Of a DNA stretch of 64,000 nucleotides, positions 1 through 64,000 are shown piece after piece. The notes below the pieces were generated by a model that was not told the origin of the DNA, ran no database searches, and worked only from the letters and a program-made list of their open reading frames with translations. How positions within the stretch are numbered: the first letter of the stretch is position 1; every line of letters starts with the position of its first letter. The position numbers and the translations under genes were made by a program. Location: the NCBI GenBank assembly GCA_965153455.1, contig OZ234494.1:1984001-2048000 (forward strand). Reading direction: 5' to 3'. This DNA is from Sphagnum compactum (lineage: Eukaryota).

Positions 1-575
1 GCCCCTAACTCCTCTCTCCCACCCATGACCCTTGGCAAAGGTCCTTCGACCTATTACCTTTAAACAAGGGCCTTTCTATATAGTTTTGGCCCCTCCCTCT
101 TTCCCTTGTGTCATTATGACTTCTGCTTTAATCCTAGTTCATCCAATTAGGGCATTTCGAGCTTATGGGCCAATCGTACCATCTATCCATGTTGAGAATA
201 TGAGTTGATCCCCCCTCAATGTGATACCCCTTGTTCTAGTTGTGGGGCTTTATTTACATGTCTTGGTTTGGCACGCCATCAAAGGCGGTGCCAATTTTTT
301 CAAGTTAGTTCATTAGGGGGCAATAATAGTATCCCATCCCTCTAGACCCCATGCCCCCCTCTAGTAGTTTAGGCATGGATATTGAGTTTAGATCCCCTTG
401 GAATTTGTTTTGTTGGGGTGGTGAAGACCCCAAGCTTTGATTGTATTCTTGCATCCTAGTTGTTTTGAGGCAGAAGGTGAAACTAACATTTAGATTTCCT
501 TTCAATCGCATAGTGCAAAACTCAGACGATGTTACTGCTTGGCACTTTTTTCTTCTTTTCCCCTAGTGGTGCCTT

Positions 576-1647
576 CACTATTAGAATTCCAAGTTTTTCA
601 AACTAAGTTTTTTGGTCAAAAGAAACCCCAAAGTGATAAGCATAAAAAGAACCCTTTAGTTTTTAAAGATAAGTCGATTTTAACAAGTCCAGTATGACTA
701 ATATGGTTTTTTTACCAACCATGGGGTGGTGCTTTTGCCTGGAGTTTTTGACTGGTACCCTTTGACTAGTGGTCAACTGTTATCGATAAAATATAACCAA
801 TAAAAATTCATGTACATAAACCCTAAACCCAGGTATACAAATTCATGTACATGAATTGCATGACTTTGAACCCAAAACTTCACAAAGGCATCCAAATGAC
901 TTAGCCACCAAGTCACACAACTTTTTGTTAATAAAACTTGTGCAACATTTTGTTTTATCTTCTTAACTATGAAATAGTTTGGAAATCCCAACTTTGGCAT
1001 ATATTTTTTATTTTAATTTTTGTTCAAATGAAGCAAATAAAGGCATAATCTTGTAGCTTATTCAAAGATCTAATCAATAAAACCAATATATTTTGTAAAT
1101 GTTGAAATGAATTATAAAAAAATTTCTTGAAAATAACAAATTGATGACAAATTTCAAAGGAGGTACATAACCTTAGGTCAATTGTAAGATGTTAGTCAAT
1201 TAGATAGGTATGTTATATGACGTGGTAGTTGGGTGGGTGGGTGGGTGGGTGGGTATGTAGTTAGTACACCTAGGTAGGTAAGTAAATAGTACATTTATAT
1301 AGGTAAGTGGGTGGGTAGGTAGGTAGGTAGGTTGTAACATTGTAGGTGGGAGGTATGTATGTAATAGGCATTTAAGATGTTCCATTTGACAAAAAAACAT
1401 TAGTGATTTTGACTATTGATGTCAATTTCTTATGTTCAATTTGATTAAATGTTTCATTTGACTAAAACCCATTCATCATTTTGACTAGGGTTGTTCAATT
1501 TGACTAAATGTATTGGTTAAATAAGTCACTTTAGTCAAATTGGTTGGTAAAAAAATACATGCTTTGAACCTTTAGTCAAAATGAACATGGTAAAAAAGAC
1601 CAGTTAAACAACTTGGAGTGTTTGAAAAACCTAAAATTCTAGTAGTT
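576..1647. mobile_element. Non-autonomous CACTA (En/Spm) DNA transposon
   Basis: Starts CACTATTAGAATTCCAAGTTTTTCAAAC (576) and ends GTTTGAAAAACCTAAAATTCTAGTAGTT (1647; terminal TAGTG reads TAGTT), an imperfect terminal inverted repeat. A 3-bp TSD CTT lies at 573-575 and 1648-1650. There is an internal GGTA/GGGT microsatellite (~1200-1360) and no transposase. Confidence 0.75.
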
Positions 1648-4287
1648 CTTCTTTTGGATGCTCAAGATGGGAAGGTTGGGCATAGGGAGACTAGGATTTG
1701 GTTACAAAGGTTCCTTTTTGGTGATTGGGAAGAGCTTCAAGTAGAACATTTGTTGCACACATAAGCCTTAACAGCTATTTTACCTTTGGTCCCCCCTCTT
1801 ATTCGGATGGTGCCTCTACCTAAGAGGCTTCATCCTTTTTTTCCCACTTGGGGCCCCATTGTTTTCGTCAAAGTTTAACCTTAGGGCGAGTTAGGGAGTA
1901 TGTTCGTGCTATGAGGGCCCTCACCTCCTTGGCACTAACTTCAACCCCTTTAGAGACCATTATTATTTTACAGGCTTTTTTCATCCCTTGGATTCATCCT
2001 TGTCTTGTTTAGATTTTTTGATGGAGTTCCAATTAAAAGTAGATTTGGATTTTTTTAAAAACATGTTTAGGTCAATTTTCATCCATTCAGTTCACCTTTC
2101 AACTAGAAGGCCTTCAGGCATGGTTTTTGAACACCTTTGAGATATATTTGAACTAGAAAACTTAACTAATGATTTTTTTCCAATTATTCTTGGTGTGTTC
2201 TTATGTTGTTACATGGCATATTTTCAGGAGTATAATTAGGGCCCTTGGTGATATTAAGTTGTTAGTTTTGGCCAAGCTTTCTGGTGGTATTCGACTAATT
2301 GTAATAGGCGAGGTTCTTTATTGGTTGGTGAGTAGGACCCTTTGCCTTTAGTTTGTGATGCATTTGCCACTCATTTATCCCCCCACTAATTTGGGGTCAT
2401 AGTTAAAAAAAGGCTATGAAACAATGGTGCACGAGATTTGGGCATCTTTAAATGTTCACCTTGATTGGGTGGTGTTGCAGGTAGACATTACAAATGTTTT
2501 CAACACTATATTCCATAGGGTTATATTCTAGGAGTTGCGTGTTGTAAGTGAATAATTGTTTTAGCTCATACCTTTTGTCCATTCCTTTTATGCTCCTTAT
2601 TTCTTTTTTTTTTAGTCACCACTCCTTTCAAGGTGAATTGTATGTTATTCAGTCTTCCATTGGTACCCTTCAGGGGATCCTTTGGGTGGTCTTTTTTTTG
2701 CCCTAGTTCGTTTCCGCACATTTTGTAGTTTGACTACCCGTTTCACATCTTGTTTATTCATTTCCATTACAAATGACACCCACATCATTGGGCTTGCTTC
2801 AATTGTATTTCATGTTTTTATGATTTTTTGTCCCAATTTGATTTGGTAGGTTTTATACTTTAACCCCATAAGTGTGCTACTTGGTGTCCTTCAAGGTTTT
2901 CCCCTCCATTATGTTTCTATATCCTTGCTAAGGGCATTAGGGTTTTGGGTGTTCTTTTGGGGTCTTTTTCTTTCACTTCTTCTTTTCTCAAGGAGGCTTT
3001 GGACGATGATGTTTAACACATAGATGCATTTCTTAGGTTAGGGAATGTGTAGGTGGCATTTGGGATTCTCACTCGTTGTTTTATTTAGAGGCCTTATTAT
3101 TTTCTTTGTTATTTTCCCCCATTCCCAGATTTTCAATGTTAATTAATTTCCTTTGATTTGACTTTTATTCACATATTTGGGAAATTCTTAAAGCTAGGTT
3201 TTTTGGAATGTCTGGAGGCTCTTTTAGTTCGTTGACAAACCTTTTTACCCATCTCCAAAGGTGGGGTAGGTCTTGTTTTTATAGAGGTTATTGCCCTGGC
3301 AACATACTTGGGGGGCTTGGGGCTTGTTGCCCTAATTGTCACATTTAGATTTTTGCAAGATGATTATTCGTTTTTATTAAGGGTTATAGGGGCCAGTAGT
3401 TCAAGTCCACTTCCATTCTAGGCTCACCTTAGGTGGGCTTGTGACCTTTTACCTCCAACTACTCAAGCCTCCATCCCACCTTTTGAACAATTATCAAAGA
3501 AATGAACATATCGTTTGTAGGAAGACATCTCAAAGAGTGTGCATGAGCATTCATTTTCCAACATCCTTTTAGAATTGTCTTTTGATTCTCATTGCGTTCG
3601 ATTAAGATTTTGTGCACGCCTAGGTTCGAGTGTTTGGCTTTCTACTCACCTAGTCATCCCATCTTTTAGGATGGCCATTGACATTTTCTCCTCAACACTA
3701 CATACTAGATTGGGCCTCCCCCATCCCATAGCTCGTGGTTTTTATTTATGAATATGTGGCCATGCCATAGATTCAATAGGGATATACCTATTTCATTGTG
3801 TTCATGGGGAGAACACATAACCACACATGATGTAGTTCAAGATTATTTTGCTTCCATTTCTAAGGATGCCAAAACCATGTTTTGCATGAACAAACATATG
3901 TTTTCCCAATGCCATCCCTCTAGACATTACGACAACGAGTGGATATTGTGTTTATAACAAATGGTACTCGTAGTTTGGTTGACGTAATCATTATTGATTC
4001 GACTCATGTGGATTTTGTTTCATGAGCCATTTCTTCTCGGGAGTTGTTGCGAAGATTGTAGTTTAGACAAAGGTTGTGTCATATTGCAATTAACACCCTG
4101 AAAATGATTTCATCCTTCTAACAATAGAAATATTTGGATGTTTACACCAACAAACGGATGACTTCCTTTGTCACTATGCCAACATTGCATGGTCAGAGAA
4201 GGGCTTTAGTGGTCCTCTTCTTTCAATTATATGTTCATTTTGTAGGCAAAAGGTGTCAATAGCTTTCCATAAAATTTAAGCAATCGC

Positions 4288-4470
4288 TGTCTTCTGTTAA
4301 ACAATTATGGTAGTTGGAGAGGCCTTTTCTAAGCTTGGTGTCCTTCCATGTCTTCTATTAAACAATTGTGATAGTTGGAGAGGCCTTTTCTAAGCTTGGT
4401 GTCCTTCCATGTCTTGTGTTAAACAATTGTGGTAGCTGGAAAGGCCTTTTCTAAGCTTGGTGTCCTTCCA
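4288..4470 (+). repeat. Tandem repeat, 3 x 61 bp
   Basis: Units tgtctt...ggccttttctaagcttggtgtccttcca start at 4288, 4349 and 4410. Confidence 0.95.
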
Positions 4471-5193
4471 AGTTTCTCACTCATCTCCTTGCATGATTTG
4501 CTTTCTGCTTCTGATGATGGGTTTAGGTCCTAGGTTTCGGGTTTTCTCTTATTAGGGCTCCCCATTGTGTGTTTTGCACTTTCAGGTGTGGTCTTTTGTT
4601 TGGACTTCAGGCCTTTCTTTTTCCTTCTCTTGTTCTCTTGCCGGGTGTTTTTCCTTTATTTGTTTATTTATTTAACCAAAATCCTTCAAGATATCATAAC
4701 TCTATAACTAATCTCAAGTTTCAACACAGGCCAAAATATCATATTTCAAAAGTCCTCTTATAAAAATAGACCTACTATATAGGGGCCAAAATCCCTTAAG
4801 CTACTATACTCTAGAATGAATCTAAACACAATATCCTTGCCTTGGTAGGTCCCTGCTGTAAATTACAAGTTTTTGTGGACTTTTGATGAGATGAAAGAAT
4901 GGACCTAGACATGCTCTGTTTCCCATTGGAAATTTTCTTAACTCTCCATATTTCCCTCCTCCAATCTCTCTGATTTTCAAAGAAGTTTTGATTCTGGCCC
5001 ATTGTTGAGCATTGGTTTGAATTTCTGTTGGGTTTTTTTTTGGAGCTTTATGGGTGAGTTTGAGGTCGAGGATTTGGAGGTTTTGGAATTGGTTTTATAA
5101 TGTTTCTGTTGCTGCTGCTGCCGCCATGATGTTCCGGGTTGTTGTTTGAGGTCACTTGTGTGTGTGAAGCTCGAGAGAGTTTGAGTTTTTGAC

Positions 5194-8100
5194 ATGGCGA
5201 TCACACTCTCTCAAGCTCCCTCGCGCTTGGTGGTCCCTTTTCTTACTCCTCCTTCCCTCAGGAGGTCATCCAGTCGTTTTAAGAGCTTCTGTGGTTGTCG
5301 ATTGGGCGGTCCAGGAAGCTTCTTCTTGGTCCATGGTCAGCGGACCAGAGCCTCTGCTAGCAATACAAACTATATATTCGGGGTCGATGTGCGTGCCTGT
5401 GTGCTGCCAATTCGCAAAACTGTCCGAGCAACCGGTGTACAGCAGTTGTCCTCGGAGCCATTGGAGGGGGGAGAAACAGACCCGGAGACTGTAATAAGAA
5501 TTGTAATTGACAATGAAATGGACGAGAGCTGTACCTCCATTGATATCATCTCGCCCAACTGGCCCGGGATTCTAGCGTGCGTAACATTGAGATTCAGAGA
5601 CCTGGAGCTGCAAGTGGTGAAGGCTTCTGTGGAATTGAAGGAAGGGTTTGTGTTCCACAAGTTCTTAGTGACGGACAACCGAGGCCTCAAACCTCAAGAT
5701 GCCAAAACCCTAAACATGATAGAGAAAGGTTTGCACGCGGCTTTGGATCCCGTACTGTGGCCGGAGCTAACGACGGACGGGAAACTCACAAAAGGTGTCG
5801 GACTTGTGGGCAATCCGGAGCTCCAGAGACGGAGAAGGTTGATGTGGCTGATGGACCAGTATTTGAAGAACGATGTCCTGAGCATTCAGAAGAGCATTGT
5901 TGACCACGTTGAGTACACCATTGCGCGCTCTCGCTTCAAGTTTGATGACTTTGAAGCTTACAAGGTTGATCTGCATCCTGTGTTCAACCACTTCACCTTC
6001 AGTATTCCGTATTAAACACAGATTGGACGTACTGGTGAGGAAGGTGGACTATGTGTGGTGCTGTTAATGTACAAAGGGTCAAGCTTTTCTGTCAATATGT
6101 GACCCAGGGTCCAATTACCACAATGCTGAACAGCAATAGGTCAACAATGGTAATTGCAATAGGTCTTAAAGGACTTTAAATCAATCCAAAAATTCCCATC
6201 TGCAACAAGTTCCATTACATAATTAGTACTCGAAAGAGAATTGTCCAGGTTTTTCCATATGGCCAGAATGCTAACTGGCTGCCTTAAAATAATTTGTATC
6301 CTAAGTTTCAGAGAAGGCAGTTAACCCTTGAACCTGTAACTATGCGGCGCCCATATCACCTATAAATGTGGAGCTGCCATGTTGTGCAATTGACTGGGCA
6401 GACTATGAGCAGGTTCCTGATGTGATCACTTGCCCTGTAGTTTGAGAGGTGATTTTTTTGCCCTATCACTGATTCTGATTCTGAAGCTTTTGTGCAGGCT
6501 ACAGCTAACAGTGTGAGGGACCGACTAATTGAGAGCTGGAATGACAATCAACAATTCCATAGGGATATGGATTCTAAACGTGTTTACTACCTGTCAATGG
6601 AGTTTCTAATGGGTTTGTCTCTTCGTCTGACTTTGAGGCATTTCTTTCCTGCAATCAATCTCTTAGGTCTGTAACATTGTTGAGACCATGTGAGAGTCAG
6701 CTTTCTATCCAGAGCATGGAATATATCAATCTACTTGAAACATTGTTTCTTATACGTGTAAGCTTGCATGGAACATCACAGGGCGGTCATTGCTGAACAG
6801 TATATTCAACCTGGGAATAAAAGAACAGTATGCACAAGCTTTAAATGAGCTGGGCTACAATTTGGAGGTTGTCGTGGAGCAGGTATGTATTGGTTCACAG
6901 TGAACTAACGATTGAGTTCTTCATGAGTATTGTTTGAAAGCAAGACACTATTCAGGTGGATAATTATTCAAGTGGAGGTTCTTGAGTTTTTAATCAGTAA
7001 ACATACAAGGCTTGAAATGTATGTCAATTGTCTGTTGTTTGTATGAATTGCTGCAATCAATAGTGCATGCCTTATCACTTTCAGTAGAATTACATGCTGT
7101 GTAAATAGAGCTACCTGTAAGACAATGTTCTGCCTGGCCTGTCTACAGGACCTGTTCATAAAGTTCAATACTAGACACTACTTGTTTTTGGTACAGCATT
7201 AGGTGTGACTGGCAGATACACATTGTAATGAAAGGACTTGGATTGTCAGCTCTTGAGTCATAGTGAAATTTCAAGGAGTTTTCATGTCCTGACTGAGAGA
7301 CCATTATTCAATCTATCGGTCAATCACTTGATATACTGCCTTTAAGATAAAGGCTTTGATAACACCTTGCATGGCAGGAAAGGGATGCAGCACTTGGTAA
7401 TGGTGGCCTAGGGCGGCTAGCAGCATGTTTTCTGGATTCCTTGGCCACCATGAATTATTCTGCTTGGGGGTGAGTCTTTTATTGCTTATTTCATTTGTTT
7501 CTTAGTGGTATTTGTGCATTGGACTCAGGGACTAGTCCAAGGGAGAATGCTGACTCCACCAAACTATCAACTGGGTTATTTGTAGCTGCTCATGGATTAA
7601 ACTAGCTACTATTGTCAGTCAGGATCTTAACATAGAGCACTCTACTACCCGTCACTAGTTGGTTCAGTCAGATACAGCTTAACATTTGTCACCGTCAGAA
7701 AACCTGGTGGCTATGCACTTAAGAAGGGCATGAAATTTCACCTTTGAGTTGAAATCTGCAAGGAAAGAAGAAGCAGGAGCAGCTCAGACTTCAAGTAATG
7801 TAGCCATCATAGGACCAGTGTTTAGCCCCTCAAAATGATCATGATGTGTTTATAGATTAACCATCCAGGCATATATATCTGTGTCACACTTCCAGAGATG
7901 AAAAGGAAAGCTATGCTATTATTAGTGTAATTCTTGTCCCTGAAGACAACGATGACAGGCTGCTCTGATTGTTTGACTGCAGTTATGGTATACGTTATCA
8001 GTATGGACTATTTCGGCAGACACTACAAGATGGTTTTCAGCATGAGCAGCCAGATTACTGGCTTAATGTAGGCAATCCTTGGGAAATTGAGCGTGTTCAC

Positions 8101-11100
8101 GTCACTTATCCCATATCGGTGAGTCCTCTGTCTCCTCAATAAAGGAACACACTATTGTATGCAAATGCAACAATTTCTCTAGAAAAATGGATGCCTTGAC
8201 AAAAAGAGGGGAATAACTAAATCTGAAAGCAGTAGCAAGGTTGTGGTCACTGGATAATTGGAAACAATGCATCTTATAAGGATTCTAATTCTCTCTCTCA
8301 AAAGGCAAAGAGTGGTTCAGGTCATGGCTTCAAGTTTTATGATTTTGAACTCACATGGTTTGGACAGTTCCAAAGGGTTATTGGAGGTATAGTTTACTAC
8401 TGAGGATATAGAGTTTGAGCCCATATGGCTATTACTTTTCCAAGAAAGACTGTGGAATTTTCGCATTCTTGCAAGTTTGTAGCAATCAATCTAGAATGTG
8501 TCCAGTCAGTGCTCACCTTCTTTGTACCTCCTTTGGGCCAAAAGACTGTTGAGATTGGGAAAGCATGACTCTGCAGTGAGGTCTGTGAACAGATGGTGAG
8601 TTCAAAATCCTTTTCTCTGGGTTTCTGTTGTCTGTACAGTTCTAGGGGTTGAGTAGTTTATGTTGCCTGTACAGTTCTATGGCAAAGTTGAGGAGAAGTG
8701 GGTAGAAGGGACGAAGACTTTCACATGGACACCAGATGAGATGGTGGGTCAAATTAACACTTCTCTGCTTCTTGCACAGTGGAGAGGAAAATTTAACTTC
8801 TCAATTTGATTGTTAATTTGTGCACCAATGAGTTGTGTCTGGTCTAAGGATAGTAGCCATAACCTCATGACTATCTATAGCTTGCTTTCCTGGGAACAGG
8901 TTGAAGCAGTGGCATATGACAATCCCATTCCTGGGTACAACACAGGCAATACAATAAATCTCCGCCTTTGGGCTGCCAAGCCAAGTGGTGAATTTGACCT
9001 GGTATGTGGCTACAAACCTTAATTTGTCACTGTTACTGGTAATCTCAAAGTAGGATTTCATCAACATCCTCATATGAAGTTTGAAATGTTACAATGTAGA
9101 AACTCTAATGTGCTCTTGAAACAGCAATCTTTCAATACTGGGGACTATGTAAATGCCATCCTCAGCAAGCAACGAGCAGAAACGATTAGTAACGTACTCT
9201 ACCCAGATGATCGCACTTATCAGGTTCATGTTCCATTAAAGCCCCAAGCTCTTGAGAATGTTGCTTGGCAGTACATGTTGCTGTTTGTGACCACAAATTG
9301 TGCTTGTGTAGAACTTGGGCGAATGATTCCAGCAATCCAGCTGTCATTTAAGTCATTTCCATCTACCATGGATGGATGTAAATGGTTGACAGCTCAGGTT
9401 GTTCACACCTGTGCAGGGGAAGGAATTACGTCTCAAGCAGCAGTATTTTTTTGTGTCCGCTTCACTTCAGGACATCATGCGCCGGTTCAAGGACCACCAT
9501 TCCACTTTCGACAACTTTGCTGACAAGGTCTGCAACCCTCTCCATTACTTCCAAACAAGAACAGACCTGAATACTACAGCTTTTCTTCAGATCAGGAACC
9601 TTATTGAGGAGAGTTTTTTGAACTACCAGGTAGCAGTTCAATTGAATGATACACACCCAACCATAGGAGTGCCGGAGCTGATGCGGCTCCTTGTAGATGT
9701 TGAAGGCTTGCAATGGGCTAAGGCTTGGGACATCACTACCAAGGTTTTCTCAATCACCATCCATTCTGTTGTTGCTGAGACACTCGAGAAATGGTCTGTT
9801 GAACTTCTCCAGACTCTACTTCCTCGTCATTTGCAGGTATCATTGGTTTCTCCCAACTTTACATGTCATTTAAAATGGATAAGCGGCCCCATATCATGTC
9901 TCTGCAGCACCATTTTCCATTGTACACACTTTCTGATAGATATCTCTAGTGTTGTGGTTCAGATCATCTTCAAAATCAATGCAATGTTTCTTGAGGAAGT
10001 AAAGAACAAGATTGGCAATGATTATGACCATCTGGCACGTTTGTCTATTATTGAAGAGGGAGAAAAAAAGGTAAGCACACTGCTGTAGCCCAACATAAAG
10101 TTTTAACATTGTTAGTCTTGCTCTTGCAAAACCTGCAAACCAAAAATAGTAACCTTCAATTTCCAAAACATCTAGTAATTGACATCAAATTATCTGTGCA
10201 ACAATTTCAGCTGAATCACTTCAAGTTACCATTTTTTGTATCAATGCTTCTTATTATAAGCATATACTTGCTTGGGATTGCAGAGTGTCAAAATGGGATC
10301 TTTAGCTTTGGTAGCATCACACACTGTGAATGGTGTCTCAAAACTTCACAGTGAACTTCTCAAAGAGAGAGTCTTCAAGGTGCGTACAGTTAATATTTTT
10401 CCTGCAATTGATGGAATGTTTCATTCTCTCTGCTCAACAGAGTATAATGTGTTTGGAACTGATGTTGTCAGGATTTCTATGATATATTTCCTCACAAGTT
10501 CCAAAACAAGACAAATGGTGTTACTCAGGTCCACATCACTGTACCAAACCACTCTGTCTCAGCAATTTCTCTCTGAACCTCCAGAAACTATATACAACAC
10601 CAATGATTGAAAACCCTGAACCTTCCAACATTGTATGGCCACAATATTTCATTTACATGGCATACATGTAGTTCAGGGGCAGGTCAATGCACCAATTCTG
10701 GATACAGACCAAAATAGCATATGCTGAGTTCTCCATTCTAAGCCTGCTTGTTGAACCATTGCTCTTTCCTGTTGCTGTGTTTTGAGAGGACATCAGAGGC
10801 AATATTGAGCACTAGTATACTCTGCTTTACTCTCAGAAGCACACAACACTTCTGATGATAACTAGCTCTTGAATCAAAATGTATGAGTCAAAGCCATTGA
10901 TCATGAAGGGGGTGTGGTTCTACAGCGACGGTGGTTGGCGTTCTGTAACCCAGGGTTACGCGACATGCTTACTAAGTGGCTGGGGACAGAAGCCTGGATA
11001 ACTAATCTTGACCTTCTCACAGGTCTTCGTCAGTATGCTTCAGATCCAATTCTTCAAAAGGAATGGAATCTGGTCAGTCCCTTATCTTTTCTTAGAAACT

Positions 11101-14100
11101 AGGGTATTACTGAGTGCCAAGAATCTAAATGCAATGGTGTGATTTTTTCAGTTGACTTTTATGTGGTCTGGGTACCAAATGGATGAAAGAATAGGTTTTT
11201 TCCCAAAGGATAGTCAAAAGTCAAAGCCCTGGAAATACAGGCATGGATACTCCCTTGCAGTTTTTCCCAATGGGTTCCTTGCCTGTAAAAGGGGTGGTCA
11301 GATGTGTTTATATAATCTTTTGTTCCTCCAGCAATCCACCTTGGTTTTATTCCCTGCTGCATGTGGAACAGTTCTATGGTGGATTAGAATCTGTTACTTT
11401 GGATTCTTCTTTGCTGCCTAGGTAAGTGACCATTGTGGACAGTTGGGTCTGACTGCCAGGTTCGTAGACATAACAAGGCAAGGTTGGCCACTTATATCGA
11501 GGCCATCAGTGGTGTCAAGGTAACCATTCCTGTTTTGCCCTACATTTGCATTGGACTCCTAACCCAATGTAACCATGAAGGTGATCTGAATTGGACCCCT
11601 TCATGGATAAACAAACAATGTTCTAGTTTTTGAGCTACCTATACTTGTGCATCATTCATGGGGCCCCATCTTCAGAGTTAACCTCATGGTCAACCCATAT
11701 TCAAGATTCAGTTGATGTTTCTTCAGGAATATGCGACCTGATTTCTCTCAGGGCATTGGGTACTTTAAATGTGCTGGTAGTTATTGACTGTACTTGATGT
11801 CACATGATCAATTCACAAATGCATTTGTCAAATCCTCTTGGAGGCAAAAGAAGAAGCTATGCAATACTTTGGTGAGACCATATACATGGAGAAAATGTTG
11901 TCAAAACAAAAAAATTTCCTGACATTTGCTTGTGGATTTGTGTTGTGTCCAATAATAACATTCAAAAGGTGAGAGAAGGCAAAACTTTAGGGTGTGCACT
12001 AAGAATGCAAATGTACTCAGTGAGAGTACTGTGTTTTCCAATAAACACACCTGGATTGATGGAATTTGAATATCTGGGTTCAGGACACACCAGTCACATG
12101 TGATTATGGGGGTTTGGGTGACAGGTCAGCATAGATGCTATGTTTGATGTACAGGTGAAGCGCATCCATCAATACAAGAGACAACTCCTTAATGTGCTCA
12201 GCATCATCCATCGTGCTGACTGTATTAAGGTATCTCCAACACCATCTACCCTGACCATCTCATATCTAATGTATCAAAAAGCAAGTCTGTATCTGTTGTT
12301 TGTTTTTCCCCCTTTTTTGACTTGAGGTATCCTCCTATTGCAAGCTGTGGTCACGAGTCATCTGTCAAGTTAGCGTTTGTGTCATCAGTGTTCCTTTTGG
12401 CAGAATATGTCTCCAGCCGAGAAGACAAAGGTGGTTCCACGGGTATGCATAATTGGAGGAAAGGCTGCACCAGGTTATGAGATTGCGAAAAAGATCATCA
12501 AACTAGTGACTACTGTTGGTGAAAAAATCAACAATGATAAAGATATTGGCAACCTTCTCAAAGTGGTATGTCACCTTTGGTTTTTCCAACTTGACAATGT
12601 TTACTCAAATGTCAATTCAGCTACTAAAATATGCTGTCCCATAAGCAGGTTTTTGTCCCCGACTACAATGTTTCACTGGCAGAACTGATCATACCTGCAA
12701 GCGACCTGTCACAACATATTAGGTCAGACTGTAAAATTTTCCTCCAGCTCCCATGTTGGCTCCCTCCTCTGTCTCTTGCTCTTTTTTGTCCCATAAGCCC
12801 CTGCAATAATTCTTTTCATGTCTTTTCCTGCATTTACTGTGATGACTGCTGGGTCTGAGATTCTTGGCTTGAGATATAACTCTAGTTGGAAAACTTTCAC
12901 ATCTTGTTCCATGTCTGGTTAGTTATAATGATAACAGATCTCTAGTTAACTAATATTATCAGGCTTTCTTCCATTTTGCAAAAGGGTGGAATTTCTGGAT
13001 GACTCTTGCATTATATTGGTGTTATGTTCAAAAACTTGCAGTACAGCAGGTAACGAAGCTTCGGGCACCAGCAACATGAAATTTGCTATGAATGGCTGCC
13101 TTCTTTTGGCTACTCTGAGTGGCTCGAACATTGAAATTCAAAAGGAGATTGGTGATGAAAACATTGTAAGCTGCAAACTGAAATCCCTAGCATGGCCACA
13201 TTGGTCCAACTGGAATCAGTGAAGTCTGAAACTATTCTTCTTTTTGTGCTTTCAATTGAGTCCCTAGTTTTTCAGGGTTCTTCAAATAAGCAATGTGTGA
13301 TTCAGAATGTTGCACCAAGAGATTTTGGCAACTGGAGAAGCTAAAATTTTTGGGTAAGCTATGTGGTGACAGTTTTGGATGTTCATTGCATGTTCAGTGA
13401 CAGTTTTGGACTCAACTGGGTTGCAGTTTGTGTTTGGTGCGAAACCAGAGGAAGTAGATCGCCTCCGGGCAGAGCGACGCCAGTTTCAACCTCCACAGGA
13501 ATTTCATCGCATCATTGGGTAGTCTTTCTCACACATCATCACATGACAGAAAAGCTTTTTCCTCCAGATGGTTGGTGTCTGTCTGTTCTGCAAATCAAGA
13601 GATCCCCAAACCCTGAATATGGAGCTTGACTAGCATCAAGTCTGAAGAGCTTATTGTAGAAGAGTTGGTAGAATTTTTTTATCATTTTTCGTCTGCATGG
13701 GTGCAGGATGATTCGCAATGGCAAATTTGGTGACACAGAGTATTTTCAAGAATTATGTCAGACTGTTGATGGTGGAAATGACTTCTACTTGCTGGGAAAT
13801 GACTTTTCCAGTTATTTGGAAGCCCAGGTAAGTAAATGTCGTCCTACAAATCTTTAATGCCGCCCTGGACATATGGTGTTAAAAATCACCCAGATTCTTG
13901 AATCAAAGACCTTTGTGCTAGATTGGTACAATCAGAAAAATATTTTCATTTTGGGATTATTTAAATTTCTACTGTGACTTATGCTGGTTCAACTGAGGAC
14001 ATCCCAAGGTTTGCTCACATCTTGTGGTCATGATGTTAGTGAAGATTTGCTAATCAGTGACCATTGCTGGGTTACAGGCAGCAGTTGATGAGGCTTATGT

Positions 14101-14227
14101 AGATCGGGAGAGATGGACTCGCATGAGCCTAATGAGCATGGCAGGATCTGGGAATTTTAGTATTGACCGTACAACTCGTGAATATGCTGACAATATTTGG
14201 GGCATTAAACCTGTGGATCGATTTTGA
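5194..14227 (+). CDS. Alpha-1,4-glucan (starch/glycogen) phosphorylase, GT35, with transit-peptide-like leader and N-terminal ACT domain; ~1032 aa, 22 exons
   Basis: GT-AG exons traced in frame: 5194-5964, 6498-6612, 6782-6882, 7378-7469, 7983-8118, 8675-8743, 8900-9001, 9125-9223, 9417-9527, 9630-9836, 9963-10070, 10284-10379, 10472-10528, 10926-11072, 11460-11519, 12125-12229, 12404-12565, 12649-12722, 13042-13165, 13427-13518, 13707-13827, 14078-14227 (3099 nt). Motifs: [54 protein letters not shown] and the PLP site [14 protein letters not shown]. Confidence 0.95.
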
Positions 14228-15899
14228 AACTTCTGTCAGCATGTTATTGCCTTGTGATAAGCTTGGAGGTTGAAAGTATAGTGTGCATGGCTCATTTGTG
14301 AACTCATTCAAAACCTAATGCCCAATGATGAAAATGCACACCTTTAGATGTTCAAGAATGGCTGTTTGCTGTGCAGACAGCAATGCCAGTTGAACTATAT
14401 ATAACAAAGCCCAAGAACTGGTTCCCTTTACCCCACATAATTCTTTCTGCAATCTCTTGGATATTGGCTGATGCAGATGTACTGTATCGAAGGAGTCATC
14501 TGTGGTGTGCTTGAAGGAAATGTTCAGGGTGCAGGAGGCCCCAACCACTACCTTCTATGTATGGCTCTCTATTCCTTTGGCTTAGATGCTTGCTTATAAA
14601 AGGGCAAGCTAAAATGAAATGAAGCTTATTTTCACAAGTTTATTACAGCTTGGATGAGGATACTATCAACTTCCTTTTTAGCCTCTCTAGTGCCAACCAA
14701 CATCATGACTGAGTCTTCTCCTTGCTTCTGCAAATGTAAAACTCAGGACACAGATATATTTAATATTTTTTGCCCCTAAGTTTTGAGCAGTTTATCATGC
14801 ACCAATCTACACCCATTCTTGTTGGAGCTCATGAAGCCAGAGGGCTAATGGCAGTTAGTCACTGCCAATTATGCTGAAGGTGATGGTCTGATATTTGTCA
14901 GGGCTTGGGTTGATTCTTTAGAAATAGAAAAGATCTACATGCAATAATCGAACGACAATTAGTGACCACGATTTAAAACATGGTTAGTTTTGTGTGGAAA
15001 GTTAGAGATGTTTTAAATGAATGAACTCGCAAGGTATAATGGTGAAAGGAGGTTTCACTTTGACAATTGCTTGCAAACATCTGTATAGTTTAGACATACA
15101 ATTTTTCCTATGTCTCCCTCTTGTTTACAACATTTATAAGACCTTGATATGGAACATGACCCTAGCAAAACATTTTAGGAGACTCCTGAAACCAAGATCA
15201 AATTCTGATTGTTTAAACTTCCCAAGTTTTTGTCAACATCACTAATTGTTTTAAGTGGCTATGATCAAAGCCAGCAAATTATTGGGGATATTCATCATCT
15301 TGTTTGCCAAAAAAATGTTTCATAACTATTTACAATTATTAAGAAGATCGTATATAAGGAAAATATTAGGATTATAAAATGTTCTTTGTTTACATGCTTG
15401 ACAGCCTTGACTACCTCATTTTTAGGCGAGTGTCTAGAATAAAGAATACCTTCCTTAGATTGCAATGCTCATTTGAGCAATATTATTCATGAGGATAATG
15501 ACCAAGCACAAGTTGTAGTTTGCGTGAAGGTTGCACTGTGATTCTAGAACAATTTTAAAATGTGATGTCTTTCGCATCAACCACAAGGTTTGCCTTTAAA
15601 CAATAAGCTTTGACGCACCACATTTAGCAATGAGTAAATGTCCTAGTGATGGAAAATCATCAAAAAGTTGTCCTCATGTGGGAAACAAATCAAGTTGACT
15701 ATTTTTGGGAAGTTTTCAAGTTGAACTTTATTTTTGTGTTGTGACAAGGCCATCAACAAGTTTCAACTTCATGTGGTAAGGTTGACTAGATAAATTGTAC
15801 TCTATTGTAGGGGGGGGGGGGGGGGGGGGTGCATTTTGGAGTAGACTTGGTTTACACATAGATGGACATCAAGCCCATTATAAGCTTGTAATAAATTTT

Positions 15900-16500
15900 C
15901 TTGAACATGTAGCTTGCAAGGATATAGTGCACAAGAAGACTAAGACATCTTTCGACCCACCTATCCAATTCCTTTACCCAAAATTTGTACATGATGTTTG
16001 CTCAATTTACAACATGTCCTTAATATGCTCGCATTAACGTTCTTGCATTTTTATTGTTGAAATAACAAACTCTTTCTCTTTGGCAAATAATATGAACGAG
16101 TGCAAGAAATTTGACATTGTATGGGTCCTTCATCTTAGCCACATTCCATTGCTCATTAACCACATGGGCTTCATGTAACATAATCCTTCCTAAGGTTTTT
16201 TATGCTCTTACTTTTTCAACCCGTTTTTTTTTCTTTTAGCCCCTTTGCTGAATTTTTGAATCTCTTCCCTGAAATGTGCTTGTCTACAACTACTACTTTG
16301 TCTCCAATTCTAGCAAACACTTCTTGTTTGTTGTTTTCTTTCCAAGTGTTTAGGAATTCCACTAATAGTCCATGCCTAGGACGTTTCAATTCTGTCTCAA
16401 GCAACCCCACTAACCTTGCTCTACTAGCCCACTCTTTCTTTGGGTTCCCCTATTCAACTAGGTAAATATCCTTCCAATTCAAGTTCATATGCTTGTTCTG
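15900..16500 (-). pseudogene. Decayed coding-like remnant of unknown, probably TE-associated, origin
   Basis: The minus strand reads as protein-like segments across stops (NWKDIYLVE*GNPKKEWASRARLVGLLETELKRPRHGLLVEFLNTWKE...EQWNVAKMKDPYNVKFLALVHII). No domain recognised. Confidence 0.3.
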
Positions 16501-18218
16501 CGGGTGTTAACATGAGTTTGTCCTTGTTTTTTACTAGAGCATGCACTACATGTCCTTAACATCTATGTGTGCCATGGATTTAGGCCATGGTTAGGGTGTG
16601 TGTAAATGAGATTGGTATTTATAAAGAACTTCAGAACCTAAACAATGCGAATGTGGTGATGTTTCTTCACCTTGTGCTTGTGAACATGATTGCGTCTGCT
16701 ATGGTTGTTATATGTCTTCCTCCTTTGAATTTGAAATGATAACTAGTTACGTGGGTCTAGCTCATGTTTTGGTGCCCTGCTTCTGTAAATTATGAATTAC
16801 AGCCTCCACTTCCTATCTCGGTCATGTTGCTCTTCGAAGAACAAGTGTGTTAAAGTTGGGTTGAAGTGATGGTGTTGTTGGTGGTCCATATCTTGGAGAT
16901 TGCACCTACACTGGCACTACATACACAATGTCTCTTGCACAACTTTGCGAATCTTGTTGCTCACGAATTTTTTTTCACTTGTTTTCTTTCTCTCTTGCAA
17001 AACATTGTAACGTCTCTAGAAATCTCTCATTTTTCATCTCACCTACTGAAAACAACAATACACAATGATGTAACTATTGGTAGCAATTATCATTATTGTT
17101 TACATGGAAACGACGACCTTTGTCACTTTTTGGGGCAATGGGGGCCTTTTAGGGTTCATACTTAATGAGTGATCCATTGTTAAAATACTCTTGTTAAAAT
17201 ACTGTACCTTAATTTGTTTTGACACTGCATTGATGACTACCACATCAACCACATGTAATTTGTTTGTGACTTGTGAACATCACAACATTTTCACACTCAG
17301 GAAGTATTTCACATAATTATTTAGCTACTACTACTCTCACAGGCAGGAAATGTTTTACCCACAATCCTATTTAGTGTTCATGTTCCAACGTACTCTGAAA
17401 TTTGAGGGTGATGGTAGGTGAGAGTCAGTTACTTGGGGATTGATCAGTCACAGTTGTGCAAAGTATTACTCCCTCTCTGGATGTGTTGTGAATCCTTGAA
17501 GTAGGCCTGGTATCAAAGATATGCAGAGAAGGAAGAAAAATGTTAAATGTATTTATGTATGTATGTAGGAATGCAAGCAGATGGGAAAACTCAAAATTGG
17601 GATGTGTTGAGAGATGCCACCAAAAAATTTAATACTTCTGTAAAGGAACATGTCTTGTCAGGGTGGTGCTTTGCAATTGGCTCGAGAACACACTCAAATC
17701 TCTTTGAAGCAGATTCCATATTCATTGTGGCCAAAAGTAAAACATTTCAAGCACAAAAGGTGGGAAGCTCTGCTGAAAAGGGAAAGCATAGAAGACGACT
17801 TCTTGTGATGATGATAACCAATTCCAGACCTTCCAGCAAGAAAAAATGACATCCCCTTCACATTGACAAACCAATAGGTAGCCGTGAAAGCTAAGCACGG
17901 CAGTCTTGTTTCTCGACCGATGGGAGGATGATGATGTTCCCGACCTATAATTTATGGGGGAAAAAAACCCCAAATCGTAAACTGGGCAAGAGTAGAGAAA
18001 TGAAACACACCAGAGCGGATATCAAACACATATGCGCTCCATCTTCTTCAGTACTTTGGAAGAAGACCGAAGCGGCTTTCGTCCCCGATTCCACCAGAAG
18101 TTGCCGCGGGCAATTGCGTGCCAATTTATCATGGCAAAGAAAAACAACAGTACAGGTATAACAATATCGCTATGTTGAAGACTCACGCTCTCTATCTCTC
18201 TGTCTCTGTCTCTCTGAT

Positions 18219-18746
18219 TCATTTAGAAAGATTTAAACCGAGAGCCATCTCCGGAATGAACGCAGACACAAGAATACCATCGTTATCCACAGAACAGAAA
18301 TCACCAGGTCGTATCGTCGCTCCAGCGACTTCAACCACGACGTTGAGCTCGCCTTCTCCTCGCTTCCCGCTCTTCACAGGACAAGCGGCCAGAGCTCGCA
18401 CTCCGATACGACAATCGTTGATCTCGTCCACATCACGCACACAACCATTGACGATAATCCCCGACCAGCCCTGCGTCTCCGCGAGCTTGGCGACGTTTCC
18501 ACCGACGAGCGCCGTCCTCAAGCTCCCACCGCCATCGATCACCAAAATTCTTCCCATTCCCGGCTGCTCCAACGCCCTCCGCACCAGCACATTGTCCTCC
18601 AACACCTTCACTGTTACCACATGGCCCGCGAAGATCCTGTTGCGACCGTAAGCCTGGAAGAAGCCGGGCTTCAGCACCTGGAGCTCGCCCGCCGCGAGCC
18701 GCGCCTCCTCCGCGTCGCACACATCCGCCGTCAACAGCAACGCCAT
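18219..18746 (-). CDS. RraA-like protein / putative 4-hydroxy-4-methyl-2-oxoglutarate aldolase (175 aa, intronless CDS)
   Basis: ATG at 18746 (the track's 18752 start is GTG). Motifs [57 protein letters not shown] and IRPGDF...DNDGILV are typical of the RraA/MenG family. Confidence 0.92.
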
Positions 18747-18876
18747 TGCCACACTTGCGTTTGCTTTCTATCTTTCTCCAGCCAGTGACGCCCCTTCTCT
18801 CTGCGGACTTGTTTCACAAAATGGATGGATGAACTAATGCATCCATGGATGGACGGACAGACGGACGGATGCAGCC

Positions 18877-19350
18877 TTTTTTTGGGCCAGTTATATATAG
18901 CCAGAAAGCTATATTAAATATTGAAAGTGCTAAAATTATGTGCTTTTTGAGATTTTCAATAGCCATAATTCGACCAAAATTTAAGAAAAATCGAAAATTT
19001 TCTGTAAGTAGGTAGCCAACTTACAAATGGATAGATAAATGGATGTAGCCCCCCCCCCCCCCCCCCCCCCCCCCTTTTTTTTGGCTGCCTATATATAGCC
19101 AAAAAGCTATATTAAAAATTGGAAGTGCTAAAATTATGTGCTTTTAAAAGATTTTCAATAGTCAAAATCTGACCAGAATTTAAGAAAATTTGCCATATTT
19201 CTATACACCATTCAAGTAAGGTAGCCAAAAATATAGCAGGATGTCTTTTAAAAAGTTTGCTTTCATATTGAGCTTCTGGCCAAAACATGGCTAAATCATC
19301 CTGTGGATCATCACCACTTTGGCTACAACACAAAATTGACCAAAAAAAAC
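18877..19350 (+). repeat. Short dispersed repeat, two tandem copies (first partial), within GATG-rich flanks
   Basis: tatatagcca..aagctat..aagtgctaaaattatgtgcttttt..gattttcaatag occurs at ~18893 and ~19091, separated by a poly-C tract. The second copy ends ...ccactttggctacaacacaaaattgaccaaaaaaa. Relatives occur near 33490, 41335 and 57714. Confidence 0.7.
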
Positions 19351-19978
19351 ATTGGATGGATGAAAAAATGCATCCATCGACGGATAGATGGATGGATGTA
19401 TGGATGGCATGTCATCCATTCATCTATTTCATCCATTTGTCCACAGATTGCATTAGGAAGGCATGTTAATGGCATAATTTGCTTGCATGAAAGGTTGGAT
19501 GTGAAATATATTTTTGCAGTGTCACATTCTGAACACCGCTGGAGATGATCTATTTATTCATCTTGTAGCCTGCAATACTTATGACAATTTTCAAAACACC
19601 TCAGCTTCATATTTTTCACAAATTTTCAATTCAATATTTAAAAGATTATTTAAGAAGGAAATTAACCCTAGGATAAGGTACTTTTTTCAATAAATCTAAA
19701 AAATAAATAAAATCCTTGTGATACCCACCAGGTATTACACGAAAAACAAATTAAAAATTAAAATCCAAGACATGATAAAGCCCTCGGCCCATGTGGATTA
19801 ATCCAATTCAAAAGCAATGTGGGGAAAAAAATGCAAAAAAAAAAATTTCCTTTTCAAAAGATCAATTTTCATTTCATCCCTTGTGTACCTTATTTTCAAA
19901 TGAAACTCTTTTCAAAAGACCTTGGAATGTTGTTGTTGGAGGGATGAAAAATGGAAATAGTTTGTTTGCTAATTAGAT

Positions 19979-22900
19979 CATCATCATCATCATTGCCCTT
20001 TACTAGCCTAGCCCTTTCCATGCATGTAATGCGTGTCAAGAGTGTCAGCCAGATGGTGCCACATGATCACCAAACCAAACGGACAAAAGCTACAAAGGTA
20101 GCTTATGCTCAAGCCTACAGTCGACAAAACCGGAGAGGCTGCTGCTGAGTGGGCACCGAGGTGCCCTTCCAAGTGGGCAGCTCCTTGGTGCTAGCCCGCC
20201 ATTGAGGCCAGTCCTGAACGTGTTCATACCAACCCCCTTATGCGGATGGTATGCCAGTTGCCTAAAGGTCCTTGCACACTGTGGAGACAAAGGACTGGGC
20301 AGGGCAGCCCCTGGAGAGTTAGGCACCACGCAGACGTGAGAACAACGCCTAACGTGGGTACCTCTCCTCAGGCATCCTAGCCATGTGCCCCAACCATGAC
20401 AGCCTTCTTTGGGCCAAAAGCCACCTCAGAAAGGGTACATGGCACCTGCCCCTCAGATGCTCAAGGCTGTGGCGGTTAGCGATGCCGACCCCCAAAATTC
20501 GCCTCAGGCAACTGCTATACACGGTCTCCAGCCTGTCCCTTGTGCTTGCGTCAAAGGCCACGTCTCACTACCGTAGATGAAGTGCGAAACGATAAAAGAG
20601 CTAAAAACCTTCACCTTGGTCTGCACCGAGAGGTGGCGATTCCCCCACACATGGGAGAACTGCGCAAAAACGCCCAGCCCAAGCGCACGGCGAACATCAA
20701 CCTCCTCCTACAAGTTGGCTTGGGAGTTAACGATGCCTCCCAAATACTCGAAAGACTCCACCAGCTGCACAGAGCCACTACAGATGGGGGTGTCAACAGG
20801 CAGCTGGGGGGCACCCCTGCCCACTAACATGATCTTGGTCTTGGCAGCATTGATGCGCATGGCCATCTCAAACGCCCAGAAATCAACCACCCTCAACATC
20901 TCCACCAGCTTCCCAGCATCCGTGTTGAACAAAACCATGTCGTCTACATACAACATCACAACAATGGTGGCAAGAGACAAGGGCCCTGAGCCAGGGGTGT
21001 ACACCAACTCCCCTCCAAACCAAAAACCTCCACCCCATAGTCTAGCAGCACCCTAGGGGCCTCCTTAACGTTGAAGTCGAAGAACACATTAAAAAGCAAA
21101 GGGGCAGCCACACAGCCCTGCCACACACCACTAGTGACCGGAAAGCTACGCCCCAAATGACCACCAAGTTGCACAACGACCTGTGTCCCCGAGTGTAGGT
21201 CCTCCAAGAGGTTGATGAGGAGGGCATGGACACCATAGGTGCAAAGAACCTGCCACAAGGCATCTCGGTTGATGTTGTCGTAAGCCTTGGTGAGGTCAAT
21301 GAAGGCCAGGTGCAGCTGCAAGTTGGTGTTGGCCTAGGCCCACCCTGAAAGCTGGCACAGGACAAACATTACATTGATTGTAGCCCTGCCACCACGAAAA
21401 CCACACTGAGCTTCATGCAAATGGCCGCCCACACATTGCCCCAAGCGGTGCATCAGCAACAGCGCATAAACCTTGCCTAGGATATTTAGCAGACTAATTC
21501 CCCGGTAGTTGTCTGCGCACTAGAGCGAGCCTTTGCCCTTGTATAGTGGCACTATTCCACGCCTTAGGGGCCCTGCCACTACGCCAAATAGCCAAGATGA
21601 CCCTGTGGAGCCAAGCAGCAGGCTCCAACCCTCCCTTCAACAACGGGGCAATGATACCATCTTCCCCAGGAGTCGTTGCATTGCGCAACGCAGTAATGCA
21701 CTCAGCCACCTCCTGCAAAGAGGGCTCGTCACAAACCTCACTGACACGCTCCTAAGTCCCTTGTTGAACCCACTTGAGGGTCCAACTATGTAGAGTTGCG
21801 AAAAGTTGGGACTTGAGGGCCGCTCCTGACTTCCAGCACTAAGAGGGGTAGAGGGGCGTGCTAGAAGTCCCAGGATTAGACTAGGAAGAGGACAAGCGTT
21901 TCACCTACTCAAATCTGCATCAAAACCAACCCCAAGTTGGTTAGAACCCATTCTGCACCCTTTTGGTGTTGGGACAAGCCACAGGCTAACTCAGACTCAC
22001 TTGACTCACCACGGCCCGAACTCGGGGGAAGCCACCACCTTCCCCCATATAGTATACTCTGCGTCTCACCGCGGAGGCTACATCCGAATGGCTCTTTTTC
22101 CCGGGACTCCCAAGTTGGAGTCCCGAAACTGTCCCGGGTTGGAGTCCCAGAACTTTGGGAGCTCGTATCTCCTGGCTCCAAGCTCCGATTGGAGTGAGGT
22201 CTCAACCAAAGTTGTAGCTCTCTTCGAGAGCTTTTCAACGCCATGTTGCACTCCTTCAGGCGACGTTGGGAAGAGGTCGATTCCCAACTTTTAGTGGTCG
22301 GGAGTCAAATTGCCAGTTTGACTCCTGGCCCTTCTTTTGCCCATAACTTGGGCTGCAGATGTCCAAATGGCTAATGCGAGGGCATTTTAGACATCTACAC
22401 TTCAAGAACTTTTCATTGATATAAAGAACACCTCAAGGCGAGGTGTTTTGACCCCCTGTAATCGCTTCTGAGTTTTTGGGAGTCCTGGAGGACTCCAACT
22501 TCCCACTTTTGGGAGTGTGGGCTTCACCCTCACACTTAACCCAAAGTGGGGTTGCGACACTCACCCTCAGCACCCAGGGAAGACTCAACCTCACAAACCA
22601 GGGTGTCCAAGAGATCCCGAGCTGACGAGGAGATGTCCCCCCCACCCCCCAAAACCTCGGCGAAATGCTCCCCAAAACGTTGCAGCACGGCCTGTGGGCT
22701 TTGAAGCGGCACACCAAAATGGTCCAGGATGCACTACGGGGCACCCCGACTCAACGCCACACCAGCCATGGACCTGACCTGCTGAGCCCACTGCCTCGGG
22801 TGACCGGCTTGCTGCAGACGCTCAATAACCTCAGCTTGCTTTCGCGCAAAAGCGTCCACATCAGCAGCAACTACCCTCCCATTAGCCTCCCTGTAAGTCG

Positions 22901-24166
22901 AGCACAAGTCAACAAACTGAGGGCGGGCCAACAAAGCACAATAAGCCCAATGCTTGTCAACAACCATGGACAACGTTGCCTGCGTGAGACCAGGCTTGTG
23001 GCGGCGAACAGGCCTGGCCTTCCCTACCACCTACCCTGCGGCCTCAAAGATCTCACATTCCAGGGTAGACCACTCCACTTCAGGGTCCAAGAAATCAAGA
23101 GACAACAAAGCAAACTAATTGCGCAAGAAGCGGCAAAAGTCTGTTACTGCCTGCGACCTGTCCCTCAGGGCAACTGCATCCCAGACCCCACTAGAAGTTG
23201 CTGCCCGTGGAAGGACTCACAAACGTAGCTATAGAGTCGTGGCAAGCAGCCGGTGGTCGCTATTGCCATGGCAAACACTTGTAAAGACCCAGTCTGACAC
23301 CCCACACATGAGGCTGTGGGAGCACATAATGTAGTCCTTGACGTACTAGCACTGGGTGGGAGGATGGAACCAGGTGGCCAAGTGGCTAGGCCAGTGTGGA
23401 AAGAAAGTGTTGGCCAAACGGAGCCCAAAAGATGCCGCCAGATCCAGGAGGTGATCCCCATCGTCAAAGGGCGCCTCGCTGTGGTGGAAGTGATGCCGGC
23501 CCATTGCGCCAGCAGAAGTCTCCTAGCAACGGCTAAGCTTAATGTTGAAGTCACCCAACACCACCACCTTGTTAACAGGGGGCACGGCCTTCAAGTAGCC
23601 AAACAGGAGCAAATGAAAGGCATCCTTGACGGAAGTGTTAGACACATCTGTGGGCGCATAGGCCACCACCATCGTCACATGCTGGCCAACAATGGCCCTG
23701 AAACAAGCTGAAAGCAAGCGAGGGCCAAACTGGCAAAAAGCGAGCATGGCCTCCTTCCATCTAGGCAAGATCAAGAGGCCCACCCCTTGCTGACGCCCCA
23801 CGTCCCCGCCTGACCAAAGCACGGACCAGTCGTCTCCCTCCACAAGGATATCACACTCGCCCTCGCCCGGCCAACGCAGCTCCTGCAGCCCATAGAGCCC
23901 GATGCCTAGATCTGACAACTGCCCTGCCAACATCGCTAGCTCCAGCCGCCCCTCCTCGCCCACCGCACACGTCTGAAGGTTGTATGTAGCCAATTTAACA
24001 TGACGTTTCACAAGTTGGACAGGCTGAGAAGACCACGCACGGCGAACTGTGGTCAAGCGGTTCCATAGCTGACCATTGACCCCTCGCCGGCTAGGTAGCA
24101 AGCCCCGCATTGTTGTCTCACACGATGGGGGAGGGTCAACGTCCTTGAAGTCACAACAAAATGTGT
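19979..24166 (-). mobile_element. RTE-clade LINE (APE endonuclease + RT), decayed, interrupted by a solo LTR
   Basis: EN motifs LATYNLQT, GLQELRWPGEG, GVGLLI, VAYAPT, VVLGDFN (ORF 23523-24179). RT motifs AFIDLTKAYDNINR, GVWQGCVAAPLLFN, LYVDD. RTE-type C-terminus RLSWLGHMARMPEERYPR. The 3' tail is (ATG)n (catcatcat at 19979-19993). Candidate TSD TAATTAGAT at 19970-19978 and 24167-24175. No ORF1. Confidence 0.88.
21742..22559 (-). mobile_element. Solo LTR (818 bp) related to the neighbouring chromovirus LTRs
   Basis: The reverse complement begins TGTCGCAACCCCACTTTGG and ends ...GGAGCGTGTCA, like the LTR at 24900-25716. Perfect 5-bp TSD CTCAC at 21737-21741 and 22560-22564. Confidence 0.93.
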
Positions 24167-24899
24167 TAATTAGATGCATTTAAGATACTCATCACACTAT
24201 GATAAATTGTTGCTTCTAATTTAGAGGTGGTCATTTCCTACTTGCTAAAGGATACAATTACACATGAATTGTATCAAACCATTCCAACTTTAAAAACAAT
24301 TGTTACCCTAATCTCACATGGCAATCATCTATATGTAATTACCTATTTCTACATATTTGACTTCCTTTGGAAAGGATGGCCAAGGATGATGATGTTGTAG
24401 GGACATTAATAGAACATAATTTTGGAATAAAAACGTGTTAATGTTAAATGAACATATGGGTTTCCATCGGATCTTGTTATTAAGTTCAATTGTATGATAT
24501 CAAAAATTTGAAAATATTTTTTATCATTAACGAACATGGATTCACCTTCAAATCCATCACATGTATTAGTACGTACTTGTTTTCCATTCATTATGTCAAA
24601 TGAAAAATACTAGTTACGGAAGATATTAACACCAGGTTATAGGAAAAAACAAAATAAAAATGTATTACCATTGCAAGTATGATTTGTTTACATTTAGTAA
24701 ACACATTCCATGATCCTAATTTTATCATAGGTGTGAAGTTTTTTGTTTTAAAAAAATTGTGAATACTCATTTGAATAAATGGTGGAAGTTGAAGTTGGCA
24801 TGACTAAAAACCTTTTTACCTATATTATATGTATTAAGTTTCTTTCAAAGATGGAATTATTTGGATACAGAAATTCAACGCAATGTACAATTTATCCAC

Positions 24900-25716
24900 T
24901 GTCGCAACCCCACTTTGGGCAAAGTGTGAGAATGCAATTCACACTCCCAAAATTGGAGACTTGGAGTCCTCCGGGACTCCCAAAAACTCAGAACTCCATT
25001 GCAGGGGTCAAAACACCTTGCATTGAGGTGTTCTTAATATCAATGGAAAGGTCTTGAAGTGTAAATGTCGAAAATGGCCTTGCATTGGCTATTTGGATAT
25101 TTGCAGCCTAAGTTATGGGCAAAGGAAGGGCCAGGAGTCAAATTGGTAGTTTGACTCCCGACCATTAAAAGTCGGGAATCGACTTGATCCCGGTGTGTGC
25201 AGGTCAAATACAATACACTGTTGGAAAGATCTCGAGGAGAGCTACAACTTTGGTTTAGACTTCACTTCAATCGGAGGTCGGAGTCGGGAGATATCAACTC
25301 CCAAAGTCCCGGGAGTCCAAACCGGGACAGTTTCGAAACTCCTCCTTGGGAGTCCCGGGAAAAAGTGCCATTCGGATGTAGCCTCGGCGAAGAGCTGCAG
25401 AGAATACTATACGGGGGAAGGTGGTGGCTTCCCCCGAGTCCGGGCCGTGGTGAATCAAGTGAATCCAAGGTTGCTCGTGGCTTGTCCTAACACCAAAGTT
25501 ATCCAGAAAGTGGTCTAACCAACTTGTGTTGGTTTTGATGCAGATTTGAGTAGGTGAAAAGCTTGTCACTCATCCTAGTCCATCCCGAGGCTTCAACACG
25601 ACCCTCTACCGCTTTTAGTGTTGAAGGCTGGGAGCGTGCCCGGAGTCCCTCCCTTTTCCGCAACTTGAACCAACTTAGTCCAACTTGGGACTAAGTAGGG
25701 ACTTGGGAGTGCGTCA
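24900..25716 (+). repeat. 5' LTR (817 bp)
   Basis: tgtcgcaacccc...gggagtgcgtca; matches the 3' LTR. Confidence 0.95.
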
Positions 25717-25718
25717 CT

Positions 25719-25730
25719 TGGTATCAGAGC
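25719..25730 (+). promoter_or_regulatory. Primer-binding site complementary to initiator tRNA-Met 3' end
   Basis: TGGTATCAGAGC, 2 nt after the LTR end. Confidence 0.93.
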
Positions 25731-25766
25731 TTAAGGTGAGCTCGATTCACTTCTTGGGAGTTTCGG

Positions 25767-27038
25767 ATGGCACCCAAGAAGAACCGTAAGCAAGCTCCGG
25801 AAGCCATGGCCGAGGAACCCATCGAAGAGCTTGTAGTCCCGCCGGAATCAATTGGGGAAGAGGAACCAATAACCCGAGAGGACCAAGATGAGCCCGAAAG
25901 TGAGGAGGAACAACGGAGCTCGGTCCTATTCACCCCGGAACAATTGGAAGTCCTCCTCAAGATGGGTAGGCCCGACTTCGGTGAGTTGGTGGCGGCCCTC
26001 AAAACATCAACCTCCAAAAGTGAAAGGTTTCAACCGGCCAAGCCCGGGAACTTCGATGGTGCCCGCGACCGAAAAGTGGTGGATGCTTGGCTTGTGGAAA
26101 TGGATGATTACTTACATGCCGCCAAGGTTGGACGACATTCCGCCGTGGAGCTTGCCCAATCTTACTTGAAAGGCTATGCTGCCACATGGTGGCGGACGGT
26201 GAGACAAGAAGAGGGGAAGAACCATGGCTACACTTGGGAGTTCCTTAAGGAACACATTGAGTCGGAATTTGTTCCGAGGAACTCCGACTACATTTCAAGG
26301 TGCAAACTCCGCGATCTTGTGAATGCCACAAATGACAATTTGCGGCAATATGTGAGGACTTATTCAGAACTTATGCTTGAGATCCGGCACATGCATGAGC
26401 TGGATCGTGTGTGCCAATTTGTGATGGGGCTTCCAACTTGGGCCAAGCGCAAGCTTGAGGAGAATTGGCCCTCCTCACTATCCGAAGTCATCATGAAAGT
26501 GGAAGGCTTCTCGGATGTGGGGCGGGGTGAAAAATCCGGGTTCAAGAAGGACAACAAATTCTTTCACAAAAAGCCAAGGCATGAGGGCGAATGGAACCGA
26601 GGGCAAGGAAGCCCAACAAAAGATAAGTCCAAGCAGTTTCAAGGCATGGGGTTCAAGCCAAAAGGAAATTTTGTGAAGAAGGGGGCTCCTTTCAAGGCGA
26701 GCCAACCCAAGGGAGATTTTGGGGTGAAACCCAAAGGAGCGTGTTTCAATTGCAACGAGATGGGACACTACTCCAAGGATTGTCCCAAGTCCAAAATGGG
26801 GAATGGGGGCTCTAAGGTAATTGCCCTCAATGCCAACCTAGCCCAACCCGAATGCAATCGACTTATCTTTTTGAAGGGGAAGATTGCTAAGCGGGATGTG
26901 TTATGTCTCTTGAACACAGGGGCTTCTCACAACTTCATAACCTGGGAAAGCGCCGAAAGGATGGAGCTCCACTTGGAGGAGCTCAAGGCACCCATCGAGG
27001 TGCACTTCGCGGATGGGGTTCCCCATCCCACAATGTGA
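25767..27038 (+). CDS. Retrotransposon Gag + truncated, mutated aspartic protease
   Basis: Gag-like sequence with zinc knuckle [14 protein letters not shown]. The protease motif reads [10 protein letters not shown] (catalytic D replaced by N) and the ORF stops early in the protease. Confidence 0.88.
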
Positions 27039-27039
27039 A

Positions 27040-30000
27040 AGCACATGAGTTGCCTTATGCGGGTGGACCAACCATCCACTTCATGTTAGGAAATTCCTGG
27101 GAAAGAGAATGCGTGGGAGGCTATGGCATGATGTGTGTGATGCGGATGTTGGATGAGTATGAGCCCAAGGAAGCCACCAAGTTGGTGACTTCCGCCAAGT
27201 GCATAAAGAAAGTTTTGGAAGAGTTCCCGGATGTGATGCCCAAAGAATTGCCCGAAGACTTACCCCCGAGAAGACGAGTTGATCATGCGATCGAGGTGAT
27301 GCCGGGAGTGGCACCTCCCGCCAAGGCCCCAAATATAATGAGCCATGAGGAGTTGAAAACATTTAAGGTTCAACTTGAGGAACTCCTCGCAAAAGGTTAT
27401 ATCAAACCAAGCAAATCACCATATGGGGCACCCGTCCTTTTTATTCACAAGAAGGATGGGACTTTGAGGATGTGTGTAGATTATAGAGCCCTCAATAAGG
27501 CAACGGTGAAGAACCGGTATCCTTTACCTCGGATCAATGATCTATTTGATCGTCTCTCGGGAGCCAAGGTGTTTAGTAGGATTGACCTACGTTCGGGGTA
27601 TTACCAAATTCGGATCGCGGAAGGGGACGAAGAAAAGACTGTTTGCCGCACAAGGTATGGCTCATATGAGTTATTGGTGATGCCTTTTGGGCTCACCAAT
27701 GCACCCGCCACATTTTGCACTCTCATGAATGACATTTTCCAAGAATGGCTTGACGATTTTGTGGTCGTCTACATAGACGACATTTTGATTTATAGTAGCT
27801 CCTTGGAGGAGCATGAGGAGCACCTTCGCAAAGTGTTCCAAAGGCTAAGGGAAAACAAGTTGTATGCCAAGCTTGAGAAGTGCGAATTTGGAGTGGCGGA
27901 AGTGGACTTCCTTGGGCATAGGATAACTCAAGAAGGTTTGAAGATGGATGATTACAAGGTTAAGGCAATCTTGGATTGGGAACCGCCTAAATCGGTTCCC
28001 ACCTTGAGATCCTTTCTTGGATTGGCATCCTACTATCGCAAGTTCATCAAGAACTTTGCAAGGATTGTCGTGCCTTTGACAAACCTTTTGAAGAAGTCCG
28101 CCGTCACTTATGAATGGGAAGAAGCATGCGACGAGGCCTTTGAAACATTGAAGGGCATTTTGGTGAAGGCGCCGGTGTTGAAGTTGCCCGACTTTGACAA
28201 AGAGTTTGAGATTCATTCCGATGCCTCCGACTTTGCAATTGGAGGAGTCCTAGTGCAAGAAGGAAGACCGGTGGCCTTTGAAAGTAAGAAGTTGAGTGAG
28301 AGGGAGCGAAGGTGGCCAACACATGAAAAGGAAATGTGGGCGGTCATACATTGTCTCAAGACTTGGGGCCACTACATAGGCTCCAAGGATGTGGTGGTGT
28401 GGACCGACAATGTGACCTTGAAATACTTTGCCACTCAACCCAAGTCATCATCCAAACAAGTAAGGTGGCAAGACACATTGGCATTGTTCAATGTGGATAT
28501 TCGGCACAAGTCGGGAAAGGAGAACATAGTTCCCGATGCCTTGAGCCGTAAACACCAACTTAAAGTGGTGTATGTGGGAGAGACGAAACTTCAAAAGGAA
28601 GTTCAACTAGCAAGCCGCCGGGATGCATTTGCCAAAGAGGTGAGGCAAAACATCCAAAATGGAGCCAAGTCCCACTTTCATTTGCAAAATGGATTATTGT
28701 GGTACAAACAAAAGCGACTCTATGTGCCGAAAGGGAAGATAAGGGACACCCTCTTGAAGGAGTGTCATGATGGATCGCTCGCGGGCCATGGTGGTGCAAA
28801 GCGCACCACAACATTTCTAAAGAAGTCCTACTATTGGCCTAACTTGAAGGATAGTGCGGAGGAGTATGTGAAGACTTGTTTAACTTGTCAACAAAACCGA
28901 ACCCTCAACAAGAAACAAGCGAGTTTGTTGCAACCTTTGCCAATTCCTGAAGGGCCGTGGGAAAGTGTGTCCATGGACTTCATGGTAAGCTTGCCCCCAT
29001 CAAAAGGGTTCGATGCCATCATGGTTGTGGTGGATCGGTTTAGCAAGATGGCACATTTCATTCCCACAAAAGATGAAGCCACGGCCCAAGAGACGGGAAG
29101 GTTGTTCTTCTCCCGCATCTTCAAGCACCATGGCCTCCCAAAGGACATAGTTACGGATCGAAACCCAAAGTTCACAAGCAAGTTTTGGCGAGCCTTGTGG
29201 AAGCAGATGGGGTCGGAACTCAAGATGAGCACTTCGTTCAAACCCCCAAACCGATGGACAAACCGAGAGGGTGAACTTGGTGATCCAACAATTCCTAAGG
29301 AATTATGTTGCGGCGGATCAACAAGATTAGGTGGACCATTTGGAGTTAGCCGGGTTTTGTTACAACAACTTGGCACACTCCGCAACTGGGTCCACCCCAT
29401 TCCAAATGGTGACGGGCAAGTCACCAATTGTGCCCATGATTTGGGCGGCACAAGGACAAACCTTGGGTGATGCAAATGAGGAAGTGCCGATGGTCCAACA
29501 ACTTGATGAAGAAAGGCGGCGCTTGTGGGAGTTGGCCAAGGCCAATTTAGAAAAGGCGCACAAAAGGTACAAGGATTTTGCGAACAAGTCCCGACGAAAG
29601 GTGAAGTTTCAAGAAGGGGATGAAGTGTGGTTGAACATCAAGAACTTCCGGTTGCCAGAAGGTTTAAGTCACAAGTTCTTGGGCCCATATGCGGGCCCAT
29701 TCAAAGTGTTGGAAAAGAAACTTTCCGACACTTATAAGTTAAAACTACCAGAAAATTTTAGAGTTCATCCCACATTTCATGTTTCCCTTTTGAAACCGGT
29801 CTCCCGTGATGCCTCAAAGCCTAATCGAGAGCAAAACTCAAGGCCCCCACCTGACTTGGTTCATAATGAACCAGAGTTTGAGGTGAAGGTCATGCTTAAG
29901 TCAAGGCAACTAAGAGGACGAGAACGGGAATACCTAGTTAAGTGGAAAGGATATCATGCAATAGAGGCTTCTTGGGTGACCGAATCCGATATGGAACATG

Positions 30001-30059
30001 CCCAGGAAGCCATAGAAGAATTCCACGCTAGACCGACAAAGAAAAGCCATAGAACGTGA
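27040..30059 (+). pseudogene. Pol: RT, RNase H, integrase, chromodomain (frameshift and stop in integrase)
   Basis: [62 protein letters not shown]. There is a +1 frameshift near 29242 (aaacccccaaaccgatgga, PQTDGQTER) and a TAG at ~29327. The C-terminal chromodomain reads EFEVKVMLKSR..REYLVKWKGY...ASWV..SDM. Confidence 0.93.
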
Positions 30060-30842
30060 TGAGGACATCACCTTTCTTTTAGTGGGGCAGAGTGTCACAT
30101 AAAATGTACCACATCAAGTTGCAAGTGAAATAAAGGCAAAAACAAACTTCCAAGAGATTGTATCACGAGAATTTTGTATAAGTGCAAATAGGGTTGTCAA
30201 ATGGCATTGGACAAATGGAACTATCTTGCGTAAGCCCAAATCAAAATCAGACTCCTACTTTGGGGTTAAGGAAACTTGGCCCCAAAAGAGGAGGCAAACA
30301 AGGTGAGCTTGCGGGGACATGCACATGCCTTAAGTGCATCCCAAAAGGTTGGTTGGTAGTGGCGGCCAACACGGGAAGTCATGACCCCGCTTGCGTACTT
30401 TAATCGTGTATTTTGGGAATTGAGTTTTGGCAAAACCCAAGTGTTGCCTCTCGTACCTTGATAAGCAAACCTTTTAGTTAAGGCTTGGTTGTTGTGACCA
30501 AGGCGCGAGATTGGGAAAGGAGTCATGTTAAGTAGCTTAGGTCAAGAGTAGACTTGATTTGAGTTCCTCATGAGGGGAAGAATGAAAAAGTTCCTCCCAA
30601 ATGAGGGGCTTCGTCAAATTAGGCTAGTTTAGTCCTCTTTTGACGAAGCGTGGGAAAAGGGTTTTTCAGGAAACCCTCTTGGACTTGTCAAGAAAGTGTT
30701 GGAAACTTGGGGACGCCTAAGTTAGCTTGAGACAAGGTCCAAACCGCAAAGAATTGGCACAAATGGCCAAGGTTCCAAATGAAAGCAATTGCAAGTGGGA
30801 GAGAAAATTCTAAGTGTCAATGAGGACATTGACCTTTCTTCT

Positions 30843-30854
30843 AGTGGGGGAGAG
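30843..30854 (+). promoter_or_regulatory. Polypurine tract of the chromovirus
   Basis: AGTGGGGGAGAG immediately before the 3' LTR TG; a near copy lies at ~30081-30092. Confidence 0.85.
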
Positions 30855-31493
30855 TGTCGCAACCCCACTTTGGGTAAAGTGTGAGAATGCAATTCACACT
30901 CCCAAAGTTGGAGACTTGGAATCCTCCGGGACTCCCGACCACTAAAAGTCGGGAATCGACTTGATCCCGGTGTGTGTAGGTGAAGTGCGACATACCGTTG
31001 GAAAGATCTCGAGGAGAACTACAACTTTGGTTTAAACCTCATTCCAATCGAAGGTCGGAGCCGGGAGATATCAACTCCCAAAGTCCCGGGAGTCCAAACC
31101 GGGACAGTTTCGGGACTCCTCCTTGGGAGTCCCGGGAAAAAGTGCCATTCGGATGTAGCCTCGGCGAAGAGCTGCAGAGAATACTATACGGGGGAAGGTG
31201 GTGGCTTCCCTCGAGTCCGAGCCGTGGTGAGTCAAGTGAGTCCAAGGTTGCTTGTGGCTTGTCCTAGCACCAAAGTTATCCAGAAAGTGGTCTAACCAAC
31301 TTGTGTTGGTTTTGATGCAGATTTGAGTAGGTGAAAAGCTTGTCACTCATCCTAGTCCATCCCGAGGCTTCAACACGACCCTCTACCGCTTTTAGTGTTG
31401 AAGGCTGGGAGCGTGCCCGGAGTCCCTCCCTTTTTCGCAACTTGAACCAACTTAGTCCAACTTGGGACTAAGTAAGGACTTGGGAGCGCGTCA
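30855..31493 (+). repeat. 3' LTR (639 bp; 178-bp internal deletion)
   Basis: Colinear with the 5' LTR except for loss of the segment between two GACTCCC repeats. Confidence 0.95.
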
Positions 31494-31648
31494 TCCACCT
31501 TGGTTTATGTTAACACATATCCAATTTGATTGATTCATAATTTTTAATGTTCTTGCGATTCACTATGATGTTAGTGAACATGATTTCTTTAACTCAATGA
31601 AGGATCAAAATATATCAAAAAATAAAATGCGACAATGTTTTACTAAAA

Positions 31649-31651
<3 letters not shown>

Positions 31652-31679
<28 letters not shown>
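31652..31679. repeat. (TA)n microsatellite
   Basis: atatatat... run. Confidence 0.9.
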
Positions 31680-31682
<3 letters not shown>

Positions 31683-34600
31683 TCTCATATTGTCAAATGC
31701 TTATCATTCCAACATGTCATGCGAGTACACAAGAATGCTCAATTGAAAAGATTATCAACCAAAATAACATTAACATGTTTCCTCTTAACAATTTCACAAT
31801 CCAAAGCTATGTTTTTGACACAAGTAACTCAAGCTAGTGAACTAATGGCCTTTTCAAAACCTTGAATGTATTACCCCCCATTTTGAAGGTGGATTGAACA
31901 AAACCTCATCAATACACTAAAACTAAATTCACCCAATTTTTCTCTTGTGGCCAATTTTGCCAATTCATCTTGTTTTCAACAATGGTACAAAAGTATTGCT
32001 TCCTCTTGTAGGTGAGCTCAAATGTAGTTTTGTCTTTAGTTGTTGAAGTTGTCCTATAAATTGTACACCATGGTGTACCTTTTTAGGTCAAGTTTTTAAG
32101 GTCTATGAATTGAAAGTTTCAAGTTTTATTGGAATTGTCATTAGAATTTAATTGAATAATTTAATTTTTAAAAATGGATTTAAAACTTGAATCAAAGGTG
32201 TTGTCTAATTTTAAATAGATTCAAGTTTTCTAGGTAATTAAGAACAACATTATTATTATAAAAAAGGTATAAAATGAGCTTACATTTTAAGCAAGTTATT
32301 GTATTTGATTGATTGGACATAATTGATATTTTGAACTATGTGCATTAATTCAATGAATTAATAACATTAAAAAATGTTTAATCAAATGGGTTGGAAATGA
32401 AACTAAACTTGGTCTTAAGTTGAACTTATTTCAAATTCTTCGCAAAAATCATTAAACCAAAACAAAATTAAATCTAAACAAATAGTGTTAAAAATGGATA
32501 GAAAATTTTATTAAAAAAAATTAAAACTAGGATTGAAGGTTTTGTACCTTAGGAGGGTCCAAAATTATGAAGGTTCATTTTTTATTAAATCCTTTCTAAC
32601 ACATAAGTAGACTATCAACCATATTATAACACAACTTTTATAATAATCTTCATTCATATGATCCCCAGACATGAACTTTATATTCTTTTGCGATAAGATC
32701 ATTCACACGCCTAAAGTTGAATCTTTATGTGAGAATTCACCCCAAAAAAATTTCATCGCACATGTCTCAAAATTATCTTTATGGGGATCACTTGCCAAAA
32801 GATCGTAAGGTTTTTCCAATGATGTTTATAATAATCTTCACATTATATTTATTTTTTCAAGATTCTCTTTTCACATATGATACTTTTACAAATTTTGATA
32901 TCAACTAACAACACCAAATTATTGAATGCAAATTATGAACCTAAAGTTTCAATCAATACCCTTTATATATCTGAAAGAATGAAATGGATGAATGGTTAGT
33001 CACATTCATTTACACATATTTTCCATGTATCATCTTTTTATGTCAAGCTAATCATCATGTGTCATTTATAATTTTTCATCATTCTGTGGATAGGTCTTAT
33101 ATTATTTGAAATTTACGATTTGATCAAATTTACATATTCAACCTCCCATTATTACTAATTCAAAATAATTATTTAAATTATTCATAAATCAAACCTTATA
33201 CCCTTCATCAAAAGATTCTCATTATAAGGCCCATGAAATTCATTATTTTATTTTGCATTTTTATCCATACTATTATCCCAAATCATAATATTATTATTTG
33301 CTATTACAACTCTTAAAAATTATTTGTTATTACAATTTTTTTCATAATAAGAACTAAACAACACCAGCCTTTACATTTCATTAAGTTCTCAAAAAACAAA
33401 TTCACACTTCACAATAACACTCTTAAAAATGTGGGACCAAATGAAATTGAATATTGGTTCAATACCAAAGTAATTTTGATTTGATCTATATGATTTCAAC
33501 TTATACAAAGGATTTTCAAGGAAAAATGACCCAAATTTGTCACATTTTAAGATTTTATTTTTTTCCAAATCACCAATTTTTTTTGATAAATTCATGTAAG
33601 TAAGAATATGGAAGGATCATTTTTAAAAAAAGAATTCAACATGGTGTATAGCAAAATTTGGCTACATCACAAAATTGAAGGAAAAAAAGGGTTAAAACTT
33701 CAAACCAACAATAGTTAAAATAAAAAACATTTTATGAAATTTTCATAAAATGAACTCACTATTTTTCACCGCGTAAAATATATAAATTTCAATATATATA
33801 TATAATTTATTTTTTAAAACACTGTGTCACACTGATAAAATAGTAAGGGTTAAGTGTAAAAATGATAATATTATTAATTCATTGAAATTTAGGTCAAGCT
33901 TAACAAGTACTCTCAGGAGTCAGGAGCCCCAATTTTAGTCAAGTCCAAAACCCTAATTTATTCACACTAGGTGTGTTCGTCAACAAAGGTCGCCTTCAGT
34001 TGCTGTGCAACAGTTTGATGAGCTCGAGAATGGGCGAGAACAGCAGGGATCTATGTTGTAGTGTGCAATGCGAAAGAGGAGGAAGAGGAAGAGGAAGAAG
34101 GAGAAGAAGAATTGATAATAGTAGTTTCTACGTAAGTGGAGATTTCAAAGAAGCCAGGTTTGGATTCGTTTCTGTTTGGACTTGTTTTTTTTTTTTTTTT
34201 TCTTTCTTATTGTGGAACTGCAGAGAGACAGAACGAAGGTTCTGGACATTGTGTGTGTTGCTTCCTTCTCTGGCTGTTTTTGTGGATAGCAGGCTTTCTC
34301 ACACCCCCATTATGTCCTTCTTGGTATCATTGTTTTCGTAGTTGTGGTGTGGCTGTGAGTAGGTTTATGACTTGGTGAATTGGTTCTCAAGAAGAATCTC
34401 GGGTTGCAGTCCTAGGGTTAGGGTTTGGCAGGAGCAAATTGTGGAACCACGTTGCCAGAATTTTTGCAACTCGGAATGAATCAGAAGATGCCCAATTTTG
34501 TAAGAAAACAGTAGATTCAAAGGGGGGGGGGGGGGAATGAAACAGACTACTACTCAGGGACTTTCAGATATTCTGTGTCCCTTTTTCTTGTTCCATGAGA

Positions 34601-34734
34601 TCCTTATGTTTTGATGGAGCTTGTTGAGCTGCAAATTTTTTGGATGATGAGATGTGTTTTTCGCAGCTTGTAACCCTACTAGCACTGTCAGGGGCTTGAT
34701 GTGAAGAAAGGGACATATTTAAGAGCTAGAAGGC

Positions 34735-36057
34735 ATGGGTACAAGTCAGATTTCAAGCTCTTCGGATGATGGTGAGGACGAGGGGCATGCTTCTCGACTG
34801 GCAAGTGTGGCCATTGACTCTGCAGCTGTGGTGTTAAATGCTTCTAGCTCTGCACCATCCCTTCGCAATGGAAGAGGAAAACTGTCTTCAGGTCAATTGG
34901 TCAAGGCAGAGAATGAGAGCAAGGAAACCTCTGGCTTGAAGCTCTATCAGATTCGGGTAAGTGTTTACGCTTCTGCTCTTTCCATCTGGTTCATTCCACA
35001 AAATATGTCCATGAAGTATTTGGTTTGCACCTGTGCAGCTGCAAGACCTTCTTTACAAGCATCTGGACAAGACAGTTGGGGAAACATTTGCAGCACAACC
35101 ACTGTTGGCTACTGAGCAAACTATTGAGTGTCATGAGAATGGTCTTGATGAAGTTGAGAAGGATGTAGATATTCGACTCTTCAGCAGGGCTCCTCCTGGC
35201 ATTGTGATAAAGAGACCAGGCACAAATTCAGCTTCTTTGTTTTAAATCTTGAAACCTAATTGCAGTAGCTGCATCATCATCAGTTATGGTTTTGATTACT
35301 TGAGTACTTGTTGCTTGCCATTATATACAACCATGGTCTCAATGTAGTGTCTGACTGTGGTAGTATTCTAGGGTATATAGTTCACATGTTTGATCTTTTC
35401 AATCTAGGAATGGCCACTGTAGACTAGAAGTTGGGACATGTCAATATGTGTTTTGTCTAGTTCTAACCCTAATCTTTCTTTCACCTTAAACTATGCACCT
35501 CTTCAATGTGTTTATTAATGCTTCCTATCCAATGCTTGCAAATCAGTGCAGGGCCTGATGAACATTTTGGGTTTTCTTTCTTGCAGAGAAAAACCTGGAA
35601 GTGACTAAAAGAGTAAAGCCCAATTTAAAGAGGGGTTACAGCATTGATGATGAAGACTCTGATGAGGTAAAATAGGACAAGTAGGAAACCACATGTTGTA
35701 TCTATTAATTGATCCACTGTGGTATTTTTCCTCTGGATTGTTTCTAATGTTCATTGTTGATTTGTGATTCAGCATCTTGTTCGTCTACAAGCTGCAGCAA
35801 TTGATGGAGAAACCATCAGAGCAGAAGCCAAGCATGCTATGGCAAAGGCCCTGGCAACAAGCCAAGTATCTGCAGAAGTAGCTGAGAAGGCAGCCAAAAG
35901 AGAGGAAGAGAGAGTTGCAGCACTCAAACGTGAACGGGGTGAAGAGTGGCTCCCAGCCATTGCTGCTCAACTGGGCTTACCACTCAAAAGCAATAAAGTT
36001 AGACAGGATCCTCAACAACTGGAACTGTTGAAACAGAACAACATGCAAACCACCTGA
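34735..36057 (+). CDS. Conserved small protein resembling CUSTOS (C12orf43) family, ~255 aa, 4 coding exons
   Basis: Exons 34735-34956, 35039-35219 (GC donor), 35587-35666, 35773-36057 join in frame. Motifs SSSSDD..RLASVAID, LYKHLDK, IRLFSRAPPG, RLQAAAIDG, REEERVAALKRERGEEWLP. A likely 5'UTR intron spans ~34132-34666. The family name is from recall, not a search. Confidence 0.75.
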
Positions 36058-36769
36058 AACCAAATAATTATGTTCAAACAATGAAGACTGTTGAGAGTAA
36101 GCAACTTTGTTCTTGTAAGTAGTCCTGGAATCAGCGAAATCCTTGAATTTTCTGCAGATCACTAAATCATGCCAATTATTGAGGTTACATGTGGAACTCA
36201 TGTTAGTAGAGTGAAGTTTGTGGAGAGAAGCATATGAGCACTCATGAAAACACAGATTAATCTTCTGGTGATTGTGAACCTCATTAAGCCTTCCATAAGG
36301 CCTGCTAAGTTGAGAAGCAGATGTCATTGGACCCTATTCCGTAGGGATATATATCCAAGCAAATTTTGCCAGGGATATGTTTGACTTTGAGAAAGTTTGC
36401 AGGACAATGTGCACTTGGGAGCTCTGTTTTATGATTTGCAAGGTTGGTGGTTGCAGCTGCCATGTGAAATAGGTCACTGGGGTTTCTTTGTCCAGCCATC
36501 ATCTGAAGCAAGACCATATCTCTGGGAATTTGACAAACCGGTCTCTGCTTTGATGTAAGTGATGGGTGCTTTTAAATGTGATGGGCAAACTTAATTGAAA
36601 TGCGAACACCATGTGAATATTGTCTAATTTTGTTGGATTGATTAAACCAATAAATGATGGAATTCAAATACTCATCATCTAAATGATAATTTTGTGCACA
36701 ATCAGTCCCTTGGAGAAATTTACCAGAACTGATGTGAGGTAAAGAAGAATGGCCTAGAGAAAAGCTTAG

Positions 36770-37570
36770 AAGAGAATTCACAGAACTGGTTCTTGCAGAT
36801 ACAGCAACATGGTCACTAGAATTTGACTCAGCACTTGGGCAGCAGATGGCACAGCATACAACAGATCATTTCAGCCTTGGAGGATGTTGAGCAGTTTCAT
36901 CAACACAACAGGCTTCAAACCAAGCAGTATTTGGCTGAAGCTTGAGACCAGTTTCAGCATGTGGTGTGCATTCTCCAGGTGAAAGAAAGTATTTTGATTA
37001 TCAATTTCTGTTGTGAGCAAGGATGCAGCAAATGTGTGGGGCTCAATAGCAGGTTTCAGTGATCAATTATACATGCTAGTAGGGTCCATGCAGGGAGAGC
37101 CCTTCATGGTGCCAGGGCTCTCCTGCTTGTTTCTCAAGTTGTGATCCATAATTGATAGGTGTTCACATCTCCTAGTGTTGGGAGTGTGGAACTGCTTTCT
37201 GTTTTCTGAATTCCTTTTCTTTGGAGTTAGTTTATATGTGCACTGTGTTGGAGGTCCTCCCTGCAAGTGCATGTTTGGCATTCTCAATGATGCTATAGCA
37301 ACTCAGACTTCACGATTATGTGTGATTTGCCCGGTGCTAACAGGACAATTTTTGTGACTCTGCTCACATTGAGGATTGGTGCAGTTTAGGGTTTAGGACA
37401 AAGCAACAACACACAGGGTTGCAGTTTTCACTCAGGGAATGATGGTGACAAAGAAAACTTCATCAGAGCCATTGAGCTAGATCTTTGGCGGCAGCTTCTG
37501 GAAGTTGGAGTGCAAAAGCAAGCAGTTGGTGACAAGGATTGCCAGTTCTTTGCACTCTCTCCTTGTGTTG
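36770..37570 (+). pseudogene. WASHC5: Decayed fragment of WASH complex subunit 5 (strumpellin)
   Basis: Colinear translated blocks across frameshifts and stops: QNWFLQI..SLEFD; QQIISALEDVEQFHQ..LQTKQYLAEA*DQFQHVVCILQVKESIL; LSCLFLKL*SIID; MFGILNDAIATQT; HRVAVFTQGMMV..IELD..RQLLEVGV.KQLVTRIASSLHSLLV. These parallel strumpellin as I recall it (QLIQALEEVQEFHQ...FLKLASALD...SIFTEGI...[20 protein letters not shown]). Confidence 0.8.
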
Positions 37571-37781
37571 GGAATGGACCTCCTAAACTTGAGAATTTTG
37601 TGGACATACAAGAAACCTCTCATTCCCTTCAAACAAAATGCAGATCTGTGGAGTAATTTTACATGTCCATGTGCTGCATTTCACCTCTCTCACAAGATCA
37701 TTTTACCACCACAAAAAGGGGCAACAGAAACAATGTTCATTCATGAAATGGAAAAGTGCAAGACTTGCAATGTGTACATAC

Positions 37782-38100
37782 CAAGATTCTGCCAGTACTC
37801 CAATTCCAGGCTTTCAACTTCCCTACTGAAAGAAATACCCTTTCGATTTCCATCAAACCTTAAACCCTAAAAAGAAGAGAACTGCAAAAGAAAAAACAGT
37901 CGGATTGATTCTTGGGTCCCATTTTGCAAAAGATTCTGCCACTACTCCAATTCCAAGCTTTCGACTTCCTGGCCGAAAGAGAGACCCTTTCCATTTCCAC
38001 CAAACCCTAAACCCTAAACCCTAAAACGAAGAGAACTGCACCAAAAAAGGAAAAGAAAAGGTCGGATTGATTCTTGGGGTCTCTTTTTCAAAAGGTTCCG
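37782..38100 (+). repeat. ~150-bp tandem duplication containing AAACCCT telomere-like repeats
   Basis: aagattctgcca.tactccaattcca.gcttt...gaagagaactgca...gtcggattgattcttggg occurs at ~37783 and ~37929; (AAACCCT)3 at 38002-38022. Confidence 0.85.
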
Positions 38101-38476
38101 CAAACCGCGTGCTTGGTGGGAATCTCCTCGACATCAGCAGATGGCAGCTCTTTTCCAGCTCATGGGTCCATTTCCATAGGCGTGATGCGTGCAGAAATCT
38201 GCTTACCGTATGCTGTCGTATATTCCTCGCCTGCAGTGATGGGTCGTACCAAGTCTTGGAGAACACAGGAGAAGCTCAAAAGTGGCACCTTGTTGACCGC
38301 TTCCGTTAGGCAGGAATCTTCTCCTATCAGGGCGACAAAACTCCTCACCCAGGTGAAGAGGAGAGCATGGAATCTCATCGGGTGGCGGATTAGGGTTTCT
38401 TCTTGCTTCACAGATGCCTTCATAGAAGATTCTTCTGCCGATGAGTTTCGGGAGCTGATTCGTTCCTGTATGCACG

Positions 38477-38501
38477 CAGATAGATAGATAGATAGATAGA
38501 T
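38477..38501. repeat. (GATA)n microsatellite
   Basis: gatagatagatagata... Confidence 0.85.
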
Positions 38502-38644
38502 TGCCGAAGAATTTCTGGAGCTAGTTGGTGGTGTTACAGAAGCCGTCGACAGCCAGATCAAGCCCTGGAGCTGGAGAAGGAGAAGGAGAACAAGTACAAG
38601 TGTGGAGAATTGAGAGAAGGGGTGAGAGAGAGAGAGCAAATGAA

Positions 38645-40762
38645 ATGAGTGCAGGATGTGATGTGATAATGTGGAGAAGGCCAGCCATGGCGGTGCTGGT
38701 GCTGGCCTGTGGCACACTCATCTATTACCACTGTGCAGTGCGCAACCGCAACATTGTGGCACTCATCTCTGACGTACTCTTCGTCATCTCTTGGTCCCTT
38801 GCGCTCCTGGGCCTCATCTTCCGCTTTCTCAACCTCACGTATGTATGCCTGGCTGGCTGTCTCTCTCTCTCACACATACATACCTTGAGTGTATCTATGT
38901 ACATGTGTGTGTATGTGTGGGTGTTTTTTGGGTGCTGTGGTTTTTTTGTCTTTGCAATGTATGAATGAGAGACGGATTGGGATGCTCTGTACTTCTGCAG
39001 TTTTGCAGCAATTGTTCTTCTTGAGCCTGTTGCATCTGGTGTAGGTGCGCTTTTTTTGAGCTGCAATCCTAGACAAAAGCAAACCATTGAACATTGGGTA
39101 ACAAAGTTAGCTTGGAGTGTTTTTAGAGGGCATGTTTTTCTAGTGTGGACTTCACCTTCCTCTTCAAATCTTGCAAAGTTCTTTGTGATTCAGACTTGGG
39201 TTTGTGTGCACACTTTGAACACCATTCAACAAGATGGTAACTGCAGATGAAGCATGATGAGCTGAAGCTTTAGCCAGACACAGAGTCCTGAGTTCTCTCT
39301 CTAGACAACTGTGTTGACACCTGTTGGGAGTTAAGAGAGAGTTTTGGGAGCTTCTTCTTCTTCACTAGCATTACTTCAGAGGGGACCAAAAGGGACTTGT
39401 ATCATCAGCAGTGTTAGATGACAACACATCTGAATATATTTCAGATGTGCTACATGACAATTGTCAATTCTGATTTGCACACTGAAAAAACTCACAAATT
39501 CAACACTGCCAGCAACACAGTGCAGAACATTGAACTAAGAGTTTTTTATGTCTCTATGAGCTCTGGGAGTTTGTGTGTAGCTCACTGAGCAAAAGGATTG
39601 TTTGTCCAGTGTAAAATGTTACGATTTTTTTCACTTTACAGCTTGGAGTTGAGCAAAAAGATTGTCCATTGGATTTGAAATAGAGAGCAGGATGCTTGCC
39701 TGACAGCTGATTTTCACAATCAATGATTGTCAGGGAAGGTATGAGCAAGTGTGGGATTGAGTTTATAGATTTATGTTTTCGCCTAAATGGTGTTTTCTAT
39801 ATTCTGGAGTTATGATTGAATGCAGGATTTTGCCAGTGGATCCATCAGGGTGGCAAGTGTCAGTGGAGTCAGCCAATTATGTTGCAGCAATGCTGGCCAA
39901 CACTCTGGGAGCTACTGAAGGCGTTCTCAGAGTTGCTGCTGTAGGCTCTGATTTCAAGCTCTTTTTGAAGGTAAATTGTGAAGGACTGCCAACTCACTGG
40001 GTGCCCAGGGGCACATGCTTAAGAAAAATGCTCGCAAACTGACATCCACTTAATACTGGCATACTATATAGATGAACTTTTTCTGAGAAGCAGATTGTCC
40101 TCTGCTGAGATCATCCCTCTTCAATGTCAAAGCAAAAGCCAAAAGGGATGATGTGAAGCAATTTCTTGCTTCCCATCTTCACTCCCAACAATATAGTGCA
40201 TATTAGCATATACATTACAGACAAAAGTAGGTGCTGATCAGAATAACCTCCTTACATAAGAACCTCTTTCCAAGAACACAAACAAATGCATTCCTCAACA
40301 TAAGAAAAAAAACAGTGAGGGGGATTGTGGGGAATTTGGGGAAACAATTGCAGGTGGTTTTAGCACTCTACTTGTTATCAGCAATTGGGAGATCAGCATC
40401 CGGGGCTACAGTTGTCTACGCAGGTACATTCTTTCTTCCCTACACTTTCACAGGGATTCTCTCTATCACAGAAAAATTGCATTGCGTTGTATGCAACACT
40501 TGAAGGAGCTAATTGCATTGCATGTGTGGGTTGTTGAAGGTTTCCTAGACTGCAATCTATCTGTGGGTGTTTTTTCCCAGTCATGTAGTTATAAGTGCTG
40601 CACTCATGGTGTGCTGGTTCTCATCATATTGCAGCACTGTGGTTCATCTTCATTGTTCCTTTCTCTGTAAAAATGATTGCACCAAAAATCAAAACTCCCG
40701 CATTTTTGGTGAATGCTGCAAAGAGTCAAGGCACAGAAGCAGTGGGGCTGGAGTTCAGCTAG
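38645..40762 (+). CDS. Reticulon-like protein (RTNLB22/23-like), ~178 aa, 4 exons
   Basis: Exons 38645-38838, 39826-39970, 40354-40423, 40635-40762 are in frame with GT-AG sites. CDVIMWRR...GTLIYYHCA, PVDP..WQVS.E.AN, LANTLGATEGVLRVAA.G.D.KLFLKVV..LYLLSAIGR fit a reticulon homology domain. Confidence 0.88.
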
Positions 40763-42261
40763 GAGATTTGCTGTATTTGTGCAGAGGGGATGATTGATTA
40801 CCCTGCTGACACCACCCACAATATAATTTATAATATATAAGCCAGCTGTCTCTTTGATCAGCTCATTTTTGATCACAAAGAGTTCATCCAGGCCTCCCGG
40901 TGCTCTTGGTTCTCTCTGGAAATGGGCTTTAGGCCCATTTTCCATTGGGCTTTAGGCCTTGTTCCAGCCTTTGGCTGCTTTGTGCTTTGTCTTTGTCTAA
41001 CCCCGGTGGGAACTTCCAATAGTAATTAATTGAACTGTGGAGATGCATGCAATACAAGTTTTGCCTTAAATTTCAATGCAGTTAGTTTGCTCTTAGAATG
41101 TTGCATTTTTGTGCAATTGCATCCTCGATCCATGTTCTTCTTGGGTTATTCTATTACTATGACTTTCATGGATGTGGAAAAAGCTCTGGATTTATGGAAT
41201 GTACTCTAATAATCAAATAAATCTTTATTTCATATGACACTTCACTTTGAAAATGTGAGAAAGAGGGTAGAATGATTATAGAGGAGATGGGGGTTTATCA
41301 ATTTTGTAATATTTCCCACCCTTGCTCACAAAGGTTTTTTTCAATTTTGTGATGTAGTTGAAGTGGTGATCATCCATAAGGCAATTTAGCCAAATTTGGT
41401 TACAAACCAGATTTTTAATTTGTTGTCCAAATTGTTATACCTTTATGATAAGCTCCAATAGGTAGCCAAGAATGTAAAAGGACTTTTTTTTCCTACTTGT
41501 AGGATGTAACCGAATTTGGCTAAATCAATATGGTAAGAATAATGGTTATGGAATTTTATCAATTTAATAATATCATCTCCCCTTTCCGCTTTTTTCGTTT
41601 CGTTCTTATGTTCCCATATGGTTTTCAATATTTCATCATTCACATGTGCCTTTTCATGTCCATGTTATATTATAAAATCGAAATTGGAATTGACACAAAT
41701 AATGATGACCATATGGGAATGTAATTAATGGTTCATCATATATGGGGGGCTATGAGGGGTCATTGATTCATATGAAAAGTCATGTGAAATTTTTTGACAC
41801 ATTAATGTGCATTGATTCACACATGATAGTTCATAAGCAAAGTCTTTGTCATTTTATTGTGATGTGTAAATTTTTAAAAATTTCTTGTTTAGTTTCATTT
41901 TTATTAGTATATATAAATTAGTGTTTGTGACCTTTGGAAACACCTTCATTTGATGGAAATAAATTGTTGTATGAGTGCAAAATTTCATGAAATAAAACTA
42001 TAAAGGGAATTGAGATTTTACTTTTGAAAAGTTTCGATATAGTTTATGTGTGTGTGAAATACATGGTAGGAGAATAATGTGGCATATTAGTTATACATAG
42101 ACAATAAAAAAGTGAAAAAATATTTGTGCAAACAAGAACATGGATTTCCAGAACTATGTAATAAACATACATAGTTCGATTTTAAAATTGCTTGTGATCT
42201 ACAAGAACATATGAGCGAAATGAAAAAGGAGAAGGGGGAAAAGATATTATTAAATTGAAAA

Positions 42262-42682
42262 TGTTGTGCGCTACCACATTAATGCCTACAACTATCGTTG
42301 TCATCATACATACAACAATACACAACAAATAAATCCTTGAACACTACACCATACCCAAACCAAAATGAATTCACTTGTAACAAATAAGAATTCAAGCCCA
42401 AAACATAATTAGAAATCAATAACATAAAACCTATAAAAAACTTGCATAAACATAAAAACCTACAAAACAAAACCATTATGTTGTGAAATCTCAAATCACC
42501 AAAAAAGGTTTTGAAATCACAAAAACTTGGGTTTTATACTCAATGCACAAATTAGTTTAAACATGTTCACATTGGAACTTGTTCATAGTTAAACTACATA
42601 TTAAATTAGATTGGCCTAACTAAGTTATATTAAACATAATTAATTTAGACTTAATTATAAAATTAATCATAACCACCTAACA
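42262..42682. repeat. LTR-like unit (TG...CA, 421 bp)
   Basis: 42361-42682 aligns with 52671-52989; 42262-42360 aligns with 42685-42780. Confidence 0.75.
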
Positions 42683-43028
42683 ATTGTCATGTGCTACCAC
42701 ATCTGCACTTACAACTATCAATGTCATTACACATACAACACATAACAAATAAAACCTTAAATGGTACACAATACCAAAACTAACCCCCCATTTTGGGCCT
42801 AAGTCCCTTTAAGTCAGATAACATTATAAGAAATGTCTTATGAAAATCATCATTAATGAATACTTTAATTCCAAAATAAAAGGACTAGTACGCATGATGC
42901 AAATGGGAACCCCATTGTTAGTCACTTAACTACAATCCTTCAAATCCTCAACCAAATGTGAATCACTATGAAATAAATACTTAAGCTAGTCTTATTATGT
43001 GACCTAAAAAACCTCTATCTACTTAGGT

Positions 43029-43163
43029 GCACTAAAAGCAAAACCATTTGCCAATCAATATTTTGTTCAAGGGTGGTGTAAAACATCCCATATGGCAACC
43101 CCTTGAACACCAATCACACACCAACATAATGGTAGCCCCAATAAATTGCCCACACAAAATACA
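43029..43163 (-). pseudogene. PHD finger downstream of the integrase
   Basis: CILC-x11-CDWC-x4-H-x2-C..PPL...GKWFCF*C; a C4HC3 pattern with the last Cys just after a stop codon. Confidence 0.88.
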
Positions 43164-44417
43164 ATGAAATCCAACAAGAACAATTGCCAAATATGGGTCA
43201 ACTTGGTCATCCAAATGGGGAAGATGACACAACACACAATTACACACATGATCCTTACATGTATAACCATCTCAACCCTCTAACAACAACACACTAGAAG
43301 GTAAAACCTTATATATTCAAAAAATAACACATCCTATAGTGACATCTAAAGTAGTTGATGACGTCTAATGTAGGTACACATAATGTTTTAGTTCAAATTT
43401 ACAAATTCAAGGCTAATATCCACCTTTTCGAATAGTGGCATATCGAAATCTATCTCGATGTTGAAAATTTGTTAAATTTTCCATAACCATGGGCAGTACA
43501 CATTGAAACAAAACTCCTCATTACTCACATGCCTGAAGCCACACATTTGGATTAATCAAATTAATGATGGCCATCACATCTTGTCAAATTAAGGCTAGAA
43601 ATTTGGGCTCACAAACAAATAGTAAAAAATATGGAAAGAAATATCCAAGGGAGGCTTGCCAACGAAACCTATACACCATAACTAACCATGGTAGTTTTAG
43701 ATCCCAATCTTGAATATGACCATTTTGAAGCCCATACTTTCACAAAATACGCTTGACCATCTACACCATATGTTTAACTAACCCGTCTATTTCAAAATGG
43801 TATTACGAATTAGTGCAATGATCAATAAATGAATCATATAAATGAGTTTCAATCGAAGCCCTAAATCTATTGAATACCATATTTTTAAATGCATATGATG
43901 CCCTTTCATTATTACAATATAGTAATGGCACTAGCTCCAACTACTTGGAAAAATGTTCAATCATAACCAAAACATATCGGTTATGTCAAGGTGTCAAATT
44001 CAATGGACTAGCAAAATCCAAACTCCATTGTTATCCAAGCCCCATAATTTGTAAACGTTGTAAGTGAAGTGTAGGTGCATTGAAAGGTGTTCAAACTTAA
44101 TCACACCATACACCGAATTTTTTTTTGTTGAACCTACAATTGCATCCCTCGCCACCAATATTGTGTTTGGAACAAACTGTAAGCCCATCGAACCCAATGA
44201 TGGCCCCACTCCTCATGAGCATGTTGGACAAAACCATCATGTTGTTTTGGGTAGGGTATTAAACCCATATTCATCCATATGTCCACACCCATAGCACATA
44301 TTCACCTTCTCATTTGAACCATTTGGCCCTATGAACAACTTGGTCCCATTCCTTGGGTGTCATCTAATCAAAATTTCACATGTTTGCAAATATGCAATAA
44401 TAGGTGAATCTTCATAT

Positions 44418-44966
44418 TATTAAGGGTGTTTTTTATTCCCTTTAATTTTACATCTTTTATTTTATTTTATAATTCTGGTTTATTAAAATTATTAATAGGT
44501 ATGGTTTTTTTCTCCAAATCTAAAATATCAAAACACAATAAACATTGAAGTCTTTTGTTTATTCATCAAGGACAAACTATTTTACCTCTTGCATTCCAAA
44601 GAACAGAAAGGAAAAGCTTCAAAAGAAAATCAAAATAAAAATAATTTTTCAAAAAATTCCAAGAGTTACAAAAAAATAAAAATCTCCTAATCTAGTTCTA
44701 AGTTCTTTTATTTATACCAACTCATAGTGTTGTTTCAACTTAAATAGTCACTAATCAGTATAAAACTCAAAATCAAAATAACAAAATTACTGGTCACACG
44801 TTTAAATCAATATGTTTTATTAACAACTAGTTATTAATTCATATAACAAAATGGTTAATTTAAGACTTGTTATTTAAAAATTAAATTAATCTCAAGGTCA
44901 TATTGCCTCACTAATTACCAATTGGTTTTAACCAGTCACTATATACATACTGAAAAATTGGGTAAA
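44418..44966. mobile_element. AT-rich ~550-bp insertion between RNase H and integrase (MITE-like)
   Basis: It splits the minus-strand reading ...GALDI|YEDSPIIAYLQ. Very AT-rich, boundaries approximate, TIRs not established. Confidence 0.5.
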
Positions 44967-46914
44967 CATATATCTAAGGCACCATTGCCTTATGGCTCAA
45001 TATCCTCCTCTTAGGAATTCCCACTATTCGATTTTGTTTTAGGTACATCCCCAAAACATCCTAATAAGGTGCACATGTATGTAGAAACATGCCACCCTAA
45101 TATTACTTCCAAATCCACATCACCATGCCAACAACCTTCAATAATATCCTCCTTACTAGAATTGAGGTTCTAATTCAACCCATTGGCATCCCGATTAATT
45201 CTACCAGCCCTATGCAATACATTAAAATCATATTCCTAGAGGATAATGCCCACCTAACGAACTTTCCTATGAGATGATTTGACTCCATAAAAAATTTGAG
45301 TAGTTGGTGATCGGTGACCAAAGTGAATGGGCTACCATAAAAATAAGATTTAAATGATGACACAACCCAAACAACTACAAGGCATTCCCCCTCATATGAG
45401 TTGTACTTGGCCTCCCTTTTTTATTAGACCAACTAATACATGCCACCACAAATTTTCGACCATCTTCATCAAGTTGGGTAAGCACAACCCCAACCTGAAA
45501 CTGTTCTAATCAATGTGTAATTGGAATGGTCATCATGGGATGGGTCACTTTAAAATGGGAGCTAATGAAAATCGAGCTTTCAATTTTTGAAAGGCCTAAT
45601 ATTATGTTTCACCCCAAATGAATTTTTAATCAAATTGTGTCAATTAAGTTAAAGGTTTATTTTTGCTACTGAAGTATTTCATAAACCTTTGGTAGTCATT
45701 ACACAAGCCTAAAAAAGTTCTTGACCAATTGACATCTATAAGTTAAGGAACTTGTGAAACGACCTCGACCTTGACCTTCTAAACCCCCAATCCATTGCAT
45801 AAATCATGTGACCCAAATATTCCACTTGGGTTTAAAAGAACCAACACTTGGTTGAATGAAATTTAAAGTTTTGTTCCGTAAGTCTTCTAAACATTTTCTA
45901 CAAATGATGCATGTGATCTCATGGGGTCAAATTAAAAACAATGATGTCATTGATATGGCACTTGGCAAAACCAAGACCCGTTAACACTCGATCCATGACC
46001 TTTTAAAATTTTGTAGGGGTATTTTTCAAACCAAATGACAAAAACTTTTATTGGTACAAAAAATCCTTCCCATGAGGATTGATTCCCCAAATGTCATCTT
46101 GACCTTGTCACCATCCTTTAATGGCAAGTGATGGTAGTTAGACCTCAAGTCCAAGGTATTGAAACCTTTGGCCTGACCGAGGCCATCAAAAAGCTCTTCA
46201 AGTAAGGGCATCACATATTTTTCCAAATGGGTCCGTTTATTCATTAAATGGTAATGCCCACACATGTGGCATTTGGTCCAATTACCAAAAATGTCCTTTT
46301 TGGATGGCATCACTATTGTTGAAGCATATGAACACCCTTAGATTGTTTCACCAAACTTACATGTAGTAACTTTGTTGTTCGAGCATGAACCAAGGCTCTC
46401 TCCACCTCACTAAGCTTGTAAGGTCACGTAAATATTAGATTATTATCCTCTAATGTGATTAGGTTTTCTTGTCCTTTTGATTGACCCAATTCCTTCAAAC
46501 TGAATGCAAAATATCCAATGAAATTTTATAATAATCATTATGCACCATGCACCTCACCTCTTATAATCGATGGGCTAATATTTGGCTCCCATCTATTTGT
46601 AGTCACTTGTACTTTAGGTTGGGATGATGAAACATCCTTGACACCCAAGGTTGAGGGCATGGCATGTGATTGTTACATGGAATGTGGGGAAGTGCCACCA
46701 CATCTTAGCACCCCCACATCACCAAATTCTTGTTCCACACCCATAAATCCTCTTCACTGTCCTTAATCCCACAATTGCCAAAGATGCACAACTTGTCATG
46801 TTGTAATATCAACCCTCCCCTTGCACAAACATAGCTAACCCAATGAAAAGTGCAACATATGGAAAAGTGGGTGGAATGGGTGGGTTTGTTTGATCAAAAA
46901 GTTTTTTTATTTTA

Positions 46915-47490
46915 CCAAGACCAAATTGAAAATCCATGTGAGGTAATTTAGATCCATAACTTGCCCCAAATTGTTTTATGAATTCCTTCAAGAATACTTT
47001 GCACAAATGTGGTGCAAATGTGAAACCCTATGGCTCGTTCACTTTCATTTGCATTGGGTTCCTCCATATTGGATGAATGGGAATCCCAAATCATCCCTAG
47101 GCCTCCCATCCCTAGGCCTCCCATCCCTAAAGGCATGAGAACATGGGAAATTCAAGAATGTCGGTAGGGTTGTTCATGGAAGGCCAACTGTATTGACCAC
47201 AACCAAAGGTGATCATGACAAACCTACATTTAGCTATGATTGGGCCCTTAACAAGGTGATGTTGCTTGGTAGGGAATGTTGACAACCTTGCATGGTTGAT
47301 GTTGGCAACAAGTTGGGATAAAATTGCTATAACATCATGACATGCCACATGGAGGTTTATATGGCTTATGGATCCTTCTCCACATAATGGCATTTTCGGA
47401 TTAAAATGCCAGACTGTATAATTGTGCATAATCCAAAACTAATGCCTCCAAATAACTCAAGTAGGCATATTCCATCTTGAGGAATATCCC
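46915..47490 (-). pseudogene. Cytosine-5 DNA methyltransferase-like domain, internally deleted and decayed
   Basis: Motif I-like LLELFGGIS.G (47438-47465) and motif II-like HYVEKDP; motif IX-like EEPNANESERAIGF (~47023-47065); motif X-like GQVMDLNYLTWI (~46930-46967). Motifs IV (PC) and VI (ENV) were not found. Confidence 0.75.
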
Positions 47491-50400
47491 ATTGAATAAC
47501 CTTGGTATCCAATGGGCTCAAACCTAGAGGCACAAATGAATGTGGGTTTGGTGATGGTAAAATGTGCCAAACTTGATGAATGTAATCATGAATAGCTGAT
47601 GTTTGGAGTTTGGTCAATGTGTCCCATGGTGGCTTGGGATCCAATGTGGAAATTGAAATGAATGCCATCCCTTGTTGCATTGACATCACCAATTCACCAC
47701 TTAAAGGTACATTTTGGTCATGGACGTTACTTTCCAATAATTCAAACCTATGTGGAAGGCCTAAAAATTTGACCAACATAATTGATTTGTTGGATTTTCA
47801 TGTTTGACCCCCAATGAATTTCATCGACAATAATGCATTGTGGCTAACTCTCGTTTGCCAACATGGGCAATAGTATGTGGTTTTTTCCCCAAAATCTTTA
47901 ATAATCCCCATGGATATAAAACCACACCTCCCAGCAATACGTCATAGGACATAACATGTGTGACCATTATTTGTGCTTGAACTATAATGTAGTTTGTTGA
48001 TTTGTTGGGATTAACTTAAATCACAATTTCTTGTTTGGTTAACCTTTGAGTCATGTCCAACCCTCCCACTGATGTTGATATTTGATATGGGCATGGGTTG
48101 AAATCGGCAACGATCAATCCAAGACCATCAATGGTTGAACATTGAAATCCAACAACACTTTTTAGGGTCGATACCAACCTACTGATGCCCCCTTCAATTT
48201 AAAAACTCCTTCCTCATAATGCACCACTGCCACACTAATTAGCCCAATCAATGGTTAGTTGCATTAAAAGGTTATGAAGTTCGGCCACAACCACATGCCA
48301 AGATTTAGGTTGAACCTTGGACACCTCCATGGGGTTGGATTCAGAAACCTACTGGGGAAATGTAAAAGGTACAATAATGTCTTTTGACCTAACCACCACA
48401 TCTGATGTTCCTTCATTCTCACATAATGTGGCTGCCAAATGAATCACAACTACTAGTTGAATACATGAAACAACTAATGTTTCATCAAAAAATAATGGTA
48501 ATTAACACACCATTTTGGCCACCCCCAATAAAATTGTTAATGTCTTGGATCTAAAAATCTGGCATCACACCAGAGGTTAATAACCCCATGGGATTGGGAA
48601 TGGTGTTTGTCAACACAAATGATTGTGGGAGTCGCACTTGGCGTTAAACTTCATCATGACAAGGATCAAATTTTTCATATGCATTTCGTGGTTCTAGCAA
48701 TCAAGCATTAACCCTTATCATTGGTGCAATTATTGAGATCATTTCATTATGATTTGAAACCATAACATGGTTTCCATCATCTATTACCCATTAATCATGA
48801 TCTCCTGACATATGTGGCATAATATCTTTTTGTGCCACTGATATTAATAAACTGGTAACACAAAAGAATTTTAAATTAATATTTGAACGATATGATTGGC
48901 CATCTTTTCGATCCTTGGCCTTCCATGACCCAAATTTATTAGATTTCACCTAAGTCACCATGCTTGTGACCAGGGCTTCTAACTATGCAAACCTGACCTC
49001 CATGGTGTTGGGTTGGCCTTAAGCTGGTTTGGTAATTGACCCTTTATTAGTTGCCCCTTTGCCTTTCTTCCCAAGAACCTTGGCTTTTACTAGCATTGGA
49101 AGTATGAGATTGGCCTTGTTGTAATCTTAGATGGAATGTAAATGACTGTTCTGCATCACGCCCATATGTATTACAATGGGAACATGGTTGGTTGAGATTA
49201 AGGTTGGAAGTATCGGCGTGAGGAGGATTGGATTGGGACAATTCTTCTTTTAATGTGGCCACACCTCCAACATTTTTTTCTCCCCCTTGTTCATCAAAAT
49301 ATGATATGGAACCACGTGATTCATATTTGGACGTCCCCTTGCCCTTTTGGGGCATGGCCTCATTGGGTTGGCCCTTTGGTTATTGAATTAATAATGTTGG
49401 AAAACTCCTTGGGTTTTTTTTATTGAACCCAAATGTAACCACACACTTTTCAACCATGTTCATCTCAATCCACTCTGACAAGTTGAATACATTAGCCAAT
49501 GTGGGTTGTGTAAGTTGAAGTAACAAAACATTTTGCACTTATTTCCTAGGAGCCTTCTCTAAGATCTCATACCAAAATTGGACTGATTGGGCCTTTGTAA
49601 CACCTTGTGTCACCATGATCAACCTATTCATTTATGCATAGGCCTCTCATAAGCTTTCATGGGGTTTATGTTGAAACTTTTACAAACATCACAATTTTTC
49701 AATCTTGGAACCTTTTGGTAATTTCGCAACAAATCTTGGAAAATTTCCACAAAAAATTAAAATGTAGGTAAAAGGTCTGGAATACAAGTGGATGCCCCTG
49801 CACCACCACTTTTGGTGACTCCATTACCACTAGCATTTATGTTTCACTAGCATTTTGGCTTCCATTGGCATTTTCACTTCCACTTGGTGAACTAATGCTG
49901 GGAGTTGTTGTTGCACCACTTGGGGCCAATAGAAACATAATTGGGCAACCAATATAGTCATTGTTTCTCAATTTGAATATTGTGGTAGTCATTCATGGGT
50001 GGCCCCTTTAAATCTTGGAATAGTCTCTTCCATGACATGGATGGTGTAAAAAGCTATGGGTTATGCAACATCTATACATATCACACCAAGTATCAATCTC
50101 TTGGATGAAATAATCTAACTTAATGGTGCCAACCATCCCCGAATATCAACGGGGGCCCTTGGTGGCTCCATATAGGTCATCCATGTCCCACAACAATGGT
50201 GTGGTGACCACACTTGATGATGAACCTATATATGAGGACTCTTTTTTAGATGATGATGAAGGCAACATGGGTGGTCTAAATCGCACCCCAAACTTAATAA
50301 AACCATTGGCAATAGTAACTATGTATTTTGTCCCTAAATCCTATGTCACTTTTGTGGTGAACCTTAACTCTAACTTGGGTATCCAATTTTGAAACCACTA

Positions 50401-52670
50401 TAACCAAAGGTTTTTGTACCTGTAATGGATTACGGTACACGTAAAAGAATGTTGAACATGTTGTGACTTAACCTACCCTTTAAACCATAATCCCCATAAA
50501 ATGGACCCATGGATGTTTCATATGAATGGTTAGGGCATTTACACGCACAAAAACATTTCATGAGGTCGATAAAACTTGGGCACACTATGAACACAACAAA
50601 TGTGGTTATCAACTTGATCTCACCAGCATAAACATAGCATGGGATGATTGGTGATCAAATCCAATACATCCATAACAATGCCAACCCCGTACAACCTAAT
50701 AATATTTAATTAAATCCTAATCACGACATGTGAGCAAAACATGAGTCAAACAAGACCTACACAATGGTCAAAACTAGGTGGTAGCCTTGTCCCATGCTTG
50801 GCCATTAACCACACCATTAAAACCCAAGGTTCATTATGAGAATAAAAACATGCATGGAAAGGCACATAACCTTTCACCTTGAATTTTTCATTATGTAATA
50901 TGAAAATGTTTATGACAAATCAACTTAGAAACATGTGTTTACTCATTAAATTGTCGACCAATGGCACACAACTCACGAAACCCCCTTACCTCCTAAAAAT
51001 GAATTGATGACCCAACCTACATAGTGATAGGAGGCATGTGCACCCCACAAACGCAAGTGAAGGTGCAAAAATCATGCAACACAAATATCCATTTTTGTGA
51101 TTTCCACATACAAATCACAACAAGAATTCAAAATGAGTTTAGGATTTGCTTGATGATGCAACACTCCATTACTTGTAAGATATAGGTTTGGGGCTTATCA
51201 ATGCAAGATGTTAACAACAAAATCCTTGACAAAATCGACCCCACACACACTGCTTTCTGCACATGTGAAAACCCTCTGAAAATGTCCTCCCCCAAAATGG
51301 CCTAAAACTTGCACACACTTAGCTTTCTTTTTTAGGATCACAATGGTGAAGATGACATTTAGTTCCACCTTTGTATGAGAAATATGAACTTTCGAGATTT
51401 AATGAAAAATAAACCCCCCCAAAAAATAGCCTCTGGATTAACCAACTTGTAGTTTCCAAAAAGCTTTCATGCTTGCATGCTTGTAAATATTGATGAAAGG
51501 AATCCAATGGTTTAAAAAACACTCCATTCCAACACCATATGTGGAAGTTATGGGCTTTCAAAGTTTGGAGATGGATGAAACATTTTTATCCAAATTATGA
51601 ATGAAAGTTGCCACTTGAATGATAGTAAAAAATGAAAAAATAGAGAAAAGGTAAATCTTTGGATGGATGTAATATTCAAATTATGGATGAAAAACCTTCT
51701 AAATGGATGAAAATTGAAAATGAAAACTTTGATGAATTAATTTTGGCATTCAACATGTGCCCTATGTTTAAAAAATGAGAAAAAAATTGAAAAATTATAT
51801 GGGAAGTCCGGATTGGACTTCCCATGCCTCCTTATCCCAAACCTCCTTTGGGCCTTATGAACCTCCCAAAGGGCCTAAGCCTAGGAGGCTAAGAAGATTA
51901 CTAAAAACCAGGCAATGGCAATGGAGCTCTGAGCTCCTCCCACCATCGACCTTTTTTTTTCCTTCTCTTATCCTCTTCCTTCTTTTCCTTTTCCTTCTTC
52001 CTTCCTCTTCTCCTTCTTTTCTTGTTATTCTCTTATTTTTATCCTTTTTTCCCTCCTATTGTAGTTACAACAAGGATGACGAACGTTGTGGGGAACTCCT
52101 CTCCTTGCCTTTTTTTACTTTCAAGTTGAAGCCACAACTATGCCACCAACAATGACTAGGGGGCAAAGGACGCCCCCCTTTTCCTTGATGAATTGGTGCC
52201 AAAGGCTAAACAACTAAAAGTTCAAGCTCCTTGGCGATGGGAGTGGTGGTTCCAATTGTTGTTGCCATTGTACCTACCAAGGAAACAAAAAGAGAGATCA
52301 AGAGAGAGAAGAATAAAGAAAAAAACATTAAGGGGCCCCTGTGACATAATTAAGGCCCTCTTTGCTTCTTGTGGTACTTTTTTCTTTTCCCAACTCCAAG
52401 GTACCCATGCCTTGTTTGGGTTCAACTCTTCATGGAATTTCAAACCAAAAATTGTCACAAAATTTCCAATTTCATTAGGTGAAGCAAATCAAGAAATGAA
52501 CAAACATAATTTTTCAATCAAGCAAAACTCTTGTAAAAACAATGTGCAACAACACAACTACACCACTTACCGTTAACCCACTCTCGTGCAAAACATAAAT
52601 ATAACCATGTGCATAAACAAAACAAAATTAGTTGCATCAGTAAAACAATTAATTGCCATTTTGGTGATTC

Positions 52671-52989
52671 AAAATGAATTCACCTACAACTAGTAGGAAT
52701 CCAACCCCAAAACATAACAAGAAAGCAATAACACAAAACTCCAAAAAAAACTTGCATAAACACAAAAAGTTGGAAACTAGAAAACTACGTTGTGAAATTT
52801 CAAATCACGAAAGAAAGATTTGAAATCATAAAAACTTGAGTTTATACTCAATTCACAAATTAGTTTAAACATGTTCACACTGAAATTGGTTCACAACCAA
52901 CTACATATTAAACTAAATTAACGTTACTAAACGAAATTAAACATAATTAATTTAAACTTAATTATACAACTAATCATAACCACTTGACA
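52671..52989. repeat. Partial LTR-like repeat at the element's 5' end
   Basis: caaaatgaattcacc...cataaccacttgaca matches 42361-42682. Confidence 0.8.
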
Positions 52990-55436
52990 ATAAACTCCAT
53001 GTCCTACCATTATTCTTACCTTTTTCACATTTTAAAATTGAAGTTTAAATTAAAAGTTAATGATGTATTTAATTATTAAAATATATTCCATAAATCTAGA
53101 GTAAAATCTTACCCAAAATGCTTAAAATTGTATTAGCATCATAGTACACTTACACCATAAGTGTTGCATTTAATTACACATGTTATAATTTTGTTTTTGT
53201 ATTCAACATCATAAATAAAAAAGATTGAGAGGTTTTTAATTAATGTTGGTGGGTTCTTGAATTTCAATAGCTTCAAGTCAAATTATAAACTTAGGTTTTA
53301 AAATCTTTGGACCAAACCTTCCAAGTTTTTTTTGAATTACCATTGAAACCTAATGAAAGAACTAATTTATTTTCAAAATTGAGTTAAAATTTTAATTGTG
53401 GATGTTGTCTTGTTTTAAAAAGGTTTAGGTTCTTTACATACATAAATATAATTTTATTTTAAAATGTATGAACTTGGTTTTACATTTTAAATAAGTTATT
53501 GCATTTGATTAGTTGCACATAATTAATATTACACAATCTTTAACTTAGAACAAGTGTATTAATTTAACAAATAAATTACACAATTGTTTTTGAGGGTGGG
53601 GGTGGGGGGGGGGGGGGGGGTGTGGGGAGGATTTCAATTGTGTGTAATGGAGATGGAATTGAACTTTGTCTTAAACCAAACTAGATCTAAATTGTATGAA
53701 AATAATTGAAATTGAAATTTAAAAAATCCAAAAAACCAATCCCAAGATTGGACTAGAGATTTCATTATAAAAAAAGAAAGTTAAAACTGACCAAACGTTC
53801 CTTTTAAAATGTAAACTTGAACAACAACAATCTCAAGTTCCAACCCATCTATCTACCCATCAATCTATTATGGGGTGAATGCATCTCAAAACTTAGGTGC
53901 TTCCAAGTTCATGGATACAATTCCTCCCCACCCACCCATTCATTTGAGTCCAATTAGAAAGTGTCTAAACTTTGGGAAGAAGGTGGGTAGCACCTAGCAA
54001 CCCTAATAAAAATGATGCTCATGAATTACATGTAATGAATGAATCAATTATCGATACATTGCGCTTTGGAATTCCCCCTTGGAAAAGCTTCTTTTGCCTC
54101 CATAGGCCAACAATTTGTTTTGGGTTGTGGAACACAAGAGGCTTGCTACCCAAGTTGCACATTCTTATGACACAAACTATAAATTCGTATGCACACTTTC
54201 AAACACATGTTATTCATTATAGCACACCATGCCAAAGCTCTATATATGTTTATATATATATTTATACATTCTCTAGATTATCTAGAGTTCATGGTTTCAA
54301 GCGGTTCATTATGTACATAATTCAAACAAAAAAAACATGAAAAAATAAGAAAATTAAAAAGGGTGAAGGGGATATATATATTAAAGTGATAAAACTTCAT
54401 CTCTTTTACCATTATATTTATGACATTCTCATATTTTCAAAATGAAGCTTCAATAATAATTTGAAAAGACTTATTTAAATACTAAAGTACATTGCATAAA
54501 TCCAAAGCTTTTTCCTTGGCCACAAGGTTTTATATAAGTAGATAGGGAGAGAGAGAGAGAGACACACACACACACAAACACACACATCTACTCAATTGGG
54601 AAACAGGTAGGAAGTTATTTGGGGGGTACAAAGTCACTGGAGCTATGATGGTCTAGGCTAGACCTCTAGGAAGTAGTAATAGTTAATAGTACCTTGTGGG
54701 TGTTTCTAGAAGGTCAATTGTTTTAGGGCATACAAAAAAGAATAGAGTAAAGGGGTTTGTGTAGTGAGGAAGATTTTTAAAGAAAGATTTTTATTACCAT
54801 AAGTCAATTCTCGGTGTAGAACATCCCCCTCCGAATACACTAAAATAATTCTTTCAGTTGTTGAAACAATTTTTTAGTGAAAATATCATGTTGAAAAAAT
54901 TGTCACAATTATGGAAGGGTTTTGGTATGAATAATCTTGTTAAACCGATACGACATTTATTATGGTAGACTTAAAGAAAATCATAAAATATATATCAAAA
55001 TTTCAAGTATAATAATAATAATAATAATAATTTATTTTATTTTATTTTTGAAAAAGAACAATTATGCGGTTTTGTGAATGTGGAAGCTGACCCTAAGCTA
55101 AGGGAATCTATTATGCAACGATGGGTGGGGCTCAACTTGGTGCTTGGTGTGCACGCAATTGTGGTGGGCCTCCCTTTGCCACCCATCCATAGTTGAATTG
55201 TACGCACATGCTTTTCAAAAACATTATTGGTTCCCATCAGTTTATAAGTATATCCGGGCAAACTTTTTGTAGGACTGTGGACCTCCCAAACACTTTGTGA
55301 AAAGGAGAGCCTCTTTTTAGGGTTACGTATTTAACTTATTGGCTATCCCTGTAAAGGGAGAGAGATGTAGTTTTTCATTTTGGTCCCACACACATTTTGA
55401 AGGTATGTTGGGCAGGTGTTCACTCGGAGTTGATTT

Positions 55437-55438
<2 letters not shown>

Positions 55439-55472
<34 letters not shown>
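55439..55472 (+). repeat. Long poly-G tract
   Basis: An uninterrupted G run of about 34 nt; other G/C runs near 15810, 19050, 34522 and 53600. Confidence 0.9.
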
Positions 55473-56645
55473 CTTCGTGGAACATTTCTTATTTTCACCA
55501 CAAGCTGGGTTGGCCGAATGTTGAAAATCGAGTTGGGTAACCAATTGGGTCAGGTGGGCAAAGGGTGTTGGAAATTGACCTGCTAAGTATCAAAAACTTT
55601 CAGAACAGGGCTCCAGATCCTACCTGCATAACATTAAGTTTGGAAATGTTTCATCGTACCCCAGTTGGTATAATAAAGTTATCCGTAAAGTCACCCTCTC
55701 TTTCACCCCCATCCCCTCTTTTGGTGGTTTCCCCAAAGTAAGGAAATTTTATTAAATCTCAGAATGAAATGCTGAAACTGAGCATTTAATGTACTTAATT
55801 ATGCTTATAAATGTCATTATTTACCTAATAATAACAGCATTTACAAGCTTAGTCGCAATTACAAATATGATGGCACAAGGCGCTCTAATCCTCTATTTTG
55901 TTAGAATGACAAAGCCATACCTTTTTAATGTTCGAGAATAATTATATTAGTTGTACAGGTAGGAGCAGTGAAAATATATATGTAGCAGCAGAGCAGTGGA
56001 GGCGCTCAGGAAGAAGGAAAGAGGGGATGAAACTCAGTTTACCACCAAAATTCGTGAAAAAACTAGTTTGGGTCCCTGTTATTTCGTTTTGTAAAATTTC
56101 ACTAGTTAAGCATTTGATGCCCTATTAGGCCGAAACTGACCGTTCTCGCCCCCTGATCGCCTTACTGATAAGTTTAATATCACTTTGAGGAAAAGTGATT
56201 GAAAACCATGCAATTGAAAATGAAAATTTACAGTGATATTTACAGAAATAATTGGCACCAGTAATAATTTCTGAAACCTTGTGTGACATTAAATTATTAT
56301 TATTATTATTTTCAAATACCTTGCCTAGAGGGTTTTTTTTTCAAATTCCTCATGTAGGTGCACTGGCTACGATCCTCCGCATTAATTAGCAGTAAATGCC
56401 AATTGTCCTGGTGGAGTAGACTTTTTTTGGAATCCTGCCTATTTCTGGCGACCTACATGAACACACTGTCTAAATCTGGCCCCTTCTAAGTTTTTTTTTT
56501 TCCCTCAAGATATGGCGATTTTTCAAAAGAAAATTTCAAAACGATTCGCCAGCCTCTTTTTTTGTCGTCAGGTTGGGAAAATTTGTTTCGCCACAAAAAA
56601 TAACACTGCTCACCTAGCTGTATATTGGAAAAATTAAAATCCAAA

Positions 56646-57111
56646 TCATTCTATGAAGGAAGGTAGTTTGTTTTGTTTTGTTTTATTTTGTAGTCATGAG
56701 ATCCACAAAACTGGGGTGCTTTAGATTGTGTTTTGGGTGTCTTCGGAAGGCTCTTGCCTACGAGGAGGGGTGCATGGGCTTGGTTCCGTGACATTTGGAC
56801 TTATGGTGCGAAAGTTAGTTATTGAATATTGAATGATTTCTTCACTGAAAATTAAATTAAAAAAATCGTAGCTGAAAATTTCGGAGGAATTGGAATGTGC
56901 CTTTGGTGTTGTTGGAAAGATCTCGATGAGAGCAGGATTTAATGGAATTTATTTTTGATAAGATTTTGAATTCAGAATGCGGGAAATATTGATTTCTAAC
57001 TGTGATTTCTGCTGCTGAAAATTCAAATAAATTCCAAAAAACCAGGTTTTGAAAGGAAAAATCAGCTGAGGACATGGTAACACTTGGGCCCAACGGCAAA
57101 GGCCACACTAG
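56646..57111 (+). mobile_element. Probable non-autonomous Helitron
   Basis: The 3' end has a short GC hairpin (ggccc..ggcc, ~57087-57104) followed by CTAG|T at 57108-57112. The 5' TC start is uncertain. Confidence 0.45.
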
Positions 57112-57174
57112 TCGACACTAGTTTAAAATAGTGTCAGGTGAGTACCATAACCATCCATTCCTGTTTGTGTTAGT

Positions 57175-57450
57175 AAGAAATGAATTGCTTTGTTGAGGCT
57201 GTGATTTGGGGAAGGTTGAGGATGAAGAGCACTTGCTTTTTGTTTGTCCAAATACACAGAAAGTTAGGGAACGTTTTGGTTCGACTCCACCCCTCACCCA
57301 CACTAGCACTCTTGCTGAACTCATTCAGATTACGAACACGGTCGCCCTGGCCAAGTTTGTGGCATGCTGCCAGTACCAGAGGACAATCTGTCCTCATAAT
57401 CTACCTTTCGTCTAATGGACTCTCTGGTCCCAAACGGACGTAAAATTGTA
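57175..57450 (+). mobile_element. 3'-terminal LINE fragment with C-terminal zinc-knuckle motif
   Basis: C..GKVEDEEHLLFVCP (ORF 57206-57415) matches the E..H...C knuckle typical of LINE ORF2 C-termini. Confidence 0.6.
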
Positions 57451-57713
57451 AACAGTAAACAAGTGGAACTGGGTCTGTTTTTTCGGAATTGGAACTGGAA
57501 CAAGATTTTACACCCAACCAGCCTCTTTGTAAGTTCCTTATGGTAATGCCTCCAATAGTGAGGTCCTGAAATCGGGGTCCTGATTTGGCGTGCGAGTTGG
57601 TTATCACGGGACGTGGTCCATGTGACGACACCCTGTCGTTGTAGACACGGCAAACAAACGGCGCTCACAACCACCAACAGTCGGTGGCCACTGCCCACCC
57701 ACCCAGCAGCCCC

Positions 57714-57980
57714 TTTTTTTTGTATAGCCAGAATGTTATCTTAAAATTCAAAAAGTGCTAAAATCAAGAGCTTTTTGAGATTATCAATAGCCATAATTCG
57801 ATCAAAAGCTAAGAAAAGTTGTGAGATTTCTATAGACGGTTCAAAGTAGGTAGCCAAAAATGTAAGAAGGATGCTTTTAAAAAAAACATTTCTGTCATAT
57901 TTAACTTGTAGCCAAATCTGGCTAAATCTTCCTTTGGATCCTTGCCCACTTTAGCTACTACTGTATCTTTGGCTACACAA
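57714..57980 (+). repeat. Copy of the short dispersed repeat seen at 19075-19350
   Basis: tatagccagaa..aaagtgctaaaat..gagatt.tcaatagccataattcga..gtaggtagccaaaaat..tggctaaatc..ccactttagcta. Confidence 0.75.
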
Positions 57981-59921
57981 TGGAAACCAAATCCCTAAAT
58001 TTGACGATTTGTTTTCCCCCTCATTTCTGGCGACTGGAAAACCTTGAAAATCACTTCATAATTTTGAATTTTTATTTAGATTTTTGGCGAAAAAGAATGC
58101 TGTTGCCATCTACCCACCCTCTCACCCACGCCACTGCCGTCGCCGTCTCTCGCCGGTGCCTTGCTTCCTACGTTACTGCGTTTGCACGCCAGGCCCCCTG
58201 CCGCCCGCAGCGTCCATGCATCCCCGGAAGAAGCTTGCAGCAGCGGCGATGGCGACTGCGCCTTCCCTCGGTCAACTCCTCCTCGTCGATCGCGCTTTTT
58301 CTGCTTCGTTGTTTTCTGTAGGAACTCTATGACACCATGATCAGATGCTTTCTATTCTTTTGGTTTTTTAGCAATTTGAGCTCGCGCTAGGGTAATGTTC
58401 GGTTAAGGGTTTGGTCGGTAGCTGGGCAATCGCAGAAATAGAAAGCGAGGGTTTGAGGATGCATGGGTGAAGAACAGGAAAGAAGAAGAAGCTTGGAGTG
58501 GTTGTCATGCATTAGGGAATAAAGCAGAGAATCTCTTAACTGCTATGGCCGCCGGGATCAGTATGTGTTTTTTGGTTCAGAAACTACTATGATGATGATG
58601 ATGATGATGATGAGGAAGAATCAAAAGCCTTGGTGAAGGAAAGCGGGATACATACCCTGCATATGAGTTTGTATTGCTTCTTGTTCTTTCAAACCCTAAT
58701 AGGTTGCGACGCCAGTAGTGGAGCTTGAGGAAGAAGAAGAAGAAGAAGAGAAGGAGAACATGGGAGTGTTTTTTTGCTGATTTGTGGTAGGGAACACTTT
58801 TTGTACTACTGTTGTTGTGGAGAACACAAAGGGAGAGATACCGTAGTAGGGTTATTTGCGCAAAGTTTTTTGTTAGGGGAAGAAGAGCAAAGGGGGCATG
58901 CCTTCGCACCAGTCTTTGCCTCTTTTCATTAGAGGTATGCTGTTTTTGTTGTTTGTTGTTGTTGATGACCAGTGAGGGTTGTGAAGGCCTTGTTTTATTC
59001 ACTCCAGTGATGACCCTGGAGAGGGAAGAGGGCTCACCAGGCTTCTTTTGTTTTTCCCCCCCCCCTCTCCACTGTGCCCCTCCACTTGCACTTGTTTGAC
59101 GAAAGAGTATCCGGCTGGCTGACCTTTGTGGCTCTCGTTGTTTGTCTTTGTTTTGTATGTGTAACAAGCATTGCTGCATGTCAGCATGAGGATGTGGCAT
59201 GGGTTTTATCACATGTCGCATATTTATATTTGGGTTTTGTTTCTTGAATAGGTTTTTTTTATCATGCCTCCTTTTTCAGAAGGGTCTGCTGCCTACTGAA
59301 GGCAGTTTTGGTGCTGTTTTGTGTCAGCTATGCCCATAGTTTTATTTTTGCTTGTGGAATGTGGTCTCTTACATCCCACTACAATTTCATATGTGTCATT
59401 GCAGATGGCAAACTTAAGAATTTGGGGGAGGGCGATGTGGGAAAGTTTGTATAGTGCAGATAGAGTAGTACCCAACAAGGATGTGATTATGTTTTGTTCA
59501 TATGCACCTGACAATACAATTGGTGGTGTCTTTCTGACATGTCGTGGTTTTTCTTCTCTCCCCTTTCTTTTTTGCCAATGAGGTAAATTCAAGTCTCACA
59601 GTATGTTCTCCTTTGTATTGATAGGTGCCTCTTTATGAAGGCGGATTTTCCTGCTCTCAATTCTGAGCAAGTGTAAGTTTGTTTTCCACTCATGAGCCTG
59701 TCAGTGTATAGCAAAGACTAGTTCTATGGCATGCTATTGCAACATGATTGTTTTGCTTTTTACCTATGAGGATAAGAACTTTTCACATACATGGGTGGCA
59801 GGCTGTTTGACTCTTTATGAATATGTGTGTGCATGTTTTTTGGGTCCCCATACAAAGATGTGATGGGTTTTCTAACAGGATTGTTTTCCTGTTCTGCAGG
59901 TTTTTCACCAGCTACTGGTAG

Positions 59922-62348
59922 ATGGTTGTAAATATAATTGTATTGGTAGTTCTGCTTTTGAAATTAGTCAATTTGTATATGATAATGGAAGTTAGTTCCA
60001 ATGGAAATTCAGCTCACAATGCCACTCCTCCTCCTCATACTTTACCTAGTTCTGAACACAGCAGGAAACGGAAGCAAGTATGCAAGGTTGCTACCACTCT
60101 ACCTGCCTTTGCACCAGCAAATGGAGCTAAATGCGTACAGAAAGTTAGTAAACGAACCAGAGATGACAACCTCGCCAATCAGGACTCTATGGAGCCAGCT
60201 TGTCTGCACGGCAGGTTTGGTAAGAGAGTCTCTGTCAGAGAAAAGCAGTATAGTTGTACAAAGGTGTGTCCACTATCTTGGAGTAATGCAATCTCTGAAC
60301 AATGGACGTGCCTCAAAAATGAGGAAGGATTTGCAGATATCAAGGCCAAGCTTGTGCAAGGACTTGCTCTGCTTGAGTCAGACTCCGTAATGCCACAGAT
60401 CTATCAAGACTCTGTTCTGAATGAACAAGCACAGTGTCTTGAAAGACAAGAGCAGCTGCTTAGACAGTCTCAAGGTGATGCTAATGTGCAATTTGCATGG
60501 CCTTCCCTAAAAAATGAGGAAGAATTTGCAGATGTCAAGGCCAAGCTTATCAAAGGACTTGGTATTTTCAGTTCAGATGCCCTGATAACAGGGATCTATC
60601 GAGATTCAAGTTCAAAAGGACAAGCACGGCAGCAAGCCTTTGAACGACAGGAAGAGCTGACAAGAGAAGCTCGAGGTGATGCAAATGTGCAGTATGCATG
60701 GCATGGAACTTCAAAGACAGGGGTGTCAGGAATAATGCTACATGGCTTTGGACAGCCTAGGACACCAAAGAATGGCTCAGCTTATGGTGTTGGAGTTTAT
60801 TTGGCCCCAGAAAATCATGCTGATGTCAGGTGGAAATGTCTTGCTTATGCATTTGAGATGTATTCATGCATATGTTCTCTATTTTTTTGAGCCAAGGCCC
60901 TTGCCTTCACTTTGTGGGCCAGCTCTTTGTATAATGAAAGGGAGGTGCATTGGATGGATGGCTTTGGTTTGAGCCTCTTGGCATGATGAGACTGATCTAT
61001 GAATTGCCTGTGTATAGTGCTGTGTATGCAGATAATGATGAAAATGGAGAGCAGCACATGTTGCTGTGTCGGGTTGTATTAGGGAGGCCAGAGCCTGTTA
61101 AGCAAGGCTCTGATCAGTTCCACCCTAGCAGTGAGCACTTTGACACAGGTGCAGATGACCTTTCCGCTCCAAAGCGACTTATTGTGTGGAGTACCCACAT
61201 GAACACTCACATTCTCCCACTCTATGCTGTCAGTTTCAAGCTGTCTCCTAAATGGCATGGTAAGTTCTGGATTGGTTTTTGATAGCTGCTTGTCAAAGAA
61301 GTTAGTTTTCTGATTTTTAAAGTTAATTTTTCTTTGGGTTGGTATTTATTTTTTGGTGACTATCTGGACAAGGCATAATTTGTTTTTTTTGGCAGATTTC
61401 AGTCCCAGCACCTGCTGTTGAATTGAAGGGATTCATGCAAAGGTATCTGTTAGTCCTGTATCTTTGCCTTTTAAGTCTTATACACAACAGCTGGCTAAGC
61501 CAAGTGATCTGGTTGCAGAGTTGATGGCAGAATTCAAGGGAAAGCAGCAGGGAGGAATCTTCAGAACATGGAATGATGTTCCGATGAAGTCTCCATGTGT
61601 TTACATCAAGGTTTGTCTTAAGTTTATCAATGGTCAGTTTGTCACTTCCTGTAGCATGTATGGACAGGTATTTGATCAAGTTATTGTGTTGGATGGTGTA
61701 CTTGATTTTCTCAGCATGCCTTCTGGACAGGCATTCATACCCTTGTTGTTGGTCAAGGTGGTGGCTGTAGGGTCTTTTGCAAGCTACTGCAGTACATCTG
61801 AGTGTATGAGGTGATCATTAACATGTGTTAAATGGTTTTCTAACATGAAGCATACACTCGCTGGGCTGCAGTTGTAGCCTCTGGATTACAAGTGGCTCTT
61901 TGGTTGGGATGATAGCTTTTTTGTGAGATGAAATAGTGTTTCTGTTGTGCAGACTCAAGAGCCATCAGAAGAATGGTATGACCATGTGGGTGGAATTCAA
62001 CAACAGGTTCTTGGTCCAACATCCCCCTGCGTCTCATTCCCATGCCTTTTTGTCATTTTGCGACAGCAACTTGAACCAGAAGACGTCTATTTCCTGGAGC
62101 AGCAGTATGTTGCATTCAAGGTGGTTACGAAACTTTTCATGGTTCAAAATTGTTAACACTGTTCATCTCCCTGGAGGTGTCCCACTAATTCATAAGTCTC
62201 CTGTAGGTGGAATGTGTTTAATGAGTTGTATCCTTTGATTTCTCAGGCTGGTAGGCTCCCGCGGGAACAGCTCATCAAAGTTTGTCGAGATGTGGCTGGA
62301 GATGCACTCCTGGTTAATGCTATTCGACAGCTTAACAAGTGCCAAAAG
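59922..62348 (+). CDS. RCD1/SRO-family protein (PARP-like domain + RST domain); start and last exon uncertain
   Basis: Exons 59922 (or ATG 59979/59985)-60829, 61018-61259, 61519-61610, 61953-62120, 62247-62348, then either 62996-63016 or 63878-63904. Motifs GDANVQYAWHGT, YGVGVYLAP, DENGEQHMLLCRVVLG, QFHPSSE.FDTG.DD...PK..IVWSTHMNTHILP; RST PTSPCVSFPCLF...REQLIK..R.VAGD.LL..AI. Confidence 0.9.
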
Positions 62349-64000
62349 GTTTTACTTCATTCATTTGTGGTGTGAGATTTGGTTGAATTGGTATATTGTT
62401 TTATGTGCATATAGTATTCATTCTTGTGTCTGGGGTATTCAATGAAGGATAGGGGTGCTTGGGCTTACAGGCCAAGCAACAAGAGCTGTTGAAGATCAAA
62501 TCTGTGATGTCTCTATCTTCTCCAATTTCACCAAGGTTTTCATAGCTTGGTCTCTGACCCTCAAGCTGACAGGTGTCCATTGTCAAAGGTGAGCATCTAC
62601 TCATTTCCCTACGGCTTTGATGATACTCCTCTGCTGGGTACATGCTTGTCTTCTACTACTGTTTGTTGCACCTTCTCCATCTTATGAACTATTCTCACAG
62701 AAGATAAGCATGACTCTTGGGTGACCCCATGAACCTGTCATGGCTGGATTGACCACTATGGGTATATCCATCATGATCCTATTAGTTAGTGGTAATGGCC
62801 CATAACCATCTGCCAGGTGGCCATGGGCCCTTACCACTATGCTTGATGAAGTAAATAAAACTATGAGCTCAGTATTGTGTACCAGTGTTAACTGCTGTTG
62901 AGTGATACACATTGAGTTGTTTGTTAGTGCCTCATCTTTTGCTATAGTCTAAGAAAGCTGTTGACTGATGGAGGATCATTGACAATTTGTGCAGGTAAGT
63001 CGGGTGGCTGACTGATTTTGTTGTAGCTAAAAAAGGATGTTAGTGTTCTCTGTCCAAATGTTTCTCTGCTTAAAATGCGTGCAGCAATGTTATGCTTCTG
63101 TATGTCGTTAGGCTCAGTGAATTTCTGTAGAGCAGAATTTTTGCTTTCGCTGAAATTGGAATCTGTCGACTAGAATTTTCATTTGCACTTGTTAAATACA
63201 GTTTCCCTTTTATGAATTTTATACAGGTTGTCTTCAGTCGGTCTTGCAAGCATTCAATGATTACTAGTAGCTGTGTCTTTTTATCTCACTTGTACCTCTT
63301 TACATATGAGTTCGATTTTTTGGATCAACTTATCAAATCTAACTCCTTTCCAGTTTTTCTAACTAATTTATCCTCAGTAAAGCGGTTTCTGAGTGCCAAC
63401 TACCATTGATTTCTCTGACTTTATATAGAAAAGGCACACTCTATTATCATAATATACTTTATGAGCTAAATTATACTTCTAATGACTTGGAATTTCTTGG
63501 ATTTCGCAAGATCCCAAGATTCAAAAGGCTTAAAAATTGGCATCATTTTACAACTGTTTGCAGCCAGTCTATGCTGGTATTAATATGATCTGTATGCGTC
63601 AAGTGGATCCACTATTTCAAATTCTACCAGATTTTGTTGTAGCCAAAAGCTAGTTTCCTGGTTTCTTAAGGCTTGGTAGCTCAAATAGTCTTCTGATGTG
63701 AAAGGTTTATACCGAATCAAACCCAGAGGTTTGCTTTTAACAAAGAAAGGTGGTGTTCCCACATCTGCGGTTTTGTCCGCAACTGATCATGCAATTAAAG
63801 TTCTCTGTTTTTCTTCCTATTTTCTCTTTTCCTTTTTTGCTCTATTCATGTTTCCTTGGCTTTACCTTTTCTTTTAGGCTTTGTTGAGCAAGCCAACAGT
63901 CTGACTGTATCTTCCCAGTTACTACCGTCTTGTGACAGAAGTCAGCATGTCAGTTAATGTGTGACATTGATCTGCAACCACTGCTTGGAGCTGATGAGAG

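Follow-up and report, generated by a model that had tools for sequence, protein, structure and literature searches.

Judging from sequence comparison, the PHD finger encoded at 43163-43029 on the minus strand of the window (the whole stretch of 64,000 nucleotides analysed here) is a C-terminal module of the integrase that is conserved, and in frame, throughout a family of Ty3/gypsy retrotransposons. As judged from the relatives described below, the family also encodes a DNMT3-like DNA methyltransferase (DNMT), which in elements of the window's type lies between the protease and the reverse transcriptase (RT). We consider it fairly probable that the PHD finger is an ancestral, selectively maintained integrase C-terminus in a green-lineage Ty3/gypsy clade equipped with a DNMT3-like enzyme, and that it would serve as a tether to histone H3 tails unmethylated at K4 (H3K4me0). 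The window copy is an old, inactive, CpG-depleted fossil of this PHD-bearing family.

The window copy and its surroundings

The translation of the reverse complement, CILCGQFIGATIMLVCDWCSRGCHMGCFTPPLNKILIGKWFCF*C, is that of a 45-residue C4HC3 PHD finger in which all zinc ligands (8/8) are retained with the spacing C-x2-C-x11-C-x2-C-x4-H-x2-C-x15-C-x2-C, and the single in-frame stop falls between the last two cysteines. In the Pfam profile search on the window frames, in which stop codons were read as X, PF00628 matches exactly these residues (E 2e-05 in a 2700-residue frame) with a score that only just exceeds the curated cut-off (24.9 vs 24.0 bits); the PHD fingers of intact relatives score 34-47 bits. 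The frame 44363-43020 (-), with 448 codons, 21 stops and no frameshift, leads from the integrase zinc-binding region through the core and the SH3-like C-terminal region into the PHD finger, and is joined by tblastn in a single HSP to residues 569-1028 of P0001, an intact protein of 1033 aa (43.6% identity over 470 columns, E 4e-104). Since this one HSP runs through the PHD finger, a chance cysteine pattern is ruled out and the finger is contiguous with the integrase; the original prediction of a complete C4HC3 PHD finger following the integrase is thus borne out in its ligands, its reading frame and its profile score. All eight ligand columns are common to the window copy and six stop-free relatives in an alignment of these sequences (A2).

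A second cysteine-histidine motif, H-x3-C-x2-C-H, can be recognized in the SH3-like region of the integrase (window ~43240-43270, minus strand), some 20-25 residues upstream of the PHD finger. It corresponds to columns H113, C117, C120 and H121 of A2, is invariant in 7/7 rows including the decayed window copy, and may represent an extra zinc knuckle.

The element to which the PHD finger belongs is ~10.6 kb long, lies on the minus strand, is bounded by direct LTRs, and is collinear from the protease to the PHD finger with the two open reading frames of L001, an intact relative, when these are used as tblastn probes (Table 1). With protease, RT, RNase H and integrase in this order between direct LTRs, it is a Ty3/gypsy element. 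The LTR similarity extends by eye ~15 nt beyond the blastn match, reaching 53009 and 42699, and the LTRs start with TGGTAG; the 5' LTR is 77.6% identical to the LTR of a related copy in L065. The long-range repeats of the element are terminal and direct only, in three collinear pieces with a spacing of 10307-10309 bp, and ~330 nt of non-coding sequence separate the end of the PHD finger from the 3' LTR.

Table 1. Parts of the decayed PHD-bearing element, and the chromovirus of the same window.
Feature	Positions	Strand	Evidence
5' LTR	52670..53009	-	blastn, 52670-52991 vs 42361-42684: 81.5% over 325
5' UTR and gag region, decayed	48124..52669	-	no recognisable gag
Aspartic protease remnant	47902..48123	-	tblastn with L001 ORF1 731-804, 36% identity, E 2e-08; 1 stop
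DNMT3-like C5-methyltransferase remnant, internal deletion	46862..47641	-	tblastn with L001 ORF1; 10 stops
RT	45748..46645	-	PF00078, 41.1 bits; tblastn with L001 ORF2 4-304, three frame-shifted pieces, 33-57% identity
RNase H	45023..45796	-	PF17917, 46 bits at ~45420-45244; tblastn with L001 ORF2 289-547; 16 stops
AT-rich insertion (~550 bp), RNase H/integrase boundary	44416..44969	-	spanned by P0001 residues 550-569
Integrase (H2C2 zinc region, DDE core, SH3-like C-terminal region, linker)	43164..44363	-	single HSP to P0001 569-1028; stops only
PHD finger	43029..43163	-	PF00628, 24.9 bits; 8 ligand columns; one stop
3' LTR	42361..42699	-	blastn match to 5' LTR, 81.5%
Chromovirus, nearly intact	25740..30059	+	overlapping-frame ORFs

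The protease and DNMT remnants are visible only by tblastn with L001; Pfam searches on shorter pieces of 46500-52900 gave no DNMT, gag or protease match even at E values up to 1. The DNMT remnant consists of an N-terminal part (L001 ORF1 residues 890-1021 at window 47641-47222, E 8e-14) and a C-terminal part (residues 1163-1268 at 47212-46862, E 7e-06). Because the two pieces abut in the window and are separate in L001, ~140 DNMT residues are missing from this copy, and since the missing part holds the motifs FENV (1074) and HRPRW (1114), its catalytic core has been deleted. The earlier claim that the same element encodes a DNMT therefore stands as far as these remnants go, and fails for an intact domain. 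For the gag region, the corresponding part of L001 ORF1 gave no tblastn match (E<=0.01) and Pfam gave none either, and 49982-50221 resembles three related loci (L005, L007, L020) at the DNA level only (68-72%); as this region (~4.5 kb) is longer than the gag part of L001, it probably holds insertions. The AT-rich insertion is specific to this copy, because it is absent from P0001 and because its flanks are adjacent (14697/14700) in a 78%-identical copy flanking L065; it has no convincing terminal repeats. With L001 ORF2 as the probe, the stretch from the integrase through the PHD finger is recovered at window 44262-43029.

Stops occur in 7/8 of the pieces into which the domains of the element were cut, and its observed/expected CpG ratio is 0.23, as against 0.62 in the neighbouring chromovirus. 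The stops, the internally deleted DNMT, the AT-rich block, the divergence of the LTRs and the loss of CpG together mark the copy as dead and old. In its decayed sequence, neither a primer-binding site nor a polypurine tract nor a target-site duplication is recognisable.

The neighbouring chromovirus consists of ORFs for a gag-CCHC-protease protein of 432 aa, an RT-RNaseH-integrase protein of 859 aa, and an SH3-chromodomain protein of 242 aa. The last of these, 29331-30059 (+), matches SH3_Tf2-1 and, at ~29880-30032, the chromodomain profile PF00385 (43.1 bits), in agreement with the chromodomain that had been proposed for this element as a term of comparison. Elsewhere in the window, 37783-38018 contains two 89-nt direct repeats, 87% alike, each with a terminal AAACCCTAAACCCTAAA, which is a plant telomere-type repeat in an internal position. 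Two ORF fragments, one for a carbohydrate phosphorylase (PF00343, 164.7 bits, 9023-10088, +) and one for a PARP catalytic domain (PF00644, 36.5 bits, 59922-60890, +), are probably exons of host genes. A GC-rich block at 20000-24000 (54-55% GC vs ~40% around it) carries overlapping ORFs on both strands, and the two of them that were tested had no Pfam match.

The PHD finger and the methyltransferase among relatives

A protein search with the integrase-PHD frame of the window returned 7 relatives, and in four of them (P0001-P0004, the last from Tetrabaena socialis) hmmscan places a PHD finger after the integrase. It occupies residues 983-1027 of the 1033 in P0001 and 993-1037 of the 1039 in P0002, and these two proteins represent clusters formed at 90% identity, which comprise 15 and 33 members and include several full-length sequences. 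Metagenome contigs were scanned with RT and integrase patterns, and not with the PHD finger, which yielded 597 candidate stretches and 301 confirmed relatives; the best 80 were kept, and since they were picked by similarity to a PHD-bearing query the sample is mildly biased towards PHD-bearing copies. Within these best 80 of 301, a full PHD finger is present at 63 loci and a partial one at 6, 11 loci end before its expected position, and it is absent from none (0), so that a full or partial PHD finger is found in 69/69 assessable loci; in 61 of the 63 loci with a full finger, it lies in one HSP with the integrase C-terminus. A search with HMMER of the SH3-like region plus PHD finger of L001 against 1.84 billion representatives gave 283 proteins at E<=1e-30, and the matches listed mostly cover the query as one stretch.

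The PHD fingers of four subfamilies differ at most positions other than the ligands, which are kept: in the order of the sequence, the ligand columns hold C in 62/62, C in 62/62, C in 60/62, C in 52/62, H in 57/62, C in 51/62, C in 51/60 and C in 57/57 cases. At four of the cysteine columns the most frequent departure is a tyrosine in place of the cysteine (C-to-Y), and the copies showing it have stops as well. The presence of the finger in all assessable loci among the best 80 of 301 and in the 283 representatives rules out the one-time capture of a host exon; the in-frame fusion to the integrase, proposed from a single decayed copy, recurs in the intact sequences of L001, P0001 and P0002, and no assessable locus of this sample lacks the finger.

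Among the best 80 of 301, L001 is the sole locus in which both long ORFs are open. Its ORF1 (1369 aa) encodes two CCHC knuckles, an aspartic protease that is weak in Pfam (22.4 bits vs a cut-off of 24.3), and a C5 DNA methyltransferase (PF00145, 51.1 bits); its ORF2 (1047 aa) encodes RT, RNase H, integrase and the PHD finger (40.6 bits), and one TAG codon parts the two. The DNMT has as its best PDB matches the catalytic domains of DNMT3A, DNMT3B and DNMT3C (E 1e-07), ahead of the bacterial M.HaeIII (6e-05), and the motifs ELFAGIG, PCQ, FENV and ERERAMGF are present. L001 ORF1 thus has a DNMT3-like catalytic domain inside the coding region, which is the mark of a Gypsy-DNMT3 element and of which remnants survive in the window copy. 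In 40/43 assessable loci of the best 80 of 301 the RT is preceded by a DNMT, the three loci without one being L004, L051 and L074. No terminal repeats were found on the L001 contig, which probably ends inside or before the LTRs.

The junction between the two ORFs of L001 (L001:5083-5091) reads TAG-CAG-TTA, a read-through-prone context. As a feature of the family the context TAG-CAR-YYA was rejected, the exact motif being present at only 1/40 junctions examined; TAG-CAA-CCC occurs within ~20 nt of the predicted junction in many other loci. On one metagenome contig, an NB-ARC gene and an LRR gene (L031:9320-12211) lie ~7 kb from the family copy, from which we take it that the metagenome contigs come from a plant genome.

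Searches with parts of the DNMT gave 55 and 66 proteins, and the sources named include Marchantia polymorpha, Closterium sp. NIES-54, Chlamydomonas eustigma and a complete EukProt transcript ORF. Two gene orders can be recognized. The first, that of the window, is gag, protease, DNMT, RT, RNase H, integrase and PHD finger, and P0065 has all of these in one ORF of 2358 aa. The second and commoner order is RT, RNase H, DNMT, integrase and PHD finger, followed by a tail of 300-420 residues that has no Pfam match in the elements searched (L079:1601-2617; P0078, P0086, P0092). The DNMT is directly upstream of the integrase and PHD finger in P0078, P0086, P0088, P0092 and P0144, with P0088 consisting of these three domains only. 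By a hand count on a precomputed domain list, 50 of the 66 proteins matched for this RT-RNaseH-DNMT-integrase-PHD architecture contain PF00628. In P0148 (2306 aa), which has its DNMT between RNase H and integrase, the integrase is followed by a PHD finger (1923-1967) and then by a chromodomain (1993-2043). This tandem indicates that the PHD finger sits in the slot in which chromoviruses carry their reader, as had been suggested for the window copy.

An unrooted integrase tree, computed without the PHD columns and with the chromovirus and two other rows left out by a length filter, groups the window copy with P0001, L001 and P0002 (SH-aLRT 99), nested in a clade of 10 rows (SH-aLRT 99) made up only of elements with the DNMT before the RT. 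In this nearest clade 5/10 rows (P0063, P0064, P0069, P0072, P0150) have DNMT and integrase and are without a PHD finger, which argues that the finger is dispensable in some lineages and that the DNMT does not depend on it; gain and loss of the finger are not separable in a tree that is unrooted.

Predicted ligand and function

In sequence and in a structural model, the PHD finger of the family most resembles readers of the unmodified H3 tail. Its best sequence matches in the PDB are CHD4 PHD1/2, PHF12, PHF21A/BHC80, KDM5 PHD1, KAT6A, ATXR5, UHRF1, DPF3, BAZ2A/B and AIRE. AlphaFold modelling of the C-terminal 198 residues of L001 ORF2, with 6 sequences, gave a structure that is weak overall (mean pLDDT 57.8), with values of 63-82 in the PHD blocks and below 50 in the ~20-residue linker to the SH3-like region. 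As modelled, the PHD finger has the cross-brace zinc-finger fold, and Foldseek superposes it on BHC80 with an rmsd of 1.1 over 55 columns, on BAZ2A bound to an unmodified H3K4 peptide with an rmsd of 1.3, and also on ATXR5-H3, on UHRF1 with the unmodified H3 N-terminal tail, and on DPF3b. PHD fingers of the BHC80, BAZ2A, ATXR5, UHRF1 and DPF3b type read the unmodified H3 N-terminus and are without the aromatic cage of H3K4me3 readers. An aromatic residue immediately precedes the histidine of the family PHD finger, as in these neighbours. H3K4me0 readers, a class to which AIRE and KDM5A-PHD1 also belong, use an acidic cluster to contact the unmodified K4 and the H3 N-terminus; a cluster of this kind, ahead of the M-L-L-C-D stretch, is present in the L022 and L079 subfamilies and absent in those of the window, L001 and L005, and for this reason the histone specificity may differ between subfamilies.

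Since its nearest neighbours in sequence and fold read the unmodified H3 tail, we read the PHD finger as a tether to H3K4-unmethylated nucleosomes, histone-tail tethering being the function that we infer for it. Elements of the window's type are laid out, from LTR to LTR, as gag with two CCHC knuckles, protease, DNMT and a stop codon, after which come RT, RNase H, integrase and PHD finger. After reverse transcription, the PHD finger would hold the integrase-cDNA complex to nucleosomes whose H3 tail is without K4 methylation, acting as a flexible tether of the intasome in the manner of a chromodomain, and the tethering would steer insertions away from active promoters. The methyltransferase made from ORF1 might then methylate the new copy or the cDNA. 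Chromovirus chromodomains steer insertions to H3K9-methylated chromatin. That chromodomains direct integration is cited in the accessible part of PMC6673714, and de novo CG methylation by retrotransposon DNMTs is reported in that of PMC5890265. A bolder form of this proposal, which we regard as rather unlikely, would have the two activities form a two-part kit of ancient acquisition, in which the integrase PHD finger picks H3K4-unmethylated chromatin and the element's own DNMT3-like enzyme methylates the new copy. The logic of DNMT3 would then have been rebuilt in trans, in a widespread green-lineage gypsy clade reaching land plants, and the acquisition would be common to chlorophytes and streptophytes and not specific to Klebsormidium.

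Alternatively, the PHD finger may serve the element's methyltransferase as an ADD-like guide, in an unprocessed polyprotein or in a complex of DNMT and integrase, so that de novo methylation would be directed to nucleosomes lacking H3K4 methylation, in the new copy or in its vicinity. Host DNMT3A and DNMT3L combine an H3K4me0-reading ADD with the methyltransferase on one polypeptide, with allosteric coupling between the two. The elements likewise have a PHD-type finger whose nearest solved relatives are of the H3K4me0 type and a catalytic domain that is DNMT3-like, and in the commoner gene order the DNMT stands right upstream of integrase and PHD finger, P0088 being an ORF of just these domains. 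However, here the finger is a simple one of 45 residues and not an ADD, and in the window's type a stop codon, RT, RNase H and integrase lie between the DNMT and the PHD finger; with the DNMT in ORF1 and the finger at the end of ORF2 of L001, this is not a fused reader-writer like the ADD-methyltransferase of DNMT3, and direct coupling is argued against. Relatives with a DNMT and no PHD finger also speak against such a guide, which we hold to be improbable, if not negligibly so, and which is not exclusive of the integration tether. As to the original prediction that the element couples tail-guided integration with its own methylation, the architecture proves conserved, and the functional coupling is left unsupported or at most inferred.

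A role of the PHD finger away from histones (binding of a host protein, nuclear import, integrase multimerisation or nucleic-acid binding), with no reading of chromatin state, appears to us quite unlikely. It would fit the missing acidic cluster of the window, L001 and L005 subfamilies, and PHD-like cross-brace fingers in transposases can bind DNA, as stated in the available part of PMC5861402; against it, the nearest neighbours in sequence and fold are all readers of the H3 tail, and the PHD-chromodomain tandem of P0148 points to chromatin reading. The last possibility, that the cysteine pattern arose by chance or that the window copy once took up a host exon, has in its favour the near-threshold PF00628 score of that copy, but is reduced to a vanishing probability by the single HSP that runs from the integrase through the finger (E 4e-104) and by the finger's recurrence, in full or in part, in all 69 assessable loci of the best 80 of 301, to which hundreds of representatives are added.

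Known reader-bearing elements and significance

The tether proposed here can be set beside several known systems. In chromoviruses such as MAGGY, too, the integrase ends in a small module that reads histones and follows the SH3-like region; their module is a chromodomain, whereas here it is a zinc-binding PHD finger with the unmodified H3 N-terminus, and not H3K9me, as its likely ligand, and a DNMT is present in addition. The chromodomain profile PF00385 has no match in three frames of 42900-51001 or in L001 ORF2, which by this domain sets the window element apart from the chromoviruses.

KnitGypsy-Dnmt3 of Klebsormidium nitens (de Mendoza et al. 2018, PMC5890265) is likewise a streptophyte Ty3/gypsy element with an intronless DNMT3-like domain in which the catalytic motifs are kept. 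In the accessible text of that paper the element has DIRS-like repeats and its acquisition is placed 'in the K. nitens lineage', whereas the window element has plain LTRs with no DIRS-like arrangement, and its relatives come from Marchantia polymorpha, Closterium, Tetrabaena and Chlamydomonas eustigma. A PHD finger is not mentioned in the main text or text supplement of PMC5890265, and the figures or PDF supplements may show one; the text supplement mentions neither Marchantia nor KnitGypsy. Among the matches to our integrase-PHD and DNMT queries, most of which are nameless database entries, no protein is named as K. nitens.

PHD fingers are no novelty in the transposons of green algae, REM1 of Chlamydomonas being reportedly one that bears a PHD. 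In the parts of the literature at hand, the legend for Gypsy-7a_cRei lists a PHD together with RT, RH and INT (PMC9940879), the PHD counts as 'a common accessory domain' of Chlamydomonas TEs (PMC8557442), and among chromatin domains PHD and Chromo are reported to be those most often fused to TEs (Grau-Bove et al., bioRxiv 10.1101/2021.11.30.470311). The Chlamydomonas elements of the Gypsy-7a_cRei kind are, like ours, green-lineage LTR retrotransposons with an accessory PHD finger; in those same portions of text no DNMT is reported for them. The EpiLTRs of Cymbomonas and Euglena, which according to the available text of bioRxiv 10.64898/2026.05.21.726589 carry an adenine methyltransferase, a DNMT4-like enzyme and a chromodomain together, are likewise LTR elements that pair a chromatin reader with DNA methyltransferases, the pair here being instead a PHD finger and a DNMT3-like enzyme; the same text refers to 'streptophytes (Gypsy-DNMT3)'.

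Both transposon PHD fingers and a gypsy element with a DNMT3 are therefore already published. In the literature searched, mostly outside subscription journals, no description turned up of a DNMT3-like enzyme conserved together with an integrase C-terminal PHD finger, of the two gene orders, or of the presence in land plants. The pairing of PHD finger and DNMT is real and conserved, and only partly new.

For the window itself, the PHD finger amounts to the annotation of an old dead copy. For the family, the data widen the published Klebsormidium-specific Gypsy-DNMT3 to a large clade with two gene orders and with relatives in Marchantia, Closterium and volvocine algae, in which the PHD finger is almost never missing. 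Public data include intact copies (L001 and the clusters of P0001 and P0002), which make peptide-binding and methylation assays feasible. If the two-part arrangement of reader and methyltransferase held, the element would arrive in a genome already 'dressed' as silent DNA, or would shape the methylation around it. If the PHD finger is indeed a tether to H3K4-unmethylated chromatin, this family would have solved, independently and by a second route, a problem for which chromoviruses employ the chromodomain, and it would offer a natural system for understanding how a transposon uses a DNA methyltransferase of its own.

Follow-up and report, generated by a model that had tools for sequence, protein, structure and literature searches.

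Cytosine methylation is the main way in which plants silence transposons, and given this silencing, a transposon with its own de novo methyltransferase is counter-intuitive. In the literature that we searched, gypsy elements of this kind are described only from Klebsormidium nitens. The K. nitens gypsy element carries Dnmt3-type domains in Pol, with Ka/Ks below 0.2, and the available text of the report regards the capture as one made in the lineage of K. nitens alone (de Mendoza et al. 2018, PMC5890265). The same text reports no methylation by the isolated K. nitens DNMT domain in yeast, in an assay that the authors call inconclusive, and de novo CG methylation by a DIRS-borne Dnmt3 of Symbiodinium (PMC5890265). 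The available part of a 2026 preprint names “streptophytes (Gypsy-DNMT3)” (10.64898/2026.05.21.726589), and a 2019 opinion paper, in the part available, places methylase-encoding transposons outside land plants “such as tracheophytes” (PMC6338049). We found no published report of retrotransposon DNMTs in a bryophyte, moss, or Marchantia, in a search that covered subscription papers and supplements incompletely.

Here, we compare with these systems a locus in a 64-kb stretch of plant DNA, the whole of which we refer to as the window. The best explanation of this locus, to which we give a probability of about 0.8, is that it holds a DNMT3-type remnant integral to a Ty3/gypsy pol, of the same kind as the K. 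nitens Gypsy-DNMT3. The estimate jointly covers the order of domains that we propose for the element: gag, protease (PR), DNMT, reverse transcriptase (RT), RNase H (RNH), integrase (IN), and PHD finger. The element is apparently a new member of the Gypsy-DNMT3 elements and seems to extend them to land plants.

The Ty3/gypsy LTR element occupies positions 42361-52991 of the 64-kb window, on the minus strand, in an old and decayed copy. It has the LTR pair and the PR-RT-RNH-IN order of a Ty3/gypsy LTR retrotransposon; its two LTRs lie 10.3 kb apart and are 81.7% alike, and the domains of this copy follow in the order PR, DNMT stretch, RT, RNase H, IN, and PHD. The features outside the DNMT stretch, from the 5′ end of the element, are as follows.

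52670-52991, minus strand: 5′ LTR, about 324 bp, a direct repeat with 42361-42684 (81.7% identity over 327 columns)
47902-48123, minus strand: aspartic protease remnant, found by tblastn with the PR region of protein P0016 (E = 2.6e-8)
45802-46334, minus strand: reverse transcriptase remnant, from PF00078 (E = 1.9e-10, read-through frame) and tblastn RT matches
45244-45616, minus strand: RNase H remnant, PF17917 (E = 6e-12 to 6e-14), also PF17919
43590-44262 (ends approximate), minus strand: integrase remnant, found by tblastn with the integrase of P0104, the HSPs starting near 44262 and 44105
43029-43163, minus strand: PHD finger, after the integrase, PF00628 (E = 1.8e-5, 25.1 bits against a cutoff of 24)
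42361-42684, minus strand: 3′ LTR, the repeat partner of 52670-52991

The tetranucleotide AAAC stands at both outer flanks of the element and is a possible, weak 4-bp target duplication; neither a primer-binding site nor a polypurine tract was recognized by eye within the element. No search confirmed a gag, the sole trace of which is a decayed zinc-knuckle-like string in the ORF at 49047-49379. The protease remnant had no match in a Pfam search, and it shares the motif ...YDVLLG..VLYP.G with P0009 and P0071. The integrase remnant was likewise without a Pfam match on the read-through frames of the window copy, which gave RT, RNase H, and PHD only; the Pfam part of the RT match covers 45802-46080 in the read-through translation, where stops are written as X. 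A PHD finger after the integrase is also present in P0104, in Haematococcus P0232, and in many related loci. No second copy of the DNMT-bearing family lies elsewhere within the 64-kb window, which is shared by host genes for a phosphorylase, an RraA-like protein, and a PARP-like protein.

Between the protease and the RT, at 46930-47647 on the minus strand, lies a remnant of a DNMT3-type domain, which we resolved into the following parts.

47228-47647, minus strand: linker and N-terminal DNMT part, matching family profile positions 10-95 (E = 5e-21), with three in-frame stops
47212-47228, minus strand: deletion junction, at which about 149 domain positions are gone, including motif IV PCQ, motif VI ENV, and motif VIII HRxR
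47114-47215, minus strand: DNMT C-terminal part a, VVNTVGLP.TTLPTFLNFPCSHAFRDG, matching profile positions 245-278 (E = 6e-7), with tblastn matches to P0016, P0071, and P0030
47092-47129, minus strand: a 15-nt tandem unit in 2.5 copies within the domain remnant, read from the sequence
46930-47106, minus strand: DNMT C-terminal part b, with motif IX-like EEPNANESERAIGF in a shifted frame and motif X-like GQVMDLNYLTWI in the original frame

The original prediction had proposed a C5-methyltransferase-like domain between a protease and an RT, and the profile match (E = 5e-21) agrees with it, with PR and RT roughly where they had been placed. The strings on which it was based are all on the minus strand: QDGICLLELFGGISFGL...IIQSGILIRKCHYVEKDP closes a 143-aa open frame at 47366-47797, LPSNITLL and GQVMDLNYLTWI follow in that same frame (near 47250 and near 46940-46975, respectively), and EEPNANESERAIGF belongs to a second frame, in the ORF at 46948-47151. 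The N-terminal part carries motif I as LELFGGISFGL, motif II as YVEKD, and the motif III region as LPSNIT; by tblastn, it matched P0009 at E = 6e-21 and P0008 at 53% identity and E = 9e-29. LELFGGISFGL...YVEKD aligns with E.FGG..GL...Y.Y.D of the family and with LSLFDGIATGL of DNMT3A, so that the SAM-binding motif I and the acidic motif II are both present in the window copy. Motifs IX and X are present at the C-terminal end as well, split over two frames: EEPNANESERAIGF and GQVMDLNYLTWI align with ERER..GF and G.AMD.N of the family, and the positions of part b align with E.ER.FGFP and LLGRSWSVPV of DNMT3A in the alignment between the profile and the PDB structures. Part b matched profile positions 276-324 at 47106-46960, in the other frame (E = 2e-7), and matched P0016, P0009, P0031, and P0030 by tblastn. 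The 15-nt tandem repeat translates as GMGGLGMGGLGM / RDGRPRDGRPRD.

What lies between these ends has been lost from the window copy. Profile positions 96-244, with motif IV and its catalytic Cys, motif VI, and HRxR, have no counterpart, and in tblastn with P0016, residues ~1360-1512 were unmatched, in agreement with the profile gap; the deletion of the Pro-Cys of motif IV and the Glu-Asn-Val of motif VI had been predicted. The close fragments P0030 and P0031, from other copies, retain residues just upstream of the junction, so the deletion is not shared by all of the family. The frame changes near 47106-47114, and a single-frame read-through of 46700-47797 with stops written as X (P0001) contains 15 stops in 366 codons. 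Because of these stops, the deletion, the frame change, and LTRs only 81.7% alike, the window copy is dead, as had been proposed, and cannot encode an enzyme.

The recognition of the stretch as a C5 methyltransferase came through its relatives. The general C5-methyltransferase profile, PF00145, had been suggested as a check; it did not match the window copy at E ≤ 10 for single ORFs or at E ≤ 0.1 for the three read-through frames, but it did match relatives, namely five of nine long matches at E ≤ 1e-3 (four passed the curated cutoff) and five of seven further relatives, which included Klebsormidium nitens and Marchantia proteins and uninterrupted ORFs of the metagenome loci L004 and L007. Precomputed lists give PF00145 for 24 of 28 proteins. 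These matches in relatives are mostly above the 22-bit cutoff, and they cover only profile positions ~38-156. A word-indexed search of the 143-aa ORF against longer proteins found nothing, which a later exhaustive search revealed to be a limit of the method. This exhaustive HMMER search, with P0001 against 1.84 billion representatives, returned 276 proteins at E ≤ 1e-3, 45 at E ≤ 1e-10, and five at E ≤ 1e-30, with the best E-values reaching 3e-48. Many of the matches come from decayed copies and are short, with 54-82% identity to the window, and the long ones are retrotransposon polyproteins; among the matches listed, 99 of 150 align with the DNMT part of P0009.

We aligned 25 full-length natural domains over ~330 residues. 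They conserve E.FGG..GL, Y.Y.D, LP.D, AGW[PE]CQD.S.AG, Y..EN, AHR.R..WTNL, ERER..G, and G..MD, and the motif order I-IV-VI-VIII-IX-X is kept in the relatives and is not rearranged. In an alignment of 19 sequences, the catalytic Cys (C288) and the Glu of ENV (E332) are invariant, and HRxR and ERER are at least 90% conserved. Searched against a six-frame translation of the whole 64-kb window, the profile of the 25 domains matched only this place, in collinear pieces (positions 10-95 at 47485-47228, 245-278 at 47215-47114, and 276-324 at 47106-46960). The assignment of 46930-47647 as a C5 cytosine methyltransferase remnant of DNMT3 type rests on these relatives.

The subfamily was likewise determined on relatives, not on the broken window copy. 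Against solved structures, the family profile matched DNMT3A best (E = 9e-23), followed by DNMT3C and DNMT3B; the DNMT3A match consists of three collinear stretches with motif I, motifs III-VIII, and motifs IX-X. Matches to DRM (5e-13), M.HhaI (1.5e-6), and DNMT2 (0.009) were weaker, and DNMT1 was absent from the 56 profile matches to solved structures. In the AlphaFold model of P0009, the pLDDT means of 10-residue blocks range from 54 to 97 over residues 130-520 and are mostly above 88, and the mean of the whole protein is 67.7 because its tails are disordered. The top Foldseek matches of this model were all DNMT3B, DNMT3A, or DNMT3C (E ~6e-17, target TM 0.83-0.84, 20-22% identity). Profile, fold, and the unrearranged motif order of the relatives all agree with the DNMT3 subfamily, and the profile matches and the fold of the P0009 model lead us to conclude that the element family carries a non-rearranged DNMT3-type catalytic domain.

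We then asked of related copies whether the domain has a fixed place. Metagenome contigs were scanned with a small alignment of near relatives; of 194 candidates, 107 were confirmed, and the scan yielded 80 loci. The N-terminal DNMT part was on the matched strand in all 80. Of the 62 loci that extend 1 kb or more upstream of it, 54 have PR there, and of the 44 that extend 2.6 kb or more downstream, 40 have RT, which leaves 12 exceptions. The 34 loci of at least 9 kb contain PR, DNMT, RT, RNase H, IN, and PHD at near-constant spacing, and in locus L007, PR, DNMT, and RT share one reading frame. All of the related metagenome copies are decayed: the longest DNMT-matching ORF has 467 aa, a long polyprotein ORF was found in none of the 80 loci, where an active element of the near family was not seen, and only L004 and L007 have an uninterrupted domain with all four of the motifs that we checked. 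More complete members come from annotated proteins. P0217 is an uninterrupted protein of 2352 aa in which a CCHC zinc knuckle is followed by PR, DNMT, RT, RNase H, and IN; a gag-PR-DNMT arrangement is found in P0016, P0199, and several Marchantia proteins; and Marchantia P0214, like P0217 and P0016, has the PR-DNMT order in a single uninterrupted ORF. PR, DNMT, and RT are collinear in the window also, as for a Dnmt3-type domain inside a gypsy Pol frame. The recurrence of the PR-DNMT-RT order in related loci and single ORFs argues that the domain is integral to the family, and by these comparisons, it belongs to the family and is not a private insertion. The original prediction that the family carries its own DNMT is thereby borne out, and its suggested check for an independent insertion found the segment at the same place in other members.

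Raw Hi-C reads from a run of the same species label were aligned at 80% likeness or more. Read depth was ~1 in the flank at 40000-41001, ~9-10 over 46513-48015, and 20-26 over the RT and integrase bins, figures that are rough, as most reads fitted only in part. With a depth of ~9-10 against ~1 in the flank, the family is multi-copy in this organism. Among the rows listed from the read alignment, a minority of the total, none had a joint or loose end at the deletion junction (47212-47228). In polyA RNA of the same species label (~12% of one run), no bin over 42505-53025 exceeded a depth of 0.22, whereas the flank bins at 40000-41001 had depths of 9.7-33.6. Transitions dominate the differences among copies in the reads, which would fit decay of methylated cytosines as a candidate cause.

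We computed pairwise dN/dS for 19 related decayed loci (171 pairs), all from outside the window's own genome. The values were 0.61 for PR, 1.03 for the PR-DNMT linker, 0.61 for DNMT, 0.49 for the stretch after DNMT, and 0.39 for RT. During the spread of the family, constraint on the DNMT was similar to that on the protease, although 0.61 is only mild constraint and the neutral decay of inserted copies dilutes the signal. A stronger argument for function than dN/dS is that the catalytic residues are conserved even among very distant members.

Named relatives are present in several green lineages. They include MARPO_0008s0049, Mp_4g09160, Mp_8g17980, and others in Marchantia polymorpha, KFL_009030040 in Klebsormidium nitens, three proteins in Haematococcus lacustris, and further ones in Monoraphidium neglectum and a Scenedesmus. 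The closest of them are those of the liverwort M. polymorpha: the window matched Mp_4g09160 at 39% identity over 182 aa (E = 3e-29). The direct match between the window and the K. nitens protein is weak but collinear (E = 0.008 and 0.026), and the family member P0009 matches KFL_009030040 at E = 6e-43. This protein is partial and reads DNMT-RT-RNH-IN by Pfam and PR-DNMT-RT-RNH-IN by phmmer, and we infer that it is a copy of KnitGypsy-Dnmt3.

Two architectures emerged when we surveyed the position of the DNMT in 100 proteins of at least 600 aa with a DNMT match, near-duplicates included. In 41 proteins, among them those of Klebsormidium and Marchantia, the DNMT follows PR or precedes RT. In 56, among them those of Haematococcus and Monoraphidium, it follows RT/RNase H or directly precedes IN, and in three, among them Scenedesmus (P0254), it occurs with no other domain. 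We also built a tree of 106 domains, limited to proteins that have a single full-length DNMT match and to the partial protein of Klebsormidium. All 54 rows of the RNH-DNMT-IN type fell in one 59-row clade (SH-aLRT 99), together with five rows of unknown context, and all 40 rows of the PR-DNMT-RT type fell outside it. The window read-through grouped with L004, L007, and five Marchantia proteins in a clade of 14 rows (SH-aLRT 97); Klebsormidium lies outside this clade in the DNMT tree. The window's own clade keeps WPCQG, whereas the proline of PC is often E or D in the RT-RNH-DNMT-IN clade.

We lean towards the view that Gypsy-DNMT3 elements are an old lineage across green plants and algae, one that survived into land plants and is not private to Klebsormidium. 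Its module would have two fixed positions, the named streptophytes (Klebsormidium, Marchantia, and this plant) having PR-DNMT-RT and the named chlorophytes (Haematococcus and Monoraphidium) RNH-DNMT-IN-PHD. The split of the DNMT tree by architecture implies that the module was captured in ancient times, either once, with a later change of position within pol, or twice.

Other readings of the DNMT-like stretch can be weighed against this evidence. A chance resemblance to methyltransferase motifs in a lineage-specific spacer would be consistent with the missing Pfam match of the window copy and the empty word-indexed search with the 143-aa ORF. It is contradicted by the exhaustive search, with E-values down to 3e-48, by the tblastn matches, and by a family profile that matches the window only there and in collinear pieces, and we consider its probability negligible. 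It is also very improbable that a piece of some host DNMT3 gene, or of a different element, reached this one copy by nested insertion or as a chimera. The element is old and rearranged, with abutting repeats and high read depth at 41002-42504, which speaks for an event of this sort; against it, the PR-DNMT-RT order and spacing recur in related loci and in the uninterrupted ORFs of P0217, P0016, and Marchantia P0214, and the three domains share one frame in L007. The segment at the same place in related loci and single ORFs contradicts an insertion in a single copy.

A different question is what the domain did in active elements. The methyltransferase fold may have been kept in active relatives without methylation of element DNA, in a pseudo- or re-purposed enzyme that was RNA-directed or that served Pol as a SAM-binding, DNA-binding, or oligomerizing module. 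The inactivity of the Klebsormidium domain in yeast, though called inconclusive in the available text (PMC5890265), and the replacement of the PC proline by E or D in many RT-RNH-DNMT-IN members both point this way. We nevertheless think this reading unlikely, as the 19 aligned sequences all have the catalytic Cys and the Glu of ENV, the conservation of HRxR and ERER is 90% or higher, WPCQG is kept in the window's clade, and the related DIRS-borne Dnmt3 methylates CG de novo, as described in the available text of the same paper (PMC5890265).

For the reading that we prefer, a DNMT3-type domain integral to pol, the relatives suggest a mechanism, as in them a domain with intact catalytic residues sits in the Pol ORF between PR and RT. 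In active ancestors, the domain would have been made within Pol and would have used S-adenosylmethionine to methylate cytosines. After translation, it would be found in the particle or pre-integration complex together with RT and IN, and its most likely target would be the element's own new cDNA or the DNA of the integration site, close to the original proposal that the enzyme pre-methylates the cDNA or the insertion. The PHD finger, which occupies the place of the chromodomain of chromoviruses, may steer integration, or the enzyme, to a chromatin state. A catalytic, DNA-directed role in active ancestors is possible, and we propose it tentatively; its main rival is the RNA-directed or non-catalytic role described above.

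These elements bear on how widely retrotransposons with methyltransferases occur. This plant has a multi-copy, now dead family of DNMT-bearing gypsy elements, Marchantia polymorpha has annotated gag-PR-DNMT ORFs of the same clade, and green algae have the sister architecture, so genetically tractable land-plant hosts are now at hand for asking what the enzyme does. The independent acquisition in K. nitens is recast as part of a wider and older lineage. If true, a green-wide lineage contradicts the absence of methylase-encoding transposons from land plants as printed in the available part of the 2019 opinion paper (PMC6338049). There is also a risk in annotation: copies of the element can be mistaken for host DNMT genes, and the UniRef name of one Marchantia protein is that of a DNA (cytosine-5) enzyme.

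Compared with known systems, the element shares with SymbioDIRS-Dnmt3 and SymbioLINE-Dnmt of Symbiodinium that they are retrotransposon-borne cytosine methyltransferases, the DIRS-borne one being Dnmt3-type and CG-active; these belong to other retrotransposon classes and hosts and are treated as separate captures in the available text, and the likeness is one of description (PMC5890265). The EpiLTRs of Cymbomonas and Euglena are, like it, LTR elements with a cytosine methyltransferase and a chromatin-reader domain, but their DNMT is sister to DNMT4, lies at the 3′ end of pol, and is accompanied by an adenine methylase; the preprint, in its available part, sets them apart from the streptophyte Gypsy-DNMT3 (10.64898/2026.05.21.726589).

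With the host enzymes DNMT3A, DNMT3B, and DNMT3C, the element domain shares motif I F.GI.TGL, AHR.R..W.NL, and E.ER..GFP...T......R..LLG. It differs from them in its identity of only ~20-22%, in having no PWWP or ADD, in being embedded in a retrotransposon polyprotein, and in motif X, which is GRSWSVPV in the hosts and G.AMD.N in the element family. Chromoviruses are gypsy elements with a chromodomain after the integrase, and the window element resembles them in having a chromatin-reader module at the integrase C-terminus; its own module is a PHD finger, however, and it has an additional enzyme in pol. The same window contains a well-preserved chromovirus at 25740-30056, with gag, PR, RT, RNH, IN, SH3, and Chromo, in which PR leads directly to RT without an inserted domain.

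KnitGypsy-Dnmt3 of K. nitens also differs from the window element in structure. The K. nitens elements have DIRS-like repeats, according to the available text (PMC5890265), whereas the window element has plain direct LTRs, and the window element ends in a PHD finger, none of which was seen in the partial K. nitens protein. The two have in common a gypsy-type pol with a non-rearranged Dnmt3-type domain inside the Pol ORF, and the PR-DNMT-RT-RNH-IN order of KFL_009030040 matches that of the window element.

Transitions account for the majority of the differences between copies of the family, taken as the 80 metagenome loci of related DNMT-carrying elements (L001-L080) together with the decayed element of the window, and many of the stops in these copies derive from CAG/CGA/TGG-type codons. 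Both the transition excess and the origin of the stops would be compatible with silenced copies having undergone deamination at methylated cytosines. Three of the metagenome contigs also carry parts of a second element (RT, LTR and DNMT):

L014, 2080-4131: second-element fragments
L061, 2092-4127: second-element fragments
L049, 1511-4788: second-element fragments

These fragments share 67-78% DNA identity with the window element. The main family of the same contigs is more distant, at approximately 65%.

Among the relatives found in protein searches, many members of the clade with the DNMT between RNase H and integrase (RT-RNH-DNMT-IN; proteins P0055-P0151) have replaced the proline of the PC motif with glutamate or aspartate (WECQD, WDC..). 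This proline is otherwise near-universal, and the catalytic-motif cysteine is retained in the members with the acidic residue.

The window itself contains the following additional features:

9023-10607 (+), 18222-18767 (-), 59922-61279 (+) and 20711-21333 (-): segments among which lie host-type genes, namely exons of a carbohydrate (alpha-glucan) phosphorylase, an RraA-like aldolase and a PARP-catalytic-domain protein
20959-21333, within 20711-21333 (-): non-LTR-like RT fragment
25740-30056 (+): chromovirus (gypsy element) whose three long ORFs encode gag-CCHC-PR, RT-RNH-IN and SH3-Chromo
41002-42504: very high-copy repeat adjoining the 3' LTR of the DNMT-carrying element
43029-43163 (-): PHD finger (PF00628, E = 1.8e-5), downstream of the integrase

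The repeat reaches a read depth of 45-103, against about 1 in the adjacent flank, and a contig word depth of up to 11,500. Separately, the long poly-G runs at 53584-53636 and 55430-55480 attract thousands of partly fitting reads from DNA and RNA libraries alike; this pile-up probably reflects G-only reads that arose as an artefact of sequencing, not biology.

The chromovirus is far better preserved than the DNMT-carrying element and, unlike it, passes from PR to RT without a DNMT, which places the contrast inside one window. The two types also differ in what follows the integrase. The IN-PHD order of the window element is common to many relatives, including Haematococcus proteins and related metagenome loci, and its PHD finger occupies the position in which chromoviruses carry a chromodomain.
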